In this document: piece by piece, positions 1 through 64,000 of the stretch
How positions within the stretch are numbered: position 1 is the first letter of the stretch
Layout: each line of letters opens with the position of its first letter
Origin: an uncultured virus (IMG/VR IMGVR_UViG_3300025543_000015)
Lineage: Duplodnaviria; Heunggongvirae; Uroviricota; Caudoviricetes; Crassvirales
Strand: one strand, 5' to 3'
DNA length: 64,000 bases
Virus record (IMG/VR): IMGVR_UViG_3300025543_000015
Program-made: the position numbers and the translations under genes
Notes under the pieces: model-generated
Told to the model about the DNA's origin: nothing
Database searches by the model: none
The model's input: the letters and a program-made list of their open reading frames with translations, nothing else

Positions 1-2
1 GA

Positions 3-122
3 AACTACGCCGCAAGTCAGTTTTCATTATCTATAACAGGCAATCTTGTAAGTATTACAAATTCAACAGGAGCGTCTAATACATTTTTAGTATCGTGGTC
101 AAAGACAGCAGCATTTGCTTAA
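3..122 (+). CDS. 3' end of upstream gene (partial; possibly tail fibre C-terminus)
   Basis: Open frame NYAASQFSLSITGNLVSITNSTGASNTFLVSWSKTAAFA* ending TAA at 120-122, followed by a promoter. Confidence 0.5.
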   Translation, partial: NYAASQFSLSITGNLVSITNSTGASNTFLVSWSKTAAFA

Positions 123-152
123 TTTTAAAAACAAACTGTTAAATTAATTTTG

Positions 153-160
153 TATATTTG
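153..160 (+). promoter_or_regulatory. Bacteroidota sigma70 -7 box (TAnnTTTG)
   Basis: TATATTTG upstream of ORF 197. The same motif occurs on + at 495, 6481, 10163, 17589, 61404, 63094 and 63375, each just upstream of a gene start. Confidence 0.75.
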
Positions 161-196
161 CATAAATTATATAATTTAACTTAATTCAAAACAATT

Positions 197-412
197 ATGG
201 CAACAAAGAAGGTAACACCTAAAGAAGAAAAAACAACTATTACAAAAGAAGAGCAAGCTTTAATAGAGCAAGCTAGAGCAAACAAGCAGAGACAAAAAGA
301 CTGCTCAGAGGCAATAGTAGCAGTACTAGAAAAGTACAAGTGTGATATTGTTGTAAATCAAAACTCGCCTATAGGAAGACCGAGTATTATGATACAACTA
401 TTACAAGAATAA
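197..412 (+). CDS. hypothetical protein
   Basis: 71 aa ORF between promoter and terminator. Confidence 0.7.
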   Translation: MATKKVTPKEEKTTITKEEQALIEQARANKQRQKDCSEAIVAVLEKYKCDIVVNQNSPIGRPSIMIQLLQE

Positions 413-432
413 CAAAAACATGAATTTTTACT

Positions 433-465
433 AAAGGGATAACTTAACGGTTGTCCCTTTTTTTT
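433..465 (+). terminator. intrinsic terminator
   Basis: AAAGGGATAAC-TTAACG-GTTGTCCCTTT hairpin plus T-tract. Confidence 0.8.
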
Positions 466-526
466 GTATAAAATAACCGTGTCTTATAAATTCGTATTTT
501 TGTATTAAATTAAAATAAAAGTAAAT

Positions 527-772
527 ATGAAAATAATTAGAAAAATATCAGTTGGTAAAGACTACCCAAATGGTTCTATACACTACCAAGTAGGTAAGAG
601 AATGAACCTATTAGGAATAGATTATACAATAACCCTAATAGCTTTAGAAAAAGTTGAAGGAGATAAAGTTGGTTACAACATCTATATTTCAAATAAAGAC
701 GAAGGGATAATCCTTTGGAAGACGATTATAGACATGCCAATACATATTGAGAATGATATAACATTTGTGTAA
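527..772 (+). CDS. conserved phage hypothetical protein
   Basis: 81 aa ORF; stop overlaps the next start (TAATG). Confidence 0.75.
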   Translation: MKIIRKISVGKDYPNGSIHYQVGKRMNLLGIDYTITLIALEKVEGDKVGYNIYISNKDEGIILWKTIIDMPIHIENDITFV

Positions 773-1344
773 TGAAGACAATCAACTATATTATAGTAGA
801 GATTGATGAAGCTTACAAAAATGAAGTAGATGGGATAATCGTTAACTCTACAATAGAGAGCGTGGCTCACATCAACAGAATAGCTAAGGTTGTGGAAGCA
901 CCTAGCTTTACCATACTCAAAGAAGGTGATGAGGTGATTGTACACCACAACATGTTTAGGATGAGAAATGGTATGAAAGGTAAGAAAGTTAAAAGCGATT
1001 ATTACATAGAAGATAATAAATACTTCATACCTCTAACATTAGTGTTTGGATACAGAAGAGATGGTGGAGATTGGCAGGCTATAAAACCTTTTGTGTTTGT
1101 TAAGCCTATAGAGTTTGAGGAAGAAGAGGTAAATGGGTTCACTATCACAAAAGTGGAAAGCAATTCCCATAATGGGAACAAAAAATTAAGAGGTACAGTA
1201 AAGTTCCCAAATGATGAACTTTTAGCCCAAGGAGTAAAAGTAGGTGATGAGGTACTGTTCTCAGACTACAGTGAATATGAATTTAATATAGAAGGGGAAA
1301 CCCTCTACAAGATGTCAACAAAGGACATTTTAGCAGTACTATGA
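772..1344 (+). CDS. GroES-like co-chaperonin, tandem domains
   Basis: Two GroES-like segments (LKEGDEVIVHH; VKVGDEVLFSDYSEYEFNIEGETLYKMSTKDILAVL). Confidence 0.7.
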   Translation: MKTINYIIVEIDEAYKNEVDGIIVNSTIESVAHINRIAKVVEAPSFTILKEGDEVIVHHNMFRMRNGMKGKKVKSDYYIEDNKYFIPLTLVFGYRRDGGDWQAIKPFVFVKPIEFEEEEVNGFTITKVESNSHNGNKKLRGTVKFPNDELLAQGVKVGDEVLFSDYSEYEFNIEGETLYKMSTKDILAVL

Positions 1345-4019
1345 TAGGATTAAGTGATGATATAAAATTAGCGTTAGATACTATTATTGACGGTTTAGAG
1401 TATAAGTTTAGAGCTGATGACTTGGAAAACCCCGAGAAGATGCAGATTATAATGAAGTCTAAAGTGTCTTCATTTAATTCAGCTAAGGAGATATTGATGG
1501 TTTGGGCTAACTCCCCAAATTCCCCATCAACCTCAACGTTATTAGAGTATGTATCAGAGGTTGTAGATGCAGGTGATAAAGCTATGCTTACATTAAGGCA
1601 CGCTTTAAGACAGCCAATTGATTATGCTGAGCTAGATGCTGAGCGACACAACCAAGCTATCGCAGCTAAAGGGTTTATAGTAAACGCTGTTATGGACTTA
1701 AACAAGTCTTTAATAGATTTAAGAAATAAAAGGGATGAAGGAAACCTAGACTTAGCCGACAAGGAGTTTAGGTTAGGTTATCCCGAAGTCTTTGCAAAGG
1801 ATTCTAAATATAACATTAAGAATTATTTCAAAGGTTGGTACAATGAGGATACTGATGGTGTTAACATTTGTCCTTTCTCAACACAGGGAGAGACTGTTAT
1901 TCTACAGGATTTACACATTACACTTCCGGAAGTACCAAAAGATAAAACAAAAATACTTTTTCATGACCTGCCAAAAGCAGAGCAACATTGGAGAAGACAA
2001 CCTGCACCGGAGGAAATTAATCCGGATAATGTAGAACTGTGGGATGAGTTTATACGTGAAGAGTATAGAAGACGTAGAGAGGGATTATGGTTCTACAATA
2101 ATGGTACTCCTGTATTTTTAACAGGTAACCATTACTTTGCTTTACAGTGGTGTGTTATGCTAGATAACGGTGGTTATATGGATTTCCGTTATGCACAGCT
2201 TAATATGTTTTACCACATTGAGGCATGTATTGTTGATAAAAGATGTTTAGGTCAATTGTTTGTAAAGTCTAGACGTACAGGATTTACATATGCAGTACTA
2301 GCAGTTCTATTGAACCAATCTACTACTACAAGTAATGGTAAGTATGGTATGACATCTAAATCGGGAGATGACGTTCAAGAAGCGTTTGATAAATTCTCGT
2401 ATATGTTCTTATCTTTACCGTTCTATATAAGACCTGTCGTAAAAGGCAAGGAGGATAGCCCTAATGAGCTTTTCTTTGGTAAGCCATCGAATAACTCCAA
2501 GGAAGCTAAGAAAGCTCGTAATACAGGCGTAAAAGACTATTTAAACACTAATATAGACCATAGACCAACAAAGAATGATTCTTATGACTCCGTTAAGTTA
2601 AATGGTTATTTAGGGGATGAGGCAGCTAAGTGGATGAAACCCCATGATTATATTGTCCATTTAGGTATGGTAGCTCCAACGATGATGCCAAACGGTAAGG
2701 TAGTTGGTAAAGCTTACATAGGTTCAACTATGGGCTCAAGAGCTAAAGGTGGTGACCAATATGTAGAGCTTATAAATGGTTCTATGGTTAAAAATAGAAA
2801 TCAAACAACGCAGAAGACAGCTACAGGATTATACATGTACTTCTTACCTGCACAAGATAACATGGAGGAGTACACAGATAAGTATGGTTTCTGCCACACT
2901 GTTAAACCTAAAGGTACACTGTACAACCTTAGTGGTGAATTAATAAAAATTGGTTCTATTGACTATTTATTAGCAGTAGAAGAGCAAAAGAAAAATCAGT
3001 CAGATAAAGCTCTTAACGAACAGTTAAGAACATATCCAAGGACTTTAGAGCATGCACTTAGAGATGAAGACTCTAGTTGTATGTTTAATATAAACAAGTT
3101 GTACGAGCAGATAGATTACAATGACAGCCAACCGGATGAGTCCTTGTTTACTACAGGAAACTTTAGATGGAAGAATAATGAGGTTGATTCAGATGTAGAG
3201 TTCTATCCGGATGATAATGGAAGATTCAAGATTTCTTGGATGCCATCAAAAGTAGATAATACTGAGCACCTAAGAAATAATGTTAAGAAGATTGGAGATA
3301 AATACTTCCCACTTAATTTAGAGTGTGTTAGGTTTGGGTGTGACCCGTTCTCATTAAAATCTACCCATGGTAAGGGCTCTAAAGGGGGTCTTCATGGTAA
3401 GACTGTAATAAGTCCCGAAGGTGGAGCACCTTCCAATAAGTTTGTAGTAGAGTATTTAGCTCGACCTGCAGATGAAACTATATTCTTTGAAGACGTTATA
3501 ATGTGCTGTAGATTTTATGGAGCACCTATATTAGTTGAGTCTAACAGAATCGACTTACTACGTCACATGAGAAATAGGGGTTATAGAGGATTTGCTATGG
3601 ATAGGTTAGATAGACCTAAAAAGATGTTAAATCCAAATGAAAAGGAATATGGTGGACAGGTAATGTCAAGTAAAGATATACTAGACTCACACATGAATGC
3701 TATAGGACTTTGGGTTGAAAACTATGTGGGTGTCTATAATGACGAGGATAAAATGGTTAGACCTCTAGGAGAGATTGGGGAGATGCCATTCCAAGAAACA
3801 TTAAAGGATTGGCTAGCATTTAATCCGGACAAAAGAACCGAGTATGATGCAACAATCTCTAGTGGATTAGCTATAATGGCTTGTCACACAGAAAGATACA
3901 AGGGTACTAAAGAACCCCCAAAGAGAACATATGTTAAGTCATTATTAAAGAAATACAACAATAAAGGGTCTGTAGGCTCATTAATACATCAGAAAACAAT
4001 TAAAAATTATGCGAAATAA
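1341..4019 (+). CDS. terL: terminase large subunit with N-terminal extension
   Basis: Walker A-like VKSRRTGFT, Walker B YLGDEAAKW, nuclease FGCDPFS and EYDATISSGLA; directly upstream of the portal gene. Confidence 0.9.
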   Translation: MIGLSDDIKLALDTIIDGLEYKFRADDLENPEKMQIIMKSKVSSFNSAKEILMVWANSPNSPSTSTLLEYVSEVVDAGDKAMLTLRHALRQPIDYAELDAERHNQAIAAKGFIVNAVMDLNKSLIDLRNKRDEGNLDLADKEFRLGYPEVFAKDSKYNIKNYFKGWYNEDTDGVNICPFSTQGETVILQDLHITLPEVPKDKTKILFHDLPKAEQHWRRQPAPEEINPDNVELWDEFIREEYRRRREGLWFYNNGTPVFLTGNHYFALQWCVMLDNGGYMDFRYAQLNMFYHIEACIVDKRCLGQLFVKSRRTGFTYAVLAVLLNQSTTTSNGKYGMTSKSGDDVQEAFDKFSYMFLSLPFYIRPVVKGKEDSPNELFFGKPSNNSKEAKKARNTGVKDYLNTNIDHRPTKNDSYDSVKLNGYLGDEAAKWMKPHDYIVHLGMVAPTMMPNGKVVGKAYIGSTMGSRAKGGDQYVELINGSMVKNRNQTTQKTATGLYMYFLPAQDNMEEYTDKYGFCHTVKPKGTLYNLSGELIKIGSIDYLLAVEEQKKNQSDKALNEQLRTYPRTLEHALRDEDSSCMFNINKLYEQIDYNDSQPDESLFTTGNFRWKNNEVDSDVEFYPDDNGRFKISWMPSKVDNTEHLRNNVKKIGDKYFPLNLECVRFGCDPFSLKSTHGKGSKGGLHGKTVISPEGGAPSNKFVVEYLARPADETIFFEDVIMCCRFYGAPILVESNRIDLLRHMRNRGYRGFAMDRLDRPKKMLNPNEKEYGGQVMSSKDILDSHMNAIGLWVENYVGVYNDEDKMVRPLGEIGEMPFQETLKDWLAFNPDKRTEYDATISSGLAIMACHTERYKGTKEPPKRTYVKSLLKKYNNKGSVGSLIHQKTIKNYAK

Positions 4020-6456
4020 TAAAAAGGCTATCCTTAGAAAAACTGCTTATCCTAATCCACTTGCTCCGGATGAGGAAAAAAGAACGGAGGACTATGGTTT
4101 ACAAATGGCTAAAGCTATTGAATACGAATGGTGGCACAGACCCGAAGAAGGTAATTCAAGCTTCTACGATAAGAGGGATGTATACCATAATCTAAGGTTA
4201 TATGCTAGAGGTGAGCAAGATACTAAGCTATATAAAGATTTAATCACAGGTGGTGATGAAGAGTCTTACAGTAACTATGATTGGAGACCACTTCAAATAA
4301 TACCTAAGTTTGTGAAACTTTTATCTAATCAGATGACAGAGAGGTTATTTGATATTAAGGCAGAAGCTGTTGATAAATTCTCTACAAACTTGAAGGATGA
4401 CTACAAGAAGAATTTACAAAACTTAATGGATACACTCCCTGTTATGAAAGCTGCAGAGCAAGCTTTAGGGGTAGCTGTAGTTCCTAACGGTTTAGAAAAT
4501 GATATACCCGACAATGAGGAAGAGTTGGATTTATTCATGAAGCTTAAATATAAACCTGCTATAGAGATTGCATCGGAAGAGGCACTTAAATATACACTAG
4601 ACTTAAATGACTATGACGAGACCCAAGCTAGGGTTATTGAAGATGTAGCTACTTTAGGTATTGGTAGTATCAAACATAAGACTGACCCTACTAAAGGTAT
4701 TTTAGTTGATTGGGTTGACCCTGCAGATTGCGTGTACTCATTTCCAAAGCATAGAAACTTTAAGCAAGTTCACTACTATGGTGAGGTTGAAAGAATTACA
4801 GTCAATGAACTGAAAAGACAGTCTATGGGCAAGTTCACAGATGAGCAGCTATTAGACATAGTAAAAGGTACTTCTGAATGGAATAAGTATCACAATACAG
4901 GAAACAACGTTAGCTACAAACAAGATGATTTAGGTGGTGTAATGGTTGACATCCTTAACTTTACATATAAATCTACCAAGACTATTTCATACAAAAAGAA
5001 ATATACAAAGAATGGTGGGTTTAAAATGACTAAGAAGGAGAGTACATTTAAAAAACCTAATGCAAACTACGATGGTTATGATGTAGTTAAAAAAGTTATA
5101 GATGTATGGTATGAAGGTATATTAATACTTGGTACTGAGCATATATACAATTATAAATTATGTGAGAATATGATTAGACCAAAGGGTAATCTAAGTAAGA
5201 CTATCCCTAACTATATTTTCTATGCTCCGGATTTATATCAAAATAGAACAAAAAGTCTTGTAGGTAATATTATACCTTACGTAGACCAAATGCAACAAAT
5301 ACATATCAAGCTACAACAATTAATAGCCAAGGCTCGTCCTAATGGTGTATTTATTGATGTGGATGGATTATCTGAGATAGCTCTAGGAGATGGTAGTTTC
5401 TTAACACCACTTGAAGTAATCAAGATTTATGATGATACAGGTAACGTACTAGGTACATCAAAAGATAACTCCGGAGATTACAACTATGGTAAAGAACCAA
5501 TAAGAGAATTAAAGAATGGTATCGTAGAAGGATTGGATAGATTAATCAGTGCGTATAATCACTATCTTAACCTACTAAGAGATGCTATAGGTATACCTCA
5601 AGGAGCAGATGCTTCTGCACCTCACCCAAAAATGGCAGTGGGAGTCCAAGAGCAATTGGCTACTAGCTCCAACACAGCTACTCGTCACATACTAGATTCA
5701 GTTCTAAACATGACTGAGAGGTTGGGTGAAGGTCTTGCATTAAGACTTAAGGATATATTTGAGTATTCAGATTTAAAAGAGGCATACATCAATGCTATCG
5801 GTAAAGTCAATATGACAACATTAGAAGCTCTTAAGAAGTATCACCTACACGATTTAGGTATAATCATTGAGCTTAAGCCGGATGCACAAGAGAAACAATT
5901 CTTAGAACAAAATATACAAGCTGCACTTACTAAAGATTTAATTACACTAGATGATGCTATAGATGTTAGAACAATAGGAAACATCAAATTGGCAAATCAA
6001 CTATTAAAAATTAGAAGAGCTAAAAGAGAGAAAGACAGAAATGAAGCAGAGCTTGCTAAGATTGAGAAGAATAATGAAGGTCAATTAAAAATAACACAAG
6101 CTGCAGCACAAGCTAAGCAACAAGAAATCCAAGCACAGATACAATCTAAGTTAGCTGAAATAGAAGCCAAAACAAATGGTAAAGTTAAAGAGATAGGTGC
6201 TGAGGAACAGTCTAAAATGAGGTTGATGGAGAAAGAGTTCCAATACAATATGACCTTAAAAGGTGCTGAGCAAGATGTTATAAACGAACACAAACAATAC
6301 GACAACGACAGGAAAGATGCTAGACAGAGAGAACAAAACTCTGCTACATCTAAAATAGCTGAACAAAAACAGTTTGCAAAACCTGCTATGAACTTTGAGT
6401 CTGCGAATGACACAATTTCCGGAAGCATTGGTATGGAAGACGTTGATGTATCGTAA
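4009..6456 (+). CDS. portal protein
   Basis: 815 aa after terL; crAss-like portal features (IIPKFV..L, YYGEV, coiled-coil C-terminus). Confidence 0.85.
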   Translation: MRNNKKAILRKTAYPNPLAPDEEKRTEDYGLQMAKAIEYEWWHRPEEGNSSFYDKRDVYHNLRLYARGEQDTKLYKDLITGGDEESYSNYDWRPLQIIPKFVKLLSNQMTERLFDIKAEAVDKFSTNLKDDYKKNLQNLMDTLPVMKAAEQALGVAVVPNGLENDIPDNEEELDLFMKLKYKPAIEIASEEALKYTLDLNDYDETQARVIEDVATLGIGSIKHKTDPTKGILVDWVDPADCVYSFPKHRNFKQVHYYGEVERITVNELKRQSMGKFTDEQLLDIVKGTSEWNKYHNTGNNVSYKQDDLGGVMVDILNFTYKSTKTISYKKKYTKNGGFKMTKKESTFKKPNANYDGYDVVKKVIDVWYEGILILGTEHIYNYKLCENMIRPKGNLSKTIPNYIFYAPDLYQNRTKSLVGNIIPYVDQMQQIHIKLQQLIAKARPNGVFIDVDGLSEIALGDGSFLTPLEVIKIYDDTGNVLGTSKDNSGDYNYGKEPIRELKNGIVEGLDRLISAYNHYLNLLRDAIGIPQGADASAPHPKMAVGVQEQLATSSNTATRHILDSVLNMTERLGEGLALRLKDIFEYSDLKEAYINAIGKVNMTTLEALKKYHLHDLGIIIELKPDAQEKQFLEQNIQAALTKDLITLDDAIDVRTIGNIKLANQLLKIRRAKREKDRNEAELAKIEKNNEGQLKITQAAAQAKQQEIQAQIQSKLAEIEAKTNGKVKEIGAEEQSKMRLMEKEFQYNMTLKGAEQDVINEHKQYDNDRKDARQREQNSATSKIAEQKQFAKPAMNFESANDTISGSIGMEDVDVS

Positions 6457-6526
6457 AAATTGACCATACGATATTTTTCGTATATTTGCAAGTAATAAAA
6501 GTTAAATAAAATATAAAACGTACATT

Positions 6527-7762
6527 ATGAAAATAGGAGGATACAAAAACAATCCGGACTCAAGTCAAACAATTGATTTAACACCGGAAGTTAAGGACAC
6601 AAGTGACACAGCAGCAGAGCCAAAGGTGGAAGCACCTGCAGCAGAACCGAAAGTAGAGTCACAGCCCGAACCAACTAGTCAACCCGAGATACAAGATACT
6701 TCGAAAGAAATTCAAGTAACAGGAGAGTTTGACGAACCAAAAACAACTGAAACTGCTCAGAAGGCAGGTGAGGATAAAAGTTCTTTAAATACTGAAGACG
6801 AACCAACAGCTACCGTTGAGGTAGATGAGCCTAAGAAGGAAGCTCCTGTAGAAATTAGTGATGAGTTACATCTTAAATACCTAAGCGAGAAGCTAGGTAG
6901 AGAGATTAAAAGCTTAGATGACCTTACCCCTGCAGAAGCAACAAACCCATTAGACTCTGACCCATACCTAAAAGGATTAGCCGAGTGGAGAGAAAAAACA
7001 GGAAGACCAATCGAGGATTGGGTTAAGTTCCAAAAAGATTACACAAAGGTGTCCGATGAGCAAGTGGCAAGAGAGTTTCTGCAACTGCAATATCCGGAAT
7101 TAACACCCGAAGAAATCAATTTAGAAGTTAATCGTAAATACTTATCATCTGAGGATGATTTCGATGATGACAAAGATATTAAGAATCTAGAGCTTAAGAA
7201 GATTGCATCGCAAGGTCGTAAAGAGTTACAGAAGTTAGTTTCTGATTTAGGTAATCCAACCCCTGCTAATTACACTCCCGAGGTTCAACAAGACTTAGAT
7301 TTAGCTAAGCAATACAAAACTTTGGTCAAACAAAATGAGGATGCTAATAAACAGTATAATCAAAACATTGTTTCCAAAGCTAGTGAGTTAAAATCAATTA
7401 AATTGGATTTAGCTGATGGTGTATCGCTTGACTTTAAGTTGCCGGAAGGCTCAGACAAAAATCTAGTGAACCATATTAATAACGCCCCTAGTTGGAAGAC
7501 TGAGGACGGTAATTGGAATCACGAAGCTATTGTTAGAGATACTGCAATTATATCTAACTTCGAGAATATGCTTAAACTTGCCTATGAGCAAGGAAAGAAC
7601 TCCGGAGCTGACGATGTAATTAAAGAGGCAAAAAACACCACGTTGGATAGCAAGTCATCAAGTGACTCAGCTTTACCGAACCAAAACAGTGGAGTACAAA
7701 TCGAAGGTCTTGATAATTATTTAGGTAAGAGAGGAATGAGTATTATCCGAGGTAAAAGATAA
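6527..7762 (+). CDS. scaffolding/capsid assembly protein (putative)
   Basis: Acidic Pro/Glu-rich N-terminus; lies between portal and MCP; AYEQGK motif. Confidence 0.6.
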   Translation: MKIGGYKNNPDSSQTIDLTPEVKDTSDTAAEPKVEAPAAEPKVESQPEPTSQPEIQDTSKEIQVTGEFDEPKTTETAQKAGEDKSSLNTEDEPTATVEVDEPKKEAPVEISDELHLKYLSEKLGREIKSLDDLTPAEATNPLDSDPYLKGLAEWREKTGRPIEDWVKFQKDYTKVSDEQVAREFLQLQYPELTPEEINLEVNRKYLSSEDDFDDDKDIKNLELKKIASQGRKELQKLVSDLGNPTPANYTPEVQQDLDLAKQYKTLVKQNEDANKQYNQNIVSKASELKSIKLDLADGVSLDFKLPEGSDKNLVNHINNAPSWKTEDGNWNHEAIVRDTAIISNFENMLKLAYEQGKNSGADDVIKEAKNTTLDSKSSSDSALPNQNSGVQIEGLDNYLGKRGMSIIRGKR

Positions 7763-7794
7763 TAACAATAATTAATATATACAATTTATAAATC

Positions 7795-9150
7795 ATGGCA
7801 TTAAACGTATCACCTAGTGCAAAGGTAACACCTACAAGCACTAAGGCAGTCTTAAAGACTAACTATATATCATTGTTTGACTATTCGAGCCAAGAAGCTC
7901 CGGAGACTCACGATGAAATCGCTACCATTTATGGTAAGCAATCTGTATCGGGTATGCTTTACATGTTAGGTGCAGAAGCAGGCTTCGCATCTGATAAAGT
8001 AATATGGACAGAAGAAGGACGTTTACATACAGTTTACACTGATGTAACTCGTTCCGGAGCTGTTTTCACTAAAGCAGGACACGTATTTAGATTAAACGAA
8101 ACAGTACACATCTCTGATGCAACTGTTAAACGTAGAGGTATCATTACAGCAATCGACGATGCTGCAGGAACATTTACAGTAGCTCCTTACAAATCTGCAG
8201 GATTCACTGCATTAGGAACAACTGCATTAACTGTATTCGTTGATGGTTCTGAATACCACAAAGGTACAAACGGAGCTCAAGGTTCATTAGAAACTGACTT
8301 CACAATCTTAGACAACAAGCCTATCATCTTGAAAGATAAGTATGAAGTTAACGGTTCTGATGCAACTCAAATCGGATGGGTAAAAACTTCTAACGGTGGG
8401 TACTTATGGTACTTAGAGTCTGAAAAAGACACACGTAGACGTTGGGAAGATAGATTAGAGACTTCTTTAATCTTAGGAGAAAAAGCCGAAAATGGTTCAG
8501 CAGCTCAAATTGCAGGATATGACGGTACAGAAGGTTTCTTTGAAGCAGTAAGAACTAGAGGTAACTCTTACGCAGGTATTATGTCAGCTCTTGCTGATGT
8601 TGACACTGTTGTAAAACGTTTCGATGCTCAAGGGAAAATTCAAGATTACATGTTCTATTGTGACCGTGACCAATCATTAGCAATTGATAACCTTTTAGGG
8701 ACATTGAATGCAGGTTACTCCGGAGGTATCTCTTACGGTATGTTCGATAACGATAAGGATATGGCTGTAAACTTAGGTTTCAAAGGTTTCACAAGAGGTT
8801 CATACAACTTCTTCAAAACTGATTGGAAATTACTTAATGACCCTACTCTTTTAGGAGCAGTAGCTGCAGCAGCAGGTAAAATCCGTGGAGCTTTAATTCC
8901 TGTTGGAACTAAAGAAGTTTACGAAGGTGAGTACAACGGTAAAGGTGGAGGTGAGAAAATCACTGTACCATTCTTACAACAAAAGTATCGTGTAGCCGGT
9001 GCTGAAAACAGAAAATACAAAACTTGGGTAACAGGTACTGTTGGAGGTGTTTACACAGATGACGAGGATGTAATGAAAGTTCATCACTTATCAGAAAGAA
9101 TGCTTTGTACTACAGGAGCAAACAACTTCATGATTTTCGAAGGGGCATAG
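7795..9150 (+). CDS. major capsid protein
   Basis: 451 aa; strongly biased codon usage; WTEEGRLH, GTEGFF and HHLSERMLC motifs typical of crAss-like MCPs; strong terminator follows. Confidence 0.85.
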   Translation: MALNVSPSAKVTPTSTKAVLKTNYISLFDYSSQEAPETHDEIATIYGKQSVSGMLYMLGAEAGFASDKVIWTEEGRLHTVYTDVTRSGAVFTKAGHVFRLNETVHISDATVKRRGIITAIDDAAGTFTVAPYKSAGFTALGTTALTVFVDGSEYHKGTNGAQGSLETDFTILDNKPIILKDKYEVNGSDATQIGWVKTSNGGYLWYLESEKDTRRRWEDRLETSLILGEKAENGSAAQIAGYDGTEGFFEAVRTRGNSYAGIMSALADVDTVVKRFDAQGKIQDYMFYCDRDQSLAIDNLLGTLNAGYSGGISYGMFDNDKDMAVNLGFKGFTRGSYNFFKTDWKLLNDPTLLGAVAAAAGKIRGALIPVGTKEVYEGEYNGKGGGEKITVPFLQQKYRVAGAENRKYKTWVTGTVGGVYTDDEDVMKVHHLSERMLCTTGANNFMIFEGA

Positions 9151-9166
9151 TAGTAATATAATTACC

Positions 9167-9200
9167 AAAAAGGGATGGGTTTCAAATCCTATCCCTTTTT
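9167..9200 (+). terminator. intrinsic terminator
   Basis: AAAAGGGATGGG...CCTATCCCTTTTT. Confidence 0.8.
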
Positions 9201-9236
9201 ATTTTTAATAACAATTTTAATTTAATATAGAATATA

Positions 9237-10073
9237 ATGGCAACAAAAGAAGCAGCAGTTAAACCTGCACAAAAGAAAGAGGCTAAAGTTACATCACCTC
9301 AAAAAAAGTATGTAGCAAAAGAGTACCGTTTAGCTGATGACCGTTCCGGTTTATCTCACATAGTTAAAATAGGGAGAGAAAGAAACCTTTTGGTTTTTGA
9401 TGAAGAGAAAGGTTTTAGTAGACCTATCAGACACTGCCCGAGTGAGAAATCAATATTTATAGATGAACAGTCAGAACACGCTCTAATAGAGCCTATCATC
9501 TTTATGTATGGATATTTACTTGTACCTAGAGAAGCACAACTAACACAGCAGTTCCTTGATGCAAGTCCGGAGAATGTTGCAAATGGTGGAACATGGTATG
9601 AAGAAGTAAATGATGAGAAAGAGGCAGAACAAGATTTAGTAATTGATGACCTTAAAATTGACCTATACAATGCAGTTCGTGAAAAAATTGCAGAAGAGGA
9701 TGGTATATACGAACTAGAGGCTGTAGTAGCTGTTCTAGAGAATAATGTACAGGAAGTTTCAACTATGTCAGAGTCATCATTAAAAAGAAGAATATACCAA
9801 GAGATAGAGAACAACCCTCTATATTTTGCAGATGATAACTTCAAAGTAACAATCTTCGAAGACGATTATATCAATAGAAAATACTTTGTACTACGTGCAA
9901 TTAAGGAAGCTATTATAATGAAATCTCCTAACAATAAGTCAATACTTTGGGTTAGAGATAAAAAGACTATAGCAACTGCACCTAGGGGATTAGAGTTAGT
10001 AGAATACTTTGCTGACTTCCTAGGAACAGAGGATGGCATGTTAGTTGGTGAGGAGATTAAGAGACGAAGCTAG
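9237..10073 (+). CDS. conserved hypothetical protein (structural module)
   Basis: 278 aa ORF directly after the MCP. Confidence 0.7.
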   Translation: MATKEAAVKPAQKKEAKVTSPQKKYVAKEYRLADDRSGLSHIVKIGRERNLLVFDEEKGFSRPIRHCPSEKSIFIDEQSEHALIEPIIFMYGYLLVPREAQLTQQFLDASPENVANGGTWYEEVNDEKEAEQDLVIDDLKIDLYNAVREKIAEEDGIYELEAVVAVLENNVQEVSTMSESSLKRRIYQEIENNPLYFADDNFKVTIFEDDYINRKYFVLRAIKEAIIMKSPNNKSILWVRDKKTIATAPRGLELVEYFADFLGTEDGMLVGEEIKRRS

Positions 10074-10112
10074 TATATCTTATTGACCATGTGTCAAAAA
10101 AAAAAAGAAACG

Positions 10113-10143
10113 AAGACCCTGCAATTGATATTGTGGGGTTTTT
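10113..10143 (+). terminator. intrinsic terminator
   Basis: AAGACCCTGCAAT...ATTGTGGGGTTTTT. Confidence 0.7.
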
Positions 10144-10190
10144 GTTGCTTCCTATTTTTTAGTATCTTTGTAACACTAAAAACATAAAAT

Positions 10191-10886
10191 ATGATTGATA
10201 CAATTTATAAAGTACTATTGACTATAATGAATAAAGAAAACCAAGGATATATTTCACCCGAGGAATTTAATCTATTAGCTATCAATGTACAAAATGAAAT
10301 CTTTAGGGGTTACTTTAATGACAGTAACTCAGCACAAAACAAACAAAACAGGGGTTTAACCAATAGGGGTTATGGAAATCAATCAGCTCAATCTAAAGCT
10401 GATATAAGCAGGTTTGCTACAGATGATGACTTAACAGTTACAGCAGGTATAGCAACTCTACCCACTAATCTATATGAAATAGAAGACAGGGGAGTATCTA
10501 CAAATGGTGGTGTACTTATAGAAGTGGTGGATAGAAATGATATTGTCACACTGCTTAGAACAGAAGCAGCACCCACGGTCTTGTATCCTATATTTGAATA
10601 CAGAGGAAATGATACAATAAAAGTTTACCCTACCACTATCACGAACATAAATGTTAGATATATAAGAAAACCATTAGACCCAAAATGGACTTATACAATT
10701 GTATCTAACAAAGAATTATATGACCCAAGTAACGGGTCTTTCCAAGATTTTGAACTAGATTACTCAGAGTTCTCAAATATAGTATTAAGGATGCTTTCAT
10801 TCTTTGGTATTAATTTAAGAGAGGCAGAAGTAGTGCAAGTAGCAGAAGGGTTAAAGGATAAAATGAACTTAAAAGATAGCCAATAA
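10191..10886 (+). CDS. head-tail adaptor/ring protein (putative)
   Basis: GYISPEEFN and YIRKPLDPKW motifs; position in the structural module. Confidence 0.6.
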   Translation: MIDTIYKVLLTIMNKENQGYISPEEFNLLAINVQNEIFRGYFNDSNSAQNKQNRGLTNRGYGNQSAQSKADISRFATDDDLTVTAGIATLPTNLYEIEDRGVSTNGGVLIEVVDRNDIVTLLRTEAAPTVLYPIFEYRGNDTIKVYPTTITNINVRYIRKPLDPKWTYTIVSNKELYDPSNGSFQDFELDYSEFSNIVLRMLSFFGINLREAEVVQVAEGLKDKMNLKDSQ

Positions 10887-11764
10887 TGCCAACACCGATA
10901 AACACAAGTGCAGACTACTATGGAGATAGTACCTTATTTGGTAACTACCAATATGTAACACTAGAAGACATAGTAAACAATTATATAATGTCATCACAGG
11001 ATGATGATTTCACAGCAAATGCAAACAGAAGAGTAGTTCTATTTCAAGCTAGAAGAGCATTTAGAGAATTATACTTTGACTCTATGCAAGAGATTAAAGG
11101 TATAAAACTAGATTTAAGCCCTACTCTTACTGTTACACTACCTCCGGATTTTGTTAACTTTGTTAGAATATCTTGGGTAGATGGGCTTGGTAAATTACAT
11201 GAGCTATCTGTAAACAATAAGCTTGATATAGCTAGGGAGTATTTACAGGATGCTTCTTATCAAATATTGTTTGATGGAGGCGGTTGTGCTCTAGAGGCTA
11301 ATAACATAGGTCTAGACATACCCGACGAAGTTGCTGATATAATAGCTGACGGTGCACAAGGTTTTGAGTTTAGTACTGATAATTCATTTGTACCAAATAA
11401 AAATTTCTCAGAAGATTTCTCTAGTGGTGGGTATGTGCTAGATAGACAAAGAGGTTTAATTATCTTTGGCTCTGAGACCTTTGGTAAATCCGTGGTATTA
11501 GAATACCTATCTGATGGACTTTACACAGGATGTGAAGGTAGGACAGAAGCTGAGCTTAAGATACATAAATTTGCAGAGGATGCTGTATACAATTGGATAT
11601 ATTGGAAGCTTATAGAGAGACGTAGGAACGTACCTGCTAATGCTAAACAGTTTGCTAGAAAAGAGTGGTTCAATAGCAGAAGACTTTGTAAGAGAAGAAT
11701 GCAAACCATTAGACCTTCTGAATTAAGAAAAGTATTCAAAGGTGCTAACAGATGGATTAAATAA
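10886..11764 (+). CDS. tail ring/tubular protein (putative)
   Basis: LPPDFVNFVRIS and VVLEYLSDG motifs; translationally coupled to the previous gene. Confidence 0.6.
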   Translation: MPTPINTSADYYGDSTLFGNYQYVTLEDIVNNYIMSSQDDDFTANANRRVVLFQARRAFRELYFDSMQEIKGIKLDLSPTLTVTLPPDFVNFVRISWVDGLGKLHELSVNNKLDIAREYLQDASYQILFDGGGCALEANNIGLDIPDEVADIIADGAQGFEFSTDNSFVPNKNFSEDFSSGGYVLDRQRGLIIFGSETFGKSVVLEYLSDGLYTGCEGRTEAELKIHKFAEDAVYNWIYWKLIERRRNVPANAKQFARKEWFNSRRLCKRRMQTIRPSELRKVFKGANRWIK

Positions 11765-11827
11765 AGGGGTCTAAGTTTAGAAATAGACCAAAAACTAAAA
11801 TAAGAGTTAAATTAAATATAGAAAACT

Positions 11828-12070
11828 ATGAAAATGTTAAACAGCAACGTATGTTGCAAGAATTTGGATGAGGTAGTACAAAAGGTTGGTAATGTTATCA
11901 TACCTAGTAAAAACAAAGCTTATAAACAACTTGAGGTTATATCCTCGGGTGATGATAAAGTTATTGTAGGTCAAACTATCTATGTACCAATAACTGCAGG
12001 ATACGAGATAGAAATAGATAGAGAAAAATTCACGGTTGTGAATGCTAGAGAAATTATACTAATATTATAA
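11828..12070 (+). CDS. groES: GroES-like co-chaperonin (single domain)
   Basis: 80 aa; GNVIIP mobile-loop-like segment, VIVGQTIYV, EIEIDREKFTVVNAREII. Confidence 0.65.
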   Translation: MKMLNSNVCCKNLDEVVQKVGNVIIPSKNKAYKQLEVISSGDDKVIVGQTIYVPITAGYEIEIDREKFTVVNAREIILIL

Positions 12071-12074
12071 GAAT

Positions 12075-15000
12075 ATGAAGTTACAGAACACATTTGTTCA
12101 AAGTAAGCTTAACCAAGATATTGATGAGAGATTACTACCTAAAGGACAGTATCCGGATGCATTAAACATTAGAGTAGCTAATTCAGAAGGTTCTGATGTT
12201 GGGGCTATAGAGAATGTTAAAGGTAATGAACAATTAACATCCCTAGGTCTTACTAATGCCGATACAATAGGTGCTTTTGCCGATGGCTCTAGCCAAAAGA
12301 TTTATTGGTTTATAACATCTGACACTAAGGATTTAGTTGTTGAATACGATGTACCAAATGCTCAAACAAATATTTTATTAGAGTCTTCTAATCCCAATGG
12401 AGTATTAGCCTTTAATAAGAACTACCTTGTAACAGGTGTAGTTAAGATTGTAAATGGTGACTCTGATAGGGACTTACTTATTTGGACTGATGACTTAAAC
12501 CCACCTAGGGTTGTAAATATTGAAAGAGCTAAAGGATATACTGCCGATGGCTTTTCTGAGTTGGATATAGCTCTAATAAAGAGACCACCTAGGAGTGCAC
12601 CTTCGTGTACGCTTACATATTCTCCAATAACAACAGAGAATAACTTAGAGAATAAATTCTTAACCTTCGCCTATAGATACAAATACTTAGATGGGGGTTA
12701 CAGTGCTATATCATCTTTTTCTAATTACCAATTCTCTCCTTCTGATTTTGAGTTAGATTATCAAACAATGGAGAATAATGGCATGGCTAATGCTTTCAAC
12801 GCTGTTAAGATTGATTTCAACACAGGTGATGAAAGGGTTACAGATATACAATTAGTATATAAAGAGTCTAATTCAAATACTCTTTATATTATTGAGTCCT
12901 TCAATAAAACTAATGAGGTATGGGGTAATGATGAGACCCAATCATTTACATTTACAAATAGTAAAGTACTAGCAGCTCTTCCGGAAGATGAGCTTTTCAG
13001 AACATATGACAACGTACCACGAAAAGCAAAAGCATTAGAGCTTATAGGTTCTAGGATTGCTTTTGGTAATTACGTTGAGCAGTACGACTTAAAGAATATA
13101 TATGGTGAGGATATTAATGTAGACTTCTCACTATCACTTACTCAGTTAGATTTAAACGGTGAAAATTTAGGTGTAACTATAGGGAATAGCGTTATAACAA
13201 ATGACCTTATCACTATAGATTTTACAGGTATTACACTAGCTGCAGGAAATAGACTTACATTTACTTTTGATTTAGGTAACGCAGCTTACGATGGCTTATA
13301 TGGAGATACATTTGATTTCATACTAAACCAAAATTTTGTAGATGCTACATCTTTAGCAAGTAACGCTGATTTTATATACTTTATAGAAACATTAATATCA
13401 GCAGCTTTTGAAGCAGGTTATACTATTACCCCCCCTACAGGTGGTGTAGTAACAAGTGCTGTAAATGGTTTTACTATTACAGGCTCTACAGCCACTTCAA
13501 TTAGTATACTAGCACCTAACATCGTGTACACAGTAGATGCTGTAGATGAGACAGCTAGCTTCCAATGGGACACAAGTACACAAGTATTTTACAGAGAGGT
13601 TGCTGTAGCATCATCATTAAAAACAAACAGGAGTTATGAGGTAGGTATAATCTATATGGATGCCGATGGCAGAAAAACTTTTGTACAAACTGACGAAGAT
13701 AATACAATATATGTAGACCAAGAGTTTTCTACATTTCAAAATAAAATTGTAACAAATATAAATCACTTAGCACCCGAGTGGGCTGATAGGTATAAACTTG
13801 TAGTTAAGCAGAATAAAGGTGCTTACCAAACAATATACACCAACCTGTTTTATGAGGATGGATTATTTAGATGGATTAAACTAGAGGGTGCTAATATAGG
13901 CAAGGTAGTACAAGGTGATACACTTATAGTTAAATCTGACTTAGGTGGTGCTTTAGCTGATGTTACCAAATTAAGGGTATTAGAGATTAAAGAACAACAA
14001 TCAGACTTCTTAGGAGACGTTGCTGACCCCGACAATATTATTGAGGAGGAAGGTTTATATATGAGGGTTAAGCCTGTAGGTATTGATATGAGCTTTGATG
14101 AGTCAACTATTAGAACTTATGAAGCAGGCTCTCACTTAAGATATACAGGTAGAACTCGTACATCACCTATATTTGGTGACGACAGTACAGGTGCATTTGT
14201 GCCATACCCTCTTAATGCAGGTTCTAGGGTTCGTATATATGTACAATTCAAAGCTAGAGGCTCTATCTCTTACACAGCAGAATATGACAAAAGCTTTAAA
14301 GTAAGTGGAAGCTACGCTTCTGTACAATCATGGTTTGAAACTGAGGTTATTGATTTAGGCTCTTTTGGTAGAGATTTCACTAGAGGGGTAACAACAGGCT
14401 CATTCCCTAACTTCCTTGTAGGAGATGGTGAATATGGATATGGATATGGGTTCTGTGACTCAAATGGTGTACCTGTTGCAAATGGTTCAGACTTGGGTGA
14501 GAAATTTTTTGCATGGTCTCATAGAGATGGTACAGCTTCAAGGAAAATTACAACAACGATTAAAATTGAGATTCTAGCTTCTGATGGTACAATAATACTT
14601 GAAACTGAGCCGGAAGATAAAGGTACAGAATTATATTACGAAACATCACAAACATTTGATGTAATAGGTGGATACCACCAAGGTAACTTATTAAACCAAT
14701 CTGCAGTGAACCCTTCTGCTATAGTGGAGATGGATTTCTTCAACTGCTACGTTATGGGTAATGGAGCTGAGTCGTATAGGTTTAAAGATGCTAGGTATGT
14801 AGGCTCTGACAGCGATGGTCAACAACTTTTGGCTAACTACTTAAACATAGACTTAAGACCTTCAACAACCTCAACAGAAAAATATAGAGAGGTTAGAAGA
14901 TTTTCAGATATTACTTACAGTGAGCCTTATAACGAGAACTCAAATGTAAATGGTATAGGCGTGTTTAATCTATCCAAAGCAAATTATAAAGAGGATTTAG

Positions 15001-16826
15001 ATAAAAAATATGGTACAATTCAAAAATTATTCTTTAGGGATACAAACCTTTTGGTGCTCCAAGAGGATAAAGTGGGTTATGTACTATTTGGTAAAGATAT
15101 ATTATACAATGCTGACGGTTCTTCGAATGTATCTTCTGTAGAGGATGTCTTAGGAGATTTCAGAGCATATACAGGTGAGTATGGTATTAGTAGAAATCCG
15201 GAGAGCTTTGCATTTGATGCAAACAATGTTTATTTCATGGACTCTAAAAGAGGGTGTGTTTGTAGACTAGGAGCTGACGGAATTACTGAAATATCTATGG
15301 CAGGTATGAGACAGTTCTTTAAGGATGATTTTAAGAATGCTATAGACCAAAAGAAATTAGGTTCGTATGACCCTTACTTAGACCAATATGTTGCTCACTC
15401 AAGTGTGGACTTATTGCTAAAGCCTTTCTCAATAGATTGCTCAGATGTATTCTATAGAGGAGATACTAGTGGTGTATATGAAATAACAATAGATTATGGT
15501 ATACTAGTGGGGAATGCAGGTTTTAGTTATGTAACTAATGGAGTTCCTGTTAACTTTACTTTAGAGTACGATGGTGTAGTAACTGATTATGGTTACTTCG
15601 GAGACCCTTCTTATGATTCAGTATTAATAGGTTTAGGATTACCTGCCACTACTGATGTAGGTACAGGCTCTATAGTATTTTCTAAAAATAAAAATATACC
15701 TAGAGATGCTGTACTAACAGTTACAGCCCCTATAGTAGGAACTAACTTCCAAATATCGGGTAATTGTGTCGTAGAGAATGAATTAACGGTTATCAATGTT
15801 ATATTGAACAACCCCGAGGATGAAGGTACTTCTATTAAGAGTAGATATAAATGGAGTACAGACACTTACTCATCACCTTTCACAACATATGATACAGTAT
15901 TTGATGTAGATGAGGTAGAGCTATTCAACACTGTAGTAGGTAATGAGGGCTCTATAAAAGTTCCTATAACAGGTAGTTCAGTTAGAGTAGAGTCTTACCA
16001 AGGTGTAGCACAAAACTTAGTTTGGAATGGTGAGGAAAATAAGATAGGATATTTAATATCTAACACTTTATATACAGATGCAGATATTGAAGCCTTAGAG
16101 GCTGCTGCTACGTTCCCTGCCTTTACGGAGGTTACAAATGGAGATGACGTAACTAGATATATAGAATTTGATTATGATAGACTCTCAAATGAGCAGTATT
16201 TATACATTATATGGGATTACAGAGATGTGGTACTAGGAATAAACGCCAATACTAAGATAAATATATACTTTGATTCTTCGGGGTCAATGAACTCTACTAT
16301 TGCACCCCTTGAAACTATGAGGGATACATTACTTAGAGATGCATTATTACCTTTATATGGTGGTGATGTAGCAGCTTATGATGCAAACGTTACTGTCATA
16401 TCACAGGCAAATGAGAGAACTATAGACATGATGAATATAAATGGTACTACTCCTACAGGAAATGTTATATCATTAATATTCCAAGATGAGGCTAACCCTG
16501 TATACCAAGGTGTATCATTTGCAGATACTGATGCACTTACAGCACAGTATATAACTGACATAGCTGATTTCAGAGCTAGGCTAGCAGGATTTGCAGCTAA
16601 CTACTTGAGAGTTGTTGTGTTCCAAGTTGATGAGTCGGGTGGAGCATTTGATTTCCAAAACTTTATAAAAGCTGTAGAACTTGGTACAGGTAACTATGCA
16701 GGAGCGAGTGGTTTATCAGATAGAACAGAGATAGCATACAAATATAACATAACAGACGGTGGTACAGCGAATTACTACTTAACACAGATATTATTAGCAC
16801 TAACAGAATTAGGATATGAGCTCTAG
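12075..16826 (+). CDS. tail stabilization/muzzle protein with C-terminal vWA-like domain
   Basis: N-terminal KLNQDIDERLLPKGQYPDALNIRV and YGISRNPESFA motifs of P22 gp10-like/crAss muzzle proteins; C-terminal YFDSSGSM (DxSxS MIDAS). Confidence 0.7.
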   Translation: MKLQNTFVQSKLNQDIDERLLPKGQYPDALNIRVANSEGSDVGAIENVKGNEQLTSLGLTNADTIGAFADGSSQKIYWFITSDTKDLVVEYDVPNAQTNILLESSNPNGVLAFNKNYLVTGVVKIVNGDSDRDLLIWTDDLNPPRVVNIERAKGYTADGFSELDIALIKRPPRSAPSCTLTYSPITTENNLENKFLTFAYRYKYLDGGYSAISSFSNYQFSPSDFELDYQTMENNGMANAFNAVKIDFNTGDERVTDIQLVYKESNSNTLYIIESFNKTNEVWGNDETQSFTFTNSKVLAALPEDELFRTYDNVPRKAKALELIGSRIAFGNYVEQYDLKNIYGEDINVDFSLSLTQLDLNGENLGVTIGNSVITNDLITIDFTGITLAAGNRLTFTFDLGNAAYDGLYGDTFDFILNQNFVDATSLASNADFIYFIETLISAAFEAGYTITPPTGGVVTSAVNGFTITGSTATSISILAPNIVYTVDAVDETASFQWDTSTQVFYREVAVASSLKTNRSYEVGIIYMDADGRKTFVQTDEDNTIYVDQEFSTFQNKIVTNINHLAPEWADRYKLVVKQNKGAYQTIYTNLFYEDGLFRWIKLEGANIGKVVQGDTLIVKSDLGGALADVTKLRVLEIKEQQSDFLGDVADPDNIIEEEGLYMRVKPVGIDMSFDESTIRTYEAGSHLRYTGRTRTSPIFGDDSTGAFVPYPLNAGSRVRIYVQFKARGSISYTAEYDKSFKVSGSYASVQSWFETEVIDLGSFGRDFTRGVTTGSFPNFLVGDGEYGYGYGFCDSNGVPVANGSDLGEKFFAWSHRDGTASRKITTTIKIEILASDGTIILETEPEDKGTELYYETSQTFDVIGGYHQGNLLNQSAVNPSAIVEMDFFNCYVMGNGAESYRFKDARYVGSDSDGQQLLANYLNIDLRPSTTSTEKYREVRRFSDITYSEPYNENSNVNGIGVFNLSKANYKEDLDKKYGTIQKLFFRDTNLLVLQEDKVGYVLFGKDILYNADGSSNVSSVEDVLGDFRAYTGEYGISRNPESFAFDANNVYFMDSKRGCVCRLGADGITEISMAGMRQFFKDDFKNAIDQKKLGSYDPYLDQYVAHSSVDLLLKPFSIDCSDVFYRGDTSGVYEITIDYGILVGNAGFSYVTNGVPVNFTLEYDGVVTDYGYFGDPSYDSVLIGLGLPATTDVGTGSIVFSKNKNIPRDAVLTVTAPIVGTNFQISGNCVVENELTVINVILNNPEDEGTSIKSRYKWSTDTYSSPFTTYDTVFDVDEVELFNTVVGNEGSIKVPITGSSVRVESYQGVAQNLVWNGEENKIGYLISNTLYTDADIEALEAAATFPAFTEVTNGDDVTRYIEFDYDRLSNEQYLYIIWDYRDVVLGINANTKINIYFDSSGSMNSTIAPLETMRDTLLRDALLPLYGGDVAAYDANVTVISQANERTIDMMNINGTTPTGNVISLIFQDEANPVYQGVSFADTDALTAQYITDIADFRARLAGFAANYLRVVVFQVDESGGAFDFQNFIKAVELGTGNYAGASGLSDRTEIAYKYNITDGGTANYYLTQILLALTELGYEL

Positions 16827-17559
16827 AGTAAATAAAACATTGACATTTGATGAGAAAGTAAAGGGGTGGACATCGTTCCATTCCTTCTTTCCCGAATATA
16901 TGGTAGGTATGAACAATAAGTTTTTCACATTTAATAATGGAGAGCTTTATGAGCATCACTCAGATAATGTGGCTAGAAATAATTATTACGGTATGCAATA
17001 TGATTCTACTATTGACGTAATGGTTAATGACTCACCATCTGAGATAAAGGAACTACAGGCTGTAAGCTTGGAAGGTAATGCTTCTTGGGAAGCACTTATA
17101 CAGGCTTACATATCAAACTCAGACGATGTTATGTCTAGTTCAATAACTGCTGCAGAATTTGTAAAGAAGGAGGGTATATGGTATGCATATGCTAGAAGGA
17201 ATGAGAGTGATATAGCTTTTGATTCTAAAGCCACTTATGGTTTAGGGACTATCTCCGGATTAACAGCAACTACGTTTGAGTTAAATGGTGGAAGCACTTC
17301 ATTATGTATTGGTGATACCATTGTTAGGGGTTCAGACTTAAATCAAATTGGTGTTATAACTGCTATTAGTGGTAGCACAATTACTTTGGATACTACTGCA
17401 GGACTAGTTAATGCTGACTTTGTAGTAGGTATGAAAGATTCTAGAATAGAGGGTGGTAACTTAAGAGGCTACACAATGAGGGTAGGTCTCTCAAGCTCTG
17501 CTGTAGGTAAGGTAGAACTATTTGCTGTAAACCTAGAGGTCATGAAAAGTTTTAGTTAA
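16816..17559 (+). CDS. tail protein, resembles muzzle C-terminal part
   Basis: TLTFDEKVKGWTSFHSFFPE and FVKKEGIWYAY motifs; overlaps the upstream gene. Confidence 0.6.
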   Translation: MSSRVNKTLTFDEKVKGWTSFHSFFPEYMVGMNNKFFTFNNGELYEHHSDNVARNNYYGMQYDSTIDVMVNDSPSEIKELQAVSLEGNASWEALIQAYISNSDDVMSSSITAAEFVKKEGIWYAYARRNESDIAFDSKATYGLGTISGLTATTFELNGGSTSLCIGDTIVRGSDLNQIGVITAISGSTITLDTTAGLVNADFVVGMKDSRIEGGNLRGYTMRVGLSSSAVGKVELFAVNLEVMKSFS

Positions 17560-17618
17560 TTTTTTTTACATCGTATTGATTATTTAAGTATCTTTGCAAT
17601 ACTTAAATACAATATAAT

Positions 17619-18041
17619 ATGAAATTTAATTGGAAACTAGAAGATAAGTCCGTGTGCTACAAAAGATTAAAAATGTGGTGGGACGAGCATGATGCATTTG
17701 GTAGTAATCATATACCTTACAATTCAGTACCTAACAGGGTTTTCACAGTATCTGTTGATTTAGAAGATGGAGAAGTAGATTTATATAGCGTAGCTATTAT
17801 AATTACAGACACCGATATATGTTGGGTAGGTTGGATAACATCTAACCCTTTTTGTAAGGAAACAAAATATAAAGTAGGGGCTCTAAAATACCTCTACAAC
17901 ATAATATCTATAGTAATGAAATCACAAGGTTTTGAGTCTATAGTTTCACACGCAAAGCTAAGTGGCTTAATGAACGCATTAGAAAACAGTGGATTTGAAT
18001 TAGTAGAACCACAAACAAACTTTTATATAAAAAATTTATAA
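17619..18041 (+). CDS. GNAT-like/internal virion-associated protein (putative)
   Basis: 140 aa, LENSGF near C-terminus; own promoter at 17589; first gene of the ejection block. Confidence 0.45.
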   Translation: MKFNWKLEDKSVCYKRLKMWWDEHDAFGSNHIPYNSVPNRVFTVSVDLEDGEVDLYSVAIIITDTDICWVGWITSNPFCKETKYKVGALKYLYNIISIVMKSQGFESIVSHAKLSGLMNALENSGFELVEPQTNFYIKNL

Positions 18042-18042
18042 T

Positions 18043-18594
18043 ATGGCATCAGCAATAGGAGGAGCAATCTCCGGATTTAGTACAATAAAGCAAGGTAAAA
18101 AAATGATGGCTGCAGGTCAAGCAGGTATTGATAACTTCAAGTGGCAAGACCTTTCTAACCCTTATAAGAATTTAACAGCTAGTACTGCAGGAGCAGAAAT
18201 GAGAGCTGATGAGGGTGCTAGAGCTGCAGCTACGTCAGTTAACGCATTACAAGCAGGTGGTAACAGAGCTTTAGTAGGTGGTGTTGGTAAAGTACAAGCA
18301 CAGAATAATTTACTTAATAGAGATATAGCAGCTTCTCTAGATGAAAAGAATAAAGAGATACAGTTTGCAGCAGCAGGTCAAGATGTCAATAACCAAGCTA
18401 TTACAGAGAAAAGACAAGGTGATGAGCTAGCAGGTTATGGTAACATGGTTAATGTTGGTATGGATATGAAACAGAATGGTATGGGACAATTGGTTGCAGC
18501 AGCAGGAGCTATTGACAGTGCAGCTATGACAGCAGCTACAGGTGGATTTGGTGGAAGTGGTATGTTAGGAGCTATAGCACCGAAAACTTCATAA
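18043..18594 (+). CDS. internal virion (ejection/pilot) protein
   Basis: Ala/Gly/Gln-rich 183 aa protein in the podovirus internal-protein position. Confidence 0.55.
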   Translation: MASAIGGAISGFSTIKQGKKMMAAGQAGIDNFKWQDLSNPYKNLTASTAGAEMRADEGARAAATSVNALQAGGNRALVGGVGKVQAQNNLLNRDIAASLDEKNKEIQFAAAGQDVNNQAITEKRQGDELAGYGNMVNVGMDMKQNGMGQLVAAAGAIDSAAMTAATGGFGGSGMLGAIAPKTS

Positions 18595-18615
18595 ATAATA
18601 AAATAATAAATAGAT

Positions 18616-20148
18616 ATGGCTAAAGTAACAGCAGGGGCAGCGTATAAAGAACTTGAAAAAGTTGGTAACTATGTTTCCGATAATGTAAACGCAGCAGCAG
18701 ACCGTTTAACAAAACAGGGTATGCAGCAAAAACAACTTAATGCAGATGCTAAGGTAGCAGCAGATAAGAGGTTGGATGATGCATATGCAGATATTAACGT
18801 ACCGGAATTAGTGAGCTCAGCTACAGGAAATCAAACAAGGGATGATGTAGCTAGGAAGCTTGCTAAGACAGCCACAAACCGTGCTGCAGAATATGCAGAG
18901 CTAGCTAGAGATGCAGCAGCTAAGGGTGATTGGAAAGGTATGAATGATTATAAGGCTAGGATGAAGGTCATAGAAAGTGATTTTAAAAATACTGTAAATG
19001 ATGAAGCAATACTAAAAGAAGTTTTTACAAGTTATCGAGAAAAATATCAAAATGGTGAAATAGATGATGACGATTGGTTAGATTTTGCTGAGTCAATGGA
19101 AAAATTTAATTACGAAGTTATCTTGGATGATAATGACCAAAAAGTAATTAGAGCTATAGAATTAGATGATGAAGGCGAGCCTGTACTAGATGAAGATGGC
19201 AAACCAAATATAATGGAGAAGAAGTGGGCTGAGGTTGTAAACCAAAGAGATAGACCATATGAAAGAGTTCAACTAGAAGACCAACAAGGTAAAAAAGGTC
19301 TTGTAGGTGATATGCTTGCCACTATGGGTAAAAGAAAGTATGACGAGGTTACAGGTCAATATATTGAGACTACACAAACATGGGATGAGGAAGCTGAGGC
19401 ACAGTTTATAGCTAAAGTAAAAGGATTACAAGCTAATGACAGAACTATGTACTCTTTACTTAAACAAGCATCCGGTGGTGAGATTAAAAAGAAAAAAGGA
19501 TTTAGTGAGGATGATAAGCAATTAGTTGAAGATTTTTTACGTCACCAAGTTAAAGGTGGTTATAACCAAGAACAAACTAAGAGGGGTAGAAGTAGAACTC
19601 CGAAGGAGATGGCTGACGAAGCTGCTAAGAACAGAGCAGTTACTATGAGAGGTCAAGATATGGCACAAGATAGAGCAGATGATGATAATGCTATAGCCCT
19701 TAGAAAAATGGCTCTAGAAGAGTGGAAAGCAGCTAACCCTAATAAAACAGGTAAGATGACTAAGGAAGAAACTAAAAAGGCTGAGAATGAGGCTTTAGTA
19801 GTTAAATTCTATGATGTGGCTAAAAGTATTGGTGACTTAGGTGCAGAAGCAAATGATACAGCAGTTCAAAAAGTATTAGATGAGAGTGGCTTAGGATTTG
19901 TAGCTACTACAGATTGGCAGCTATGGTTTCAAGATAATGAGTTCGACATAGGTACAATTAAAGATATTAAAAATAAGGATACCTTTAAAATTGTAAAGGG
20001 TATGGCTAAGAAAGCAGGACTTGAAATGAAAGACACTGATGTTAGAGAGGCTATAAATAGTATTCAATCGGGTGATACTAAACTTACACCGGAGCAAGAA
20101 GCAGCTAAGGCACAAGAATTAATAGATAAGTATTCAACACAAAATTAA
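18616..20148 (+). CDS. internal virion protein (putative)
   Basis: 510 aa helical charged protein preceding the giant gene. Confidence 0.5.
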   Translation: MAKVTAGAAYKELEKVGNYVSDNVNAAADRLTKQGMQQKQLNADAKVAADKRLDDAYADINVPELVSSATGNQTRDDVARKLAKTATNRAAEYAELARDAAAKGDWKGMNDYKARMKVIESDFKNTVNDEAILKEVFTSYREKYQNGEIDDDDWLDFAESMEKFNYEVILDDNDQKVIRAIELDDEGEPVLDEDGKPNIMEKKWAEVVNQRDRPYERVQLEDQQGKKGLVGDMLATMGKRKYDEVTGQYIETTQTWDEEAEAQFIAKVKGLQANDRTMYSLLKQASGGEIKKKKGFSEDDKQLVEDFLRHQVKGGYNQEQTKRGRSRTPKEMADEAAKNRAVTMRGQDMAQDRADDDNAIALRKMALEEWKAANPNKTGKMTKEETKKAENEALVVKFYDVAKSIGDLGAEANDTAVQKVLDESGLGFVATTDWQLWFQDNEFDIGTIKDIKNKDTFKIVKGMAKKAGLEMKDTDVREAINSIQSGDTKLTPEQEAAKAQELIDKYSTQN

Positions 20149-20156
20149 ATATAAAT

Positions 20157-23100
20157 ATGAACGAACTACAAGAGATTGTCAAAAAGATGATTGCTGCAGG
20201 TGAGTCGGAAGAGAACATCGCAATAGTTATTAAGCAATATAATAACAAAGCAACACCCAAAGAAGCCGAAGTACCAAAGGGGGACGAAGCCGAAGTGGTA
20301 AGTGGGGTTTCGGATTCTACTTCGGCAGAAAGTATTTCTTCATCGGACTCCGAGACACAGAATAAATTTCCACAAATTGAGAGACAAGACCCTACCCAAG
20401 AAGAAATGGATGGGGTAAATGCTTATGTAGATAAGTTAAATGCTCCTATAGAAATTGGAGAGGATGCAGCTAGAGCAATAACAGCTCCGGAATTGGCTAA
20501 AGAACAAAAAGAATTAGAGGCTATTATTGCCTCTCGTCCTATTGTAGCTGACAACTCAAAAGAGGAAGCAAGATTAAAAGAAATCAACGATGCATTTGAT
20601 AGACTTGCTGAGCCTCCAAAATCAATTAGAAAAATAAGCAATGAACAAATTGCTGAACTAGATAAGAAGCAAGACGAACTAACTACAAAAGCTGTTCGAC
20701 TAGCTAAGGGTACTGATTTCTCTGTTGAAGAGATTTTAACTAATGATGGTACTTATCAAGACATTATAAAACAAAAGAATAAACTACACGACCAAAAACG
20801 TCTAGAGGACGAAGTGATTAACAGGGTTGTTGAAGATACTAACTCAAACCAAGATGGATTTTTTGGTAAGGTTGGTAGAATGTTTGGTGGTGGTGACGAA
20901 GAGGTTACTCAAACAGCTAAGCTTTCAGATGCTATAGAAGAAGAGATACTACTATCACTAAAAGGAGATAATAGACAAAAAGAGAAGATAGCTAAAGGTT
21001 ACGCAACACTAGATGAAAAAGAAACACTTATAGCAAATGCTAAGGTTAAAGTAATCACTGCTGAGAAGGAGTCTATTATAAACAAAGCAAAAGCTGCTAG
21101 AGCAGAAATTGAAGACCCTGCAGAACTAGAGAGAACATTACTAAACCTACAAACTAATTATGATGCTTTGTTAGGTCAAGTAGGTTTCGATAAAGCTAAA
21201 GGAATATTAAATAACGCATTTGAGAAGACTGACAAGAGCCAAGCATTTGATGAAATACTATCTGATGATGGATTCTTCGGTACTACAGCAGATATGATTA
21301 CAACGCTTGGAGAAGGTGTTACTCAGATAGCTTTAAAGGGTACTGTAGGCTTTACAGCAGATATTATGTCTTCTATTGGTGACTTAGGCTTCGATAGAGA
21401 CGAATACAGCGTGTTTGATGCATTTTCTGATACGGTTGGACAGATAACAAACTATAACTATTTACCTACCTCTAAAGCAGCTAATACGAGGTTGTTTGAT
21501 GATGCAGGAAATTTAAACCTTACAGGAAAGACTATTTCTAAATCTTTCGCTGAGACTATACCATTTACATTAGCAATTATAAACGATGCTAGAAGAGGTA
21601 AGATAACAAATCTTGAAGTAGGTTTAGGTAAGCTAGTTAGTGGTACTAGAAGTGCAAAGATGACTCAAAGCTTAAGGCTTATTGATTCAGCATTTAGACA
21701 CACATTTTCAGATAACATAGTACAGGCAGAGGATTTAGGTCTTACAGGTAATGATGGTAAAATATACGCTACAACAATGTCTTCTGTTGAAGGTTTCGCT
21801 GAGATGGTTATGCCGGATACAAGATTCTTTTCAACTACAGTAGGAGATAATTTAAAGAGAGCTTTTGTAAGAGACTTAAAATCTGCAGCTAGTAAAAAAG
21901 CTAGAGTACAGGTTGCTAAAAACTTCATGGGTAATGTAATCGGGGAACTTGGTGAGGAAGAGATTGTTCTTGCTGCACAAGACTTGATGGGCTATGCTAT
22001 GGTTGTAGGTCACGAGAACTCAGAATTTTGGGATATTGCAAACCAAAAACAATTAGCAGCAGCTACAATAATTATGTCTACTCCTTTAAGTGGTTTAAAC
22101 CTTAGAAGAGATTACAAGGGTAACATAATGGATTTCTACAGTAAGGTGTCTGAGAATATTAACGGTATTACAGAGGACTTAAGAACAGAACTTGAGCTAC
22201 CTCATCACACTACAGAAACTAAGCAACAAATAACTAACGCTATATCTTGGGCTAATAACTTGAACAAAGCTATTACACTAGCTCCGGAGGGAGTTACAGG
22301 AAAGCAAGTTGACTTATTAATGGAGAAAGAAGCATTGGTACAAGAGAAGAAAAATCTTGACCCTGCTTTCCACGCACCTATAAATGAAAAAATTAAAGCA
22401 TTAGAGGCTAAGATTGAGCCTATGAATGCTAAGACCAAAGAGGTTACAGCAGCAGCCGAAAAGAAACAAAAAGAAGAAGATGCAAAACGAAAAGAACGAG
22501 AGCAAGCAGCACGAGCAAAAAGAGCTGCAGCAAAGGATGTCGGGACTAGAAAAACTAGTGAGACAACAGAAACCAAAAGTGTTGAGCAGCAGGGCGTTCA
22601 AGCCGAGGGTAAGAAAGAAGTAGGTAAACCTTACACAGCAGAAGAAGTACAAGAGACTACAGATGCTAAAGCTTTCGTAGTAGCTCAACAAACAGCTATG
22701 GCTAACAGAAAGGAAGACTCTAAACAAGTTGAAATCCTAGATGAAAAAACAGCTCAAAAAATTGTTGACGATGGTGGTAAATTATTCGTAACATCTGATG
22801 GTAAATCCGGAGGATACGTTAAGAAAGATGGTTACATGGGAGGTCTATTCAAAGACCCTACAGCTAACCGTTCACAAGCTGCAAAAGTATTACAAGAAGC
22901 TAGAGTAAAAGCAGGTGGTAAATTTTTCGATGCATTCGGTATCAATACTGAAACAGAAAAAGGTACTACCCTAGAGGACATCTATATCAAGAACGGATTC
23001 AGACCTGTTGCTAGATTATCTTTTGATGCAAACCAAGCACCTAAAGGATGGGAACAAACTAATCTTAAAGAGAGACCGGATAACGTATTCTTCGTCTATG

Positions 23101-26100
23101 ACCCTGCTTACAAAGCTAAGATAGGTGAAGGTCAGAGAATGGAAAACTATGACGATGCATACAAGTTAGCTGAAAGTTTCAAAAAAGGAAATCAGAATAC
23201 AGCATTCTTTACAGGTAAAGCTGCAGAAGCTTCTAGTAAAGTTCCTTATAAGCCTGTACTAAAGGTTGTGGATAAAAACTCTCCTGTAGCGAAAGCTTAT
23301 GACATTTATTCAGCAGGTGGTAACTTCACAGGTCATATATCTAAGATGATTGCAGGTTTCGCTGAGAAACAAATAAAAGTTGCTGAGGCTATTGTAAAAG
23401 GTAAATTCAAAAGCTTCCTTGACATTGGTGCATCTGAGGGTGGATTAGTTAAGACTGTTGCATCACTAGGTGTAGACAAAGCTGTTGGTATTGACCCTAA
23501 TACTCAAATGATTGCTAACTTCAACTCTACTCCTGCAGTAAAAGGAGCTGAGCTTAGACAAGAGGCATTCCTTGCTTCATGGACTGAGGGTGATGGCACT
23601 AAAATCAACGAGTTTAAACCAAAAGAAAAATTTGAAGTGGTTAACGAAGATTTCGCTTTCCAATTCATGAACAACGATAGAAAAGCTCAAGTAGAAGCTG
23701 TTAAAGGTATGATGACTGACGATGGTGTATTTATTACATCTGAGAAGTTTCATACAGCAAACAGTGAAGCTAATGAGCAAAAGAAATATGACCACCAAAA
23801 GAAGTACTTCAACGAAAGTGAACTAACTGAGGATAAGCAAACCATTATTAGTGGTATGGCTTCTGACATGGTTGGTGATACTGAGTACTTCCAAACTCTT
23901 AAAGATAATTTTGCTTTTGTAGAGGAATTTTGGAATGCAGGTGACTTCAAAGGATACCTAGCATCTGACTCTCAAGCTAAGCTTAATGAGATGAAGAAAA
24001 ATATTGGTGACCTATCTAGTGAGTTCACAGATAAAGAGTCTCAAACATCTAATGAAAATTTAGCTAAGGTAGAAGCTGAGGCTGAACAATTAAACAATGA
24101 GTTAGAGGACTTTTTAGGTGAGGCAAACCCTAACCTACAATTAGACTCTAAAAAAGAAATAACATCCGAAGAGAAGAAGCAAGAGTTAGTAGCTGAGGCT
24201 ACTGCTATGATGGAAGCTGTAGAAGGTGATGGATTTACTGAGGAAGCCTTTACTGCTGAAAATGAACCAAAAGTTGAGGTAACACCTATCACAGTTAAAG
24301 AGAATAGTAAATTAGCTAGTTCTCTTAAGAAGATGGGTCTTAAGGATTTAGTAGGTAAGAAAGTAAACCTAGTAATGGCTGACCAATTAAAGGTTGGTAC
24401 TGTAGATATTAACGGTAAAAAGCTTAGAAGAATGGGTGGACACTTCTTTCCTCTTATAAAAGAGTTGAGAGGTAAAGTTGCTTGGGCTTCTATTAATGAG
24501 ACTGCAGCAATTAAAATTGTTCGTGGTGCTATTAAATCTGACTACACAGTGGTATATAACATGTATCCAAATGCTGTAGATTCAAATTTAGCTATACTTG
24601 AAACAATGATTGAGTCTGTAGCTGCTCTTCCAAAAGCTGTTAATAAGCAAGTATTCGAAGAGTTTAAAACAATGCTACAAACAGGTGTATATGGTGAAGG
24701 TGGTAGAGATACTGAGAAGGTACGTAAATTTGCTGCAGAAGCTAAAAACTTTGGTGATATAGTTGCAGGTATTGGTACACTAGGTGTTGATACAAAAGCT
24801 GCTATCCTTAAGAAGGCTTTACCTTCTAAGAGGGTTAAAGCTTCAACTAAGCTAGGTAGAATATTACAGGATAATAAAATTGATATAGAGGATTTAAGAG
24901 CTCTAAACGTAGAACAGTTTGCTGCAGAATTGCCTGCAGGTGCTATGACTATGGTATTAGAGGTTCACGATAAAAATGGTAACAAAGTTACTTCTGAGAC
25001 TGAGAGGGAAGCATTAATGACTCCGGCTCAACAAAAAGCAGAAGGATTACCAACACATCAAAACTACGATATTTACGTTAGAGGTAAAGCTGTAGCCATG
25101 CTAGAGGAAACTGTTCCATTTTGGAATATGTATAAATCTGCTATGAGCACAATTAACGCTAAGGTAACAGGATTACTTAAACATGGTAAAGGAGAAAAAG
25201 CTAGAGCTTTCACAGCTAAAGAGGCTTATTCAAATGCTATGAGAAGTGCTGATTCTACAGCATCTCAATCTAAAGGATTATCTGAACCGGATGTAAGTAT
25301 GTACGAGAAGTTTATCTCTTTATTAGGAAGAGCTTTCCCTTCTGTACAAGTTATTACAGACACAGCCGAGTTTAACACATTAATGGAAAACTTAACTGCT
25401 AAAGCTTTAACCACTAAAAGTGGTAAAGTTTACGGAGCTGTTTACCAAGGTAAGCTATACTTAAATTCGGGTCTAGCTAACTTTAATACTCCTATTCACG
25501 AGTACGGTCACGTTTGGATTAACACTGTTAAAGAAACTAACAAATCTCTTTATAACAAAGGTATGTCCCTAGTCAAAGGTTCAGAATATGAGGCTTCAAT
25601 ATTAGAGAGTAAAGAGTATACCAAGGTTACTAAACAAATGTTAAAAGAAGGAGCTACACAGGAAGAGGTAGACAATTATATACAAGAGGAAGCTCTAGCA
25701 ACTGCTATTGGAGATAAAGGTGAAGCATTCGTAAAAGCTGCACAAAATAAAAACTTCACCAATTGGTTAAATCAGCTATTCTCATTCGTTAAAAAACTAA
25801 CAGGTATCTCTAAGTATAGTGCTAAGCAATTACAGGATATTACTTTAGGTGAGTTTACTCAAGCTGTGGCTGTAGATATTATGTCCGGTAACGAGGTATT
25901 TAAGAAAGGACAGGTTCAAACTTTGAATGATGCCCTTCAATTATCTATGGGTACAGGCAAATCCTTACAAGAGATTGTAGAGTTTGCAAGAGAAAAAGGA
26001 TATGAGGATGCAGTTATTAAAGCTGCACTAGCTAAGCAAGGTTTCACAAGAGTTCAAGCTGAGACTGCACTAGCCACTATCATTCCTAAAGCAGTTGCAA

Positions 26101-29100
26101 AAGGAGCTGCTGAGGTAGTTAGAACAAATAAACAAAGCAACCTTAAAGCTGATGTGGATGCTGTAGGTATTGCACATGTTAAGAGCACTAAGTGGTATAG
26201 AGGTTTAACAACCAACCAAAAGGATGCACTTAACAAGAAAGGTATCTCAGAGATATTAGGTGGTATGGAAGCTTCATTAAGAAAAGGCTCACAACCTAAT
26301 AAAGAAGGTAAAGCTTTTAGAAATACAGTAAAAGAGGTTACAGGTCAAACAGACCAATCTAGAACTATTGTATCAACTGAGGCTAAGCTTCTTAAAGATA
26401 AATTCAAAGCTATGGAGCGTGGTGCTAAGATTGGTGCTGCAGAGATAAAGAAATTGAAAGCTGAGTTTATTAAAGAGATTTCTGCTAAGCTTAAGGAAAT
26501 AGTTAATAACAAATCTATGTCACTAGCTGAGGCTCGTAGAATATTATCTGCAGTTAACCAGCTTACATTTAGTAACTACGATAGAGTTGCACCATTGGTT
26601 GACAAGGTTATTGACACTATAGAAAATAAAGGTATCAGAAGACAAATAAAACAGACTAAGACTAGATTAAGAAAGTCTTCAAGGTCTGAGAGAAATCCTG
26701 TTAACATGAGAGAGCTTGCAAAACAAGCTGTTAAAGTTAATGAGGCTCACCTTACTTATGCTCAAAGAGTAATATACAATGATATACTATCTGAAATAGC
26801 TAACGGATTCAAAGCTTCTTCAAATAAGAACTACAGAATGCCGAATGAAGAGGATATGATTAAGTCATTAGAGGCTCTTAACAAAGCTGCAGATACAGCT
26901 AGGTTACAGAAGTTAGCTGAGACAATGGGTATTGATGGCTCAAACCTTACTGTTGATGAGCTTGTAGCTTTATTAGAGTCTGAAAATGTAGACGAAGCTA
27001 TTGATGAGATGAAAGCTGAGAAACAAAAGGCAGCTAGAAAAGCTCTTGAGAAACAAGCTGAGTATGCTAGAATGGCGTTAGAGATAGTTGATGAGGCAGA
27101 TATGTCAGAGCAGGAGAGAAAAGACGTTAGAACGCTTCAAAACGCTGATTTAACTTTATTGTCTTCTACAGACCTTAGAGATTTAATTAAGATTGTGGAT
27201 AACATCGCTGAGAATAATAGCTTTGCATCATCCGGAAGTCTAATCTCTAAAGTAAGAGCTTACACAGCTTCAAATGAAGCAGTAGGAGTTTTCAATAAGG
27301 ATGAGTTAAGCATGGTTAGAAAGACTATAATCACAGACTTAAAATCATTAGCTCTTATCTTTAAGAAGGTATTCATGAACACTAAGAAATCGGCTGTATT
27401 TAATAAGCTGTCGGGTCTTGGTAAATTGGGTATGGCTTACACTAGTCACAAGAAAGCTATGAATGCTTTAGCTAAAGAGTACGATAAAATGTTCGCACAG
27501 TTAAGTAAAAAGAATAAAGGTTTAGCTAAGCCGGAGAACACAATGCTCAGAGGTTTAGTTGGACAATTAATTCAAGGTACAACTGCTGAGGATTTTGATA
27601 TAAACAAATCTAGAATAGAAGACCACATAGCACAGTCTAAAAAAGCTCAAGCTAAAAGTACTAGACTAGGTGTTGACGTTTTAGAAAAACAATATGAGAA
27701 ACTAAAAAATCTAAAATCTCAAGATGAGGTTATAAAATATACTAAAGGACTAAACGATGGTAATTGGGAGATAGTTGATTTTTGGTTAAATCACTTTGAC
27801 TCACAAAAGGATGCATTAAAATATAACACTGAGACTATACACGGTAAATCATTTGAAGAGGTTGTGGGTAACTACTTACCAATAAAAATGAAAGCTGATG
27901 GTAAAGTTGTTGAGGATATAGATAACCAACCATTCTTTGATAGAAATGGATTAGCTGCATCTAGTGCATCACCAACTACAATTAAGAGAACTAAGACTAA
28001 GAAGCTTCCTGCAGGTCGTGTATTAGATTTAGATTTTGATTCAGTGATGTTTAATAAAGCTTCTGCAGTATCTATTGACATAGAAACCTCAGCAGCTTAT
28101 AAAGATGTATACAACTTCTTTAGAAGCCCTAACATGGAAAAAATGTTTGGTAATGAAACTATTGGAGTATTTAATAAGAAGTTAGCTGAGATGAGAAAGG
28201 TTCAATTAGGAATTTCTAGTATGAACTTAAATGAAGATGAGGTAACTAAAAATATAACTAAGATTGAAAGAGTTTGGAAATCTGTAGCTACAACTATTGG
28301 ATTAGGTTCTATCACTCAGTACCCTAAGCAGTATATCTCTGTAGCATTTAACGTTATGGCTCACTTAGGTGGACAAAGCGACTTAATGTTCAAAGCTATG
28401 TTTACTGATAAGACTAAAATTCCATTATTAGATATGGTTTCTATATCGTTAAGAGGGGAAACTCAAGCAGGTACAATCACAGGTGGTAATAGAATTTCAG
28501 AAGCTGAAAAGAAAGCTACTAAAGCTATTGCAGGGCAGGTTGCTCAGTTTACAGGTGAGGCTGCAAGTAAAGTTAGGGAGGCACTATTCTTCTCATTAAG
28601 AAAGGGTGATGTTAACGTGGCTAAATCTTCTTGGATTGCTTTCTACCAAAAGTATTTACAGGATGCAGGAGAGACTGATATTGACATGACTACAGAGCAT
28701 TTAAGAAAGGACGAGAAGTTAAGACAAGAGGCAATCTCTTATGCTGAGCTTAAGGTAGAGGAAACACAAATTTCTTCTGATGAGTCTAGAGGCTCTGAGT
28801 TCTACCAATCTAAATCTGTTGATAGGTCTATTTTGAGAAGTATATTCTTACCTTACCAATCGTTCAACATCAACTCAAAAATGAGAATGATGAATGACTT
28901 AGGAATATTAAGTAGCAAGAGAGCTAGTAAAGAAGATAAACGAGAAGCTGCTGCATCTTTAACAGGTACAACTGCTGAGGTTATTACGTTCCACTCAATG
29001 AAGTATTACGTATTAGCTCAAGTGTTTGCTTTAGGTAAATCAGCTTTAGAGGATATGTTCGGATTGGAGCCACCGGAAGAGGATGAAGATGCTAAACAAG

Positions 29101-29606
29101 CTTTTGTATTCAAACAATGGTACTCAGCTTTAGCTAAAGATTTAAACCCCCTATCAATTGGTTCATTTACTGAGGATATTAGTATTGAGGTATTAAACCT
29201 TATTCAATACCTTGCTGAGGCAGAGGGTGACGAAGCTTATATGGATTTCATTAAGCGTAAGAGAGATGACGGAGGACAAATGTTCTACAGATATAAAGAT
29301 AAAGAAGAAAGAGGTCAAGCGTTTGGTGCTAGCTTATTAGGTGGTGGGGGTCTATACCAAATTCCATATACGCAAGCTGCAGAGATGCTTGACAATTTCG
29401 AACTAATTAATACTCAAACTAGAAGAGATGATTATGGTAATTTATTTGAGTATGATTTTGATTCTAGTCAACAACAGTTCTTAAAATTATCATTTGCTGC
29501 AGAGTTTATCTCCTTATTTGGATTAGGTGAAGCAGACTCTAGGAGAGTTATGAGAAAGATTAGAAGAGATATAACAAAGAATACTAAAAAACAAAAAATT
29601 AATTAA
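20157..29606 (+). CDS. giant polyvalent internal virion protein (GNAT-like, SAM-methyltransferase and zincin metallopeptidase domains)
   Basis: 3149 aa; IYIKNGFRPVAR (about 22980), FLDIGASEGG SAM-binding motif (about 23415), TPIHEYGHVW...QEEALATAIG (about 25490-25710). Confidence 0.7.
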   Translation: MNELQEIVKKMIAAGESEENIAIVIKQYNNKATPKEAEVPKGDEAEVVSGVSDSTSAESISSSDSETQNKFPQIERQDPTQEEMDGVNAYVDKLNAPIEIGEDAARAITAPELAKEQKELEAIIASRPIVADNSKEEARLKEINDAFDRLAEPPKSIRKISNEQIAELDKKQDELTTKAVRLAKGTDFSVEEILTNDGTYQDIIKQKNKLHDQKRLEDEVINRVVEDTNSNQDGFFGKVGRMFGGGDEEVTQTAKLSDAIEEEILLSLKGDNRQKEKIAKGYATLDEKETLIANAKVKVITAEKESIINKAKAARAEIEDPAELERTLLNLQTNYDALLGQVGFDKAKGILNNAFEKTDKSQAFDEILSDDGFFGTTADMITTLGEGVTQIALKGTVGFTADIMSSIGDLGFDRDEYSVFDAFSDTVGQITNYNYLPTSKAANTRLFDDAGNLNLTGKTISKSFAETIPFTLAIINDARRGKITNLEVGLGKLVSGTRSAKMTQSLRLIDSAFRHTFSDNIVQAEDLGLTGNDGKIYATTMSSVEGFAEMVMPDTRFFSTTVGDNLKRAFVRDLKSAASKKARVQVAKNFMGNVIGELGEEEIVLAAQDLMGYAMVVGHENSEFWDIANQKQLAAATIIMSTPLSGLNLRRDYKGNIMDFYSKVSENINGITEDLRTELELPHHTTETKQQITNAISWANNLNKAITLAPEGVTGKQVDLLMEKEALVQEKKNLDPAFHAPINEKIKALEAKIEPMNAKTKEVTAAAEKKQKEEDAKRKEREQAARAKRAAAKDVGTRKTSETTETKSVEQQGVQAEGKKEVGKPYTAEEVQETTDAKAFVVAQQTAMANRKEDSKQVEILDEKTAQKIVDDGGKLFVTSDGKSGGYVKKDGYMGGLFKDPTANRSQAAKVLQEARVKAGGKFFDAFGINTETEKGTTLEDIYIKNGFRPVARLSFDANQAPKGWEQTNLKERPDNVFFVYDPAYKAKIGEGQRMENYDDAYKLAESFKKGNQNTAFFTGKAAEASSKVPYKPVLKVVDKNSPVAKAYDIYSAGGNFTGHISKMIAGFAEKQIKVAEAIVKGKFKSFLDIGASEGGLVKTVASLGVDKAVGIDPNTQMIANFNSTPAVKGAELRQEAFLASWTEGDGTKINEFKPKEKFEVVNEDFAFQFMNNDRKAQVEAVKGMMTDDGVFITSEKFHTANSEANEQKKYDHQKKYFNESELTEDKQTIISGMASDMVGDTEYFQTLKDNFAFVEEFWNAGDFKGYLASDSQAKLNEMKKNIGDLSSEFTDKESQTSNENLAKVEAEAEQLNNELEDFLGEANPNLQLDSKKEITSEEKKQELVAEATAMMEAVEGDGFTEEAFTAENEPKVEVTPITVKENSKLASSLKKMGLKDLVGKKVNLVMADQLKVGTVDINGKKLRRMGGHFFPLIKELRGKVAWASINETAAIKIVRGAIKSDYTVVYNMYPNAVDSNLAILETMIESVAALPKAVNKQVFEEFKTMLQTGVYGEGGRDTEKVRKFAAEAKNFGDIVAGIGTLGVDTKAAILKKALPSKRVKASTKLGRILQDNKIDIEDLRALNVEQFAAELPAGAMTMVLEVHDKNGNKVTSETEREALMTPAQQKAEGLPTHQNYDIYVRGKAVAMLEETVPFWNMYKSAMSTINAKVTGLLKHGKGEKARAFTAKEAYSNAMRSADSTASQSKGLSEPDVSMYEKFISLLGRAFPSVQVITDTAEFNTLMENLTAKALTTKSGKVYGAVYQGKLYLNSGLANFNTPIHEYGHVWINTVKETNKSLYNKGMSLVKGSEYEASILESKEYTKVTKQMLKEGATQEEVDNYIQEEALATAIGDKGEAFVKAAQNKNFTNWLNQLFSFVKKLTGISKYSAKQLQDITLGEFTQAVAVDIMSGNEVFKKGQVQTLNDALQLSMGTGKSLQEIVEFAREKGYEDAVIKAALAKQGFTRVQAETALATIIPKAVAKGAAEVVRTNKQSNLKADVDAVGIAHVKSTKWYRGLTTNQKDALNKKGISEILGGMEASLRKGSQPNKEGKAFRNTVKEVTGQTDQSRTIVSTEAKLLKDKFKAMERGAKIGAAEIKKLKAEFIKEISAKLKEIVNNKSMSLAEARRILSAVNQLTFSNYDRVAPLVDKVIDTIENKGIRRQIKQTKTRLRKSSRSERNPVNMRELAKQAVKVNEAHLTYAQRVIYNDILSEIANGFKASSNKNYRMPNEEDMIKSLEALNKAADTARLQKLAETMGIDGSNLTVDELVALLESENVDEAIDEMKAEKQKAARKALEKQAEYARMALEIVDEADMSEQERKDVRTLQNADLTLLSSTDLRDLIKIVDNIAENNSFASSGSLISKVRAYTASNEAVGVFNKDELSMVRKTIITDLKSLALIFKKVFMNTKKSAVFNKLSGLGKLGMAYTSHKKAMNALAKEYDKMFAQLSKKNKGLAKPENTMLRGLVGQLIQGTTAEDFDINKSRIEDHIAQSKKAQAKSTRLGVDVLEKQYEKLKNLKSQDEVIKYTKGLNDGNWEIVDFWLNHFDSQKDALKYNTETIHGKSFEEVVGNYLPIKMKADGKVVEDIDNQPFFDRNGLAASSASPTTIKRTKTKKLPAGRVLDLDFDSVMFNKASAVSIDIETSAAYKDVYNFFRSPNMEKMFGNETIGVFNKKLAEMRKVQLGISSMNLNEDEVTKNITKIERVWKSVATTIGLGSITQYPKQYISVAFNVMAHLGGQSDLMFKAMFTDKTKIPLLDMVSISLRGETQAGTITGGNRISEAEKKATKAIAGQVAQFTGEAASKVREALFFSLRKGDVNVAKSSWIAFYQKYLQDAGETDIDMTTEHLRKDEKLRQEAISYAELKVEETQISSDESRGSEFYQSKSVDRSILRSIFLPYQSFNINSKMRMMNDLGILSSKRASKEDKREAAASLTGTTAEVITFHSMKYYVLAQVFALGKSALEDMFGLEPPEEDEDAKQAFVFKQWYSALAKDLNPLSIGSFTEDISIEVLNLIQYLAEAEGDEAYMDFIKRKRDDGGQMFYRYKDKEERGQAFGASLLGGGGLYQIPYTQAAEMLDNFELINTQTRRDDYGNLFEYDFDSSQQQFLKLSFAAEFISLFGLGEADSRRVMRKIRRDITKNTKKQKIN

Positions 29607-30292
29607 TGATTCCAACAAATAAACAAAAGAGAGCAGCCCACCTTAGATGGTGGGTTGCTATATTTCCGGTAGGTGCTGTAGCTGTAATAAGCTCACCCTT
29701 TATAGCTCCTGTAGCTTGGTTAGTAGAAAAAGTGCTACCAAATAATAATCCCTTATGGTGGTGGTTAGATGATGAGATACACGACCCTAAAATGAATGAG
29801 GATTGGTTAGAGTTTAAACAACGTAAAGATTGGTGGGCTTGGATAGATTGGCACTGCTTTAGAAATTCAATGTGGAACTTAAAAGCTTCATTAACACCGG
29901 AGAGTTCTATTGACTTCTGTAAAACTAATGATGAGGTGGTAGTGGAATTGATTAAATATGATGTAGTTAGAAATGGTCAACCCGTACCAATAGATACACC
30001 ATGCTTAGAAATGCCTGTGGTTCGTTGGATTGATAAACACGGTAACGATGGTTGGAATACTACATCCGGAATAAAAGTAAATGAAGAGAAGACAGCTTGG
30101 GGAGAGTTACACTATTGGTACACAGCCAACAGTCAACTAAACTTTAGGGAAGGTTTTGTTAGAGAGAAGACAGGATATATAATCCATGGTAAGTTTCCAT
30201 TCTTCGGTAAGAAGACCTACTACCACAGGGTAGCTAAAGGAGCTAACGAAAAGCGTTATGTCTACACAAATAAGAAACAGATTAAACCTTAA
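29606..30292 (+). CDS. Trp-rich hypothetical protein, possibly membrane-associated
   Basis: 228 aa with hydrophobic N-terminus; coupled to the previous gene (TAATG). Confidence 0.65.
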   Translation: MIPTNKQKRAAHLRWWVAIFPVGAVAVISSPFIAPVAWLVEKVLPNNNPLWWWLDDEIHDPKMNEDWLEFKQRKDWWAWIDWHCFRNSMWNLKASLTPESSIDFCKTNDEVVVELIKYDVVRNGQPVPIDTPCLEMPVVRWIDKHGNDGWNTTSGIKVNEEKTAWGELHYWYTANSQLNFREGFVREKTGYIIHGKFPFFGKKTYYHRVAKGANEKRYVYTNKKQIKP

Positions 30293-30297
30293 ACAAG

Positions 30298-30333
30298 AAA
30301 ACCCCCAACCATATCGGAAGGGGGTTTATTTTT
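30298..30333. terminator. bidirectional terminator at convergence of + and - gene blocks
   Basis: AAAACCCCC-AACCATATCGGAA-GGGGGTTTATTTTT. Confidence 0.75.
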
Positions 30334-30334
30334 G

Positions 30335-30402
30335 TGGTCACAGTAGGGATTGAACCTACGACCTATCCCTTATGAGGGGAGTGCTCTACCTCTGAGCTAT
30401 GT
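30335..30402 (-). tRNA. tRNA-CAT (Met or Ile2) with 5' acceptor strand truncated; probable pseudo-tRNA
   Basis: D arm TAGCTCAGAGGTAGAGC, loop CT-CAT-AA, T arm GTAGG-TTCAATC-CCTAC, 3' strand TGTGACC-A; only ACA of the 5' strand pairs. Confidence 0.7.
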
Positions 30403-30404
30403 TG

Positions 30405-30488
30405 TAGCGAGAGTGGGACTCGAACCCACGGGGTCTTTCGACATGGGGATATGAACCCCACAAGCTTCCATCTACTGACTACCTCGCT
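30405..30488 (-). tRNA. tRNA-Met(CAT), initiator-like anticodon stem, long variable arm
   Basis: AGCGAGG/TCTCGCT acceptor, TGGGG-TTCATAT-CCCCA, variable hairpin GTC-GAAA-GAC, GTGGG-TTCGAGT-CCCAC. Confidence 0.8.
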
Positions 30489-30498
30489 ATATATTATG

Positions 30499-30506
30499 CA
30501 AATATA
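30499..30506 (-). promoter_or_regulatory. TAnnTTTG promoter for the CAT tRNAs
   Basis: TATATTTG on - strand 10 nt upstream of the tRNA. Other - strand boxes at 31184, 32121, 34409, 35050, 45750, 51960, 52500, 58224 and 61311. Confidence 0.7.
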
Positions 30507-30554
30507 AGCAAAATTATTTACATAATGTTACATTAACTAACATTTAACTTTTAG

Positions 30555-30641
30555 AGCAGCAGGTGAGATTCGAACTCACGGTGTGACATTATCTGACTAG
30601 CTTGGAAGGCTAGTACAATCGACCAACTATGCGACTGCTGC
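30555..30641 (-). tRNA. tRNA-Gly(TCC) with 17-nt variable region
   Basis: GCAGCAG/CTGCTGC acceptor, U73, CTAGC-CTTCCAA-GCTAG, GTGAG-TTCGAAT-CTCAC. Confidence 0.85.
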
Positions 30642-30647
30642 AATTTG

Positions 30648-30720
30648 TAGAAACAATAGGATTTGAACCTATGACCCTCTCGGTATCAGCGAGGTGCTCT
30701 ACCAACTGAGCTATGCTTCT
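30648..30720 (-). tRNA. tRNA-Ile(GAT)
   Basis: Canonical cloverleaf, loop CT-GAT-AC. Confidence 0.9.
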
Positions 30721-30726
30721 ATTTAG

Positions 30727-30800
30727 TACTCCCTCTTGGACTCGAACCAAGGGCATTCCCCTTAAAAAGGGGGAGCTCTAACCAACTGAGCTAAGGAAGC
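30727..30800 (-). tRNA. tRNA-Lys(TTT)
   Basis: Canonical cloverleaf, loop TT-TTT-AA. Confidence 0.9.
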
Positions 30801-30805
30801 AATTG

Positions 30806-30878
30806 TGGAGAAGAAGGGAATTGAACCCTCGAGGCTTGCAGTGCAAGTGCAAGTGTCTAGCCAACACGACACATCCCC
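30806..30878 (-). tRNA. tRNA-Ala(TGC)
   Basis: G3:U70 pair, loop CT-TGC-AC, GAGGG-TTCAATT-CCCTT. Confidence 0.85.
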
Positions 30879-30881
30879 ATT

Positions 30882-30913
30882 AAAAAAGCCCTAACAAATA
30901 AATGCTAGGGCTT
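30882..30913 (-). terminator. attenuator terminator 1, upstream of tRNA cluster 1
   Basis: AAGCCCTAGC-ATTTATTT-GTTAGGGCTT-TTTT ending 3 nt before tRNA-Ala. Confidence 0.85.
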
Positions 30914-30938
30914 CGGATACGTTAAAATTACCTACAAT

Positions 30939-31013
30939 CTAACATAGCATGGAAAGCCCTAGGAAGTTTCTCCCCACGGTCTTATCAATCGCTATTGTAA
31001 TAATTGTGTTCAT
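30939..31013 (-). CDS. leader peptide 1, MNTIITIAIDKTVGRNFLGLSMLC
   Basis: 24-codon ORF containing CTAGGGCTT, the exact complement of the terminator 5' arm. Confidence 0.75.
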   Translation of the reverse strand: MNTIITIAIDKTVGRNFLGLSMLC

Positions 31014-31030
31014 TGAATGTTTAATCTTTT

Positions 31031-31159
31031 TTACTTGTTAATTTTGTCGTCAATCTTGTCAACGATGCCTGCTACTTTTTTTGCTAGGCTTGGATTGTTT
31101 CTTAATACTAAGAAGAAGCCTACTGCTCCTACTACTACTCCTGCTATAAATGAAATCAT
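31031..31159 (-). CDS. small membrane protein (42 aa)
   Basis: MISFIAGVVVGAVGFFLVLRNNPSLAKKVAGIVDKIDDKINK, downstream of promoter 31184-31191; not in the ORF track. Confidence 0.7.
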   Translation of the reverse strand: MISFIAGVVVGAVGFFLVLRNNPSLAKKVAGIVDKIDDKINK

Positions 31160-31215
31160 ACTTATACTTTTTTAAGTTAGGTGCAAATATACAAAAAAAT
31201 TTTTAATACCACAAA

Positions 31216-31629
31216 TTAATCAGTACCTTTTATTTTTGCATTAGCTACACGATAGTTTCTTTCATCTCTTTTCTTAGCTTTATGTGCTTGAAGTTTCTTA
31301 TCATAAGCAATTTTCTTCTCAGCCCTTTTACGGTCTACAGGATTGGTAGTTCTTGTGTAAGTACCATCATGAGATTTATAACCGGACATTTTACCACCCT
31401 TATTTTTAATGGTAGTGCCTTTATACTTTACCGAAGGTCTGTACTCGCTGTCTTTATTGCCTGTTTTAGCATCTTTTACAGATTTACTAGAAACCTCATA
31501 CTTGCTACCACTTTTTGTTTTAGCTATGTGTGTTTTAGCTTTCTTTTTGTCGGTGTTAGCTGTACTAGCTAATTTTGTTCTTGGGTCAGACAGCTTTACA
31601 GGGTCTGATTTACTTTTTCGTTTTGCCAT
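31216..31629 (-). CDS. Lys-rich basic protein
   Basis: 137 aa, highly basic. Confidence 0.65.
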   Translation of the reverse strand: MAKRKSKSDPVKLSDPRTKLASTANTDKKKAKTHIAKTKSGSKYEVSSKSVKDAKTGNKDSEYRPSVKYKGTTIKNKGGKMSGYKSHDGTYTRTTNPVDRKRAEKKIAYDKKLQAHKAKKRDERNYRVANAKIKGTD

Positions 31630-31631
31630 GT

Positions 31632-32105
31632 TTATTGTTTTTTAGATTCAATTACAAAGATACTAAAATTATCCTTACCCTTAAAAAGCTCATCTAATTG
31701 ACTCTCCCAAAAGTCTATATCTTCATAGGGTCTAAAATTTATAGGTGCTATAGGACTCATCAACCCTGTTCCACTGTGACCAATATTGAAAATTGAATGT
31801 GTTAGCTCATGAAAAACCACTAACTTCAACACTGCTTTATCTAAAGAACAGTAAGAGCTCATAGCCACTATATAACCATCCTTTGTGGCTATCCCTAATG
31901 TTGGGTAGTTAAGGAGATTAGTTAATACAATCATCTGCATGTTATTTATATGTGGAGTAACATCTATACACCTCTCTGCAGCCTCTGCTATATATTCTTC
32001 CACTATTGGCTTGAGTATTGGGTCAATGTGCACATAGGAAGTTTTTTGACCAAAAAAATCCCCTGTAAATAATACAAGGGATATTAACACTAATAATTTT
32101 TTCAT
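31632..32105 (-). CDS. secreted/membrane zinc metallopeptidase (metzincin-like)
   Basis: Signal peptide; HELTHSIFNIGH and LM Met-turn. Confidence 0.75.
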   Translation of the reverse strand: MKKLLVLISLVLFTGDFFGQKTSYVHIDPILKPIVEEYIAEAAERCIDVTPHINNMQMIVLTNLLNYPTLGIATKDGYIVAMSSYCSLDKAVLKLVVFHELTHSIFNIGHSGTGLMSPIAPINFRPYEDIDFWESQLDELFKGKDNFSIFVIESKKQ

Positions 32106-32128
32106 ATCTACCTGTTTTTACAAAGATA

Positions 32129-33055
32129 CTAAAAATTGTTATACGCCACGTTAAAGACTTTAAGACCTAAAGCTCGTGCTCGTCTAACTACTTGTAGCCT
32201 GTCATCAAACATTCCTACAATATAATTATCCTCAGCAATCTTTCTCCACATCTCCTCCTTCACAACCCAATCCGGTCTTTGGTCACCTTTAGGTCTGATG
32301 TATATTTCATCATAAAAAATACCATTATCAGATAACCACTTCTTAGTCTCATCTATACAAACAGCATCTCTGCCTGTACATATTATAACTTTAGTGCTAG
32401 TCATCTCTTCATAGTAGGGTGTCAAAGCTTGTGATATAACCTTAGTAGGATAATCTATTACATCCTCCCCAACCTTGTGCCAATCATAAGGACTTCTAGT
32501 AGCCCTGTCCATATGAGACAATGTTCCATCAATGTCAAATATTACACAATTAGTGTTATCGGGATTTTGACTAAGCTGAACCGGAGTAAAATCTATAGGA
32601 TTTTTAGCCAACTCTACCATTAAACTAGTAAATCTGTTATATTGCTTCTCAATTACGTGCTCTCCAACGCTTCTGCTTCTCATAGAGTCTCTATTTAAGG
32701 CATCTGCCTTGCTGATTTCAAATATCAAAACCTCAGCGTGTACGTTCCAATACTTAAATCTCTCTAAGTACTTGTATGTCAAGTGTGTAGCATCCGCTAT
32801 TACTGTCTTACCAAAATTAAGACCTTCATTGATTAAAGTGTCTTCGTACCTAGTAACCTTCTTTTCAAGACCTGCTACATCATTTCTTAAGTAGTAATCT
32901 TCTATACCTGACTCGGTAAAGCCAAACATAAGCTCTCTGATTTTATCCCTATTGACTATAGTATACTTTGAAGGGTCTTCCAACCACTTCTTGTGAGCCC
33001 AAGTACTTTTACCCGAGCCGCTGATTCCAATTGTTATTATTAAATTTCCTTTCAT
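32129..33055 (-). CDS. pseT: polynucleotide 5'-kinase/3'-phosphatase (T4 PseT-like)
   Basis: P-loop GISGSGKST, VNRDKIR, HAD motif FDIDGT, TGR, RPDWVVK, FDDR. Confidence 0.92.
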   Translation of the reverse strand: MKGNLIITIGISGSGKSTWAHKKWLEDPSKYTIVNRDKIRELMFGFTESGIEDYYLRNDVAGLEKKVTRYEDTLINEGLNFGKTVIADATHLTYKYLERFKYWNVHAEVLIFEISKADALNRDSMRSRSVGEHVIEKQYNRFTSLMVELAKNPIDFTPVQLSQNPDNTNCVIFDIDGTLSHMDRATRSPYDWHKVGEDVIDYPTKVISQALTPYYEEMTSTKVIICTGRDAVCIDETKKWLSDNGIFYDEIYIRPKGDQRPDWVVKEEMWRKIAEDNYIVGMFDDRLQVVRRARALGLKVFNVAYNNF

Positions 33056-33071
33056 TACTTTATTAATTTTA

Positions 33072-34379
33072 TTAGTTCAAAGATTCTATATCAGCTTCAC
33101 CATTATCTAGTTCTTGGCTTTCAAATTCTAAGAACCTAAAGCTCTTAAGCTTATATGACTTACATTCAAATAAATCTTCCACTCTCACAACTACACCTTC
33201 TTCCGGTACTTTGTTTGTACACATGAAGCAGTCTTTTTCGTTGTAAGCCTTCTCTAACCTCTCTATGAAATTTTTTCTCCAAGTCTCTAAGGTAGTGCTG
33301 TAATCAGTGTTGTACCAATCACCTGCTTTACCATAGAAGAATAAGTGAGAAGCTGCTAATCCAACTCTATCACAGAACTCTTTAATCTGAGGGTAGGTAA
33401 GCTCAGTAACTAAACCATCTGGAGTGGTATTGGTGATTCTGTATACCTCTAGCTTGTGCCAAACATTACCTTGGCAACCATAATCAAAATGTTTTTGAAT
33501 AGCTTTACCATTTCTATCGTAACCTAACATTTCACCATATAGAGTCCAACCTTTAGGTATATGCTCACCAATATCATTTTTTATAGTCTCCCACAAGTCA
33601 TAACCAAAGAAGTGGTCTTTAGATTTTGGGTCTTCTAGGTTAGCATTCTTAACCACCTTTCTAGAGCCATAGACTAAATCATACACTAGTTCTGATACAC
33701 TTGCACCAAAAAATTTAGAAACCTTCTCTATAAGGCTTAATTTACGTTTTACTAAAACATTTCCGACCCACCAAGATGTACCGTGTGTTTTATATGTAAT
33801 AGAAATTAAATCTGTAGGCTCAATTTTGTGTATGTTCTTACGAAGATTTTCAGTATCAACATGTAGATGTACTTGACCTTCTACCAATCTTGAAAGCTTT
33901 GGCTTCTTACCAACTCTAGCTTGTGCACCACCCTTAACAGGTACTTGGTACTTCTCAACTAGAAGTTGACCATTAATAGTGTCAAACTCTTTACCTACAT
34001 AATCACCAATATAGCCATCCAACCTACCCCACTGCTCAACAAGTCTAGCAGGTACAATATATCCCATGGATTTCTCACCACGTAGTTTCATAGCCTTAAC
34101 CCTGCAGTTATCCTCAAAGAAACCTTTTTGGTAAGGGTCTGCATTCAATGTATTGTCTCTAAATGAGTTTGTTGACGAGAGTAAGTTTTGAGATATTTTA
34201 CTCTCGATTGGAAAATAGACGTAAATGTCGCCCTCGTTGGCATCTAAACCTGTAATGACATTGTTGAAGTCAATTGAGACCATTTGTAGCCTGTCAGCGT
34301 TAGGATGCTTCTTAAGACCCTTTAACGATACCACCTTACATAAGTAGTTTGGATTTGCGTTTTTACTAATTTCTAACAT
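33072..34379 (-). CDS. RNA ligase (Rnl2/DRB0094-like) with N-terminal tRNA-binding OB-like domain
   Basis: KHPNADRL N-terminus, motif I TYKTHGTS, LYGEM, PEEGVVVR, YKLKSFRF. Confidence 0.85.
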   Translation of the reverse strand: MLEISKNANPNYLCKVVSLKGLKKHPNADRLQMVSIDFNNVITGLDANEGDIYVYFPIESKISQNLLSSTNSFRDNTLNADPYQKGFFEDNCRVKAMKLRGEKSMGYIVPARLVEQWGRLDGYIGDYVGKEFDTINGQLLVEKYQVPVKGGAQARVGKKPKLSRLVEGQVHLHVDTENLRKNIHKIEPTDLISITYKTHGTSWWVGNVLVKRKLSLIEKVSKFFGASVSELVYDLVYGSRKVVKNANLEDPKSKDHFFGYDLWETIKNDIGEHIPKGWTLYGEMLGYDRNGKAIQKHFDYGCQGNVWHKLEVYRITNTTPDGLVTELTYPQIKEFCDRVGLAASHLFFYGKAGDWYNTDYSTTLETWRKNFIERLEKAYNEKDCFMCTNKVPEEGVVVRVEDLFECKSYKLKSFRFLEFESQELDNGEADIESLN

Positions 34380-34455
34380 TTTATTTAAGTTTTATATTAA
34401 ATTCTATGCAAAGATAAGTAAAATAATTTACATGACAATAAAAAAAGTAAAAAAG

Positions 34456-34527
34456 TTTTCCTAGAGAGATTTGAACTCCCACTTCAAGGCTCGTAACCAA
34501 GTGTTCTATCCATTAAACTATAGGAAA
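34456..34527 (-). tRNA. tRNA-Arg(ACG), weak anticodon stem
   Basis: TTTCCTA/TAGGAAA acceptor, loop TT-ACG-AG, GGGAG-TTCAAAT-CTCTC. Confidence 0.75.
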
Positions 34528-34618
34528 ATAATTACCCTAGGGTTTTACTGCAGGTAGCATACCTAGGGTGATAGTGAAGTATTTTTGTCACAAATTTAGC
34601 ATATAATTGTGACAGTAG

Positions 34619-34701
34619 TACCGAGTGTGGGCTTCGAACCCACAAGACACAAGGTCGGCAAGTTTTAAGCCTGCTGCGTTTACCAGTTTCACCAACTCGG
34701 C
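34619..34701 (-). tRNA. tRNA-Leu(TAA)
   Basis: Type II cloverleaf, loop CT-TAA-AA. Confidence 0.9.
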
Positions 34702-34711
34702 ATTTAATCTG

Positions 34712-34792
34712 TAGCATCGGTGGGAATCGAACCCACAAAACTCTAGGGTTTAAGCCTAGGCACTCTACCATTCGCTTTTACGTCACGATGCT
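34712..34792 (-). tRNA. non-canonical tRNA with TAA anticodon (Leu?)
   Basis: AGCATCG/CGATGCT acceptor, CTAGG-CTTAAAC-CCTAG, short variable loop, enlarged D region. Confidence 0.7.
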
Positions 34793-34807
34793 ATTTTGTA
34801 ACATTAG

Positions 34808-34877
34808 TCTAAAAGGTAGGTAACGCTCCTACTTACTCCTACTTCCAAGGCAGGCATGTTACTATAATCGCTTCTAG
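34808..34877 (-). tRNA. tRNA-Pro(TGG), atypical T loop and reduced D arm
   Basis: CTAGAAG/CTTTTAG acceptor, CCTGC-CTTGGAA-GTAGG, T arm GTAGG-AGCGTTA-CCTAC. Confidence 0.65.
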
Positions 34878-34881
34878 GTAT

Positions 34882-34909
34882 AAAAAAACCTCCTAATTGC
34901 TTAGGAGGT
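34882..34909 (-). terminator. attenuator terminator 2, upstream of tRNA cluster 2
   Basis: ACCTCCTAA-GCAA-TTAGGAGGT-TTTTTT ending 4 nt before tRNA-Pro. Confidence 0.85.
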
Positions 34910-34945
34910 CTTTATCTTTATTAATTTAAAACTAAAACATGAATA

Positions 34946-35032
34946 CTAATACCTAAAGTTTACGCATAAAGAGTACTCCCAATTTCCACTAGGTTGTTCC
35001 AAAAGCTCTATATGTAAGCGTAATTTTCTCAT
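34946..35032 (-). CDS. leader peptide 2, MRKLRLHIELLEQPSGNWEYSLCVNFRY
   Basis: 28-codon ORF 17 nt downstream of promoter 35050-35057; contains the antiterminator segment. Confidence 0.75.
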   Translation of the reverse strand: MRKLRLHIELLEQPSGNWEYSLCVNFRY

Positions 35033-35079
35033 TTTTATTATTATCTATGCAAATATACGAATTAAATTAATACCCCTTT

Positions 35080-35271
35080 TTAAAATCTATTAATCCTTTC
35101 GGTAAGAATGTTCAAATAATTAATCATAGCCTTTAGCTGCAGTTTTAAAAGGTCTTGGTCATCTTGGTCTAGCTCATCAAAAGCCTCTGTTAAAATAAAC
35201 TTACCCAACTTCTCCATCTTATCTTTGAGTTCTGTTCCCTCATCAATAACTCTTTGTTTGTAGTCTTCCAT
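35080..35271 (-). CDS. small helical protein (crAss001_48-like)
   Basis: MEDYKQRVIDE..EL..K..KL..FI...LL..Q...M..Y..IL..RI pattern. Confidence 0.65.
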   Translation of the reverse strand: MEDYKQRVIDEGTELKDKMEKLGKFILTEAFDELDQDDQDLLKLQLKAMINYLNILTERINRF

Positions 35272-35273
35272 AA

Positions 35274-35435
35274 TTAAATTAGTTTTTTGTAGTGTACAAT
35301 AAGCTTATGCACCTTACTGTCGTAGTAGCTATCGAACTCTTTGTAGCCTTCGTCATCTTTTTGATACAGTGCATAGAAAACATTTCTAAGCTGCTTTGAG
35401 GGTGACACCTCTTTTATTTTTCTAGTCCTACTCAT
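35274..35435 (-). CDS. small hypothetical protein (53 aa)
   Basis: MSRTRKIKEVSPSKQLRNVFYALYQ...; fills the intergenic gap; not in the ORF track. Confidence 0.6.
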   Translation of the reverse strand: MSRTRKIKEVSPSKQLRNVFYALYQKDDEGYKEFDSYYDSKVHKLIVHYKKLI

Positions 35436-36129
35436 TTCCTTTAAGTTTTAAGTATGCTGAATAATAAGCAGAAATCTCTTCTGTTATCTCTTGAACCTGT
35501 TTTAATACCTCAACACATCTCTTTTTTGAGATTGGTCTATCTATTAGTTCAGCCTCTTTAGTTAAGGTAAGCTCCTCACCTGCAAAAGCATTCCCTGCTC
35601 TGCCAATAAGTACTACAGAACCTTTGTCGGGATACTTCCCAAACTCTTGTTCTAGAGCTGCTGCGTAGATGTCAACCTGTAGGTAATCATCAGCTTTATA
35701 CTCCGGTGCTCTCTTCTCAATCTCACCCGTCTTGTAATCAACTAATTCCTTAACATACATAACAGGTTCTTCACCCCCCTTGTTACCAATCTCCGGAGCA
35801 GTGTTTGTATCTATAAATCCTAATACATAGAACCCTTTCATCTTAAGCTTAATCTTCTTCTCAAACTCATCAAAGTGAGGTAGGGTCTGCAAAAACTTAG
35901 CTTCATCCTTATCCCACGCTGAGTAATCATTGTTCTCATAAGCCTCACCAACCTTGTGACCAAAATCTCCGTACTTCTGTAGGGCTGCATTGTCATCCGG
36001 TTCACCAAAGAAGTACTTTCGCATGTACTCTCTTTTATTACGTTTCCATTTACTAATCTGCGAGTAGGAGATATAATAATTTCCGTCCTCGTCTTTTCTA
36101 GGTAATACTAATTGCTTTACTTTACTCAT
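35428..36129 (-). CDS. PD-(D/E)XK (Cas4/RecB-like) nuclease
   Basis: ISYSQI, GFID, LVDYKTG, QVDIYA. Confidence 0.8.
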   Translation of the reverse strand: MSKVKQLVLPRKDEDGNYYISYSQISKWKRNKREYMRKYFFGEPDDNAALQKYGDFGHKVGEAYENNDYSAWDKDEAKFLQTLPHFDEFEKKIKLKMKGFYVLGFIDTNTAPEIGNKGGEEPVMYVKELVDYKTGEIEKRAPEYKADDYLQVDIYAAALEQEFGKYPDKGSVVLIGRAGNAFAGEELTLTKEAELIDRPISKKRCVEVLKQVQEITEEISAYYSAYLKLKGNE

Positions 36130-37046
36130 TACTTTCCTGCTTTTAGGGCTCTTACATGAGCTTTGGTTATCTTAGTCTTCTTAGCTTTAGCTGTTGAGGT
36201 CATAGCATTTAAAACCTCAAGTGCTTTGTCTTGCTCATCTTCACTCATAGCATCTATTAAAGCTTTGAGCTCCTTCTTCTCTGCAGCACCGTACTTACCA
36301 CCGTTAAATAGTTTGGTGATTAAATCATCTTCTACTACAGGAGCAGGCTCATCATTAGCAGCTTCTAGAGGCTCTTCTAATCTCATCTTCTTGAAGACAT
36401 TTATTGTTGTGATAACATCCTTTCTACAGTAAGCTGAAATTCTATCCAAACCTTTACGACCCTCATTCCAATAAGTTTTAGCTACATCAGCTCCGGAAAT
36501 ATCATCCTTTGGTGAAGGTAGTCCAAAAGCTGTGGCTACATTAATTAAAGATGCTCTCTCAAAGCTTGAACTCTTCCACTCTAGTGCTAAGTCAATGTGG
36601 TCTATCTCCCACGGTTTCAATCCGGATACATCCAACTTATCGTGTGGCTCTATACCATTGATAACCATACGCTTGTATACAAATGGTGTATCAAAACCAT
36701 TGTTAACGAACCCTACTAGGTTACACTTAATGTTACGCTCAACTAGTTTGTTGAACTCATTAAGCAGCTCTCCCTCACTATCATGGTCTAATGTTATCAA
36801 GTAAATCTTACCTTTAACAATCTTACCAACCACAATGCTAACTATCTTGGCAAACTCCGGATGCAGCCCTGCACCTTTAGAGTAGGACTCAATAATCTCA
36901 TCGTTACTGAGCTCCCCTTTCTTATTTACCTTATACGCCCAACTGTCAAACAGTGGTGTATCCAATTCTAACTGCTTCACTACAGATGCAGTCTCAATGT
37001 CGAAGAATAATAAATTCTCCTCTTTTAACTTTTTTAATACTCTCAT
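36129..37046 (-). CDS. PolB-related 3'-5' exonuclease (DEDD)
   Basis: FFDIET, GFVNNGFDTPF, YCRKDV. Confidence 0.8.
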   Translation of the reverse strand: MRVLKKLKEENLLFFDIETASVVKQLELDTPLFDSWAYKVNKKGELSNDEIIESYSKGAGLHPEFAKIVSIVVGKIVKGKIYLITLDHDSEGELLNEFNKLVERNIKCNLVGFVNNGFDTPFVYKRMVINGIEPHDKLDVSGLKPWEIDHIDLALEWKSSSFERASLINVATAFGLPSPKDDISGADVAKTYWNEGRKGLDRISAYCRKDVITTINVFKKMRLEEPLEAANDEPAPVVEDDLITKLFNGGKYGAAEKKELKALIDAMSEDEQDKALEVLNAMTSTAKAKKTKITKAHVRALKAGK

Positions 37047-37063
37047 ACTTTATTTATATTTAA

Positions 37064-37225
37064 TTAAACTATCTCTAATTGTACTGCCCAACCACTTTCT
37101 TGTAAAGCCCTTATGTTAAGTGAGTAATCCTTCGGGTCTATATCATAAGGCATGAACACAGTTTTAGTTTCTGTGTCCAAATACCTTATAGTACCATCAA
37201 AATCATATGTCCAACCTCTAGCCAT
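37064..37225 (-). CDS. small hypothetical protein (53 aa)
   Basis: MARGWTYDFDGTIRYLDTE...; fills the gap; not in the ORF track. Confidence 0.55.
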   Translation of the reverse strand: MARGWTYDFDGTIRYLDTETKTVFMPYDIDPKDYSLNIRALQESGWAVQLEIV

Positions 37226-38204
37226 TGAAATTATCTATTATCTCCTGTAAGTAATTATTATACTCCCTATGAGAAATTTTGTATTGAACTCCGTCATCTT
37301 TACACTTCATAATATATTGCATTGTTCCTGCAGCAGTAGTAGTAACCTTAAACAACTCTACATTCAATCCACCACAATGAGGACATCCATACTTCTCTCC
37401 ACCTTCGTGTGTGCTCACATTAATTACGTGACCCATATACTTACGAAGCTTTAAGAATATCTCCTCTGTAGTAACAATGTCTCCTACATTATAAGCAACC
37501 ATCTTAGCTAGATACTCCTCCTGCTCTTCCGGTGTACCATCCTCAATCATATCCCACATAACTATTCCTTCGTGAGACTGCTTTAAGGTAACACCCATAA
37601 ATTTAGCTAGGTAATCCATAGAGTAGCTTAATAACCTAAACAACCTTTTCGACTGCTTGATAATATCAAATGATTTAACATAGACATTAACAAAGAGGTT
37701 ATACTTCATAGCCTTAGCATTTATCCAACGGTCATCAAAGTTTTTATTGTTGTACCCAACAACCATGTCAGCTTCATTATAAACATCTAGGAATTTCTCC
37801 ATCAGCTCTTTATCAGTATGGGTCTTCATATCCCAAATTAAATGGTGTACAGTCTCTTCTCCTAACCACCTCCAAGATATAGATATAATCTGAGGCTCTC
37901 CCCTAATCTGTTTGTAGTTTATGTAGGTCTTACCTGTCCAAAAAAGTTTTGCTGCAACCCTACTAGTTTCAATATCATATATCAAAATCTTTGTAGGATT
38001 TACAATATTACTAGACATAAGCCCTAGCTCCATTTTATTAGCCCAATCTCTAATGGTTCTCTTTGATACATCAAAATGTTCAGATAATTTCTCTTGAATT
38101 TCGTCCCTACTTAATGTCCTTTTAGAAGACCCATATTTATACTTTGGGTCATACATTTTTGCTATAAGGTGCTTATCATCTAATGTTAAATTCTTATACT
38201 TCAT
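37218..38204 (-). CDS. RNase H-fold (DEDD) exonuclease with N-terminal HTH and C-terminal Zn finger
   Basis: IYDIET, GYNNKNFD, YNVGDI, CPHCG...C. Confidence 0.8.
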   Translation of the reverse strand: MKYKNLTLDDKHLIAKMYDPKYKYGSSKRTLSRDEIQEKLSEHFDVSKRTIRDWANKMELGLMSSNIVNPTKILIYDIETSRVAAKLFWTGKTYINYKQIRGEPQIISISWRWLGEETVHHLIWDMKTHTDKELMEKFLDVYNEADMVVGYNNKNFDDRWINAKAMKYNLFVNVYVKSFDIIKQSKRLFRLLSYSMDYLAKFMGVTLKQSHEGIVMWDMIEDGTPEEQEEYLAKMVAYNVGDIVTTEEIFLKLRKYMGHVINVSTHEGGEKYGCPHCGGLNVELFKVTTTAAGTMQYIMKCKDDGVQYKISHREYNNYLQEIIDNFNG

Positions 38205-38370
38205 TCTCTTTCAGATTTGATTTTAAATGTTTAAGTGATTCCGTCATATTGTCGATAGCATCTCCTGCCTCCTTGAACTCGTTGTCCATAAGTGCTTCAT
38301 AGATTGTGTCCGTTTCATCGTGTAGATTGCTTGTAATCCTCGATATACTCTTGACCTTATTTTTGTCCAT
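38194..38370 (-). CDS. small hypothetical protein (58 aa)
   Basis: MDKNKVKSISRITSNLHDETDTIYEALMD...; overlaps both neighbours; not in the ORF track. Confidence 0.55.
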   Translation of the reverse strand: MDKNKVKSISRITSNLHDETDTIYEALMDNEFKEAGDAIDNMTESLKHLKSNLKENEV

Positions 38371-38830
38371 ACCCTTTTGATTTTAAAATTTCTATTACTT
38401 TAATACAATCCTTTTTGTTTCTAGGTACAAATAACAGGACTTCTCTATCTAAACCTTTAATATACTTCTTAAATAACCTCCAAGTTCTAGAGAAGTCCGG
38501 CATTGCCCTACCTTTAGTTTCTATTACCCATTCAAGCTCTTGGTCTGCAGGGTTGGTGAAGTCGGGTGTGTAGATTGAATCTTTATATGTCTTCTTACCT
38601 CTATCCTTAAAATCACCTTTACCATTTAGAAACCTCTCGTGAGACTCTCCTGTGTACTTAAACCCATCGTCAATAATAAATTTCTGCCCTTCATAGCTGT
38701 GGGCTATAAACGCCCCTTTTAATAGCTCAGACATTTCCAACTCTAAACCGGATTGAAAAATATTACCTCTCTTCTTTACTTTTTTAGCATTTGTTTGACT
38801 ATTGTAGCCCTTCTTTGTCTTCCTTGCCAT
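38357..38830 (-). CDS. T7 endonuclease I-like nuclease/resolvase
   Basis: FQSGLE, YTPDF, IETKG. Confidence 0.8.
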   Translation of the reverse strand: MARKTKKGYNSQTNAKKVKKRGNIFQSGLELEMSELLKGAFIAHSYEGQKFIIDDGFKYTGESHERFLNGKGDFKDRGKKTYKDSIYTPDFTNPADQELEWVIETKGRAMPDFSRTWRLFKKYIKGLDREVLLFVPRNKKDCIKVIEILKSKGYGQK

Positions 38831-39392
38831 ATCTGTATTTTAAATAACCTTCGACTACCTTAACTCGTTCAAGGAGTCCATACTCTACACAAGTTTTCCA
38901 AACATCGTCAACCTGTGGTTTTTCTAAAGTAGTTAACCAATCAAATAGTTGGTCTAAATCTAATGACTCTAGAAATTCTGTCTTAGCTTTTAAGAAGTCT
39001 TTCCAATCCTTCTCATCGTAGCCTGTAAATGTTTTAGGCTCTACATAAGGTTTAAACTCCGGTTGCTCATCGTCATCATCGTCATCTAAATCATCCGGAT
39101 TAAAATTGAACCCTTTAAAACCGTGGTAAGTATCATCCTGCTCGTCCTCCTCATCTTTATTATCAGTAATGATAGGTGTGTTATTCTTTAAACCCTCAGC
39201 TTTATCACTAGGTAAGTTTTCTTTATCTAGAAACCAATTGCCTGTAAGCCTTAACCAATCTAAATTAGACTCAAGAAGTCTTTTATAAGCATGCTCAAAA
39301 TTTTCACCCTGTATGTACATATTGCTTAGAGACCTCATCAATTCTCCTGTCTTTAGGTTCAATGTGAACTTCTCTGTTTCCCATAATTTCAT
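38799..39392 (-). CDS. acidic hypothetical protein
   Basis: 197 aa ORF in the replication operon. Confidence 0.65.
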   Translation of the reverse strand: MKLWETEKFTLNLKTGELMRSLSNMYIQGENFEHAYKRLLESNLDWLRLTGNWFLDKENLPSDKAEGLKNNTPIITDNKDEEDEQDDTYHGFKGFNFNPDDLDDDDDDEQPEFKPYVEPKTFTGYDEKDWKDFLKAKTEFLESLDLDQLFDWLTTLEKPQVDDVWKTCVEYGLLERVKVVEGYLKYRYGKEDKEGLQ

Positions 39393-39404
39393 ATATTATT
39401 GTTT

Positions 39405-41291
39405 TTAATGGATTTCTGCGTAGCTTCTACCAAACTGTACGTCAACATCTAAATCTCTATTTAGTTTTAACTGTTTGTTAGTGAGCTCTATAGCATCTTT
39501 TAGTAATTTTTCTGTTTCCTTTCTGAAACCTTTCTTTACTGTAAGTATTACCTCATCATGCATCTGACCTGTAAGTTGAGGTCTCTTCTGTCTGAAATTG
39601 TAAATCCACATATCAAAACAAAATACTCCCGTACCTTGATTTAATGTTGAAAACCTATCCTTATCAGTTCTTAAAGAGTACCAAAATTTACTTACAGGAT
39701 TAAATAGCCACATGCTATCTAAACACCTCTTAGTTTTTTGGTCTTCTGCAACCTTATTAACAGCCCAATTACGAACCCAATACTTCTCTACTAGGTTCTT
39801 ACCCTCCTGTACGCTCATACCTTCAACACCTCTAGCTACTGTTGCACCACCTGCACCGTATACACAAGCATAGTTTGCTGTCTTGGCTGTAGACCTCTCA
39901 CCCTTGTGGTTTTCTGTACCATCTTTATGTGCTTGAGCCTGCTCCTCTGTAAGTAAACCTGCTACAACAGCTAAATCTAAGTGAGGGTCGAAATCATCAG
40001 TTTGCATTTCCTTAACATATTCGGGGTCATATTCCCACATATAATGTTGTTTAGTCCTGTCTTCCAATGATGACATATCCGAGCCACATAATTCGTAACC
40101 CTCCGGTGCTATCAATACTCCTCTAACCTCTTCTCCATATGGCTTGTCTACAGATGGCAAATTAACCACAACTCGGTGCTTAAACCTTAATGTGTTTGTA
40201 AGCCCCTGTATCTCAGCCTTAATGTAACCACTCTCATCAGCATTCTTTAAAAACCCTTTCAGTATAGGTATCCTATGAGATAGAACTGATAAACCATCTA
40301 GTAGTTCTAAGGCAGGTTCTTTGTCAAACAATTTTTTAACAGAGTCACACAATACCTTTTCACCACCTATCTCTTTTCTAATCTGTTCAATCTTTCTAGT
40401 ACTGCCATCAGACTCCCTCTTATAGGTGAACGTCTCCGGCTTCCAACCTAAGCTGAATAGCCAATCTTTAATTTGAGACGATGAATTTGGGTTAGGTTTT
40501 GAATAGCTTGCTACATATGTTATATCCTCTTTATGAGTCTCCGGAAATCCACAAGACTCTAAAAGTTCTATCCACTTGTAACCTGCTACTGATAATGAGC
40601 CATCCTTCTTTCTAAAGGTCTTAGGCATAGAAGTTGTCTTCCATTTCTCAACCTTTGGCATAGCTAATTTAAGAGCTTCAACCTTCTCACTCTTCTCAGC
40701 TTCTAGCTTTTCAATAGTAGCTTCACACCTAGGAATATCAAGCCTCCATCCGGATGCCTCTGCTGCTCTAGCACAATCCATCTTGAACATTAAGTACTTG
40801 ACCAACCTGTTTATGTCTGATATACTATTATCGTAGAGGTTCTTTAAACTCTTCCACTGCTTATCTACAAGCATGCAGTTAATCTTAACATCCTCTTCAC
40901 ACCTGTGGGTATACTCTTCAATAGTTTGGTCTTCCCAATTGTCAATTTTCGGTTTCTGAATACCAAACTCCTCACCCCAATACTCTAAACCATGCCTCAT
41001 TCTATAAGGTTCTAAGTACCAAGATAATGCTAAAGTATCTATTAGCTCAGCTTTTATCTTAATATCTAATAACCTCTCAATGTGTGGTATATCCCAAAGA
41101 ATAATATTGTGTCCTATAAGTATGTCACAGGAAGTAAAGAATGCTCGCATCTCGTCGTAGTCGGTAGTAGACTTTAGTCTCCACCTTCCTGCAGAAAATA
41201 TAGCTGCTGACATAACCCAAATCTTTGTAGGATTTAAGCTGTCACCCTCTATATCAAATACGCATATCTTTTTACCTTCTTGTTCTCTCAT
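39405..41291 (-). CDS. polA: DNA polymerase family A (T7-like) with 3'-5' exonuclease
   Basis: FDIEGD, GHNI..WD, motif A DMSSLEDR, motif B RSTAKTANYACVYG, motif C MHDEV. Confidence 0.95.
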   Translation of the reverse strand: MREQEGKKICVFDIEGDSLNPTKIWVMSAAIFSAGRWRLKSTTDYDEMRAFFTSCDILIGHNIILWDIPHIERLLDIKIKAELIDTLALSWYLEPYRMRHGLEYWGEEFGIQKPKIDNWEDQTIEEYTHRCEEDVKINCMLVDKQWKSLKNLYDNSISDINRLVKYLMFKMDCARAAEASGWRLDIPRCEATIEKLEAEKSEKVEALKLAMPKVEKWKTTSMPKTFRKKDGSLSVAGYKWIELLESCGFPETHKEDITYVASYSKPNPNSSSQIKDWLFSLGWKPETFTYKRESDGSTRKIEQIRKEIGGEKVLCDSVKKLFDKEPALELLDGLSVLSHRIPILKGFLKNADESGYIKAEIQGLTNTLRFKHRVVVNLPSVDKPYGEEVRGVLIAPEGYELCGSDMSSLEDRTKQHYMWEYDPEYVKEMQTDDFDPHLDLAVVAGLLTEEQAQAHKDGTENHKGERSTAKTANYACVYGAGGATVARGVEGMSVQEGKNLVEKYWVRNWAVNKVAEDQKTKRCLDSMWLFNPVSKFWYSLRTDKDRFSTLNQGTGVFCFDMWIYNFRQKRPQLTGQMHDEVILTVKKGFRKETEKLLKDAIELTNKQLKLNRDLDVDVQFGRSYAEIH

Positions 41292-41307
41292 TTAATTTAA
41301 TTTAAAA

Positions 41308-41401
41308 ACCACAGGCTTCGGGTCTTTCAAGGTTACTGCAATTACAAGAGGTTAACCTTTACCTATATCTTGTTTTTGAGGCAGATTCACTCACCTGTGG
41401 T
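41308..41401 (-). ncRNA. candidate structured RNA in the polA 5' region
   Basis: ACCACAGG/CCTGTGGT closing stem, inner ACAAGA/TCTTGT stem, possible 7-bp pseudoknot AAGGTTA/TAACCTT. Confidence 0.45.
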
Positions 41402-41408
41402 ATATTAT

Positions 41409-42983
41409 CTACTCAGTATCCGAGTTCACTATCGTACATTCAGTCATTAAGACTAAAGCAGCTACAGATGCAGCATTTTCTAGTGCTACTCTTGTTACCT
41501 TCTTAGGGTCTATAATACCCTTATCTATCATTTCACAATATTGACCTGCTTTAACATCGTACCCGTAGCCTTTATCTAGCTTATCAATACTACCAATAAC
41601 GAAGACTACATCTTGACCTGCATTTGTAAGGATTACTTCTAATGGTTTTTTAATAGCTTGTATAACTATATTGTAACCTGCTTGAATATCCTTATTAGTT
41701 GAGAATACAGACTCTAAGAGAGGTATGCAATTATACAATGCAATACCACCTCCGGCAATAATTCCCTCCTCTATAGCAGCTCTAGTAGCTCCTAGTGCAT
41801 CATCTATACGGTCTTTCTTCTCCTTCATCTCAAGCTCTGAGTTTGCACCCACATATAACACTGCTACACCACCCGATATTAGAGCTAACCTAGATTTTGT
41901 TTCATCTACATCAAACTTACTGTCTGCAGTCGCAATTTGCGACCTCAAGGTTTCTTTAAGGCTTTCTACAGCATCTTTGTCTCCATGACCCCCAATAAAT
42001 GTTGTTGAGTCTTTGGTTAACATAACTTTGTCACATGAACCAAACATCTCCGATGTAAATTGGTCAAACGTTAAGCCTTTAGCTTCTGATACAGATGTAC
42101 CACCTGTAATGGTTGCTATGTCATCCAAGGTGTAGTTTCTTTTTTCACCTAGGAACGGTGCTTTAATAGCTGCACACTTCCATCCACCTCTTACTTTGTT
42201 TATAACTAACGTTGCAATAGACTCTCCGGATATTTCACCACCTATAACAAGTAATGCCTTATTCTCCGGCACTGTCTGTAGAATAGGTAGTATATCATTA
42301 ATGGTATCAATTTTATTTGGTGTAATAAAAATCAATGGGTTCTCTAATGTAGCTGTTCCATCCTCTTCTGTAGCAAAACCTGCAGAGAGCATACCTCTAT
42401 GTACCTTAAGACCTTCTACAACATCCACGTAGGTGTCGAAAGTTGTTGACTCCTCTACTGTTATTGTTCCTTCTCTAGATACTTTTGATATAGCATTCTC
42501 AATAATCTCACCAAGACTATCATCATTGTTTGCAGATAAAGCTGCCACTTGTTTAATCTGTTCTTTAGTTTCAATTGGTTTGGCTTGACCTTCCAACTCT
42601 TTAACTACTAAAGTTACAGCCCCATCAATACCCCTCTTCAAGTCAATGGGATTAGAGCCTGCTTCTAAGTGCTTAACACCCGACTTAATCATTGCTTGAG
42701 CTAACACAGTGGCTGTAGTTGTTCCATCACCTGTATCTTCTACAGTCTTAGCTGAAACACTCTTCATCATCTGTGCCCCCATATTCTTCTCGGGGAAGTT
42801 AGAGAATATCTCCTTAGCTACAGAATAACCATCCTTGGTTACATGTGGTGGTCTACCTACACGTTCTATTACCACGTTCCTACCCATAGCACCCATGGTA
42901 ACAGATACTGCATCTGCTACCAAGTTTATACCTGCGATAAGTTCACCTCTTGAATCCTCTTTAAATTTTAGTCTCTTACTCAT
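41409..42983 (-). CDS. groEL: chaperonin GroEL
   Basis: VTKDGYSVAKEI, GDGTTTATVLAQ, KEKKDRIDDAL, GIIDPKKVTRVAL. Confidence 0.95.
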   Translation of the reverse strand: MSKRLKFKEDSRGELIAGINLVADAVSVTMGAMGRNVVIERVGRPPHVTKDGYSVAKEIFSNFPEKNMGAQMMKSVSAKTVEDTGDGTTTATVLAQAMIKSGVKHLEAGSNPIDLKRGIDGAVTLVVKELEGQAKPIETKEQIKQVAALSANNDDSLGEIIENAISKVSREGTITVEESTTFDTYVDVVEGLKVHRGMLSAGFATEEDGTATLENPLIFITPNKIDTINDILPILQTVPENKALLVIGGEISGESIATLVINKVRGGWKCAAIKAPFLGEKRNYTLDDIATITGGTSVSEAKGLTFDQFTSEMFGSCDKVMLTKDSTTFIGGHGDKDAVESLKETLRSQIATADSKFDVDETKSRLALISGGVAVLYVGANSELEMKEKKDRIDDALGATRAAIEEGIIAGGGIALYNCIPLLESVFSTNKDIQAGYNIVIQAIKKPLEVILTNAGQDVVFVIGSIDKLDKGYGYDVKAGQYCEMIDKGIIDPKKVTRVALENAASVAALVLMTECTIVNSDTE

Positions 42984-42984
42984 T

Positions 42985-43461
42985 CTAATTGTTTTTAATT
43001 TGATTATGTACTAAAGTTCTCCTCCTATTATACTTCCAACCTTCAAGCTCCATATAATCTCCTATGATTGGTTTTCTACTAGCTTCAATTGTTTGCTTCA
43101 CCACGCCTGCTTTTGTAAAGCTTAGAGCACCTAATTTTGTTACAACTAGCCTAGTTCCCTTCTTATTGTTCTTAGGGTTCTTTGTGGCTTTTCTAATAGC
43201 TGCCTTTCTTTCCCTACGATTTTTAAAGAAGTTAGGGTAGCTACCATTAATAGGGTTTAACACGTTACCATCCTCATTCTCAATCTTCACATAAGGGATG
43301 TTTTTCATTGTAGGAAATTTTTCATCCTCTACATTCACCTCAATAGTTTCTTCCGGAGATACTACTTCCTCATCTATTACCTCCATTAAACTTATTGCAT
43401 CATTAACTTCCTTCTCAGTAAGTTCTAGGTCTTGTTTTAATTCTTTTTTGTCTTCTTTCAT
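42985..43461 (-). CDS. hypothetical protein
   Basis: 158 aa, NRRERK motif. Confidence 0.65.
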   Translation of the reverse strand: MKEDKKELKQDLELTEKEVNDAISLMEVIDEEVVSPEETIEVNVEDEKFPTMKNIPYVKIENEDGNVLNPINGSYPNFFKNRRERKAAIRKATKNPKNNKKGTRLVVTKLGALSFTKAGVVKQTIEASRKPIIGDYMELEGWKYNRRRTLVHNQIKNN

Positions 43462-43483
43462 TTATATTAAATTTAAGTTAAAA

Positions 43484-45391
43484 TTATTTAATTGGACATC
43501 CACCTAGACCACAAGCTCCAAGCTCTTCAATATCATCCTCGTTTATTTGGATAACGTCTATTGGTCTAGTTAATGCCTTAAGGTAGTTATACTGCTCCTC
43601 GGTAATATCCTCATAAGGTAGCTGCTTGAAACCCGAAGCACCCATTTTTAACAGAAAGCTTAAGGATTTAAAGTTATCCTTAAAGTTTTCCTCTAGGTAC
43701 TTCTTGATTGCAGGTAACTCCTCTTTAGTGTAATATGCTGTAACAGATACAGAGTTGTCTGACCAATTTTTCTGCATATACTTAACCATCTCCAACTGTG
43801 TGAATACGTCAATATCCTCTGCAGTAATAGTTCCTTCCGGATAGCTACATGGAAATTCCACAACACATATTTTCTTATCTAGAGAGCCATCAAAATTCTC
43901 TTGAAACTCTACATGGTATCCATGTGACTTACAAACTTCAATCAATGGTGAGTCAGATGCTATTCTAATTCTACGTATGTAGAACCTACCTGCTGTTGCA
44001 GGATGAACACCTGCTGTAACCCCTGCCAATAATGATAGTGTACCACTTGGCTTTACCGTAGTAAGCTTAATAGACACAGGGAAACCATTATCCCTAGAGT
44101 AAGCTTCATCATAACTTCTAAGATACTCATAACACGGACTTAACCAACTTAGCTGCTCCGGTGTTGACATCATTATACCTGTCATACCTATACCCATTCT
44201 CATGTTCTTATGAACAATCTCTTCCGTAGTCTTTTGGTGACACTTAAGTGCTAATGAGTGCTTAGCTACCTTGTACAATGTTGTAACTACACTAACTAAC
44301 TCATCATAGCTTTCTATGTTAGGTAAGTAAACCTCAGCTAAACAACATGTCTCCCTGTTTGCTAGACCCTGCTCTGCACAAGGATTATAACCTTCTACAT
44401 CGGGGTCGGGATAATTTACATCTCCTAATCTACCAATCGTTTTTGATAGAGGTATGTTAACTAGACCATAAGGCTCTCCCTGCTCGTATGTATCCCAAAA
44501 CTCTTGTGGTAGTAGCTTTGCATCAGGACAGTCTACAGAGTTATTACTCATAGCCCTCCAATTTGGTACAGAGCCCAAATCCCATCTCTTAGCTTTCAAG
44601 TACTCAAGGTCATCATAATCACCTATAGCAATTTGTGCTGAACGTCTTATGTTCCCTGCTACAACAATGCTACCTATAATGTTCATGATGTCTAAGCAAT
44701 CAATAGGTTTTAACTGCTTACCTCTTCTAGCATCTAATATACCACAGATTAATTCAATACCCTCTATAAGTATTGCAGCTCCGGAGGCTACACCACCAAA
44801 ACCTTTTATTGGTTCACCATACCCACGTATTAACTGTGTGCTGTAAGTAAACCCCTCTCCGGAATAGAAGTAAGACTTTAGAACCTTACCTAATAGCTTT
44901 ACCCAACCTTCTCTTGTGTCGGGTACAATAAAGTCTGCCTGCTTGTCATTGAACTTCTCAATCTTAATCTTCTTCCTCTGCAGCTTAGGTAGCTTGTATA
45001 CATGCTCTCTTTTAACAGAGAAACCTACGCCCGAACCTAGCATAAGCATATCCATAGCCCATGTGAAAGGTGTGATTGGTTCATCTATTACTACAAATGC
45101 ACAGTTTTGTAGAGAAGGTAAACCTAGTTGGTCTACTGTCTTCGTACCTAACTGCCACATAAATCGCCCTGCTACAGAGCCCTTCATTTCATGTCTCATC
45201 ATACGATAAAACTCTTTTTCAGCATCGTCCATCTCTAGCTTCAACTGTTTGGTAATTCCGTGCAGCTCGCGTTCCACTGTATCAGAAAAGGTTTCTTTAA
45301 CCCCCTTGCCCATATCTCTCGAATAGGTTCTAGCATAGGTGATGTTACCAAGCTCACCCCACTTTACTTGTCTCTGTTCTGTCTTAATCAT
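43484..45391 (-). CDS. nrdJ: class II (B12-dependent) ribonucleotide reductase
   Basis: YARTYSR, LQNCAF, GNIRRSA, NPCAEQ, TVKPSGT, C-terminal CxxxxC. Confidence 0.9.
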   Translation of the reverse strand: MIKTEQRQVKWGELGNITYARTYSRDMGKGVKETFSDTVERELHGITKQLKLEMDDAEKEFYRMMRHEMKGSVAGRFMWQLGTKTVDQLGLPSLQNCAFVVIDEPITPFTWAMDMLMLGSGVGFSVKREHVYKLPKLQRKKIKIEKFNDKQADFIVPDTREGWVKLLGKVLKSYFYSGEGFTYSTQLIRGYGEPIKGFGGVASGAAILIEGIELICGILDARRGKQLKPIDCLDIMNIIGSIVVAGNIRRSAQIAIGDYDDLEYLKAKRWDLGSVPNWRAMSNNSVDCPDAKLLPQEFWDTYEQGEPYGLVNIPLSKTIGRLGDVNYPDPDVEGYNPCAEQGLANRETCCLAEVYLPNIESYDELVSVVTTLYKVAKHSLALKCHQKTTEEIVHKNMRMGIGMTGIMMSTPEQLSWLSPCYEYLRSYDEAYSRDNGFPVSIKLTTVKPSGTLSLLAGVTAGVHPATAGRFYIRRIRIASDSPLIEVCKSHGYHVEFQENFDGSLDKKICVVEFPCSYPEGTITAEDIDVFTQLEMVKYMQKNWSDNSVSVTAYYTKEELPAIKKYLEENFKDNFKSLSFLLKMGASGFKQLPYEDITEEQYNYLKALTRPIDVIQINEDDIEELGACGLGGCPIK

Positions 45392-45743
45392 TTACTTGTT
45401 TTAGTTGTGTTACTTTAAGTTCTTCGTGCAGCATGCCCATTGCATTGAATAGTAGTGCACACAAATTAGTTACCTTGTCATCGTGTGTCGGAATACCTCT
45501 ATGGTTACTCCAAACGTCAAAAAAATGCCTATACATTGACTTCATATAGACATCCTTGGGTATACCCCTCTGCCAATTATCAGAGTCTCGGAGACTTCCG
45601 TCCCTCAACGTCCTGTTCTTGTGCATGTACTCAGCATACCTCTTTAGTACTGTAGGTGAAAGGAAACCCTCATAGTCTAGCTTACCTCCATCAACATCTC
45701 TGTTTGCACCTGTTTCAAATGTTCTTACTACTTTTTCACTCAT
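45384..45743 (-). CDS. dATP/dGTP diphosphohydrolase-domain (DUF5664-like) protein
   Basis: FETGANRD...K...NWQRGIP...SMYRH; start moved to MSEK because promoter 45750-45757 overlaps the first ATG. Confidence 0.65.
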   Translation of the reverse strand: MSEKVVRTFETGANRDVDGGKLDYEGFLSPTVLKRYAEYMHKNRTLRDGSLRDSDNWQRGIPKDVYMKSMYRHFFDVWSNHRGIPTHDDKVTNLCALLFNAMGMLHEELKVTQLKQVND

Positions 45744-45791
45744 AGTTTGCAAATTTACGATTAATTATCTGTTGTTACTGTTAATTGTTAG

Positions 45792-47726
45792 TTAAAATGG
45801 TGTCTTAAATTCTACATCCACCTCAACTTTCTCTTCCGGAGCATCAAATGCTTCTGCAGGTGTAACTACTTTCATTTGAGCTCTAACACCCTGTCTACTT
45901 TTGATTGCTGCATACATAGGATTATTACCTTTACTATCCCAATATCCTAAGAAACCTCCACGCTCCTCATAAATAAGCTGTGAATAGTCATCCTTGTCAT
46001 GTCTCTTACCACCTGTCTCAACCTCCTTTACCTTCTCAACTATAAACTGCATAGTTCTTTTAACCTCATGGTCTGTGTGATTTACTACCCTGTGTACTAC
46101 AAAGAAGTCATCAACACGGTAAGGAAAATCTGCCCCTCCTTGGATACTATACTTAGAAGGTGGCATTAAATAGCCATACTCATCTATATTAGTCCTTGGT
46201 GAATTAGATGATGGGTGAGCCATAATCTGTACAGCACAATAGCTTTCAGCAAATACACGAAGCTCAGACAATATTTCATTGTTGTGGCTATATGCATTAC
46301 CTCCAACCTTAAAGAAATTATACGGGTCAATCAATAGGCAATTAATACCCTCAACTTCGTATAATCTTTTACCCATCTCTATGACATCCTTAATTGAATA
46401 GTGTCTCTTGTTAGAGATGATGTGAAATGCTTCTCTAGACTCCTGCAGGTACTTCTCAAAAAGTATTGGACTCTCTTTGAAGCTATCAATACTTCTGCCC
46501 GATAAAGTCTCAACTAAACGTCTCCTAGACATCGCTGTCCTATTCTCCGGCATTACCATACCCCACTTCCAATCGTGAAGTACGTGAGATGCTGCAGCCA
46601 TGGATAGCATGAATACTGACTTACCTACCCCATCATAACCTAGACCAATGTTTAAGGAATTAGGTTTGAACCTGTAGTACTCATCAATATCTACCCACCC
46701 TGTAGATAACCCTTGACTAACCTCACCCTTACGAGCTTGGTCTAGGTAAGAGTTCTCTTCTACATCATCAGAAAGAAAAGATAGGCTCTTAAGCTGCTCT
46801 TCCCAATCTTCCTCATCTTCTTCATCCTTAGTTCTTGCATCACTCTCATCAGTGCCATGCCCTGCCTCATATAATTTAGCATACGCCACATCATACTTAC
46901 CATCACATTCAAGCTCAGCAAATATTGCGTGGTTGTTGTATGGTCTCTCCTCATCAAAATTAGTTGAAGATGAGAATACATATAGGAACTTACCACCTTT
47001 GTGATACCCTGCTGATATACCATCAGTCTTATCGGGTCTAGTTAGGTTAATCCACTCTGAGTCCTCATTGAACACTATCCACCCATGCTTCATTAAAAGC
47101 TCTATACCTATATCAATATCGTTATTGTATGTTGGAAACTTATCGAACTTCTTTCTGTCCTCTGACCTCATTCTTTTTGAGGCATCTTTGATAATTGTTT
47201 CATTCAACATCTTAGCTGATATGAATAAGCTTAAACGCTCCTCCGGACTAATGATTGGTATCTTTGAAAATGAACCTTGTATTAAGGTATACCCCTCAGA
47301 GGGATAGCACTTAATTAATCCACCTTCACCCCTAGTTTCAATAACTGCTAGACCGTCAGCATTCTTAGCTAGCTTTTTAGATGATGAAATATCCTCACAT
47401 CTATAGACCATATGGAAGCCACCGGATACAGTTCTTTGTACCACTAATTTTTTTAATAGCCTCACAGGAATTTTAGACTTGAAGATGTCCATTACTAGCT
47501 TAGGGTCTTTGGCATTCTTTAAATCAAAATCAATTGCCTCAAGACCTCCCGAAATAATACCTGTAGATACACCTATAGCATCATAGGGATAGTTCTCAAT
47601 GTCTTCCTCAGTGATGCGTATTGTATTATGGTTCTCATTTAGTGGTCTCTTCTCTCCTTTAGCTATAGGTAGTGGATTCAATCCGTGAGACATGTATTCT
47701 CTAGCTACTTCCTTTCCGTTTGTCAT
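45792..47726 (-). CDS. bifunctional primase-polymerase (Prim-Pol) fused to a DnaB-like helicase
   Basis: AIDFDLK, RTVSGGFH, IETRGEGG; Walker A GYDGVGKS, LLIDPYN, IMAHP. Confidence 0.85.
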   Translation of the reverse strand: MTNGKEVAREYMSHGLNPLPIAKGEKRPLNENHNTIRITEEDIENYPYDAIGVSTGIISGGLEAIDFDLKNAKDPKLVMDIFKSKIPVRLLKKLVVQRTVSGGFHMVYRCEDISSSKKLAKNADGLAVIETRGEGGLIKCYPSEGYTLIQGSFSKIPIISPEERLSLFISAKMLNETIIKDASKRMRSEDRKKFDKFPTYNNDIDIGIELLMKHGWIVFNEDSEWINLTRPDKTDGISAGYHKGGKFLYVFSSSTNFDEERPYNNHAIFAELECDGKYDVAYAKLYEAGHGTDESDARTKDEEDEEDWEEQLKSLSFLSDDVEENSYLDQARKGEVSQGLSTGWVDIDEYYRFKPNSLNIGLGYDGVGKSVFMLSMAAASHVLHDWKWGMVMPENRTAMSRRRLVETLSGRSIDSFKESPILFEKYLQESREAFHIISNKRHYSIKDVIEMGKRLYEVEGINCLLIDPYNFFKVGGNAYSHNNEILSELRVFAESYCAVQIMAHPSSNSPRTNIDEYGYLMPPSKYSIQGGADFPYRVDDFFVVHRVVNHTDHEVKRTMQFIVEKVKEVETGGKRHDKDDYSQLIYEERGGFLGYWDSKGNNPMYAAIKSRQGVRAQMKVVTPAEAFDAPEEKVEVDVEFKTPF

Positions 47727-47735
47727 ATATTATAA

Positions 47736-47947
47736 TTAATTATTAATCTTAATTGTGTTATTACTAAATGGGCAATACTCAGTGCCTTGCCTAGGTTTTA
47801 ACTCTTTATGTTCTCGGTTTATCTTTTCGCTTATAGCATCACGAATAAACTTGCATACATTTATATTATAACCCTCCATTTTTTAAGAGTGTTGTATTGA
47901 GTTTCTGAAATTCTTAAAACCTTTATTTTAGTGTATTTTTTTTTCAT
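47736..47947 (-). pseudogene. ribbon-helix-helix-like small gene with frameshift in an A6 run
   Basis: MKKKYTKIKVLRISETQYNTLKK, then in the -1 frame MEGYNINVCKFIRDAISEKINREHKELKPRQGTEYCPF... Confidence 0.55.
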
Positions 47948-47990
47948 AACCGTGTTTTAAAAATTCATAGCCAACCCGTTGTATGCAATT

Positions 47991-48266
47991 TTATTGCCCT
48001 TTAAGTTTACATCTAACACATTGCTCATCACAACCTTCATCTCCAACCATTTCAGAATAATGTATTTTTGCAAGGCAATAAAACTGTTCGATATCGCTTT
48101 TACAACATTGGCTATAATTAATAGCTTTTTCAGTTGCTTGGTCAAAGGCAATAAGCAAGCTGTCAGATGCAGTTCTTAAAGCTAAATTATTTTTTACGGT
48201 ATATTTGCTTATCTCATAAGCAAACTCTTCTCTAGCTTGCTTTAAATACTTTTTAAATTCTGTCAT
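47991..48266 (-). CDS. cassette-borne hypothetical protein
   Basis: 91 aa; crosses attC-like left arm (INYSQCCKS). Confidence 0.6.
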   Translation of the reverse strand: MTEFKKYLKQAREEFAYEISKYTVKNNLALRTASDSLLIAFDQATEKAINYSQCCKSDIEQFYCLAKIHYSEMVGDEGCDEQCVRCKLKGQ

Positions 48267-48317
48267 TATTTCTGTGTTTTTGGTTTATTTGCTCGCTACT
48301 AATCATAGCCTTTAATG

Positions 48318-48620
48318 TTAGCCACAATTAATTGATTCAATGTAATTATCTACTTTATCTTCTGTGGTTCTAAATTTATAGTTATCTACATTATAACAGT
48401 GGTCAACGCAATCAATTAACAGTTCACGTTGTTGGCTAATATCGGTTAACAATAATTTATTTACTAATGTTTCCGTATAATCAGCACATTCATCTACTAA
48501 ATCCATATGCGTTTCATCAGTTACTTCTTGGTTATTACCTATTATTTTATCAAAGTCTGTTATTATTTGTTTTTTATCTATCATTGTCTCTGTTTTTAAA
48601 TCCGTAAATAAACTATTCAT
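48318..48620 (-). CDS. cassette-borne hypothetical protein (start may be MIDKK)
   Basis: Crosses attC-like left arm (LLLTDISQQRELL). Confidence 0.6.
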   Translation of the reverse strand: MNSLFTDLKTETMIDKKQIITDFDKIIGNNQEVTDETHMDLVDECADYTETLVNKLLLTDISQQRELLIDCVDHCYNVDNYKFRTTEDKVDNYIESINCG

Positions 48621-48644
48621 AGCCGTAATCCGTTAGTAGCAATA

Positions 48645-48926
48645 CTACCATTGTTCTTTATCAACTACTTTAGAGTATCTATTTATGTTCCCATACAAAG
48701 CCCACCAAGTGCCTACAAATGTTATTGAAAGCTCTAGTGCATCTTTTGTAAATTCGTGCTTATACCAAGTGCATTTTCGCCATTTTCTGTACCACTTATA
48801 TTTGTTTAAGTAATAGTCAGTCCAAATGAGCTTTTTCTTAATATCCGTACTGCTACTAACAACGTTTATATCACATTGCTTTTTCTTGTCTACATTGGTT
48901 ATTTTTATTTCTCTAGGTTTTTCCAT
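48645..48926 (-). CDS. cassette-borne hypothetical protein
   Basis: Crosses attC-like left arm (CDINVVSSS). Confidence 0.6.
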   Translation of the reverse strand: MEKPREIKITNVDKKKQCDINVVSSSTDIKKKLIWTDYYLNKYKWYRKWRKCTWYKHEFTKDALELSITFVGTWWALYGNINRYSKVVDKEQW

Positions 48927-48968
48927 TTTTATTAAGTTTAATTAGCACACAACATTGTATAAACACAA

Positions 48969-49115
48969 TTAATTTTCAAGGGTTCGTGCCAATTCAATAG
49001 CAGTTTCTAATCCAATTTTCACGCCCCTCCAATAAGTATCGTTATCAACTTCAATCGGGTGTTCTTTAATTACTTTATATAATTGTTCTGTTAAATTTTT
49101 AATCAATATTTCCAT
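48969..49115 (-). CDS. small hypothetical protein (48 aa) inside an attC-like site
   Basis: MEILIKNLTEQLYKVIKEHPIEVDNDTYWRGVKIGLETAIELARTLEN; not in the ORF track. Confidence 0.55.
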   Translation of the reverse strand: MEILIKNLTEQLYKVIKEHPIEVDNDTYWRGVKIGLETAIELARTLEN

Positions 49116-49184
49116 AATCTTAAAAATTTACTGTGTTTATACTCGTAAACATTAAAACGATTTTATGATAATATGCATAAACAA

Positions 49185-49394
49185 TTATTTAAAAACTACT
49201 TCGGGTATATAATCTTGGTCATAGTCACATTCCAAGCATACCAAAATAACTTTACCATTTACTTCTTTTCCTACAAGTGGCAAATGTTGGCTATCATTCC
49301 CACAAGTTAATTCGTGCCAATTACCGTTATTTTGGTATTGTGCTATTTTACTAAGTTTTGTTTTATTATCCATCGTTTTTAAATTACTGTTCAT
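49185..49394 (-). CDS. small Zn-ribbon-like protein inside an attC-like site
   Basis: HELTCG...H...CLECDY. Confidence 0.6.
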   Translation of the reverse strand: MNSNLKTMDNKTKLSKIAQYQNNGNWHELTCGNDSQHLPLVGKEVNGKVILVCLECDYDQDYIPEVVFK

Positions 49395-49415
49395 AAACTC
49401 GTCCGTTAGGATTAA

Positions 49416-49634
49416 TTAGCTCAACTCTAATTTAATCAGTTGTGATATTGGAAAACTAAGTGCAAGTATGCTTATCATAGCAAACACATATTCTCCTCTA
49501 ATTGATTGTTCCCATTTAAAGGGGTTCAGTTCTGCTAATACAAATGCAAAGCATACATAGGCTAAAATCCATAAAATAACTAAGCCTAACACAAAATATA
49601 TTGCATAGCTTTTATTTTTGCTTAATTTACTCAT
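49416..49634 (-). CDS. small two-TM membrane protein (cassette-borne)
   Basis: 72 aa, two hydrophobic helices. Confidence 0.6.
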   Translation of the reverse strand: MSKLSKNKSYAIYFVLGLVILWILAYVCFAFVLAELNPFKWEQSIRGEYVFAMISILALSFPISQLIKLELS

Positions 49635-49720
49635 TGTTCTATTTATTTAAGTTAATACTAATTCAAAGTTTGTATCTGTTTTGGTCGCTACGCACCATAT
49701 TCAAAACGTTAGCAAACATA

Positions 49721-49951
49721 TTATTGTTCGCTTTCGGCTTTAGCACAACCTTCACATTGTATAATATTGCAAAGTAGGTCTTTTTCATCCAAGCCATCAC
49801 AACCACAATAAAACGATTTGCTAACACCATCTGTAATTAATGGCTTTTGTCCGCTTTTAATTAAGTGTAGTTCTTCTGCTTGCTGCTCTATTATTAACTC
49901 TAGTTCATTAACCAAGTGTTCACCTTTTCCTTTGTAATTTCCTTTTTTCAT
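49721..49951 (-). CDS. cassette-type hypothetical protein, Cys-rich C-terminus
   Basis: LITDGVSKSFYC...QCEGC. Confidence 0.55.
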   Translation of the reverse strand: MKKGNYKGKGEHLVNELELIIEQQAEELHLIKSGQKPLITDGVSKSFYCGCDGLDEKDLLCNIIQCEGCAKAESEQ

Positions 49952-50681
49952 ATTCTCTATTAAGTGCTTTATTAACTACCATATTCTTACTATGTGGCTT
50001 ACCACCCTTCCAAGACTCCGGAAATACTTGCTTACCTTCAAACTCAATGTAGAAGGACTCAAACCCTTTAGGTGCTCCATCTACTACCTTCAACTTATTT
50101 TCATCCTTACACCAAACAATTCTAAGTTTAGCTTTCCAATCCTTTACCTGCTTGCCTCTACCATCAATCCATAGACCTTCTTTGCCATACTTCTTAGCTT
50201 TCTCTCTGTAAAAGTTTATGAAATCATCAGCACTCACTTTGTATCCAAGTTCTAATGCATAGTCCATAACCTCTGCAGGTGTTGGCTCTTCAAATTCCAC
50301 AACCTTTCTTGCTGTGTTAATGCCTAGCTTATCTAAAAGCTTTACTAATCCTTTAGGTAAAGTTGCTAGCTCTTTGTTTATCTTAAGTACCGTAGTATCA
50401 CTTTTTGGTACAGATGCAAAGTGACTAGGGACAATGAAGTACAAGTCATCATTATATTTTGCTACTTGTATATATCCCATCGTCTTCAAATCTGTAGTGG
50501 CTACTCTAATATCCTCAATACTTAATCCAAGCTGTAGCTTTACCAACTCTAGATTTACGCTAATAGCCCCAACAGTCATTATGTTAGGGCTTGTAGCTAA
50601 ATAAATATAAAGCAGTTTTGAATTGTTAGCTAGACATAGGAACTTGTTATCGCTCCATAGTTTGCTTATCTTAACTGCCAT
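49920..50681 (-). CDS. replication initiator/replisome organizer-like protein
   Basis: wHTH-like N-terminus (LWSDNKF..L...KLLYIYL) and FEEPT..EV..Y...F..FY...W...KDWKA domain. Confidence 0.6.
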   Translation of the reverse strand: MAVKISKLWSDNKFLCLANNSKLLYIYLATSPNIMTVGAISVNLELVKLQLGLSIEDIRVATTDLKTMGYIQVAKYNDDLYFIVPSHFASVPKSDTTVLKINKELATLPKGLVKLLDKLGINTARKVVEFEEPTPAEVMDYALELGYKVSADDFINFYREKAKKYGKEGLWIDGRGKQVKDWKAKLRIVWCKDENKLKVVDGAPKGFESFYIEFEGKQVFPESWKGGKPHSKNMVVNKALNREYEKRKLQRKR

Positions 50682-50688
50682 GACCTAT

Positions 50689-51483
50689 CTAAAATGGTAA
50701 GTCATCTTTCTCATCTGCCTCGGCATCATCCGGAGCTGTAGGAGCATCGTCCTCATCCTCATCACTATCATCATTTTTAGTAGCAGGTTTGTTACCATTA
50801 AAGTATGCCTGTAATTCATCGTCATACTCACCTGCCTCATCAGCTTGCTCATCAGTAATCTCTACTGTATCAAACTCTAGTACATAGAACCAAATTGGTC
50901 TAGGAGCACGAGGGTTCTTTTTAAGCTTAGCATCCAATTCTTTTTCTTCCTCGTCTGTCACAGGTACAAACTTACCTTTCAACAATTTAGATAGAGCACC
51001 TCTCTTAATGGTGATTACATTATCATACTCACCATCTCTGTCTAATGAGTCTAGGAAGTTAATCCACCCATTTAATGAAGACCCTTGGAATTGTAAGTTA
51101 CAAACCTCTTTACCCTCACCTGTAACATCACATAAGCAAATTACATTGGCAGTAAACTTACCACCTACTGCTTTTACTTTGTCCTTAATCTCCTTGTAAA
51201 GACCTTCGGCAATGTCTGTAGACTTACCATCCTTCCAAGAAGCTACTTTTAAAACTTCTGAACCTGTAGCTGCTACTAAGTTAGAAGTAATCTGTGCACT
51301 AGTGTCAGAATTAAATCCTGTTATAGATGAACGTACATCTAGCACCACGATTTCAAGCTCATCTAGCTCTACTCTCTCTTTACTCTCCTTATCGTAGTAG
51401 CTAAACTGTCCTGTACTACCACTGAATTGTAAATAACGTTTAATAGGTGAAGCATTTCCACCTCTTCTTTTTGTTCTGCTCAT
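50689..51483 (-). CDS. single-stranded DNA-binding protein (putative)
   Basis: Acidic tail ending DDLPF; replication context. Confidence 0.65.
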   Translation of the reverse strand: MSRTKRRGGNASPIKRYLQFSGSTGQFSYYDKESKERVELDELEIVVLDVRSSITGFNSDTSAQITSNLVAATGSEVLKVASWKDGKSTDIAEGLYKEIKDKVKAVGGKFTANVICLCDVTGEGKEVCNLQFQGSSLNGWINFLDSLDRDGEYDNVITIKRGALSKLLKGKFVPVTDEEEKELDAKLKKNPRAPRPIWFYVLEFDTVEITDEQADEAGEYDDELQAYFNGNKPATKNDDSDEDEDDAPTAPDDAEADEKDDLPF

Positions 51484-51504
51484 AATATAAAAATTAAATT
51501 AAAA

Positions 51505-51942
51505 TTAAATTGTTGTGTTTTCAAATTGCTCTACCTTGGATTGGTAGAATTGAAGCATGTCATGATAATCATGAATGTTCTTGCTACAGTTCCTGATACG
51601 CTTTGTATAGAATGCTTTGTTTTTTGGTAAGCTTTTCTTGTACTTAGCTTTCATCCTGTATAAACCCTCTATTGACTTTATATACTCGGCAACTCGGCTC
51701 TTGTTTCTAGTGTATGTAATAGTTCTTGCCCCTTTTATAAATCCGTGTTCCTGCATGACCTTTAAATCTTCTTGGCTCACTTCACTATAGAAATCACTTT
51801 GCCTTGTGTCTTGTATAGAATAAGAGTTATCATCGAAGTAGTGAGTAATCTTAAACCCATTCTCAATGATGAACTCATGGTCTCTAAATGTGAACACCTT
51901 TAATAACCTTGACTCCTCAAACCACTTTTGTATTTGTTCCAT
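51505..51942 (-). CDS. hypothetical protein
   Basis: Start set at MEQIQ, downstream of promoter 51960-51967. Confidence 0.6.
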   Translation of the reverse strand: MEQIQKWFEESRLLKVFTFRDHEFIIENGFKITHYFDDNSYSIQDTRQSDFYSEVSQEDLKVMQEHGFIKGARTITYTRNKSRVAEYIKSIEGLYRMKAKYKKSLPKNKAFYTKRIRNCSKNIHDYHDMLQFYQSKVEQFENTTI

Positions 51943-52007
51943 AAAATTTTTGTGGGTTGCAAATTTACGAATAATTTTTGACATTCGTAAACTTAGGTTA
52001 TTAATAA

Positions 52008-52238
52008 TTAGTCCTCTAAGAAACTCGTAAGCTTAGATGCAAGCTTGGCATTCTTTGCCGCTGATACATCTAGTACCTCAATTTCTGCAGTTAATTTAGC
52101 TGCCTTTCCAACATGTACTGCTGTAGCTGCTGCTATTTTCTCATTAATGTTTCGCAATCTAGTTGCTGTCTTCTCGAAGATACTTAAGGCATCTTGACTT
52201 TGTTTTTGTAGGCTAGCTACTTTGTTTACTGTAATCAT
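52008..52238 (-). CDS. coiled-coil hypothetical protein
   Basis: 76 aa. Confidence 0.65.
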   Translation of the reverse strand: MITVNKVASLQKQSQDALSIFEKTATRLRNINEKIAAATAVHVGKAAKLTAEIEVLDVSAAKNAKLASKLTSFLED

Positions 52239-52256
52239 GTTTTAAATGGTTTTAAA

Positions 52257-52406
52257 TTAAAATGTAAAAAATACTACTACTGTTGAATAAACAGTAGCTA
52301 CTATAGCTACTATAGCTACTATAGCTACTATAGCTACTATAGCTACTGCTATGACTATTGTGATAATGGCTTGTGCCAATATCTTCTCTAGCTTACTTAT
52401 TTTCAT
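52257..52406 (-). CDS. small membrane protein with (AIV)n repeat
   Basis: MKISKLEKILAQAIITIVIAVAIVAIVAIVAIVAIVATVYSTVVVFFTF. Confidence 0.5.
   Translation of the reverse strand: MKISKLEKILAQAIITIVIAVAIVAIVAIVAIVAIVATVYSTVVVFFTF
52295..52347. repeat. 9-bp tandem repeat (TAGCTACTA) x about 5.9
   Basis: Directly visible in the sequence. Confidence 0.95.
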
Positions 52407-52546
52407 ATGTTCCTGTTGTTGTGTAGCCACAATATAAATGCGTAGTAAGCACCTATAATAACTACTGCTAATAAAATCACTCTCATCTTTTAGTTTTTGC
52501 AAAGGTACAACCTTACAATTGATTGTACCCTACTGTTAACATATAA

Positions 52547-52804
52547 TTAACTCTTCATGGTAGGTAAGAACCTCATACCATCCCTCAGAATATTTCTGAA
52601 TAGTGCAGGGTTCATATCATCCAACCACTTCAAGTAATAAAAAGTTAAAGGTGTATCATGCTTGAACATTCTCTCTAACTCATTAGCTATCCTTTCTGTT
52701 GATACAACATTCATCTTCGTAGGCTAAAACAGTTTTATTGTGTTGACTGCCTCTCCGGAAAAGTTGAGGTTCTTGGTGATTGCAAATCTATAGCCAATAC
52801 TAAC
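52547..52804 (-). pseudogene. C-terminal remnant of tRNA nucleotidyltransferase (CCA-adding/poly(A) polymerase family)
   Basis: YRFAITKNL...KLF*PTKMNVVSTERIANELERMF; in-frame TAG at 52724-52726; catalytic head absent. Confidence 0.65.
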
Positions 52805-52811
52805 TTACCAT

Positions 52812-52943
52812 TTACCATTCAATCTCATCCTCATCTTTAGTTATATCTGCAATACACTTTACTACCAAAAAGAAAAATACTGCTAACGCTATTACTAGTG
52901 TGCCTATAGCTACAGCTAGGATAAAAAATTCTAGTTCCATCAT
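52812..52943 (-). CDS. small membrane protein (43 aa)
   Basis: MMELEFFILAVAIGTLVIALAVFFFLVVKCIADITKDEDEIEW; not in the ORF track. Confidence 0.55.
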   Translation of the reverse strand: MMELEFFILAVAIGTLVIALAVFFFLVVKCIADITKDEDEIEW

Positions 52944-53209
52944 ATTAAATTCTGTTTTAAGTACTGTATAATCATCCCTTGAAGTAGATAGTTCTTGGTT
53001 CTCAAGTACCTAGCATCGTAGCTATCTTCTAAGTGGTTAAGAACATAAGATACCCTCTCTTTGGCTACCTCATTATCCGTCTTTTCAAGCATTTGTTCTA
53101 AGTCCTCTATAGCACCTTTTACGGTAGTGCCACCTTTCATTATCTGCAGCTCTGCATGCTCGATAATAGTTCTGTACGGATTGTCAATCCATGCTAATTT
53201 GTTTTCCAT
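52940..53209 (-). CDS. hypothetical protein
   Basis: 89 aa. Confidence 0.6.
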   Translation of the reverse strand: MENKLAWIDNPYRTIIEHAELQIMKGGTTVKGAIEDLEQMLEKTDNEVAKERVSYVLNHLEDSYDARYLRTKNYLLQGMIIQYLKQNLI

Positions 53210-53229
53210 GTTTGTTGCTTTAAAATTAG

Positions 53230-53306
53230 AAGTGGGTGCAGGATTCGAACCTGCGATATACGACGATGAAGACGTAGCCTCTTAACCAACTCAGTCCATA
53301 CCCACT
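53230..53306 (-). tRNA. tRNA-like element with irregular anticodon arm (identity undetermined)
   Basis: AGTGGGT/ACCCACT acceptor, GCAGG-TTCGAAT-CCTGC, TACG-TCTTCATCGT-CGTA. Confidence 0.6.
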
Positions 53307-53314
53307 TTCCTTAA

Positions 53315-53683
53315 TTAATTTTCAGTATATAACCACTGTGTACCATTATCTGTAGTGTGTAGGAAAGGTAAGCTGTAATCACAGCTAATCTCTACAACCT
53401 CTCCACCTCTAAATACTAGCCCACCATCGCTTAAGGTCTCACATTCACCCTCAGTATCACCGTGGTCTAAATGGTCTTGAAGTGATGTTACATCAATAGA
53501 TATGGTCATGCCATTATGACATACATCAACCTTATCGGAAGTTGTGACCTTTGCATAAGATGACTTACCATAATCCTGTTGTGAAACTAATGTACATAGT
53601 GCAGGTTGAGTACACTCATCTTCACATGAAGTGAAGGTAAAAGATGCTAATGCTAACACCAAAATCAAAAATACTTTTTTCAT
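53315..53683 (-). CDS. lipoprotein
   Basis: Signal peptide with lipobox FTSC; KVDVCHNG...HLDHGD.EG.C motif. Confidence 0.7.
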   Translation of the reverse strand: MKKVFLILVLALASFTFTSCEDECTQPALCTLVSQQDYGKSSYAKVTTSDKVDVCHNGMTISIDVTSLQDHLDHGDTEGECETLSDGGLVFRGGEVVEISCDYSLPFLHTTDNGTQWLYTEN

Positions 53684-54135
53684 TCTCTTTTGTTTTTAAT
53701 TAATAAACTCTTGTAATGCAGGTATCGCTTTAGATACTTTAATGTTGATGTCTTCCTGTATCCCATATAGATACCACCATTCCACATCCTCACGATTTCG
53801 CTCTCGCTAGGCAACCTGCTATGCCTTCTCTTAAACAACCTAATACCTGCTTTTAAATACAGAATAAACATCTCCTTCGCAGTATGCTTATTGAAAGCCT
53901 GCTTGTGTGTATAGCTTGTGCCATATAACCTGTTGATGTCCTGTACACAAATATTGTGTATTTGAACTACTCCATAAGCTCTACCCCCATCACCAACCAC
54001 ATGTACCCTATTATTAGATTCAACATGCCTTACTATGTTGTATATCTTGTGTAGGTCTTGTGCCTTGACTGATGAGAGTGATAAGCTTATAAGTAGCACT
54101 AGGGTGAACCCCTGTCTTCTTGTCTCTCTTCCCAT
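53680..54135 (-). CDS. lysozyme-like/lytic transglycosylase with signal sequence
   Basis: HVES catalytic Glu, AYGVVQI, MWNGG. Confidence 0.75.
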   Translation of the reverse strand: MGRETRRQGFTLVLLISLSLSSVKAQDLHKIYNIVRHVESNNRVHVVGDGGRAYGVVQIHNICVQDINRLYGTSYTHKQAFNKHTAKEMFILYLKAGIRLFKRRHSRLPSESEIVRMWNGGIYMGYRKTSTLKYLKRYLHYKSLLIKNKRE

Positions 54136-54211
54136 ATTTTATCTTTTCGGTTAATAACCTTTAGGAGTAACCACACTATGAGCCACATGCCTGTAATACA
54201 GATTATGAATG

Positions 54212-54610
54212 TTACTGTGTCTTGTTCCAATATTGTAGGGATTTAATTAGAAGTAAAGTCTTTGTGTTCAGTGGAAATTCGTGACCCCTTACGTAGAAGC
54301 ATGCATCAAAGATTGCAACAATACTATCTCCTTTTAGGTTAAATAGCCCACCTACAAAACCATTATTATTAGATTTGGTGAATCCTAGACCATAAATCCT
54401 CATCGCCTCACTTATTTCAAAGTCATCTAAGATGTCATCTACAGGTTTGTTTTGGTATACCCTAGTGTGGTCAGTAAGCTGTTCAATAGGTCTCACAATA
54501 ATCTCTTTGTTGTGGTCGCTAATATTAATAGCTGACTGCCTAGCATCCTCCAAGCTCTTCTTCTCAGATACCCAAGCCCTGTCACCATTAATTGTTATAA
54601 ATTTTTCCAT
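54212..54610 (-). CDS. early hypothetical protein
   Basis: 132 aa in the co-oriented small-gene block. Confidence 0.6.
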   Translation of the reverse strand: MEKFITINGDRAWVSEKKSLEDARQSAINISDHNKEIIVRPIEQLTDHTRVYQNKPVDDILDDFEISEAMRIYGLGFTKSNNNGFVGGLFNLKGDSIVAIFDACFYVRGHEFPLNTKTLLLIKSLQYWNKTQ

Positions 54611-54612
54611 GT

Positions 54613-54870
54613 CTATTGTTTTAGTAGTTGTTGTATTAAATCAAAAGCCTCTTCTACTTTGTTTTTTGAATATACAGAGTGCTGTTCTCCACTTAAAACC
54701 ATTGAATTTAATAACCCTATAGCCATACCTATTTTAGTTAAATCTCCACTTATACCCCCTACCTCTGCTTTGAGGTAGGCTTCCATTAATTTTATAACAT
54801 CACGTTGGTCGTTAGATAATATGATGTTTAAATAAGCACGTTCCTTTCTGTAAAATTCTTCTGCTGTCAT
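54613..54870 (-). CDS. early hypothetical protein
   Basis: 85 aa. Confidence 0.6.
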   Translation of the reverse strand: MTAEEFYRKERAYLNIILSNDQRDVIKLMEAYLKAEVGGISGDLTKIGMAIGLLNSMVLSGEQHSVYSKNKVEEAFDLIQQLLKQ

Positions 54871-55106
54871 ATCACCTCTGATTTAGCGGTTGTTCTAATA
54901 AACCCTACCTCTATACCTATCTCAGTTCCCTGCTCTAAGTACTCCTGCAATTCACTCTCATCCGGTATTAAACTCCCTGAGTCATCATCGTGTAGAGCAT
55001 ATAAAGAAAATGCACCATTGGATATAACATCCTTGGCTTCCTGCTCTGTCAATACCTTCCATACGAAGTTATCGCTCTCTGTAATCTTAATTGTTTTTCG
55101 TGTCAT
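54867..55106 (-). CDS. early hypothetical protein
   Basis: 79 aa. Confidence 0.6.
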   Translation of the reverse strand: MTRKTIKITESDNFVWKVLTEQEAKDVISNGAFSLYALHDDDSGSLIPDESELQEYLEQGTEIGIEVGFIRTTAKSEVI

Positions 55107-55110
55107 GATT

Positions 55111-55299
55111 TTATTTATTAATAATTCTTATATAATTCTTTGTGTTATGGAAGTAGACATCCTCAAAGCTAGACCACTTGACCCTTTGCTTGATGTCTGC
55201 CTCCGTCTTACCTAGTAGCTCCAATCCTTCCTCGAAGGTGTCTCTACTAATATTTGCCTTATCCTTCTGTGGGATATATATTCTGACTAGTACGCTCAT
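55111..55299 (-). CDS. early hypothetical protein
   Basis: 62 aa. Confidence 0.55.
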   Translation of the reverse strand: MSVLVRIYIPQKDKANISRDTFEEGLELLGKTEADIKQRVKWSSFEDVYFHNTKNYIRIINK

Positions 55300-55300
55300 C

Positions 55301-55600
55301 CTACCAAAAATATGCGTTAGTAAATTCCGTCTTACTCTCTACCCAATCCAATACCTGTCCTGCGTAGTAGTCTGTTGTCAAGTCCTCCAAGAAGTCTTGA
55401 AGCTCTCGTATTGCACTTGAGCTACTAGTTGATACCTCTCGTCTGTCAAATTCAGTAGCCCCACTTTGGTCACTGCCTTTGCGTGTACCTGCTGAATAGT
55501 CCCAATCCTTTGCTATGATTGTTACCTTTGTCTTTGTTGCTACTGCTGTGATGATACCACCCTTGCAGTACTCACCAATCTTAAATGTTTTCGTTGCCAT
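55301..55600 (-). CDS. early hypothetical protein
   Basis: 99 aa, MATKTFKIGEYCKGGII. Confidence 0.65.
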   Translation of the reverse strand: MATKTFKIGEYCKGGIITAVATKTKVTIIAKDWDYSAGTRKGSDQSGATEFDRREVSTSSSSAIRELQDFLEDLTTDYYAGQVLDWVESKTEFTNAYFW

Positions 55601-55605
55601 ATTAA

Positions 55606-55890
55606 TTATGATTTACGATTAACAGGGATACACTCGTTGTACTTTACCTGCTTGAAATAGTCATACGTCTCTTCGTATGGATAGTATGGCTCACCATACA
55701 GAATAGTAAATGCCTTACTTGTGATGTTAAAACCAATACCATAGCTTGATGACCTAAACTCTAACGTCACTGTATCTGATAGCTCATCCCACTCATAGCC
55801 TCTGAACTGCACCCACTGTGCAGCTTCCCAAACTATGAAGTTCATCTTAGACATGTACTCACTTTTAAATCTCTCTAATGGTAGTGCCAT
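55606..55890 (-). CDS. early hypothetical protein
   Basis: 94 aa. Confidence 0.6.
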   Translation of the reverse strand: MALPLERFKSEYMSKMNFIVWEAAQWVQFRGYEWDELSDTVTLEFRSSSYGIGFNITSKAFTILYGEPYYPYEETYDYFKQVKYNECIPVNRKS

Positions 55891-55906
55891 AAATATAATA
55901 TTTAAT

Positions 55907-55975
55907 GATTAAGACAACCACCCTACATGAAAGTGAGAGTGATTGTTTCGGATACTAAATCCTCATCAGTTAATC
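55907..55975 (-). ncRNA. hammerhead ribozyme (type I), copy 1
   Basis: GATTAA-CTGATGA-GGAT(TTAGT)ATCC-GAA-ACAATCAC...GTGGTTGT-C-TTAATC; full catalytic core, GUC cleavage triplet. Confidence 0.9.
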
Positions 55976-56196
55976 TTAGCTGTGTACACAGGATTACCTT
56001 TCTTATCGTATGTAACTATGATAGGTCGGTGTCCTGTTACTGTGATAGCAGGCTCTCTGCTCTCTACAGGAGGATATGTACCCCCAATTTTGCCTTCCCC
56101 ATCTAACGGGTTAACGCATACTCCATTAACGAAATGGTTACCACCATCGTCAATCATGTGGTTTTCACCATCAACTTTAAAATACTGTGTCTTCAT
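55966..56196 (-). CDS. early hypothetical protein
   Basis: 76 aa; its TGA stop is part of the hammerhead CTGATGA core. Confidence 0.6.
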   Translation of the reverse strand: MKTQYFKVDGENHMIDDGGNHFVNGVCVNPLDGEGKIGGTYPPVESREPAITVTGHRPIIVTYDKKGNPVYTAKIN

Positions 56197-56331
56197 CTTT
56201 TTTAGAATTACAGGTTAATACTTGTTGCTCAAGGCAACCTCTTTTGAAGTCCTTCATAATGGACTTATTTGTTATGTGCTTTATGCCTAGAGTAGTCTCT
56301 AGACCATATACTGCTTGAATAATTTTCATAG

Positions 56332-56865
56332 TTAAATATTTACATGTGTTCCTCTTCCGTCTTCGTATGCCTCCATGATATAATCACGAGTCCTACGTGG
56401 TTGGTCATTGTAGTATTCCCACTCATCTTTATCGTGTAGGTCTACACTAGTCCTGCCTTCTACCCAATCCCATTCACTCTCATCATTCAACCAATCATAG
56501 TACTCTCTATAGTTCCTATGTATACCAAAGCTTGTGGACTCACAGCAATCACAATCCATACTAGTCACTGAGTAGTAGATAGTCTTGTTCTCAAAGTTAT
56601 ACCTGTACCAATGCTCTAGTCTAGTCTCAGTCTTGCTTAACCAACGTCTGAACCTAAACTTCATAGTATACCACAATTGCTTAGGTGTCTTCATCTCAAA
56701 TGTGTAGAAACTAAGTATGTAGTACCCTAGGTAGAAGCTTAATAGCTTGTTTAGGTATGTATCACTACTATATCTTATTCCTAGTCTAAACTTTCGTGTT
56801 CTGTTCTGTCTGTCCTGCAGGATGTACACCATGCCGAACCTTGTCTTACCTTGTATTGTCTTCAT
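56332..56865 (-). CDS. early hypothetical protein
   Basis: 177 aa, MDCDC motif. Confidence 0.6.
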   Translation of the reverse strand: MKTIQGKTRFGMVYILQDRQNRTRKFRLGIRYSSDTYLNKLLSFYLGYYILSFYTFEMKTPKQLWYTMKFRFRRWLSKTETRLEHWYRYNFENKTIYYSVTSMDCDCCESTSFGIHRNYREYYDWLNDESEWDWVEGRTSVDLHDKDEWEYYNDQPRRTRDYIMEAYEDGRGTHVNI

Positions 56866-56867
56866 AA

Positions 56868-57107
56868 CTATATATATAATGTGTTAATAAATTCCTTCAA
56901 TAGCTTGATGCCTAGTACATTTAACTGTACGTTACCAATCACGAGCCCCTGCTCATCAGCTTGTAGCTGTATGTGTAGAGATTCTGTCTCGGTGTTCTTA
57001 TTATCATACTCGGTGATGATAAAATCCCTGTAGCTTGTTGAGGTATCAATGTGTAACCTCTGACACCCTATTGATGTCTCCTGCTGTAGTTTAATTAAGT
57101 TATTCAT
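56868..57107 (-). CDS. early hypothetical protein
   Basis: 79 aa. Confidence 0.55.
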   Translation of the reverse strand: MNNLIKLQQETSIGCQRLHIDTSTSYRDFIITEYDNKNTETESLHIQLQADEQGLVIGNVQLNVLGIKLLKEFINTLYI

Positions 57108-57121
57108 CCTGTTTAATTTAT

Positions 57122-57182
57122 GATTAAGACATAAGCAGCGTAGCTACCCATGTTTCGGATACTAAATCCTCATCAGTTAATC
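57122..57182 (-). ncRNA. hammerhead ribozyme (type I), copy 2
   Basis: GATTAA-CTGATGA-GGAT(TTAGT)ATCC-GAA-ACATGGGTAGC(TAC)GCTGCTTATGT-C-TTAATC. Confidence 0.9.
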
Positions 57183-57494
57183 TTATCCATATATCCAATT
57201 AAAGTTCTTAGAGCTCGCCTTCTTAAGCTGAGTATGAAATCTTTTAATAGACCTAGCCAAAGCTAATGCCTCTTTAAATTCTGACTCAAAGCCACTCACG
57301 TCACAGCCATCACGTACTTCATCTCTGAACATACATAAGCTCTCATTAATACCTACTACTTGGTAGTATAAATCGTCATGCAGCCTATCAAATTCTTCTA
57401 TGTCATCTGCATAACACAAGTCACGCAAATCGTTCAATAAATTATAGGCTTTCTTACCTATCTGATAAATTCTCTTCTCTTCTTTAGTTGCCAT
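57183..57494 (-). CDS. early hypothetical protein
   Basis: 103 aa ending immediately before hammerhead 2. Confidence 0.6.
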   Translation of the reverse strand: MATKEEKRIYQIGKKAYNLLNDLRDLCYADDIEEFDRLHDDLYYQVVGINESLCMFRDEVRDGCDVSGFESEFKEALALARSIKRFHTQLKKASSKNFNWIYG

Positions 57495-57841
57495 AGTTTC
57501 TATTGTTTATTAGTTTTACATCCTACACTACTCTCTCTCTAGTTGCACCACTTGTGTACACTGAGTATCCGAAAGGTGTTACAGTCTTCTTAACTGCATT
57601 CCTGTCCTGCAATTCACCCTTATCTTTGTTACTCTTAAATGTTGTCATGATATTATAAATTAAATCCTCCAAAGCTTGCGTTAGCAATGGTTGATGGGTT
57701 AATAATTAGGTTACCTATCAAAGCTAGTACTGATACTGCTATGAATGTTAGTGCTATAGCTACAGGTATGTTCACTGCTAAGCTGTTTGTATCTGTCAAT
57801 TTTGATATTAAAGTATTCATGGTGTATAATTTTAATTGTTA

Positions 57842-58084
57842 TTATAAATGTCCTCCATAAACTTGGTTACCCATATCATCATAGATGTCATATCTATCCT
57901 CATCATCGGGCTCACCATCTTGTAGTTCAGCTTGTGAAAATAAACTCTCTTCTTCATCATAAGGATAATCCCCTATTAAATATTCAGCAATCTCTTCATT
58001 GCTCAATCCTTTTAGTAATGAATTATCTAATTCAATCTTCACCTCTTTGTAGTATACTCGTGTTAATGTTAATACTGTTTTCAT
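57842..58084 (-). CDS. early acidic hypothetical protein
   Basis: 80 aa, ends YGGHL. Confidence 0.6.
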   Translation of the reverse strand: MKTVLTLTRVYYKEVKIELDNSLLKGLSNEEIAEYLIGDYPYDEEESLFSQAELQDGEPDDEDRYDIYDDMGNQVYGGHL

Positions 58085-58399
58085 CTTGTTATATTTTTAG
58101 TTATTAATTCTTTCTCTTCTCTCTCAGCATCTCTCTTCTTCTGTATTGCTAATATAAACTCACGGTTAGTGATGCCTGCACCTGCAGACATTCTCTTCCT
58201 GTTCCAATCTGATATGTTTCTACGTCTCATCTCTAAGCTTTTACAAAGTTATAATACTGTCTTGGTTTACCTCCAAAATCTAGGCTACCTTTCTGTCCAT
58301 CTGACTTGCGTTCTACTGCTACAAAACCATAGGCAAATCCTAATACCCTAAAGTCATCCTGTAGCTCATCTGTTGTCCAAGTTTCTTTTACTGTGTTCA

Positions 58400-58666
58400 T
58401 TACTCTTCGTGATTTAATGTTACATATACTCTCAATACTATCTCGCCATCTATAACCCGTAGGTAGGAGCTTAGTGCTGTTGGCTCTATTAGTGCTACAA
58501 TATCTGTGCTGTAGAATGCTATATCCTTTCCTATGTTACAGTGGATATTAAACTCTGCCTTATTCAACTCCTCTATGCTGAAATGTCCTAATCCATATCC
58601 TATATTTGATTTTAGTGTAGTGATAACTGCTTTTACTGTTCTGATTTTCTCTTTGTTTGTGTTCAT
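58400..58666 (-). CDS. early hypothetical protein
   Basis: 88 aa. Confidence 0.55.
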   Translation of the reverse strand: MNTNKEKIRTVKAVITTLKSNIGYGLGHFSIEELNKAEFNIHCNIGKDIAFYSTDIVALIEPTALSSYLRVIDGEIVLRVYVTLNHEE

Positions 58667-58673
58667 GATATTA

Positions 58674-58973
58674 TTAGTTTAAAATTAATACTTCGTCTTC
58701 ACTCAACCCTCTCTCTATTTGGTAGTAGTACGATTGTAGTGTGTCAATTAGGTATCTACCTTGAGCAGTATGAAAACCATATGAATGTGTATATGCACCT
58801 GCAATTGGCTCATTCTCAATTAGTAGATGAAATAGGTCTGTAGGTGTTATACCTCTCTGCTCCTTAGCTAGTCTTCTGCATGCTAGTACTAGTGACTTAA
58901 CATTGTGTCTTGGTTGACCATAGTTCGATGTGATGTACTTCTTTGCTCCTGCAATTGTTAAATTTGTGCTCAT
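58674..58973 (-). CDS. early hypothetical protein
   Basis: 99 aa. Confidence 0.6.
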   Translation of the reverse strand: MSTNLTIAGAKKYITSNYGQPRHNVKSLVLACRRLAKEQRGITPTDLFHLLIENEPIAGAYTHSYGFHTAQGRYLIDTLQSYYYQIERGLSEDEVLILN

Positions 58974-59161
58974 TATTTTAGTTTTTTAAAGTTATTAAAT
59001 GCCTCTTTCAATATAGGATAGAAAGGTATTATCAAGGTAATAACTACATCCTTCTTTGTTAAGTCCTTCTCGAAGTTATCTGTAAGCATTCCGAATAAGA
59101 CCACGGTTGATATTATCCAAAAGCTAACATAAACAATTGTTACTATAACTAGTGCTGTCAT
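58973..59161 (-). CDS. small membrane protein
   Basis: 62 aa, two hydrophobic segments. Confidence 0.55.
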   Translation of the reverse strand: MTALVIVTIVYVSFWIISTVVLFGMLTDNFEKDLTKKDVVITLIIPFYPILKEAFNNFKKLK

Positions 59162-59178
59162 TGTATTATATTTTATGA

Positions 59179-59482
59179 TTATAATGTGTTATATAGTTTA
59201 TTGATTATTTTAATTTCTTCTACTGCCATAACGATGTCAATACGATTAACTCGCTCACCATATAGCAGTCTGTGAGATGTGCCATATGCTCTAACTAAAT
59301 CGTCATGATGCTCCTCAACATCTTTTCTGTCCCTAGTTAGAAATGCTTTCTTAGATGATGCTGTCTTGTAGTTAGCTAACCCCTCAATGTAATAAGCTGA
59401 TATCTCTGATAATGTACTTGTAAACTCTCTCTTGGTGTTAACATCTTTAATAATTCTAAAAAACTCACTGCAATTTGTCATG
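59179..59482 (-). CDS. early hypothetical protein
   Basis: Start placed at about MTNCSEF (approximate); the track start overlaps a tRNA-like element. Confidence 0.55.
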
Positions 59483-59503
59483 ATAATTGATTTAATTGTT
59501 AGA

Positions 59504-59562
59504 GGCAAAGACAGGATTCGAACCTGTACGTGCTTATTATTTCACACATCCGATTCATTGCC
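59504..59562 (-). ncRNA. mini tRNA-like element 1
   Basis: GGCAATG/CTTTGCC acceptor plus ACAGG-TTCGAAT-CCTGT T arm; 59 nt. Confidence 0.55.
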
Positions 59563-59567
59563 ATTAG

Positions 59568-59615
59568 TCATCTGTGGAGGGTTCGAACCTCGTATACCCT
59601 AACGTATACAGATGA
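59568..59615 (-). ncRNA. mini tRNA-like element 2
   Basis: TCATCTGT/ACAGATGA stem plus GAGG-TTCGAAC-CCTC T arm; 48 nt. Confidence 0.55.
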
Positions 59616-60912
59616 TTGTACTTACTGTATCTCTACAGTCTGTAACCGATTTGATTTTAGGAGAAATCTTTACTCCCGATTATAGTCTCAATGCAAGTTG
59701 CTACTCGTGTATCCTTATTGAGTCTGACGATGAACTGTCTACTACTGTAATACTACTTACATAGGTTGCTCTCAATAGCAATTCTACTCCTATGCTCCAT
59801 GTTACCAACAAAGCTAACTATAATCTGTGCCATCTACTTTTACCATTTAACCCACAATCGGGAAAGCTATGACCAACATGTTTATCATCTGTAAGAGTGA
59901 GCTGTGCTGTAGGATACTAAGTAAGTATGTAGCAGGGGAGCAGTAAGCAGGATGCTTGTGCTGAGCTCGATGATAATCCAATAATGTATAAGAACGTTTG
60001 TTGCTTCCAACACTGCAATAGTAATACATATATTTTAAATGGATGCTGATACTAACTCGTTGATAATGAGTGAGTAAGATGATATTAGGTAATTATAACC
60101 TGTTGATATACAGATAGTTAACATACACAACAAAATAAAATGACTTTTCGATGAATGGTAAATAACAACGATGAAATACACAATTTGATGAAATATTGGA
60201 TAAAATGTTTGTAGGAAGAGCTTGTGAGATTTGTAGGGAGAATGCATTTCGTTGATGGAGTATGCAGTTCAACAATGGTAGTATGTATTGCATAGTACAT
60301 AGCTAAGTAGTTGAGGTAGTGGTAGTTAAGTAGTATGTGAACAGGGGTGCATGTATGGTGCATGATACAAGTACTGCCTATAGATACAGCATGTATATCA
60401 ATACAATCCCCGACGAACTTGCGAGAGAGCACGCAGCTTGATGCAGCAGCCGTTGATACAGCATGCGTGCACGAGCACAGCTAAGCAAAACCATGCTAAC
60501 ATTACTTAGATGTTCGTTTAAATGATGTTAGTATTACCACATGCGAACAGGAATGAATGAATTTAATGTGTTGAGTATCAGTATCGTAGAATATAGTAGT
60601 AGCATGGATGCAGCAATAGATAGCAAGCAAAAATCTCAAAACTATGGCTGAAAATCGAAAAAGTCAAACCCCACCCCATCGAGAAATTTTGGTTTTCCCT
60701 TTCGAGTCGGGACGGGGATTTATTATATAGACCCTAAAGAGAGGCGTTGCCCGAAAAATTTTTATATAATTTTTTTTTTGATTCAGCATGCTAGGATAGA
60801 AGATGTTCAACATGGTAGGCTAACAAACGACCACTAAAAACCCCGTAGAGGTATAAATCGTGCCCTCTGCTAAACTTTTACTACCTCTCGGGTATATTTC
60901 ACTACCGGACAT

Positions 60913-60935
60913 AAAAAAGCCCCTTAGAGGAGCTT
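60913..60935 (-). terminator. intrinsic terminator
   Basis: AAGCTCCT-CTA-AGGGGCTT-TTTT. Confidence 0.7.
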
Positions 60936-60955
60936 ATATTAGTTTTAGTTTTTAT

Positions 60956-61063
60956 TCAGCAAAGTAACCATGTGATGAAACTACCTAGAGCAGCGCCTAT
61001 TAATAATAATGCTGCAGCAACGTATAAGAATGTTTTAGTAATTGAGTTTCCGATTCCTTCCAT
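60956..61063 (-). CDS. small membrane peptide (35 aa)
   Basis: MEGIGNSITKTFLYVAAALLLIGAALGSFITWLLC followed by a terminator; not in the ORF track. Confidence 0.55.
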   Translation of the reverse strand: MEGIGNSITKTFLYVAAALLLIGAALGSFITWLLC

Positions 61064-61175
61064 ATATAATTTTGATTTGATTAAGCAGTTCCTAATGTAG
61101 CTCTTTTTGTTCGTAAGACAAGAAAGTAACACAAAGAAAAGAATATAATCATTTATTTATAATAGTTATATCTTA

Positions 61176-61282
61176 TAGTAGATAATCTACTAGTAGATAC
61201 ATATTATAAGTATTATATTATAAGCATTATCTACTTTATACTTATCTACTAGTAGTTACACTTCTAATAATTATCTACTAGT
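61176..61282. repeat. AT-rich cluster of ATCTACT(AGTAG) repeats/palindromes; candidate origin
   Basis: ATCTACTAGTAGAT palindrome at 61185, further ATCTACT copies at about 61229, 61244 and 61273. Confidence 0.55.
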
Positions 61283-61440
61283 GCTATCCCCCTTTCCCCC
61301 TTTCTTGGGACAAAGATAAGAAATATTTTTGACTTCTCATTTTTGGTAGATACATTAACATATCTTTAACTAAACCATAAAACAATATGTAAATTATTTT
61401 ACGTATCTTTGCAGCAGAGTTTAATTAAAAAGATAAAATT

Positions 61441-62181
61441 ATGGAGAATAAACAATTTATAGCTTACTATCGTGTGTCAACGGAGGAGCAAGGGAATACA
61501 GGTTTAGGTTTAGGAGCTCAGCAGAGTAGTGTTCGCCCATTTGTCAAAGCCAATGGCGAACTAGTAGGAGAATTTACTGAGATTGAATCCGGAGCAAACA
61601 ACTCTAGACTCCAACTTGATGCAGCAATTGATATGTGTGTTAAGCTAAAAGCGACTCTTGTTGTAAAGAATCTCTCACGTATCTCTCGTGGAGGGTACAG
61701 AGTGATGGGTAAATTGCAAGACCTAGGTGTTGAGTTTATAGAGGCTACGTCACCCTTTGATAATCAGCTAATTAAGGAATTTAAGTTCTCAATGGCTAAA
61801 GAGGAATTGGAGCGCATCTCAGAAAGAACCTCAGCAGCTCTGCAGGAGATAAAATCTAAGATTGCTCGTGGTGAAAAACATATTTCAAAATCGGGCAATG
61901 TTGTAAAGTCTCTTGGTATGCCAAGTAACTTAACTGATGAGTCCCGTCAAAAGGCAAAAAAGGTAAGAATTGACAAAGCATTGAATAATCAGAACAATAA
62001 AAGAGCCGGAGCATTCATAATTGCGTTAGCGAAAGCAGGTGTCTCCTTTTATGCGATAACTGCTCAATTGAATCAAAACGGGTTTAAAACTAGTAGAGGT
62101 AATAACTTTTCAGAAGTCCAAACAAAAAGGCTATATGAGCGATACAAAAAGCAATCAACACAAAATTCACATATTGGGTGA
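61441..62181 (+). CDS. serine recombinase (resolvase family) with C-terminal DNA-binding region
   Basis: AYYRVSTEEQ, EIESG, LSRISR, E...ISERT. Confidence 0.9.
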   Translation: MENKQFIAYYRVSTEEQGNTGLGLGAQQSSVRPFVKANGELVGEFTEIESGANNSRLQLDAAIDMCVKLKATLVVKNLSRISRGGYRVMGKLQDLGVEFIEATSPFDNQLIKEFKFSMAKEELERISERTSAALQEIKSKIARGEKHISKSGNVVKSLGMPSNLTDESRQKAKKVRIDKALNNQNNKRAGAFIIALAKAGVSFYAITAQLNQNGFKTSRGNNFSEVQTKRLYERYKKQSTQNSHIG

Positions 62182-62274
62182 GGACGGTAAGCGGTACTAT
62201 ATCAATTGCTACTTAAAGAATCATGAATGACATACAGTGGAAGGTGATGTTCACGTTCCTAGAACACAAATTTA

Positions 62275-62715
62275 TTGGGTAAACTAATGCAGAAAATATT
62301 TGAATCGAGGAAGGACTTAAGGAGAGAGCTACTCACCATTAAGAAATTCATAAAGAAAAACAAACTCAAGTACACCTACGAGAAGTTAGATTGGAAGAGT
62401 TTAGATTATGAACTATATGAATGTAAGAAATTGGTAGCAGTGGTCGAGATTAAAAACTTTAAAGTGGCATGGGGCTTTTTTCCAACAGTGCTTGTTGCTT
62501 TAAAGAAGTACATTAAAATGTTGGGCGTAAAAGAGGAGAAGGATGTTCCTGTGTACTTTATGGCACACTTCTACTGTGGTACGATAGCTTGGATTGAGGT
62601 TGACCAAATCGATGGAGAGAATAAGCACTTTGAAAGGAATGAGATACGGGAAGGGGCAGCAAGCGATGCTGAGGAAGTCTTCTACGTAGTTAACGAATTA
62701 TTTAAAACGATATGA
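62275..62715 (+). CDS. PD-(D/E)XK-like nuclease-fold protein
   Basis: LDYEL...VVEIKN. Confidence 0.55.
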   Translation: MGKLMQKIFESRKDLRRELLTIKKFIKKNKLKYTYEKLDWKSLDYELYECKKLVAVVEIKNFKVAWGFFPTVLVALKKYIKMLGVKEEKDVPVYFMAHFYCGTIAWIEVDQIDGENKHFERNEIREGAASDAEEVFYVVNELFKTI

Positions 62716-62874
62716 GTTGGGGAAGTAAAAATAACGGTAGGTTCTGTCCAAACTGTGTCTCAGACATGGTTAATCAGATTAGAAACAAAGAGAGAGTATA
62801 CGTATGCCTAGAATGTGGTGTAGTAGAGCAGGCAGATGAGCCACAGGAAAGTCAAATAATTAAAACAAAAAAAG

Positions 62875-63084
62875 ATGAAGGTATCAGAGAAAGACAAGCA
62901 ATGGACTACTACGACTGTAGCGAACAAGATATTATCTACCACTACATTCAACAAAAAGACCCTAGCTGAGGAATTGGGAATTTCTCGACCAACCCTAGAT
63001 AAGAGATTGTTTAGGGAGTCTAAGTGGAAGGTGTTAGAGATTAAGTGGCTAGATATGCTACATAAGCAAAAATGCGACTATTAA
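62875..63084 (+). CDS. HTH DNA-binding protein
   Basis: KKTLAEELGISRPTLDKRL. Confidence 0.75.
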   Translation: MKVSEKDKQWTTTTVANKILSTTTFNKKTLAEELGISRPTLDKRLFRESKWKVLEIKWLDMLHKQKCDY

Positions 63085-63121
63085 TTTTATCAGTATCTTT
63101 GCTACATGAAACTAATAAATC

Positions 63122-63364
63122 ATGATGACAAGAACAATAAAATTTAATATAAAACATTTCATAGAAGAGTACATCTATAGCATAGAGTCTAAAGACGACG
63201 ATGCTGAGGTAGAGCTACTAGAGAAGTTTAATCGGGTGTTCTACAATAGTCCACCACAAGTTAAAAAAGGTATACAAGCATTTCTGTTCAATAATAGTAA
63301 TGCGAAGGAATACAAAAAGATACAAGATTTAGCCACAAGATGCGCCTGTTTTTTAATAAGTTAA
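63122..63364 (+). CDS. hypothetical protein
   Basis: 80 aa after promoter 63094. Confidence 0.55.
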   Translation: MMTRTIKFNIKHFIEEYIYSIESKDDDAEVELLEKFNRVFYNSPPQVKKGIQAFLFNNSNAKEYKKIQDLATRCACFLIS

Positions 63365-63423
63365 ATATTTTTTGTATATTTGCACTTATAATTAGTGATA
63401 CATAACTCAAAAAACTAAAACAC

Positions 63424-63753
63424 ATGGCAATTAAAGGAAACGCATTTAGCGAGTACAGAGATGTAATCGTTCAATTTAACCTCTCAGAAGGGTTAGACAT
63501 CGTTGGGCAAACTGCTCAAGAAGCGATGAGTATTGATGCTTATAAAGCAGCATTAAACAAAGTAGCTGACATTGAAGCTAAGTATGCAGCAGACTCTACA
63601 TCAGTAGTAGATTTAGCAGCAGTTAACGTTGTAATGACAGGAACAAGTCGTTACAAGCTTTACAGCTTTAACTTAACACTAGACATTTCAGCAGGTCTTT
63701 ACAGATTCGTTTGGATTGAAACAGTACCTAACGCAGCAGGATTAACTCCGTAA
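63424..63753 (+). CDS. highly expressed hypothetical (possibly structural) protein
   Basis: 109 aa with MCP-like codon bias, own promoter and terminator. Confidence 0.65.
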   Translation: MAIKGNAFSEYRDVIVQFNLSEGLDIVGQTAQEAMSIDAYKAALNKVADIEAKYAADSTSVVDLAAVNVVMTGTSRYKLYSFNLTLDISAGLYRFVWIETVPNAAGLTP

Positions 63754-63774
63754 GCAGTTAAGTAACAACTAATG

Positions 63775-63810
63775 ACATCTCGTCGCTTAATAGTGGGCGA
63801 GGTGTTTTTT
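63775..63810 (+). terminator. intrinsic terminator
   Basis: ACATCTCGTC...GGCGAGGTGT-TTTTT. Confidence 0.7.
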
Positions 63811-63826
63811 AAACAACAATAAAAAG

Positions 63827-63916
63827 ATGAAAAATTTTAACATATATTATAATTGCTTTAGTTGGTCGAATAACCAACAGGGTGAGTTATGTGTTAAAGT
63901 GAAGATAAGTATTTAG
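63827..63916 (+). CDS. leader peptide 3, MKNFNIYYNCFSWSNNQQGELCVKVKISI
   Basis: 29-codon ORF with A-rich upstream region, ends in TAG, followed by a terminator. Confidence 0.65.
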   Translation: MKNFNIYYNCFSWSNNQQGELCVKVKISI

Positions 63917-63943
63917 ATACTATTCCTTTCTTTATTACAGTAC

Positions 63944-63976
63944 AAGCCCTTAGCATTTATGTTAGGGGCTTTTTTT
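63944..63976 (+). terminator. attenuator terminator 3
   Basis: AAGCCCTTAGC-ATTTAT-GTTAGGGGCTT-TTTTT, near-identical to terminator 1. Confidence 0.8.
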
Positions 63977-63983
63977 ATTGGGG

Positions 63984-64000
63984 TGCTTTTTAGCTGAGGT
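63984..64000 (+). tRNA. probable 5' end of a tRNA, cut off by the window end
   Basis: 7 nt followed by TA-GCT-GAGGT, resembling positions 1-17 of a tRNA. Confidence 0.35.

Follow-up and report, generated by a model that had tools for sequence, protein, structure and literature searches.

We identified three loci in the window (the 64,000-nucleotide stretch of DNA analysed here, from an uncultured marine Crassvirales phage of Flavobacteria type) at which a leader ORF of 24-29 codons is followed by an intrinsic terminator and then by tRNAs, the arrangement given in a preliminary description of this DNA. Leader ORFs 1 (30939..31013, minus strand), 2 (34946..35032, minus strand) and 3 (63827..63916, plus strand) have 24, 28 and 29 codons, respectively, and all run from ATG to TAG. 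Terminator 1 (30882..30914, minus strand) has a stem of 9-12 bp followed by six T, terminator 2 (34882..34911, minus strand) has a stem with a four-base loop followed by seven T, and terminator 3 (63946..63976, plus strand) is nearly the same in sequence as terminator 1. At each locus the hairpin and its 6-7 T lie 27-37 nt past the leader stop; the stems have energies of -11.0 to -14.4 kcal/mol.

Promoters were read from the sequence as boxes of the form TAnnTTTG, which we take to be the Bacteroidota-type -7 consensus. One at 31184..31191 (minus strand) would head a transcript with a 42-aa ORF and leader 1, and another at 35050..35057 (minus strand), upstream of leader 2, is conserved in contig L005. 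At locus 3 a promoter of its own was not recognisable, and another terminator stands ahead of it. The small hydrophobic 42-aa ORF (31031..31159, minus strand) gave no Pfam family, and it has homologues that precede the leader designated B-type in Maribacter phage Panino, Cellulophaga phage phi40:1 and contig L059. The order promoter, small membrane ORF, leader is common to window locus 1, Panino and L059, and leader 1 itself aligns as a homologue of the B-type leaders of Panino, phi40:1, phi4:1 and L059.

Array 1 (30554..30878, minus strand; ARAGORN and Rfam) encodes tRNAs Ala(tgc), Lys(ttt), Ile(gat) and Gly(tcc). A tRNA-Met(cat), with its own -7 box ahead of it, and one further tRNA (30340-30402, Rfam only) occupy 30340..30488 on the same strand. 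Array 2 (34455..34878, minus strand) consists of non-canonical Pro(UGG)-like and Leu(UAA)-like elements and then Leu(taa) and Arg(acg), of which the last two are the only tool-called tRNAs. The element right after terminator 2 can be drawn as a Pro(UGG)-like cloverleaf, and was not called by ARAGORN, even when relaxed, or by the Rfam tRNA model at E<=10. Array 3 starts at 63980..64000 (plus strand) and continues past the window; the identical contig L021 gives its content as Tyr, Ser, Ser, Asn, Trp, Phe and Cys. Its first tRNA, Tyr(GTA) from ~63980, runs off the window and is an ARAGORN call at relaxed threshold only. The preliminary description had listed Ala, Lys, Ile and Gly behind locus 1, all of which we recovered, and Pro, Leu, Leu and Arg behind locus 2, of which only Leu(taa) and Arg(acg) were called. 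It had also placed a tRNA just past each terminator; this holds for tRNA-Ala, which begins 3 nt past the T run of terminator 1, and, at the relaxed threshold, for tRNA-Tyr at locus 3, while the position at locus 2 belongs to the uncalled Pro-like element.

Between arrays 1 and 2 are a gene for Pnkp, a polynucleotide kinase-phosphatase (32129..33055, minus strand; PF25109 1.5e-34, PF13671 6e-15), and, adjoining it, a gene for a 435-aa protein (33072..34379, minus strand). The latter is probably an RNA ligase, for which relatives were found; its scores for PF09414 (22.3 bits) and PF21189 (26.2 bits) are both just under the 27-bit cut-off. From these domain matches, the two genes probably constitute a tRNA-repair pair.

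The same succession of leader, terminator and array occurs in four cultured Flavobacteriia phages (Maribacter Panino, Cellulophaga phi40:1 and phi4:1, and Tenacibaculum Gundel_1) and at tRNA arrays of six uncultured IMG/VR viral contigs. We compared 20 leader/array pairs (three from the window, one from L005, 11 from the four cultured phages and five from other IMG/VR contigs); because leaders are homologous within types, these represent about six independent designs. The leader frame is open in all 20 (20-32 codons; 19 ATG starts and one GTG), and every pair has a single-hairpin terminator with a T run. Conservation of both ORF and terminator, proposed earlier as a check, was thus found throughout. 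The TAG stop is not a shared feature (five TAG, 13 TAA and two TGA). Where a first tRNA was called (13/20), it lies 51-73 nt past the leader stop. Leader 2 keeps its frame and length between the window and L005 despite synonymous third-position changes and a TAG-to-TGA change of stop, and the differences in the terminator 2 stem appear by eye to be compensatory. In the alignment, the leader peptides show little conservation in their distal parts. In Gundel_1, terminator and array are separated by an HNH gene that carries a promoter-like box of its own.

The codons sampled by the leaders mostly correspond to the tRNAs encoded behind them. Codons 2-15 specify Asn, Thr, Ile, Ala, Asp, Lys, Val, Gly and Arg in leader 1; Arg, Lys, Leu, His, Ile, Glu, Gln, Pro and Ser in leader 2; and Lys, Asn, Phe, Ile, Tyr, Cys, Ser and Trp in leader 3. 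The proximal codon sets are as first described, and jointly they cover 19/19 non-Met amino acids (P 0.004 for triples of random 14-codon windows from genes of the same phage). Similarly, the three arrays of phi4:1 and those of phi40:1 divide nearly all amino acids among them, in agreement with the suggested partition of the code.

At the amino-acid level, 169/280 (60%) of codons 2-15 in the 20 leaders are cognate to the leader's own array, compared to 64/220 (29%) of the distal codons. By position, codons 2-3 are cognate in 10-15% of cases and codons 4-14 in 50-95%, and for codons 17 and later the values are mostly 10-35%. Against 14-codon windows from the window phage's own genes (16,623 codons), empirical p values for single leaders extend from below 6e-5 up to 0.2. 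A matrix of all leaders against all arrays is block-diagonal by array type, with matches of 0.5-0.86 for the leader's own type and 0-0.29 for other types, so that the predicted correlation of leader codons with anticodons stands out from shuffled pairings. Leader 3 provides an out-of-sample case: its array lies outside the window, and 12/14 codons match that array, a value that none of the background windows equals.

Leaders 1 and 2 fit the arrays of relatives better than their own. Leader 1 matches its own array at 7/14 codons (p 0.13) and that of phi4:1 at 13/14, and leader 2 matches its own at 6/14 and that of Panino at 11/14. Window arrays 1 and 2 are reduced, having lost tRNAs that the ancestral codon sets of the leaders still sample. 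The poor fit implies that half of the codons sampled would induce tRNAs unable to relieve the stall. Leader composition follows array composition where the array has unusual content: the L065 array (Tyr, Leu, Ser, Ser, Leu) is matched by its leader at 10/14 codons (p 6e-5), the L076 array (Tyr, Asn, Gln, Glu, Phe) at 9/14, and the second Gundel_1 array (Pro, Gln, Met, Asn, Leu) at 9/14 (p 7e-4). The L087 leader matches at only 2/14, on an array that is mostly uncalled.

The antiterminator that was proposed for the distal half of each leader is clear at only one of the window loci, locus 1. There, a segment at codons 17-21 (30952..30963, minus strand) is complementary to the 5' arm of the terminator and forms a 10-bp pairing of -16.0 kcal/mol (p 0.017 against shuffles; rank 2 of 20). 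The full leader 1 folds with -43.3 kcal/mol (z -5.5). In the minimum free energy prediction for the untranslated RNA, the antiterminator segment is sequestered in a 5' hairpin and the terminator is also formed; locus 1 is the only locus for which such an anti-antiterminator (1:2) pairing is predicted, and as modelled its layout is the classic 1:2 / 2:3 / 3:4 one. The candidate segment in leader 2 (34969..34983, minus strand; codons 17-22) pairs weakly (-9.1 kcal/mol, p 0.2; rank 5 of 20). At locus 3 the duplex test does not support an antiterminator (p 0.6, rank 14 of 20), and the truncated fold has an extended alternative helix (z -4.0).

Across the set, the distal ORF pairs with its own terminator 5' arm better than shuffles that keep base composition only (p<0.05) in 14/20 leaders, and in these the pairing segment is always at codons 16-22. 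Own pairs average -12.3 kcal/mol versus -9.4 over all pairs (permutation p 5e-5, 20 leaders). Thus, in the covariation check that had been suggested, distal ORFs as a set fit their own terminator arms best.

Conserved ORFs and terminators, codon matching and own-arm pairing all support the attenuation reading made in the preliminary description. We consider it probable, at roughly three chances in four, that each of the three loci is a transcription attenuator of the ribosome-mediated, leader-peptide type and controls a tRNA sub-array. Transcription would start at the Bacteroidota -7 promoter, in many relatives almost at the leader ATG, and a ribosome would translate the 20-32 codon leader, in which codons 4 to ~14 are mostly ones that tRNAs encoded just downstream can read. 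With fast decoding, the ribosome would reach the distal ORF and mask codons 16-22, which hold the antiterminator segment; this would let the terminator hairpin form, and transcription would end a few bases short of the first tRNA. If a sampled codon were read slowly, due to a scarce, uncharged or cleaved tRNA, the ribosome would stall upstream, the antiterminator would pair with the terminator 5' arm, and RNA polymerase would read through into the array. Anticodon nucleases or starvation may be the physiological trigger. The outcome would be demand-driven, self-limiting expression of each tRNA set, and the phage probably makes each set only when its ribosomes lack enough of those tRNAs. Three such leader/array modules would jointly divide the amino acids, in a cassette common to unrelated Flavobacteriia phage families.

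Translation could also control the arrays with no competition between terminator and antiterminator, if the ribosome keeps RNA polymerase going or shields the transcript from Rho or RNases. Output of tRNA would then follow translation activity, the polarity would be opposite or different, and the codon match would check tRNA function. This is consistent with the weak or unsupported antiterminators at loci 2 and 3 and in 6/20 leaders, and with A-type leader ORFs that extend ~10 codons beyond the candidate segment. However, a canonical hairpin with a T run is found in 20/20 pairs, leaders as a set are specifically complementary to their own arms (p 5e-5), and the cognate codons end just ahead of the pairing segment, as the stall model predicts. 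We therefore regard this explanation as unlikely.

It is quite improbable that the short reading frames represent either small phage genes of an ordinary kind or 5' regions that are not translated, with the hairpins as their terminators, the tRNAs expressed by leaky read-through, and the codon match derived from shared codon usage. GenBank does list some leaders as hypothetical proteins, and a terminator of identical sequence is present in unrelated contigs that have no tRNAs. However, shared codon usage cannot explain a match to the leader's own array and not to other arrays of the same phage, and the cross-matrix already disfavours this explanation. Further, leaders change with array content (L065, L076, Gundel_1), the match is confined to codons 4-14, and the distal peptide parts are poorly conserved. 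RNA-library contigs that contain the region indicate its presence in RNA libraries only. Scarcely probable is a third explanation, in which the leader RNAs are mainly stable small RNAs released by termination and acting in trans, with a positional link only to the tRNAs: short, high-depth RNA-library contigs from two studies cover the phi38:1 A-type leader (weak evidence, as contigs cannot show ends or levels) and attenuator-derived small RNAs are known (PMC6614838), but codon matching is left unexplained.

In the literature searched, we found no published description of leader-peptide attenuators gating phage tRNA arrays. Among known systems, leader-peptide attenuators regulate amino-acid operons, including trp, his, phe and leu, and the multivalent thr and ilv leaders. 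The phage loci resemble these in having a short leader rich in regulatory codons, an intrinsic terminator just ahead of the controlled genes, an antiterminator that overlaps the terminator 5' arm and, at locus 1, a 5' hairpin predicted to sequester the antiterminator without translation. Unlike the amino-acid operon attenuators, which control biosynthetic enzymes, the phage leaders would control tRNAs. As the controlled genes are neither biosynthesis nor aminoacyl-tRNA synthetase genes, the phage loci would be a variant outside the classical set. Classical leaders use runs of one or two amino acids, whereas a phage leader samples 6-9 amino acids once to a few times. The phage design also differs from classical attenuators in dividing amino acids among several leaders, in being phage-borne and in Bacteroidota, and in its often near-leaderless transcripts.

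T-box riboswitches are similar in that tRNA status is sensed and a choice between terminator and antiterminator is made upstream of translation-related genes. A T-box makes direct contact with a single uncharged tRNA and works without an ORF; in contrast, a codon-bearing ORF is conserved in the phage leaders. The T-box model gave no match in the window at its gathering threshold, and the region 34380-35120 gave none even at E<=10. No Rfam family reaches threshold on the leaders; Phe_leader (RF01859) scores 23.3 bits against a gathering threshold of 55 bits, and the aligned part is the terminator only.

Phage tRNA arrays and tRNA repair are known, as in the T4 Pnk/Rnl1 response to anticodon nucleases and in T5-type tRNA sets. 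As in these systems, a phage tRNA set adjoins genes for Pnkp and a probable RNA ligase, and plausibly keeps translation going when host tRNAs are lost. Gating of tRNA transcription by a codon-matched leader was not found for T4/T5-type systems in the literature searched.

Tentatively, and at somewhat less than even odds, we suggest a mobile three-module "decoding-capacity regulon" in unrelated Flavobacteriia phage families. Its three attenuators would divide the 20 amino acids roughly by first codon letter (C; A and G; T), each inducing only the slowly-read set. Together with Pnkp and RNA ligase, they would form a sensor-and-repair island that counters loss of host tRNAs or defence by anticodon nucleases, with the first tRNA genes under ribosome-mediated attenuation.

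Genes for tRNAs are usually regarded as constitutively expressed or controlled by growth rate. If our reading is correct, attenuation that reads decoding speed is a new control principle for such genes, and phages monitor the translation capacity of the host one codon family at a time. Such monitoring would be relevant to the purpose of phage tRNAs, which may lie in codon usage, in host shut-off, or in evasion of defences that cleave tRNAs. The modules could possibly be used as natural sensors of specific tRNA supply.

There are also consequences for annotation, since leaders may be misfiled as hypothetical proteins and non-canonical first tRNAs missed. In several arrays the first tRNA departs from the canonical form and lacks annotation, and some of the leaders present in GenBank as hypothetical proteins have the wrong start or strand.

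We identified the same arrangement at three loci of the window, each with an ATG-to-TAG frame followed, after 27-37 nt, by a hairpin and 6-7 T. These frames, hairpins and T runs bear out the order of short ORF, intrinsic terminator and tRNA given for all three loci in the preliminary description. Leader 1 (31013..30939, minus strand) has 24 codons, leader 2 (35032..34946, minus) 28 and leader 3 (63827..63916, plus) 29. At locus 1, the T run ends 3 nt from the start of tRNA-Ala. A Bacteroidota-type -7 box lies shortly upstream of leader 2; at locus 1 the box is upstream of a 42-aa membrane-like ORF, which itself precedes leader 1. Locus 3 is without a -7 box and sits behind the terminator of the preceding gene. 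The TAG stop, initially regarded as part of the design, ends all three leaders of the window but only 5 of the 20 leaders compared (13 end in TAA and 2 in TGA), and was dropped as a defining feature. One element of array 3, the tRNA array behind locus 3, looked odd, which raised TAG recoding or a suppressor tRNA as candidates. Both were rejected: the element is Ser(gct) by relaxed ARAGORN, and the single 3149-aa ORF just upstream of the tRNA region (20157-29606, plus) is open in the standard code.

Array 1 (30878..30554, minus) was placed by ARAGORN and Rfam, and encodes Ala, Lys, Ile and Gly tRNAs, as previously read. It is followed by a tRNA-Met with its own promoter box and one extra tRNA (Rfam call only). 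Array 2 had been read as Pro, Leu, Leu and Arg. Leu(taa) and Arg(acg) were called by ARAGORN and Rfam (34701..34455, minus), whereas the Pro and the other Leu correspond to two preceding elements of cloverleaf-like shape, one resembling Pro(UGG) and one Leu(UAA) (34712-34878, minus; counterpart at 5540-5622 of L005, a contig of a closer relative), both uncalled by ARAGORN or the Rfam tRNA model, relaxed settings included. The first tRNA behind many leaders in relatives (Tyr, Ala, Pro) is likewise non-canonical and often unannotated. Genes for polynucleotide kinase-phosphatase (Pnkp) and a probable RNA ligase (32129-34379, minus), which are probably a tRNA-repair pair, lie between arrays 1 and 2, and a small protein of the crAss001_48 family is encoded beside locus 2. 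Contigs L003 and L004, which carry relatives of the ligase, have neither a tRNA nor a leader adjoining the ligase gene, and ARAGORN found zero tRNAs in four others (L006-L009). Thus, there is no fixed link between the leader/array modules and this ligase gene. An isolated tRNA-Glu(ttc) (53229-53306, minus), directly 3' of a protein gene, has neither leader nor terminator ahead of it.

The nearest cultured relatives at the DNA level are marine Flavobacteriia phages; a megablast search of the phage collection with 30300-35100 returned no match. We identified the same leader design ahead of tRNA arrays in four cultured phages: Maribacter phage Panino, Cellulophaga phages phi40:1 (near-identical to phi38:1 and the Calle phages) and phi4:1 (146 kb, from another family), and Tenacibaculum phage Gundel_1. 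Their arrays are fuller than those of the window, with type A comprising Pro, Glu, Gln, His, Leu, Leu and Arg; type B Ala, Lys, Ile, Gly, Met, Asp, Thr, Val and Arg; and type C Tyr, Ser, Ser, Asn, Trp, Phe and (Cys). The ORF and terminator are conserved upstream of these arrays, as a homologous short ORF and terminator precede each A, B and C array. In GenBank the leader ORFs are absent, are annotated as hypothetical proteins that start inside the promoter, or give way to an ORF annotated on the other strand. When IMG/VR was scanned for the promoter-plus-start pattern, at least 120 loci were returned, 80 of them with flanks; among the 80 flanked matches listed, at least eight loci (six distinct sequences, all six kept) have an ORF of no more than 45 codons and a same-strand tRNA within 300 nt. 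New array combinations occur in contigs L065 (Tyr, Leu, Ser, Ser, Leu) and L076 (Tyr, Asn, Gln, Glu, Phe), each with a correspondingly different leader. The second array of Gundel_1 is Pro, Gln, Met, Asn and Leu, and its leader has four Asn codons and zero Arg codons. An exact-pattern scan for leader 2 returned this phage and L005 only. The first 15 codons in L005 are almost the same as in the window, with third-position changes and a TAG-to-TGA change of stop; stem changes between the two terminators are compensatory, and the L005 array is Pro-like, Glu, Gln, His.

Several other features of these modules were noted. The ATG lies 4 nt past the -7 box in many leaders (Panino contig L023 686; phi40:1 contig L025 1384; Gundel_1 contig L027 1938 and 2588; contigs L053, L059, L065 and L076), and the leader mRNAs are therefore probably leaderless or nearly so. 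Most leaders start with Met-Lys-Thr, irrespective of module. The three modules of phi40:1 share a promoter-region repeat of ~35-40 nt (L024 3180-3220, L025 1345-1383, L024 1715-1745). In Gundel_1, one leader terminator is separated from its tRNA array by an inserted HNH endonuclease gene that has a promoter-like box of its own (L027 2793-3299), and the tRNA region of Panino includes a permuted tmRNA between Asp and Thr (L023 2954-3162; Rfam RF04321, 62 bits).

Leader codons were compared with tRNAs in 20 leader/array pairs taken by coordinates, an array being the run of ARAGORN calls that ends at a gap of 350 nt or at the following leader. Codons cognate to the leader's own array make up 169/280 at positions 2-15 (including 0/14 for the second array of Gundel_1, owing to a false relaxed ARAGORN Arg call on the terminator; 9/14 with the default set) versus 64/220 in the distal part. 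Because of this false call, the default ARAGORN set was used for that array. Cognate codons are rare at positions 2-3 (usually Lys, Thr), reach 50-95% at positions 4-14 and stay mostly at 10-35% from codon 17 on. When leader codons were set against the anticodons of all arrays, the resulting cross-matrix was block-diagonal, in line with the correspondence proposed earlier. Leader 1, which resembles type B, scores 0.50 with its own array, 0.86-0.93 with the full B arrays that phi40:1 and phi4:1 carry, and 0.07 with A and C arrays. For leader 2, which resembles type A, the values are 0.43 (own), 0.79 (full A arrays) and 0.07 (C arrays), and for leader 3 (type C) they are 0.86 (own), 0 (A) and 0.14 (B). 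Arrays 1 and 2 are reduced versions of types A and B whose leaders retain ancestral codon sets. Thus, the match is in part a relic in this phage, which speaks against perfect tuning of the circuit in this case. All 19 non-Met amino acids are represented in codons 2-15 of the three leaders (P 0.004), so the observation that, with Met, they span all 20 holds. The array types of phi4:1, phi40:1 and Panino split the code approximately according to the first letter of the codon (C-starting codons in type A, 5/7 anticodons; A- or G-starting in type B, 10/10; T-starting in type C, 4/6); a speculative reason would be common classes of position-37 modification.

Locus 3 provided an out-of-sample test. 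The window stops 20 nt into the sequence behind this locus, and a fragment from the same phage with 100% identity (G001/L001/L002) ends short of it. The tRNAs of array 3 were thus invisible when the codons of leader 3 were first described. A terminator pattern scan recovered a contig, L021, that is identical across the whole of leader 3 and extends further. Behind its terminator are Tyr(gta), Ser(tga), Ser(gct), Asn(gtt), Trp(cca), Phe(gaa) and Cys(gca), of which ARAGORN called some at default and the others only with a relaxed threshold, in part with Rfam support; the probable tRNA noted at the window's end is the Tyr tRNA that opens this array. In leader 3, twelve codons at positions 2-15 specify amino acids of these tRNAs, and no 14-codon stretch drawn from the genes of this phage reaches that number.

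All 20 leaders have a single-hairpin terminator. The best pairing of the ORF (codon 8 on) with the terminator 5' arm lands at codons 16-22, and is better than in 300 composition-preserving shuffles (p<0.05) in 14/20. In an all-versus-all comparison of distal ORFs and terminator arms, own pairs average -12.3 kcal/mol versus -9.4 overall, which 0 of 20,000 permutations matched, also after column normalisation; relatedness within leader types makes this test conservative. The distal-half antiterminator originally proposed is supported for the set and, within the window, best at locus 1 (own pairing -16.0, rank 2 of 20), where the untranslated RNA is predicted to fold into the terminator together with a 5' hairpin that sequesters the antiterminator segment (-43.3 kcal/mol, z -5.5). 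It is weak at locus 2 (-9.1, rank 5 of 20), where the cut fold gave no significant structure (z +0.4). At locus 3 the duplex ranks only 14 of 20 (-7.2), though with the 3' arm removed an extended helix of the distal ORF with the arm region is predicted (z -4.0).

This layout is that of classical leader-peptide attenuation, with sensing codons that end just upstream of the segment able to capture the arm. Stalling of a ribosome within codons 4 to ~12 would leave the antiterminator segment free and allow read-through into the array, whereas one advancing past the sensing codons would mask the segment and permit termination. At locus 1, termination would also be expected without a ribosome, as the segment would be sequestered. 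Observed here are the parts, how they are ordered and conserved, the fit between leader codons and tRNAs, and the alternative pairing; from these we infer translation of the leaders and the polarity, kinetics and trigger of the switch. The tRNA region of phi38:1 is mostly present as contigs in five RNA-library runs from two studies. These span leaders and arrays, break or mis-join at the promoter repeat common to the modules, and indicate presence only, not ends, strand or levels.

Although the proposed mechanism is classical, the control of tRNA genes by leaders that sample many amino acids and divide the code is not. No Rfam family fits the leaders. The preliminary description knew of no precedent for phage tRNA arrays, and our full-text searches, of partial coverage, likewise returned nothing relevant on leader peptides or attenuation with phage tRNA genes, arrays or operons, or on attenuation in Cellulophaga phage tRNAs. 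The Panino paper reports 20 tRNAs, and its passages on tRNA, attenuation, leader and terminator do not mention leaders.

The ~30-nt terminator of locus 1 (30882-30914, minus) also occurs letter-for-letter in eight otherwise unrelated IMG/VR contigs (L013-L017, L019, L020, L022), each time around position 2501; these eight have no tRNA calls. In all three of those run with Rfam (L013, L017, L020) the sequence precedes a freshwater-2 RNA (RF02980), and in two of the three it lies roughly 370 nt past a glutamine riboswitch (RF01739).

Follow-up and report, generated by a model that had tools for sequence, protein, structure and literature searches.

The window, that is, the whole stretch of 64,000 nucleotides that was analyzed, is marine phage DNA with a G+C content of approximately 36%; the strand bias changes sign near 30 kb and a second time near 60 kb. 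ARAGORN predicted eight tRNA genes in the window, and Rfam added one more at 30340-30402. A polynucleotide kinase-phosphatase gene (32132-33055) and an RNA-ligase-like gene (33075-34379) sit between two minus-strand tRNA clusters. Pfam assigned no family to the 42-aa ORF described below, to the neighbors of 137, 157, and 228 aa, or to the 3149-aa protein. A near-identical uncultured contig exists in IMG/VR, and the DNA near the locus studied here has matches in Maribacter phage Panino and in Cellulophaga phages phi38:1 and phi40:1, chiefly across the tRNA genes. This locus (hereafter L1, or W-L1 where the copy in the window is compared with its relatives) contains the following features.

31191-31184, minus strand: promoter-like -7 box TATATTTG, found by motif match, at the head of a putative transcription unit with the 42-aa ORF, L1, and the tRNA genes
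31159-31031, minus strand: 42-aa ORF with one hydrophobic helix, conserved directly 5' of L1 leaders and 43% identical to its counterparts in Panino and phi38:1
31013-30939, minus strand: leader ORF L1, MNTIITIAIDKTVGRNFLGLSMLC, with 24 codons from the ATG at 31013 and a TAG stop codon at 30941-30939; homologous leaders occur in eight other sequences
31010-30969, minus strand: candidate regulatory codons 2-15 (N T I I T I A I D K T V G R), 13 of 14 in the class of the Ala-Lys-Ile-Gly-Met-Asp-Thr-Val-Arg(UCU) tRNA block
30962-30953, minus strand: segment A, the predicted 5' strand of the antiterminator, CTAGGGCTTT, forming a 10-bp duplex with 30914-30905
Between 30939 and 30914, minus strand: spacer of 24 nt from the end of the leader ORF to the start of the hairpin
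30914-30903, minus strand: segment B, the 5' arm of the predicted terminator, common to terminator and antiterminator
30896-30882, minus strand: segment C, the 3' arm of the predicted terminator (30896-30885), with a T6 run ending at 30882, from hairpin folding
30878-30554, minus strand: tRNA genes for Ala(UGC), Lys(UUU), Ile(GAU), and an 88-nt Gly(UCC) with a long extra arm, from ARAGORN

The box at 31191-31184 is of the TAnnTTTG type, which we take to be the Bacteroidota -7 box; scanning for sigma-70 promoters tells little in Bacteroidota. W-L1 has no promoter of its own, and its putative promoter lies 5' of the 42-aa ORF. The same small ORF also stands 5' of L1 in an uncultured IMG/VR contig (L024), and its C-terminal part was seen in four metagenome contigs. 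The Rfam tRNA model matched three of the four tRNA genes behind L1, and the best match for the Ala gene was to the tmRNA clan.

The hairpin between the leader and the tRNA genes (30914-30885) had a folding energy of -18.2 kcal/mol, and the remainder of the T6 run ends at 30882, 4 nt 5' of tRNA-Ala (30878). This hairpin was absent from the minus-strand list of a simple terminator scan, likely because the longest stem takes three of the six T residues and leaves a tail too short for the rule. The whole L1 region of 157 nt folded at -43.3 kcal/mol (z = -4.4), and none of 200 shuffled sequences was equally stable. A first-pass annotation of this DNA had pointed to a perfect 9-nt complement of the terminator 5' arm within the leader, and CTAGGGCTT (30962-30954) does match the reverse complement of AAGCCCTAG (30913-30905) at every position. 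When a terminal G-U pair is counted, the duplex of A and B comprises 10 bp with an energy of -16.0 kcal/mol; among 5000 dinucleotide shuffles of the 96 nt upstream, 17 paired as well with the terminator 5' arm. The inner hairpin that the same annotation had drawn across the stop codon was also predicted, nested in the antiterminator, once the 5' part of the transcript was masked. All four items that it described lie where it had placed them.

L1 is accompanied in the window by two more loci of the same construction (L2 and L3), the features of which are as follows.

35057-35050, minus strand: L2 -7 box TATATTTG, a promoter-like motif with the leader ORF directly after it
35032-34946, minus strand: L2 leader ORF MRKLRLHIELLEQPSGNWEYSLCVNFRY
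34982-34976, minus strand: L2 segment A
34910-34887, minus strand: predicted L2 terminator hairpin, with a T-run to 34882
Behind L2, minus strand: a tRNA-like sequence, Leu(UAA) at 34701-34618, and Arg(ACG) at 34527-34455
63827-63916, plus strand: L3 leader ORF MKNFNIYYNCFSWSNNQQGELCVKVKISI
63879-63883, plus strand: L3 segment A
63944-63971, plus strand: predicted L3 terminator hairpin of 12 pairs, with a T-run to 63976, present in the list of the simple scan
Behind L3, plus strand: the 5' end of a tRNA-like sequence that runs off the window edge

Including these three, we collected 20 units with a common layout, namely, a short ORF, a spacer of 20 to 49 nt, a hairpin followed by a T-run, and then tRNA genes or tRNA-like sequence. 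Besides those in the window, they came from Maribacter phage Panino (two units), Cellulophaga phages phi38:1 (three), phi4:1 (three), and phi10:1 (one), Tenacibaculum phage Gundel_1 (one), two IMG/VR contigs (L014 and L024, three together), and four metagenome contigs (four). According to their records, the named phages are spread over different families or genera. All 20 units have kept an ORF of 20 to 32 codons with an in-frame start and stop despite strong divergence. The gene order of the tRNA cassette behind the leaders is conserved in three blocks: Pro-Glu-Gln-His-Leu-Leu-Arg(ACG), Ala-Lys-Ile-Gly-Met-Asp-Thr-Val-Arg(UCU)-Met, and Tyr-Ser-Ser-Asn-Trp-Phe-(Cys). The 20 units are members of one shared tRNA cassette and not 20 independent inventions.

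Searches from other starting points recovered few additional examples. A pattern scan with the L1 motif in metagenomes gave five real units among at least 117 loci, one of them identical to that of L024. With the L2 motif, a scan of IMG/VR gave four loci, of which two were real, and a further scan gave 33 loci, with a leader and tRNA genes together in only two (the L024 contig and phi4:1). A narrow L2-motif pattern run on genome_contigs gave at least 120 loci; among those listed, none had a tRNA within 400 nt and no copy in a host genome was seen, a result that says little about hosts. The RNA-ligase neighbor led to eight loci, and among the seven scanned only L014 had tRNA genes. An alignment search with the 42-aa ORF gave five loci, and the four other than the window's own were without tRNA genes; a protein search with the 137-aa and 228-aa neighbors matched solely the near-identical IMG/VR contig. 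Calle_1 and phi38:1, and likewise phi17:2 and phi4:1, are too similar to each other for a comparison of synonymous and non-synonymous changes.

To compare the leaders with the genes behind them, we sorted the 20 amino acids into three classes without overlap, one for each tRNA block, with Arg split by codon family. Class S1, for L1, comprises Ala, Lys, Ile, Gly, Met, Asp, Thr, Val, and Arg (AGA; AGR in the count of window ORFs); class S2, for L2, comprises Pro, Glu, Gln, His, Leu, and Arg (CGN); and class S3, for L3, comprises Tyr, Ser, Asn, Trp, Phe, and Cys. Codons 2-15 were enriched for the leader's own class in 16 of the 16 leaders counted (all 15 tested by the binomial, with tails from 1.2e-5 to 1.4e-2, and W-L3). 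Own-class codons numbered 12 to 14 of 14 in L1 leaders against a background of 0.54, 10 to 11 of 14 in L2 leaders (background 0.24; 10 of 14 in W-L2), and 10 to 11 of 14 in L3 leaders (background 0.22), with W-L3, counted separately, at 12 of 14. The off-class codons were mostly the two right after the ATG, often Lys-Thr. As a control, we examined the 268 ATG ORFs of 19 to 45 codons that the window contains in its six frames: a single one, leader L1, reached 13 or more of 14 codons in S1; a single one, leader L2, reached 10 or more in S2; and five, L3 among them, reached 10 or more in S3.

The match extends to the Arg codon, which tracks the isoacceptor. AGA is used in the regulatory stretches of L1 leaders, ahead of blocks with Arg(UCU), and CGN is used in the core of L2 leaders, ahead of Arg(ACG), with the exception of an AGA at codon 2 of W-L2 and of I14-L2. 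Among L1 leaders from nine sources, the order of residues varies while class membership is kept. The first-pass annotation had counted the Ile codons of W-L1 correctly (codons 4, 5, 7, and 9, together with GCG, AAG, and GGG), but its reading of the leader as an Ile/Thr-rich sensor needs correction because the L1 leader samples up to nine amino acids. When strict wobble rules were applied to the tRNA genes actually behind the leader in the window, seven of the 14 W-L1 codons were read (expected 0.23, p = 0.02); in the window's cluster, there is no cognate tRNA gene for the Thr, Asp, Val, and Arg (AGA) codons of W-L1. From the Thr, Asp, and Val codons, the first-pass annotation had anticipated that relatives would carry these tRNAs in this cluster, and such genes were found in Panino, phi38:1, and phi4:1, while the truncated locus of L024 shows Asp before it ends. 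Strict-wobble decoding gave weaker matches than the amino acid classes, with p > 0.05 in five of 18 units; p4-L1 is one of these, and the other four are on truncated loci.

We next describe the folding of the transcripts. For each, the RNA as far as the end of B was folded while a masked ribosome was stepped along the codons; masking covered everything from the start to 15 nt past the first base of the A-site codon, a footprint size that is assumed. All 20 units have, in the 3' portion of the ORF, a segment A that pairs with B over 5 to 12 bp and with energies from -7.2 to -17.3 kcal/mol. With the ribosome masked up to about codons 13 to 15, B was predicted to be held by A before C exists. This hold was lost beyond about codons 16 to 18 in 14 units; the remaining six, W-L1 included, still had at least five B bases paired with other upstream partners at codons 20 to 26. 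For W-L1, nine to ten of the 12 B bases were held by the upstream segment with the ribosome at codons 4 to 12, and none was so held from codon 22 on, which places the predicted switch between codons 12-14 and 22. Across units, A lies -2 to 33 nt from the stop codon, so coverage of A by a ribosome at the stop codon cannot fully explain every unit, and the way in which a translating ribosome blocks A:B pairing probably differs between them.

The full-length transcript gave a different picture for W-L1: the terminator fold was favored in every masked state (probability 0.98; -25.0 versus -20.0 kcal/mol). Antitermination at W-L1 would therefore have to be kinetic, as it is in classical attenuators such as that of the trp operon, and the model needs a kinetic trap. 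The switch proposed in the first-pass annotation, in which an early stall allows read-through and a ribosome at the stop codon favors termination, is supported computationally in the growing transcript, where an early stall keeps B paired and a late ribosome frees it. The alternative between terminator and antiterminator on which that proposal rested is likewise present computationally, and it is specific to W-L1, as shown by the comparison of leaders below.

The behavior without a ribosome separates the units into two kinds. W-L1, p38-L3, and p4-L2 lock A in a long hairpin with the region of the regulatory codons, and the terminator forms, which in this folding model is the four-segment logic of trp. 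In the remaining 17 units, A holds at least five bases of B, so their untranslated RNA would read through. The latter property would also suit an attenuator that senses general ribosome activity, that is, any slowdown or lack of ribosomes rather than particular tRNAs; the predicted structural switch depends on ribosome position only, and uORF attenuators that sense general translation stress are known (see also PMC12121999). Such a sensor needs no particular codons, yet each of the three leader types keeps a codon set that overlaps with neither of the others and reflects its own tRNA block, including the family of the Arg codons, and the order of residues drifts while the class stays. We therefore consider a general sensor improbable.

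The setting of the leaders relative to promoters differs among the units. In eight units, the end of a TAnnTTTG-like -7 box lies 4 nt ahead of the ATG of the leader, and in phi38:1 a near-identical promoter stretch of 30-odd nt stands ahead of each of the three leaders. The Bacteroidota promoter consensus places the start of transcription about 4 nt past the -7 box; such leaders would consequently be leaderless messages, and the units would consist of only a leader, a terminator, and tRNAs. Contigs from public SOLiD RNA libraries (four runs from two studies) cover all three phi38:1 leaders, and they bridge the L1 terminator in four runs and the L3 terminator in three. As these contigs carry neither ends nor levels and may include DNA carry-over, they show just that the regions are present in RNA libraries and on joined molecules, which lends slight support to the attenuator reading given below. 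The L2 terminator of phi38:1 was crossed by none of the contigs listed for the four runs, and gaps between contigs do not measure termination. Short contigs on the phi38:1 L2 leader (3219-3317 and 3219-3322) had a k-mer depth of about 2400 versus about 280 downstream in runs of both studies; contig depth is likewise no measure of termination.

The terminator stems differ strongly between units, and A differs along with them. Summed over the units, the energy of cognate A:B pairing was -202.3, compared with a mean of -166.8 for permuted pairs, and none of 20000 permutations reached the cognate value. The W-L1 terminator arm paired best with its own leader when compared with 18 others (rank 1 of 19, z = -6.8). 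The cognate leader ranked first of 19 for five units, W-L1 included; for nine units with generic arms, rich in C or in G, its rank was only 10 to 17; the A:B complement is often such a generic G-rich/C-rich pair. In a MAFFT alignment of nine L1 sequences, 72% of the cells in the W-L1 antiterminator helix were paired. Both sides change in four of its 10 pairs, compared with 1.2 ± 0.9 in shuffled alignments (5 of 500 reach this number), and the covariation score was 0.194, compared with 0.095 in shuffles (0 of 500). A register shifted by one column pairs slightly more cells (75.6%), which is attributable to the GGGGAGG/CCUCCCC register of the other L1 members.

These data bear on a simpler view of the locus, in which the hairpin would be a plain operon-end terminator or insulator, the small ORF unrelated or due to chance, and the tRNAs the product of leaky read-through with no sensing. 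L1 does have the hairpin and T-run of an ordinary terminator, W-L1 lacks its own promoter, and thermodynamics favors the terminator fold. An ORF of 24 codons is common in AT-rich DNA, as the 268 small ORFs of the window illustrate, and the RNA-library contigs bridge the homologous terminators of L1 and L3 in phi38:1. The hairpin stands, however, alongside a specific competing pairing and a codon-matched ORF, neither of which is predicted for an operon-end terminator. A plain terminator leaves unexplained the class enrichment that matches the tRNAs behind all 16 leaders, the complement that changes along with the terminator arm, and the promoter placed 4 nt before the ATG in eight units. On this evidence, we regard it as highly improbable.

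Rfam, searched over 30000-35500 at E <= 1, gave 14 matches, consisting of only tRNA-clan models and chance-level hits, with no T-box and no amino acid leader family (Thr, His, Leu, Trp, and others). A translation-independent RNA switch or factor-dependent terminator, with, for example, direct binding of tRNA as in the T-box (a known tRNA-sensing terminator switch) or of a protein to the G-rich segment, would account for the nucleotide-level conservation of segment A (often GGGGAGG) and of ATAGCG in L1, but it is the least probable of the readings because of this Rfam result, the in-frame start and stop kept over 20 to 32 codons in 20 of 20 units, and the in-frame run of the codon series.

Taken together, the codon-clustered short ORF, the intrinsic terminator, and the antiterminator that depends on ribosome position, all present in L1 by computational analysis, suggest that L1 is a ribosome-mediated (leader-peptide) transcription attenuator controlling a phage tRNA operon, and one of three such units in this phage; we put the probability of this reading at roughly 0.8. 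As far as is known, attenuators of this kind regulate genes for amino acid biosynthesis or aminoacyl-tRNA synthetases, and the genes behind L1 are tRNA genes instead. On the best reading of the sequences, the units would be multivalent attenuators that adjust each phage tRNA operon to the availability of its own tRNAs.

In the attenuation mechanism that we propose, transcription would start at a Bacteroidota-type promoter, which for L1 in the window lies 5' of the 42-aa ORF and in many relatives 4 nt before the leader ATG. A ribosome would read the leader while RNA polymerase nears the terminator just 5' of the first tRNA gene, and codons 2-15 of the leader are drawn from the amino acids, and for Arg the codon family, that the tRNA genes behind it serve. 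When charged tRNAs are plentiful, the ribosome would pass A and reach the stop codon, leaving B free to pair with C, and transcription would terminate with the operon off. When any one of these charged tRNAs is scarce, the ribosome would stall on the early codons, A would pair with B as it emerges, no terminator would form, and the polymerase would enter the tRNA genes. The outcome would be to match each group of tRNAs to demand. The sequences themselves establish the elements, their conservation, the agreement of leader codons with tRNAs, and the joint variation of A and B, whereas translation of the leader, the direction of switching, and the signal sensed by the cell are inferred. The most likely function, judged from the comparative and computational evidence, is thus negative feedback of each phage tRNA operon on its own tRNA supply.

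A wider interpretation, to which we give an even chance, is that a mobile tRNA island made of three demand-sensing operons is common to flavobacterial phages from several families; an often leaderless mini-gene at the head of each operon would poll precisely the codons of the tRNAs under its control, and the three mini-genes would jointly cover all 20 amino acids. The island would act as a self-regulating spare translation kit, switched on when the host tRNA pool fails, for example, through cleavage by an anticodon nuclease. Here it lies beside the polynucleotide kinase-phosphatase and the RNA ligase, which could repair cut tRNAs.

Phage tRNA genes have been known for more than 50 years, and the control of their expression has hardly been addressed so far. 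Why phages carry tRNAs is still debated, the main proposals being codon compensation and escape from tRNA-cutting defenses (PMC10264068, PMC11555353). If the attenuator reading is true, the phage measures the very quantity that its tRNAs supply, and the leader sequences state which shortages are expected. It would also be the first trp-style attenuation on tRNA genes, such attenuation would operate in Bacteroidota on leaderless messages, and the units would provide a simple, portable sensor for the supply of specific tRNAs. The question of the role of phage tRNAs would become directly testable in a culturable and harmless marine system, namely, Cellulophaga baltica with phi38:1 or phi4:1. A full-text search of openly accessible literature, read at the level of listings and abstracts, found no description of leader-peptide control of tRNA genes, phage or bacterial. 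The papers on phage tRNAs that were searched by term contained no mention of attenuators, leader peptides, or terminators.

We compared the phage units with known systems. To our knowledge, all described leader-peptide attenuators regulate amino acid biosynthesis or synthetase genes. An attenuator-like leader of E. coli tRNA-Phe genes found no confirmation at pheV, where the 106 nt upstream contain no Phe-rich ORF and no terminator. The T-box riboswitch resembles the phage units in that a choice between terminator and antiterminator is made before translation-related genes and tRNA status is read through codon-anticodon pairing. By contrast, the T-box binds one uncharged tRNA directly and without a ribosome, whereas the phage units have an in-frame ORF with many codons and no T-box match. 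The uORF attenuators that sense translation stress include the erm and cat leaders, the topAI-yjhQ uORF, and the whiB7 uORF. Stalling within a small uORF relieves downstream termination or occlusion in these, as predicted for the phage units, but they answer drugs or a general slowdown, whereas the codons of the phage leaders are matched to the tRNAs they would regulate.

The closest functional parallel in the translation machinery is the pheM leader, an attenuator that controls pheST, the genes for phenylalanyl-tRNA synthetase. In both cases, leader-peptide attenuation would act on the translation machinery and sense a charged tRNA that the regulated product helps to make. The pheM/pheST system is bacterial and concerns a synthetase and one amino acid, whereas the units described here are found in phages and precede tRNA genes.

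The multivalent leaders of enterobacterial amino acid operons are, with pheM, the closest known cases: the thr leader responds to Thr and Ile, and those of ilvGMEDA and ilvBN to Ile, Val, and Leu; trpL, hisL, leuL, and pheL are further enterobacterial leaders. The phage units share with these a short leader with clustered codons (translated in the enterobacterial cases), a terminator before the regulated genes, a mutually exclusive antiterminator that depends on the ribosome (predicted here), and the sensing of more than one amino acid. They differ in that they would regulate tRNA genes and not biosynthetic enzymes, so that the regulated product is the sensed molecule itself. Up to nine amino acids are represented in a phage leader, mostly once or twice each, whereas the enterobacterial leaders contain runs of one to three, and three phage leaders divide all 20 amino acids among them. 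Many of the phage leaders lie on apparently leaderless mRNAs; the phylum Bacteroidota does not rely on Shine-Dalgarno pairing. Most of the phage units (17 of 20) are predicted to be three-segment switches that would read through when untranslated, and they have no sequence similarity to the leader families in Rfam. The structural hallmarks of leader-peptide attenuators are thus predicted computationally for the phage units, and what is new relative to the known attenuators is what is controlled, the breadth of the codons polled, the three-way partition of the code, and the leaderless layout.

Two further units of the same kind as L1, each a leader ORF with a terminator ahead of tRNA genes or tRNA-like sequence, are present in the window:

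34882-35057, minus strand: leader/terminator unit L2
63827-63976, plus strand: leader/terminator unit L3

The tRNA genes of L3 lie past the window end. In its second half, the L2 leader is rich in Ser, Asn, Trp, Tyr, Cys and Phe codons, which make up 8 of 13 codons in the window (34946-34990, minus strand) and 7 of 13 in an uncultured IMG/VR contig, L014 (5419-5463). This is the amino-acid class of the L3 block and not that of L2 itself (Pro, Glu, Gln, His, Leu and CGN Arg). In both sequences, these codons are placed over and after segment A, a segment in the 3' part of the leader ORF that pairs with the terminator 5' arm as the proposed antiterminator. Their presence may reflect cross-regulation or may be a relic.

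Between the L2 terminator and tRNA-Leu, approximately 180 nt (34702-34881, minus strand) contain tRNA-like pieces; in one, CTTGGAA resembles an anticodon loop (Pro UGG), and a second (34712-34791, minus strand) was detected only weakly. The matching position is occupied by Pro and Glu tRNAs in Panino (a Maribacter phage) and in the Cellulophaga phages phi38:1 and phi4:1. In L014, it holds tRNA-Glu behind a Pro-like piece that goes undetected, as in the window. Three unusual tRNAs were located in the other cluster:

30554-30641, minus strand: tRNA with a Gly UCC anticodon, 88 nt, long extra arm
30404-30488, minus strand: tRNA with a CAU anticodon, 85 nt, long extra arm
30340-30402, minus strand: CAU tRNA (Rfam, 50.8 bits)

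The 85-nt CAU tRNA is preceded by its own TTATATTTG box, without a leader, and the CAU tRNA at 30340-30402 was not picked up by a default ARAGORN run.

Two genes lie between the two tRNA clusters of the window:

32132-33055, minus strand: polynucleotide kinase-phosphatase with a P-loop kinase domain in addition to its PF25109 match (1.5e-34)
33075-34379, minus strand: RNA-ligase-like protein (PF09414 and PF21189, both slightly below the Pfam cut-off)

Together, the two products look like a tRNA-repair pair adjoining the tRNA island. No tRNA genes were present within 6 kb in two IMG/VR sequences (L012 and L013) whose RNA ligase is 66-68% identical, indicating that the island has been gained or lost among close relatives.

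Two further ORFs lie near the tRNA genes:

31031-31159, minus strand: ORF with one hydrophobic helix, ahead of L1
20157-29606, plus strand: 3149-aa ORF converging on the tRNA cluster

The small ORF, which belongs to no Pfam family, precedes L1 in the window, Panino, phi38:1 and L024 (an uncultured IMG/VR contig) at a length of 42-49 aa; four metagenome contigs show the C-terminal part of it. The stop codon of the ORF overlaps the leader ATG (TAATG) in L024 and in three of these four contigs. The 3149-aa ORF has no Pfam match; the corresponding place in Panino holds an 1829-aa ORF annotated in the record as a tRNA methyltransferase.

The tRNA block of Panino also contains, between Asp and Thr, a permuted tmRNA (7591-7799 of locus L019; Rfam RF04321, 62.2 bits). 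All three leaders of phi38:1 are preceded by promoter stretches of 30-odd nt that are nearly identical to one another (504-539, 1980-2000 and 3223-3243 of locus L300), and the RNA-seq contigs of this phage join or break at these three repeats.

Follow-up and report, generated by a model that had tools for sequence, protein, structure and literature searches.

The DNA analyzed in this study, hereafter referred to as the window, is a 64,000-nt stretch from an uncultured freshwater phage with a G+C content of 36.4%. Its coding content includes a DNA polymerase, a primase/helicase, a ribonucleotide reductase, a GroEL-like protein, and structural proteins. The window also holds two tRNA arrays, and the genes between them encode a polynucleotide kinase-phosphatase (HAD_PNKP, 1.5e-34) and an RNA ligase-like protein, which is annotated as "RNA ligase" in relatives and has Pfam matches of its own slightly under the cut-off. 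We take these two genes to be a T4-like tRNA-repair pair. One of the arrays is headed by the leader element that is the subject of this work. It is found on the minus strand, as are the genes surrounding it, within a replication and nucleotide-metabolism module encoded entirely on one strand, and a 63-residue protein of the crAss001_48 family is encoded just upstream of it.

Promoters of Bacteroidota typically contain a -7 element of the form TAnnTTTG. Such a box precedes many genes of the window, and the extended motif TAnnTTTGC occurs in 28 copies compared to 15.85 ± 4.02 in shuffled sequences, a count reached by only 1 of 100 shuffles. A blastn search against cultured phages returned the tRNA-Leu of 46 Listeria phage records as its sole match, and tblastn searches with the RNA ligase and the DNA polymerase revealed no close cultured relative, the best matches being at 44% (Synechococcus phages) and 61% (Pseudomonas phages). 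Because the nearest cultured matches are this remote, the host is inferred only from the promoter motif and the crAss001_48 domain.

Architecture of the leader element

The element begins with the -7 box TATATTTG (35050..35057, minus strand), which is of the Bacteroidota type and is invariant between the window and two full-length homologues described below, L004 and L029. The first-pass annotation of this DNA had proposed a promoter at 35057-35050, and the box is indeed present there on the minus strand. An open reading frame, MRKLRLHIELLEQPSGNWEYSLCVNFRY, starts 18 nt past the box and comprises 28 codons plus a stop codon (34946..35032, minus strand), with both its length and the position of its stop conserved in L004 and L029. 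The codons singled out in the annotation, namely TTA, CGC, TTA, CTT, TTG, and CCT, are all found in this frame.

The remaining parts, all on the minus strand, can be laid out in the manner of a classical attenuator. Region 1 (34988..34993; CCTAGT) covers codons 14-15 and could, by pairing with 34983-34978, give a weak hairpin of 6 bp, denoted 1:2. Region 2 (34966..34983), located within codons 17-23, is the 5' arm of a potential antiterminator, and region 3 (34901..34915) is both the 3' arm of that antiterminator and the 5' arm of a terminator. The terminator is completed by a loop (34900-34897), a 3' arm (region 4, 34896-34887), and a T-run (34888-34882), which together occupy 34882..34900. 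The resulting intrinsic terminator hairpin (34910-34887) has 10 pairs, a GCAA loop, and a folding energy of -14.7 kcal/mol, is followed by seven T, and stands between the leader ORF and the tRNA genes, beginning 36 nt after the stop codon. Between the stop codon and region 3 lies a conserved spacer (34916..34945, minus strand) with a tandem GTTTTA repeat. Over 34945-34920, the three sequences agree at 25 of 26 positions, and in L004 and L029 the 3' end of the ORF pairs with part of the spacer.

The tRNA array behind the terminator

The first tRNA-like acceptor stem starts at 34877, thereby leaving the 4 nt after the T-run that the annotation had counted between the terminator and tRNA-Pro. tRNA detection by Rfam RF00005 and ARAGORN gave a more nuanced picture of the array itself, which had been described as Pro-Leu-Leu-Arg. 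Two of these genes are called by both programs, namely tRNA-Leu(TAA) (34618..34701, minus strand; 47.5 bits) and tRNA-Arg(ACG) (34455..34527, minus strand; 53.2 bits), whereas the other two are degenerate. The Pro(TGG)-like element (34808..34877, minus strand) retains its acceptor stem and aligns with the canonical tRNA-Pro(TGG) of L029, but is not called by ARAGORN or Rfam even with relaxed settings. The second Leu-like element (34711..34792, minus strand), with a CTTAAAC loop (TAA), scores 24.8 bits in Rfam against a cut-off of 29, and is called by ARAGORN only at a relaxed threshold and then with a different anticodon.

The annotation had further argued that these tRNAs can only be reached by read-through. 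A scan for TAnnTTTG found none from 35050 to 34599, so the genes between the terminator and tRNA-Leu do need read-through from upstream. A promoter inside the conserved spacer was likewise considered and ruled out, the spacer being devoid of TAnnTTTG. However, a candidate internal promoter box, TAAATTTG, is found ahead of tRNA-Arg (34591..34598, minus strand), and judging from its sequence it may drive tRNA-Arg independently.

Relatives of the element

Scans with DNA and peptide patterns identified two full-length homologues, one in a viral contig (L004) and one in a marine metagenome contig (L029). An exact 17-mer from the spacer was found in 16 stretches of viral contigs, of which only those of this phage and the L004 contig are homologous; the 14 others proved on inspection to be unrelated chance matches. 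A 20-mer from the start of the ORF hit the same two contigs only, and two peptide-pattern scans of viral contigs confirmed nothing beyond this pair (2 candidates out of 30 in one scan and 2 out of 31 in the other). The corresponding scan of metagenome contigs yielded 3 confirmed candidates out of 176, with L029 being the only full-length one, and that of genome contigs yielded 0 out of 73. The other two confirmed metagenome candidates, L030 and L031, match over residues 11-24 only, carry no tRNA, and were set aside. A fourth variant, with 12 differences and 2 gaps, is represented by one contig each in X5 and X6 (the same sample) and covers 34803-35075. A fifth variant, from X7, is partial and spans 34809-34945; the sequence in X4 is identical to that of the window.

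All full-length copies have kept the promoter box, the ORF length, the stop position, the spacer, and the terminator, which in each of them is immediately followed by a Pro(TGG) element. Indels in L004 and L029 occur only outside the ORF, so that the frame is also preserved, and those of the X5/X6 variant touch the ORF only beside the stop codon. The terminator has likewise been retained through changes that preserve its pairing; in L004, A-T has become C-G and C-G has become T-A. The tRNAs behind Pro, on the other hand, vary: the window has Leu-like, Leu, and Arg, L004 has Glu, Gln, and His, and L029 has Glu-like, Gln, His, and Arg. The flanks are mosaic on both sides. The gene for the 63-residue protein upstream is missing in L004 and L029, and X5/X6 have 203 other letters there. 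On the far side of the array, the promoter and 5' end of the RNA ligase gene are also unusually conserved.

The encoded peptide is conserved in part up to its C-terminus, where W18, E19, L22, N25, R27, and Y28 are retained, and four of the codon differences from L004 are synonymous. Such a pattern could be expected if the ORF were a small phage gene of the ordinary kind, equipped with a promoter and an intrinsic terminator and located by chance ahead of an array that changes fast. The tRNAs would then be expressed by constitutive leaky read-through, and both the pairing between regions 2 and 3 and the codon match described below would be incidental or relics of a partial terminator duplication. 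The tRNA region of phage T5, in which small ORFs, promoters, and terminators are interspersed with tRNA genes, provides a parallel. We nevertheless regard this explanation as unlikely. Seven residues (16, 17, 20, 21, 23, 24, and 26) have undergone radical changes among the relatives, which is poor conservation for a functional peptide of 28 residues, and a -14.7 kcal/mol stem followed by seven T is not obviously leaky. Further evidence on both sides comes from the pairing potential of the RNA and from its codons.

Alternative pairing of the terminator 5' arm

The 14-bp pairing with one G:U that had been proposed between 34982-34966 and 34915-34901 was confirmed, with a duplex energy of -12.5 kcal/mol, or -14.4 kcal/mol if one more pair is included. 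This antiterminator is mutually exclusive with the terminator, and its 5' arm resides inside the 3' part of the ORF. When the terminator 5' arm was compared to the upstream 124 nt in the window, the antiterminator pairing emerged as its best duplex, and at -14.4 kcal/mol it is stronger than the -8.5 ± 2.1 kcal/mol obtained with dinucleotide shuffles, being reached by 1.6% of 1000. The best partner energies in L004 and L029 are -11.4 and -15.7 kcal/mol, respectively, compared to about -8 ± 2 in shuffles, and are reached by 6.1% and 0.4% of 1000 shuffles each, so the L004 complement is not significant when taken alone. In all three sequences, the best partner is the identical ORF site, from ORF nt 50-51 onwards.

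As an internal control, the same statistic was computed over 20 terminator-like rows, corresponding to about 17 distinct hairpins, throughout the whole window. The two hairpins immediately ahead of the tRNA arrays score lowest (z = -2.93 and -2.66), the value for the leader being the lowest of all; an overlapping repeat pair (52310-52276) comes next at -2.1, and all remaining rows fall between -1.1 and +1.3. A chance neighbor of the array could owe the cross-pairing to duplication, since the 1:2 hairpin is a weaker look-alike of the terminator hairpin. This does not explain, however, why a strong complement is found at both of the terminators preceding an array and at no other clean terminator of the window.

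When the antiterminator columns of the three sequences are aligned, pairing is possible in 38 of 42 cells compared to 46-66% in slid controls, and the RNAalifold consensus of the whole leader is a long hairpin of the antiterminator type. In L029, the lower helix contains one two-sided change (A-U to G-C), and this helix also has one or two mismatches in each relative. The upper helix is unchanged in the X5/X6 variant, in which a one-base deletion displaces the two outermost pairs of the lower helix. The covariation score is reached by 169 of 500 shuffles and is thus not significant, which is compatible with an ordinary gene, but with three sequences only the test has no statistical power. The 1:2 hairpin, in which CCTAGT pairs with ATTGGG, can form with 6 of 6 pairs in all three sequences, and one of its G:U pairs is strengthened to G:C in L004. 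It comprises only 6 bp with G:U pairs, and is not part of the minimum-energy fold in the window.

To follow the effect of a ribosome on the leader, we used a model in which the nucleotides covered by the ribosome are masked. With the ribosome at codon 6 or 11, the nascent RNA is predicted to adopt the antiterminator as its minimum-energy fold (0.75-0.89). Moving the ribosome to the stop codon does not abolish the predicted upstream pairing of region 3, the values being 0.82 for the window, 0.69 for L029, and 0.49 for L004. Such a ribosome (stop codon at 34948-34946) would leave a gap of about 3-18 nt to region 2, and the antiterminator is not prevented from forming because the stop lies 18 nt beyond that region. 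Discrimination between the two states would have to rest on timing or on steric hindrance.

Codon content and synonymous sites

The annotation had proposed that the leader codons are read by the downstream tRNAs. To evaluate this, we considered codons 2-14, the positions at which a stalled ribosome would leave region 2 free. Four of these 13 codons are cognate to the adjacent array by strict wobble rules, and five if CCT is counted. Given the expected cognate fractions in 33 long ORFs (0.063 and 0.080, respectively), the binomial P values are 0.007 and 0.002, to be read with the fact that the codon window was picked after the sequence had been seen. Small ATG-initiated ORFs of the window match the leader's cognate count in 8 of 400 cases by strict rules and in 4 of 400 with CCT. 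If the tRNA set is widened to Pro, Leu, Arg, His, Glu, and Gln, a union that was also assembled post hoc, 9 of the 13 codons are covered, which is equalled by 2 of 400 small ORFs. One of the codons used, CGC, makes up just 0.03% of the 15,386 codons in the long ORFs. Across the three phages, the stretch L-R-L-H-I-E-L-(L/Q)-E-Q-P consists almost only of residues for which tRNAs are found at the locus.

The synonymous sites in the same part of the leader are nearly frozen. At identical residues within codons 2-15, the identical codon is used in 12 of 13 cases in L004 and in 12 of 12 in L029, compared to a background codon identity of 0.56 in flanking genes (P = 0.006 and 0.001, respectively). 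The pooled count of 24 out of 25 also differs from the 30 out of 48 observed in codons 2-15 of the flanking genes themselves (Fisher P = 0.0012). In codons 16-28, by comparison, 4 of 7 codons are identical in each relative, which equals the background. The sole synonymous change in codons 2-15 is CGC to CGT, and CGT should be within the reading range of a tRNA with an ACG anticodon under standard wobble rules. Neither the codon enrichment, which is seen at both leaders of the window, nor a synonymous freeze limited to codons 2-15 is explained by an ordinary small gene.

There are, however, clear limits to the correspondence between leader and array. The one informative change concerns codon 11, which is TTG in the window, where the array has Leu tRNAs and no Gln tRNA, and CAA in L004 and L029. 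This suggests that the leader may co-evolve with its array, with CAA replaced by TTG in the phage that swapped Glu/Gln for Leu tRNAs. Yet L004 and L029 have kept TTA, TTA, and CTT with no Leu tRNA in the array, which shows that codon and tRNA do not track one-to-one and would fit a gene that merely adjoins the array. The Leu-Leu pair is not conserved either, being Leu-Gln in L004 and L029 and Ile-Leu in the X5/X6 variant, and the leader has no conserved run of one codon. The proposed link between leader codons and downstream tRNAs thus has in its favor the enrichment of cognates in codons 2-14 and against it the Leu codons that persist in relatives lacking Leu tRNAs. The narrower idea that the leader senses Leu and Arg is not supported, given the L004 and L029 arrays, the unconserved Leu-Leu pair, the degeneration of two of the tRNAs, and the possibility that tRNA-Arg is transcribed independently.

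Codon identity is likewise raised at the 5' end of the RNA ligase gene, at 11 of 14 in each of the two relatives, and conservation at module junctions may therefore in part reflect recombination. Taken to its extreme, the whole element could be a mobile promoter/terminator cassette, serving as a recombination junction for the exchange of tRNA arrays and their neighbors and having no role in sensing. Cassettes made of a promoter and a stem-loop are found in T4-type phages, and the mosaic flanks, the variable tRNA sets downstream, and the conserved RNA ligase promoter and 5' end would all be accounted for. We consider this very improbable, because the conservation is patchy, with codons 16-28 and the terminator stem varying at or above background, and because a cassette predicts neither the complementarity of regions 2 and 3 nor the codon match.

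A sister element before the other tRNA array

The second array of the window, Ala-Lys-Ile-Gly, is preceded by an element with a similar layout (30882..31013, minus strand), consisting of a 24-codon ORF (31013..30939), a region 2 (30962-30954), and a terminator (30913-30887) with a T-run, which ends 3 nt before the tRNA-Ala gene starting at 30878. The sequence CTAGGGCTT within the ORF is a perfect complement of the terminator 5' arm. Six to seven of the 13 codons at positions 2-14 are cognate to the element's own array, including the rare codons GCG and GGG. In the masking fold, the probability of region 3 pairing upstream is 0.37 with no ribosome. It rises to 0.74-0.83 when a ribosome is stalled at codons 6-14 and drops to 0.05 when one sits on the stop codon, so that in this model the sister element behaves as a textbook attenuator. 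Masking of region 2 by a ribosome at the stop codon is thus predicted for the sister element and not for the 35032..34946 leader. A search with a wobble-degenerate pattern found the sister leader in this phage only, and the sister element is therefore without comparative support. As for other tRNA genes in the window, a lone tRNA-Glu (53306-53229) has no such leader, and a class-II-like tRNA at 30488 has its own promoter.

The sister element bears on the conserved spacer as well. At 30 nt, the spacer (34945-34916) is the best conserved non-coding block of the leader element, has a tandem repeat, and plays no part in a ribosome-based mechanism. It could instead be a binding site for a trans-acting factor, such as a phage or host antitermination protein or RNA-binding protein, that overrides the terminator and thereby imposes temporal control on the tRNA array, the RNA ligase, and the polynucleotide kinase-phosphatase. 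The position of the element in a replication and nucleotide-metabolism module carried on a single strand would suit such control. Even so, we find this explanation rather improbable: there is no candidate for the factor, no similar spacer in the sister element, and no homologous copy of the 17-nt spacer core among the viral-contig stretches beyond this phage and L004, and the codon match and frozen synonymous sites would be left unexplained.

A proposed model for the leader

On balance, we consider it somewhat likely that the leader is a ribosome-mediated transcription attenuator that determines whether transcripts from the TATATTTG promoter read through into the tRNA array, and that it is multivalent, in the manner of whiB7, rather than a Leu/Arg sensor. 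The architecture of the attenuator originally proposed for this site is supported by the pairing statistics, the codon enrichment, and the frozen synonymous sites, but its Leu/Arg specificity is not. From the parts, their conservation, and the statistics, we infer that the ORF is translated and that it operates a switch with the following direction. RNA polymerase would start about 10 nt before the ATG. Ribosomes that translate fast would run over codons 17-23, and thus over region 2, allowing the terminator at 34910-34887 to form and transcription to stop at about 34882. Ribosomes that are slow or stalled in codons ~4-14 would leave region 2 free to pair with 34915-34901 before the terminator 3' arm is made, and the polymerase would then enter the tRNA genes, after which RNase P would remove the leader.

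Because the leader stretch mirrors the tRNAs of the locus in the three phages taken together (Pro, Leu, Arg, His, Glu, and Gln), the attenuator would respond to translation or tRNA supply in a multivalent way, providing feedback on the production of phage tRNAs. More tentatively, the two elements may be part of a closed loop, in which a leader written in the codons of its own array opens the terminator when these are read slowly, with the two sensors flanking the RNA ligase and polynucleotide kinase-phosphatase genes in an island devoted to tRNA homeostasis. We see this wider scheme as possible, and place less than even confidence in it. The purpose of phage tRNA genes, and the time of their use, is a matter of debate: they have been proposed to compensate for codon usage, to replace a host pool that has been degraded, or to help the phage escape tRNA-cleaving defences. 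Slow reading of the leader codons could arise after depletion of host tRNAs, or after their cleavage by anticodon-nuclease defences.

If correct, the model would imply that certain phages keep track of translation capacity and react to it, rather than merely expressing their tRNAs constitutively. The reach of leader-peptide attenuation would also grow beyond amino-acid operons to include tRNA genes and these phages, and the 165-nt sensor would be a compact, testable part. To the best of our knowledge, little RNA regulation has been described in phages of this phylum.

Comparison with known systems

The element has much in common with the trpL, hisL, leuL, thrL, pheL, and ilv leaders, which also have a short ORF close to the promoter, an intrinsic terminator, an antiterminator 5' arm in the 3' part of the ORF, and an antiterminator 3' arm that is the terminator 5' arm. 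The codons of the phage ORF may likewise relate to the controlled product, as those of the amino-acid leaders do. It differs from these amino-acid leaders in that it is phage-borne, has a Bacteroidota-type promoter, and precedes tRNA genes rather than genes for biosynthetic enzymes. In place of the conserved one-codon run of the trp, his, and leu leaders, it has a mixture of Leu, Arg, His, Glu, Gln, and Pro codons. Further differences are the weak 1:2 hairpin and the phage stop codon, which is located too far downstream to let a ribosome positioned there mask region 2.

T-box riboswitches are likewise terminator/antiterminator leaders that report on the status of tRNA. However, they bind uncharged tRNA directly, need no ORF, and control genes for aminoacyl-tRNA synthetases and amino-acid metabolism. 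A cmscan search of 29000-37000 against Rfam (E ≤ 1) returned 14 matches, all to the tRNA clan, the Y-RNA-like YrlA, or, at chance level, Plastid-ycf2, and none located in 34881-35060; no T-box or curated leader family was matched in 29000-37000. Among the papers returned by full-text literature searches, none has an abstract opening that describes such control of tRNA genes.

The nearest functional analogue is whiB7/wblC of Actinobacteria, where an upstream ORF combined with a rho-independent terminator/antiterminator senses general translation stress (PMC10274678). According to the same account, the upstream ORF's amino-acid content determines the shortages to which the system responds, and knocking down tRNAs or tRNA synthetases activates it (PMC10274678). 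There is no sequence relationship between the two leaders, and the whiB7 upstream ORF is described as Ala-rich, which the phage leader is not. They also differ in their output. Whereas whiB7 attenuation regulates a transcription factor, the phage leader would regulate the tRNAs themselves and thus constitute a direct feedback.

Sequence context of the leader

The 28-codon leader ORF (35032–34946, minus strand) is followed by a 30-nt spacer (34916–34945, minus strand) that is better conserved than the second half of the ORF itself. The spacer contains a tandem repeat of GTTTTA and a three-codon frame, ATG TTT TAG (34940–34932, minus strand), which is kept in both contigs with full-length leader homologues, the viral contig L004 and the marine metagenome contig L029. 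Just upstream of the leader lies a gene of the crAss001_48 family (35080–35271, minus strand; 63 residues), which is missing from L004 and L029. The contig that carries the fourth leader variant, present in each of two runs on the same sample, has 203 different letters in place of this gene.

Downstream, the gap between tRNA-Leu and tRNA-Arg holds an inverted repeat, GTCACAA...TTGTGAC (34560–34610, minus strand), within which lies a TAAATTTG box (34591–34598, minus strand). At the equivalent position, L004 and L029 each have a TATAAT-like box.

A second module and its tRNA array

Directly upstream of the Ala-Lys-Ile-Gly tRNA array, and adjoining it, is a second module composed of promoter, small ORF, and terminator (30882–31191, minus strand). 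Codons for Ile, Ala, Lys, Gly, and Met are abundant in the 24-codon ORF of this module. The module contains a perfect 9-bp complement to the 5' arm of its terminator, and its 1:2 hairpin, the counterpart of the one that may compete with antiterminator pairing in the leader, is strong.

Unusual tRNAs and neighboring genes

Two minus-strand tRNAs, with anticodons CAT (30404–30488, 85 nt) and TCC (30554–30641, 88 nt), have long variable arms, which are unusual for Met and Gly tRNAs; they are followed by a 63-nt tRNA-like piece with CAT (30340–30402, minus strand). The Pro-like element has a non-canonical 7-nt T-loop, AGCGTTA (34828–34822). Because the identical loop occurs in the Glu(TTC) tRNA of L029 (at about 2853–2859), it suggests a shared variant T-loop rather than random decay.

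Elsewhere, the phage encodes a 3149-residue ORF (20157–29606, plus strand) and a GroEL-like chaperonin (41409–42983, minus strand; PHROG, 4.6e-140). Between the two tRNA arrays, beside the tRNA genes, the RNA ligase-like and polynucleotide kinase-phosphatase genes (32129–34379, minus strand) constitute a tRNA-repair pair.

What the first reader, a model, noticed from the sequence alone, without database searches (positions are those of the whole stretch)
63827..64000. Attenuator 3 at the window edge predicts a third tRNA array (Asn/Phe/Tyr/Cys/Ser/Trp/Gln)
Seen: MKNFNIYYNCFSWSNNQQGELCVKVKISI followed by a terminator nearly identical to terminator 1. A hairpin AGTAT-TTAG-ATACT is centred on the stop codon, flanked by TAAAG/CTTTA and AGGGT/GCCCT pairings reaching into the terminator arm. 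A tRNA-like start follows. None of the tRNAs for this leader's enriched amino acids was identified elsewhere in the window. Caveats: the antiterminator is weaker than at loci 1 and 2, and another terminator (63775-63810) lies just upstream with no clear promoter between.
Basis: partly seen in the sequence, partly recalled or inferred. Interest (0 to 1): 0.8.

Follow-up and report, generated by a model that had tools for sequence, protein, structure and literature searches.

The report
Leader-peptide attenuator gating a phage tRNA array
A 29-codon test gene at the edge of this flavobacterial phage window is spelled in the codons read by the seven tRNA genes that follow its terminator, so the phage probably makes that tRNA block only when ribosomes decode those codons slowly.

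Summary
ORF 63827-63916, its stop-codon hairpin and terminator 63944-63976 are as described. Two viral contigs 99.97-99.99% identical to the window end continue past base 64000. Directly after the terminator they carry tRNA genes Tyr, Ser, Ser, Asn, Trp, Phe and Cys. That is six of the seven predicted amino acids (Gln is missing) and none outside the list.

Of leader codons 2-17, 13 of 16 are read by these tRNAs (background 0.20, p=1.9e-7). The ORF ranks first of 265 small ORFs.

The same layout heads three isotype-sorted arrays in Cellulophaga phages phi38:1 and phi17:2, Maribacter phage Panino and several uncultured contigs. In 17 of 17 leaders the composition matches the leader's own array, while residue order has drifted.

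The best reading is a trp-style ribosome-mediated transcription attenuator whose cargo is tRNA genes.

Weak points:
- The locus has no promoter of its own.
- Equilibrium folding favours the terminator.
- Two or three of the seven tRNAs are atypical.
- Translation and stalling are not shown.

Eight literature searches found no published account. This scan has noted the same thing on other DNA.

The parts
63374..63382 (+). Promoter-like -7 box of the Bacteroidota type; the nearest candidate promoter upstream of the leader
   Evidence: Motif scan. No such box lies between 63754 and 63827. That this motif is the Bacteroidota -7 consensus is recalled knowledge.
63424..63753 (+). 109-aa ORF of unknown family that precedes the leader
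   Evidence: No PHROG family matched. Only identical copies were found in viral contigs.
63776..63810 (+). Terminator-like hairpin and T-run of the 109-aa gene; the leader must be reached by read-through of it
   Evidence: Read; not tested further.
63827..63916 (+). Leader ORF, 29 codons plus stop (class B leader)
   Evidence: Ranks 1 of 265 small ORFs for codons read by the downstream tRNAs.
63833..63874 (+). Regulatory codons 3-16 (Asn x5, Tyr x2, Phe x2, Ser x2, Cys, Trp, plus one Ile)
   Evidence: 13 of 16 codons at positions 2-17 are read by the array's anticodons; background 0.20, p=1.9e-7.
63834..63900 (+). Hairpin 1:2. It pairs the regulatory codons with the segment that can otherwise form the antiterminator
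   Evidence: Minimum-free-energy structures.
63879..63950 (+). Candidate antiterminator (2:3): a long irregular hairpin with the stop codon in its apical loop and its base in the terminator's 5' arm
   Evidence: dG -22.3, z=-3.76, 1 of 200 shuffles. It also forms in transcripts cut before the terminator's 3' arm.
63944..63976 (+). Intrinsic terminator (3:4): 12-bp stem, 4-nt loop, seven T
   Evidence: (dG -16.8). Close copy of the locus 1 terminator.
63980..64000 (+). First 21 nt of the Tyr(gta) tRNA-like gene. The array runs on in L002 (minus strand, 6670 down to 5765): Tyr, Ser tga, Ser gct, Asn, Trp, about 310 nt, Phe, Cys
   Evidence: ARAGORN. Rfam. Identity of L002 to the window.
30882..31013 (-). 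Sister locus 1 (class A): leader ORF 31013-30939 and terminator 30914-30882, followed by tRNAs Ala, Lys, Ile, Gly, Met and a second cat tRNA (30878-30340)
   Evidence: The antiterminator duplex has dG -16.0; 0 of 300 shuffles were as good.
34882..35032 (-). Sister locus 2 (class C): leader ORF 35032-34946 behind its own promoter-like box, and terminator 34912-34882, followed by a tRNA-like element, Leu taa and Arg acg

Best explanation
This is a ribosome-mediated (leader-peptide) transcription attenuator whose regulated genes are tRNA genes.

Proposed mechanism. A transcript entering from upstream carries a 29-codon ORF. Codons 3-16 of that ORF are almost all read by the seven tRNAs encoded just behind the terminator. 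When those codons are decoded quickly, the ribosome runs through the distal ORF to the stop codon. The stop codon sits at the tip of the antiterminator hairpin, so that hairpin cannot form. The terminator folds and RNA polymerase stops about 4 nt before the first tRNA. When any of these codons is decoded slowly, because the charged tRNA is scarce, the ribosome stalls on the proximal ORF. That opens hairpin 1:2 and frees segment 2 to pair with the terminator's 5' arm. Polymerase then reads into the array. The result is negative feedback on the supply of exactly these tRNAs.

Shown: the ORF, the terminator, the array, the codon-to-anticodon match, the alternative pairings, and conservation across phages.

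Inferred: translation of the ORF, stalling, and the direction and kinetics of the switch.
For: (1) The array predicted blind is there.

(2) Codon level. 13 of 16 codons (positions 2-17) and 15 of 28 overall are read by the array, against a background of 0.20 (p=1.9e-7 and 6.5e-5). The same leader holds 1 of 16 codons read by array A and 0 of 16 read by array C of the same phage. It ranks 1 of 265 ATG-ORFs of 20-45 codons in six frames. Both Ser tRNAs have their own codon family in the leader.

(3) The window, phi38:1 and Panino each have three such loci. In all three 3x3 leader-by-array tables only the diagonal is enriched.

(4) In 17 of 17 leaders the dominant amino-acid class of residues 2-17 is that of the array behind it. 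These are the window x3, phi38:1 x3, Panino x3, phi17:2 x3 and five viral contigs. Within a class the order of residues differs between phages, as expected for regulatory codons rather than a functional peptide.

(5) Structure. Region z=-5.12 and antiterminator z=-3.76. In 17 of 17 loci the best partner of the terminator's 5' arm lies in the distal half of the ORF, 6-34 nt before the stop. Fisher p=1.2e-7 against genomic segments, though the loci are related and not independent.

(6) By my reading of the sequences, one Panino-like contig (L085) changed both the ORF strand and the terminator arm while keeping the pairing, and the peptide changed at that site.

(7) Of 13 short ORFs that directly follow the shared promoter-plus-start motif in viral contigs, 7 are such leaders with tRNAs behind them.
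Against: - No promoter lies between the upstream terminator (63776-63810) and the leader, so input depends on read-through of another terminator.
- The plain duplex between ORF and terminator arm is no better than chance at this locus (p=0.37; p=0.60).
- At equilibrium the full transcript keeps the terminator (P=0.95) whatever ribosome position is masked. Only 3 of 9 loci switch thermodynamically, so the switch would have to be kinetic.
- Tyr and Ser(gct) have non-canonical T loops and get no Rfam tRNA match at E<=10. Trp scores 21.1 bits with the tRNA-Sec model only. Ser(gct) and Trp appear only at an ARAGORN threshold that gives 14-20 false calls per 64 kb of shuffled sequence.
- Gln was predicted but is absent from the array.
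- The match is imperfect elsewhere. Window arrays A and C lack tRNAs for several codons of their leaders (own-array match 6 of 16 and 4 of 16). Panino's leader B has six Cys codons but no Cys tRNA was found in its array.
- There is no direct evidence of translation, stalling or termination.
Confidence: 0.75

Rival explanations
1. The ORF is translated and codon-matched, but it acts by another route than stall-induced antitermination. Examples: translation of the leader protects or exposes the precursor to RNases and so sets tRNA processing or stability, or fast translation promotes read-through (the opposite sign).
For: Equilibrium folding never releases the terminator at this locus, and the plain antiterminator duplex is weak. 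The terminator ends about 4 nt from the first tRNA, so 5' processing and termination are physically close.
Against: The terminator starts 18-49 nt after the stop codon in the nine loci. That is beyond the reach of a terminating ribosome (footprint size is recalled), so the ribosome cannot melt it directly. A mutually exclusive hairpin with a good z-score exists. The partner strand sits in the distal ORF in 17 of 17 loci, which is the geometry of classical attenuators.
Confidence: 0.13
2. Chance ORF plus an ordinary constitutive terminator. The hairpin merely ends the upstream gene's transcript, and the array has its own unseen promoter.
For: An AT-rich genome gives many small ORFs (265). There is no promoter in front of the leader. 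A promoter-like box does occur inside array A of the window (by eye; motif scan).
Against: The ORF ranks 1 of 265 and p=1.9e-7 for the codon match. The blind prediction was fulfilled. The ORF, terminator and array layout, with matched composition, is kept in 17 of 17 loci of at least four phage lineages although the peptide order has drifted. The upstream gene already has its own terminator.
Confidence: 0.03
3. The small ORFs encode functional peptides (for example Cys-, Asn- and Ser-rich secreted or modified peptides), and their composition has nothing to do with the tRNAs.
For: The class B leaders of the Panino group are Cys-rich and partly conserved.
Against: Three peptide classes would have to divide the amino acids the same way as the three arrays do by coincidence. 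Residue order is not kept between lineages. The distal parts of the ORFs co-vary with the terminator arm rather than keeping the peptide (my reading).
Confidence: 0.03

Closest known systems
Multivalent leader-peptide transcription attenuators of enterobacterial amino-acid operons (thr and ilvGMEDA leaders; also trpL, hisL, leuL, pheL). Named from recalled knowledge.
   Same: A short ORF with clustered regulatory codons, an intrinsic terminator before the cargo, mutually exclusive 1:2, 2:3 and 3:4 pairings, and more than one amino acid sensed.
   Different: The cargo is a block of tRNA genes, not biosynthetic enzymes. Six amino acids (seven anticodons) are sampled, mostly once to five times each, rather than in long runs of one or two. 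The host is a phage of Flavobacteriia. No Rfam leader family matches.
pheM leader upstream of pheST (Phe-tRNA synthetase) in E. coli. Recalled.
   Same: Leader-peptide attenuation applied to a component of the decoding apparatus rather than to amino-acid synthesis.
   Different: It controls a synthetase for one amino acid. Here the tRNAs themselves are controlled, so the sensed molecule and the product are the same species (direct feedback).
T-box riboswitches
   Same: They adjust expression of translation-related genes to the state of specific tRNAs by a terminator/antiterminator choice.
   Different: T-boxes bind uncharged tRNA directly through a specifier codon and the T-box sequence, and need no ribosome. 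No T-box match reached the Rfam gathering score in the window or in L002. Here a translated ORF does the sensing.
tRNA arrays of phages such as Cellulophaga phages phi38:1 and phi17:2 and Maribacter phage Panino
   Same: The array order Tyr, Ser, Ser, Asn, Trp, Phe, (Cys) is the same, and so is the division into three isotype-sorted blocks.
   Different: In the GenBank records the leaders are either unannotated, covered by an opposite-strand ORF (phi38:1 gp067), or listed as hypothetical proteins (Panino CDS0063 and CDS0108). None of my searches found them discussed.

Membership tests
Leader-peptide (ribosome-mediated) transcription attenuators | Short ORF upstream of the cargo with a cluster of codons for the sensed amino acids | tested here: met
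   ORF 63827-63916. 13 of 16 codons at positions 2-17 are read by the array. Translation itself is not shown.
Leader-peptide (ribosome-mediated) transcription attenuators | Intrinsic terminator between the ORF and the regulated genes | tested here: met
   12-bp hairpin and seven T at 63944-63976, about 4 nt before the first tRNA.
Leader-peptide (ribosome-mediated) transcription attenuators | Antiterminator that excludes the terminator and is itself excluded by a ribosome in the distal ORF | tested here: inconclusive
   For: the extended hairpin 63879-63950 has z=-3.76, with the stop codon in its apical loop, and it forms in truncated transcripts. Against: the plain duplex gives p=0.37 and 0.60, and equilibrium folding keeps the terminator.
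Leader-peptide (ribosome-mediated) transcription attenuators | Cargo makes or charges the amino acid named by the regulatory codons | tested here: not met
   The cargo is seven tRNA genes. No protein-coding gene lies between the terminator and the array.
Leader-peptide (ribosome-mediated) transcription attenuators | Read-through rises when the regulatory codons are decoded slowly | not testable with these tools
   The public RNA data were available only as assembled contigs, which cannot show transcript ends or levels.
Rfam leader families (Trp, His, Leu, Thr, Phe leaders) | Covariance-model match at the gathering score | tested here: not met
   No leader family reached gathering in the window or in L002. 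At the permissive threshold only terminator-only fragments appeared: L10_leader 22.7 bits and trpB 21.1 bits at this locus, and Phe_leader 19.6 bits (gathering score 55) at locus 2.
T-box riboswitch | Covariance-model match (specifier loop, T-box sequence) | tested here: not met
   No T-box match reached gathering or E<=10 around the locus.
Phage tRNA array | Several tRNA genes head to tail in a phage genome | tested here: met
   Four genes pass the Rfam gathering score (Asn 64.0, Cys 41.5, Phe 30.2, Ser 29.8 bits). Three more are supported by relaxed ARAGORN calls and by conserved order in three relatives. Terminase, portal and other phage genes are in the window.

The most novel reading that the evidence does not exclude
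The three codon-matched attenuators together sample all 20 amino acids: class A covers Ala, Lys, Ile, Gly, Met, Asp, Thr, Val and Arg-AGR; class B covers Tyr, Ser, Asn, Trp, Phe and Cys; class C covers Pro, Glu, Gln, His, Leu and Arg-CGN. They would form an inducible back-up decoding system. Each block is switched on only when the host's own tRNAs of that block run out or are cut, through host shut-off, tRNA turnover during infection, or anticodon-nuclease defences. The tRNA-repair pair (polynucleotide kinase and RNA ligase) encoded between two of the arrays would serve the same need. The whole module is a mobile cassette exchanged between unrelated phages of Flavobacteriia.
Probability: 0.35. 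Interest if true: 0.9.

Novelty: new variant of a known kind. Interest (0 to 1): 0.85.

Why it matters
Leader-peptide attenuation is a textbook mechanism. As far as my eight searches reach, it has been described only for amino-acid biosynthesis genes and a few synthetase genes, not for tRNA genes.

Here the molecule that is sensed (the charged tRNA reading the leader codon) is also the product of the controlled genes. That is a direct homeostat for decoding capacity.

It would explain how phages with large tRNA sets avoid making them when the host supply suffices. It also suggests a sensor for host tRNA depletion or cleavage, and it explains the sorting of phage tRNAs into fixed isotype blocks.

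The idea can be tested at once in cultured systems (phi38:1 or phi17:2 on Cellulophaga baltica; Panino on Maribacter).

In practice, small ORFs upstream of phage tRNA arrays are now unannotated, mis-annotated on the wrong strand, or called hypothetical proteins.

Tried and rejected
- Own assembly. It is not held. The nearest record, G001, has no match to 63400-64000.
- Phage database by DNA. Near and distant BLAST of the window end against cultured phages found nothing. Distant BLAST of the array gave only generic single-tRNA hits covering 11% of the query or less.
- Close but non-identical relatives of this locus. Neither the 109-aa neighbour nor an exact stretch of the Asn tRNA found anything beyond the same two contigs. 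No covariation test on this exact locus was therefore possible.
- Terminator consensus pattern. It led to unrelated contigs, not to more leaders.
- Recombinase alignment. The window and Panino recombinases were only 24% identical, and I dropped the alignment as a query.
- elemo phage. Its 14-34 kb stretch has no annotated tRNAs. I did not scan it myself.
- Glu tRNA. The lone Glu tRNA at 53229-53306 has no leader or terminator in front.
- RNA evidence. Contigs from RNA libraries of two studies cover phi38:1 leader B, its terminator and array B in one piece (X1, X2, X4). Contigs cannot show starts, ends or levels, and their breaks coincide with the repeated promoter region. This is presence only, not evidence for or against attenuation.
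- Host genomes.
- Literature. Search listings showed no paper on leader peptides or attenuation in front of tRNA genes. In PMC2965389 I read passages only; it has 0 occurrences of 'tRNA gene' or 'tRNA operon'. Subscription journals are not covered by these searches.

Full report
WHAT IS THERE

- Its stop codon lies in the loop of a small hairpin (63908-63921).
- A 12-bp hairpin with a 4-nt loop and seven T follows at 63944-63976.
- This terminator is a close copy of the one in front of the first tRNA array of the window (minus strand, 30914-30882).
- The last 21 bases of the window begin a tRNA-like gene.
- Upstream lie a 109-aa ORF (63424-63753), its own terminator-like hairpin (63776-63810) and, further up, a promoter-like -7 box at 63374-63382. 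No such box lies between the two terminators.

THE WINDOW IS A PHAGE OF FLAVOBACTERIIA

PHROG matches include large terminase, portal, virion proteins, DNA polymerase, primase/helicase, ribonucleotide reductase, GroEL, polynucleotide kinase and RNA ligase. The terminase is 45-47% identical to those of Maribacter phage Panino, the Flavobacterium elemo phages and Cellulophaga phage phi38:1.

THE PREDICTION

The window's own assembly is not held. An exact search with the terminator and tRNA start found two viral contigs, L001 and L002. They match the window end at 99.97% over 3552 nt and 99.99% over 10058 nt. L002 runs 6649 nt further.

tRNA calls behind the terminator:
- ARAGORN at default settings finds Ser(tga), Asn(gtt) and Cys(gca) in both contigs.
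- At 90% threshold it adds Tyr(gta), directly after the terminator, and Phe(gaa).
- At 80% it adds Ser(gct) and Trp(cca), which fill the gaps exactly.

How far to trust these calls:
- On three shuffles of the window the 90% setting gives 1 false call per 64 kb and the 80% setting gives 14-20. The last two calls are therefore weak on their own.
- Rfam passes Asn (64.0 bits), Cys (41.5), Phe (30.2) and Ser tga (29.8) at the gathering score of 29.
- Rfam gives Trp only 21.1 bits, with the tRNA-Sec model. It gives no tRNA match at E<=10 for Tyr or Ser(gct).
- Alignment with the homologues of phi38:1, Panino and phi17:2 shows a canonical T arm and anticodon loop for Trp. Tyr and Ser(gct) keep their anticodon loops but have odd T loops.
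- The same order Tyr, Ser, Ser, Asn, Trp, Phe, (Cys) is called with better scores in all three relatives.

Gln is missing.

CODON MATCH

I used conservative wobble rules.
- 13 of 16 codons at positions 2-17, and 15 of 28 in all, are read by the seven anticodons. The background is 0.20 in the long ORFs of the window, giving p=1.9e-7 and 6.5e-5.
- For the anticodons of the window's two other arrays the same leader scores 1 of 16 and 0 of 16.
- Among 265 ATG-ORFs of 20-45 codons in all six frames of the window plus its extension, this ORF ranks first. The next best has 11 of 16.

THE SAME THING ELSEWHERE

Within the window:
- Locus 1 has a leader at 31013-30939 (minus) in front of Ala, Lys, Ile, Gly and Met.
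- Locus 2 has a leader at 35032-34946 (minus) in front of a tRNA-like element, Leu and Arg.

phi38:1 has three arrays. Each follows a promoter-like box, a 25-29-codon ORF and a terminator:
- MKTIMNIATDIRTKGVKLLGRSRVL before Lys, Ile, Gly, Met, Asp, Thr, Val, Arg(tct).
- MKTNMTYNNFSWYSNCSFSSYNVERLYLS before Tyr, Ser, Ser, Asn, Trp, Phe, Cys.
- MNVTLLHQEPLEQLRLPSRVPYYGIDELS before Pro, Glu, Gln, His, Leu, Arg(acg).

Panino has the same three. So does phi17:2, a 145-kb phage of a different genus.

A search of viral contigs with the shared promoter-plus-start motif gave 63 distinct sites. Of these, 13 had an ORF of 50 codons or fewer. Seven of the 13 are such leaders with tRNAs behind them: two are phi38:1 itself, one is a Calle-like genome and four are new contigs. 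The other six are ordinary small proteins with no tRNA.

Across all these loci:
- In 17 of 17 leaders the dominant amino-acid class of residues 2-17 equals the class of the array behind it.
- In the three phages with full 3x3 tables only the diagonal is enriched.
- These loci share ancestry, so they are not 17 independent events. What counts is that composition is kept while residue order has drifted, and that three different compositions each fit their own array.

STRUCTURE

For this locus:
- The region 63827-63978 folds with z=-5.12, 0 of 200 shuffles as good. The fold contains a hairpin pairing the regulatory codons with 63873-63900, a small stop-codon hairpin, and the terminator.
- Segment 63879-63950 can instead form one long irregular hairpin: dG -22.3, z=-3.76, 1 of 200 shuffles. 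Its apex is the stop codon and its base uses the first bases of the terminator's 5' arm.
- This alternative is the minimum-energy fold of transcripts cut before the terminator's 3' arm, with or without a ribosome masked on codons 6-14.

Across loci:
- In 17 of 17 loci the best partner of the terminator's 5' arm lies in the distal half of the ORF, 6-34 nt before the stop. Fisher p=1.2e-7 against random genomic segments.
- Reading the sequences, contig L085 differs from Panino on both strands of this pairing while the peptide changes there.

Against the model:
- At this locus the plain duplex is no better than chance (p=0.37; p=0.60).
- At equilibrium the full transcript keeps the terminator (P=0.95) for every ribosome position. 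Only 3 of 9 loci switch thermodynamically.
- As I recall, the classical trp terminator is also more stable than its antiterminator and the choice there is kinetic. That is a recollection, not a test.

MECHANISM

The layout is that of a classical four-segment leader-peptide attenuator.
- Fast decoding takes the ribosome through segment 2 to the stop codon. The antiterminator cannot form, and polymerase stops about 4 nt before the first tRNA.
- Slow decoding of any class B codon stalls the ribosome on segment 1. This frees segment 2 for the terminator's 5' arm, and polymerase reads into the array.
- Because the product is the sensed tRNA, this is a negative feedback loop.
- The steps from translation onwards are inferred.

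IMPERFECTIONS

- Window arrays A and C hold fewer tRNAs than their leaders name. The own-array match is 6 of 16 and 4 of 16, against 11 of 16 and 8 of 16 with the class sets taken from relatives.
- Panino's leader B has six Cys codons but no Cys tRNA was found in its array.
- The window leader has no promoter of its own.

WHAT IS KNOWN

- No Rfam leader or T-box family matches.
- Eight full-text searches returned no paper on leader peptides or attenuation in front of tRNA genes (listings only).
- In PMC2965389, a survey of attenuators of which I read passages only, neither 'tRNA gene' nor 'tRNA operon' occurs.
- Earlier notes of this scan describe the same arrangement in other phage genomes and likewise found no published account. 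I saw them after forming my reading. They are not independent evidence.

VERDICT

I file it as a new variant of a known kind: leader-peptide attenuation with tRNA genes as cargo.

Noticed in passing
window 30882-30914 (-); L006-L010, L012, L013, L015 around position 2501: The hairpin terminator of locus 1 recurs letter for letter in 8 other viral contigs of unrelated context. In the four contigs I scanned, a freshwater-2 RNA motif (52-70 bits) lies about 35 nt after it. In three of those four a glutamine riboswitch lies about 400 nt upstream. No leader or tRNA is there.
   Followed up: partly
window 32129-34379 (-): Polynucleotide kinase (32129-33055) and RNA ligase (33072-34379), the classic tRNA-repair pair, lie between tRNA arrays 1 and 2.
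   Followed up: no
window 30340-30878 and 34455-34870 (-); 53229-53306 (-): Arrays A and C of this phage are shorter than in its relatives. No Asp, Thr, Val, Arg(tct), Pro, Gln or His tRNA was found in the window, although leaders A and C keep those codons. A lone Glu tRNA sits elsewhere without a leader. At least 6.6 kb of the genome lies outside the window, so these tRNAs may be encoded elsewhere.
   Followed up: partly
L020 (phi17:2, record 87.4-91.2 kb): A 145-kb phage of another genus carries the same three arrays in the order C, A, B, each with a promoter-like box, leader and terminator. The three-array module therefore looks like a cassette shared between unrelated phages of Flavobacteriia.
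   Followed up: partly
L017 16100-17100 (-) (Panino): Leader B has six Cys codons, yet no Cys tRNA was found after Phe in that array.
   Followed up: partly
L016 36714-36845; L018 25306-25401; L017 16990-17091: In GenBank, phi38:1 gp067 is annotated on the strand opposite to leader B. Panino CDS0063 and CDS0108 (hypothetical proteins) are leaders C and B.
   Followed up: yes
window 31159-31031 (-); L018 26186-26335: A small hydrophobic ORF of 42-49 aa sits between the promoter-like box and leader A in both the window phage and Panino (read by eye).
   Followed up: no
window 34711-34792 (-): A tRNA-like element with perfect acceptor and T arms but an ambiguous anticodon. ARAGORN calls cct at the 90% threshold. 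By eye, a perfect 5-bp stem would present taa. Rfam gives no tRNA call.
   Followed up: no
window about 34560-34615 (-); L017 about 16805-16845 (-): A similar short inverted repeat lies between tRNA genes inside arrays of the window phage and of Panino (by eye). It could be a processing or binding site.
   Followed up: no
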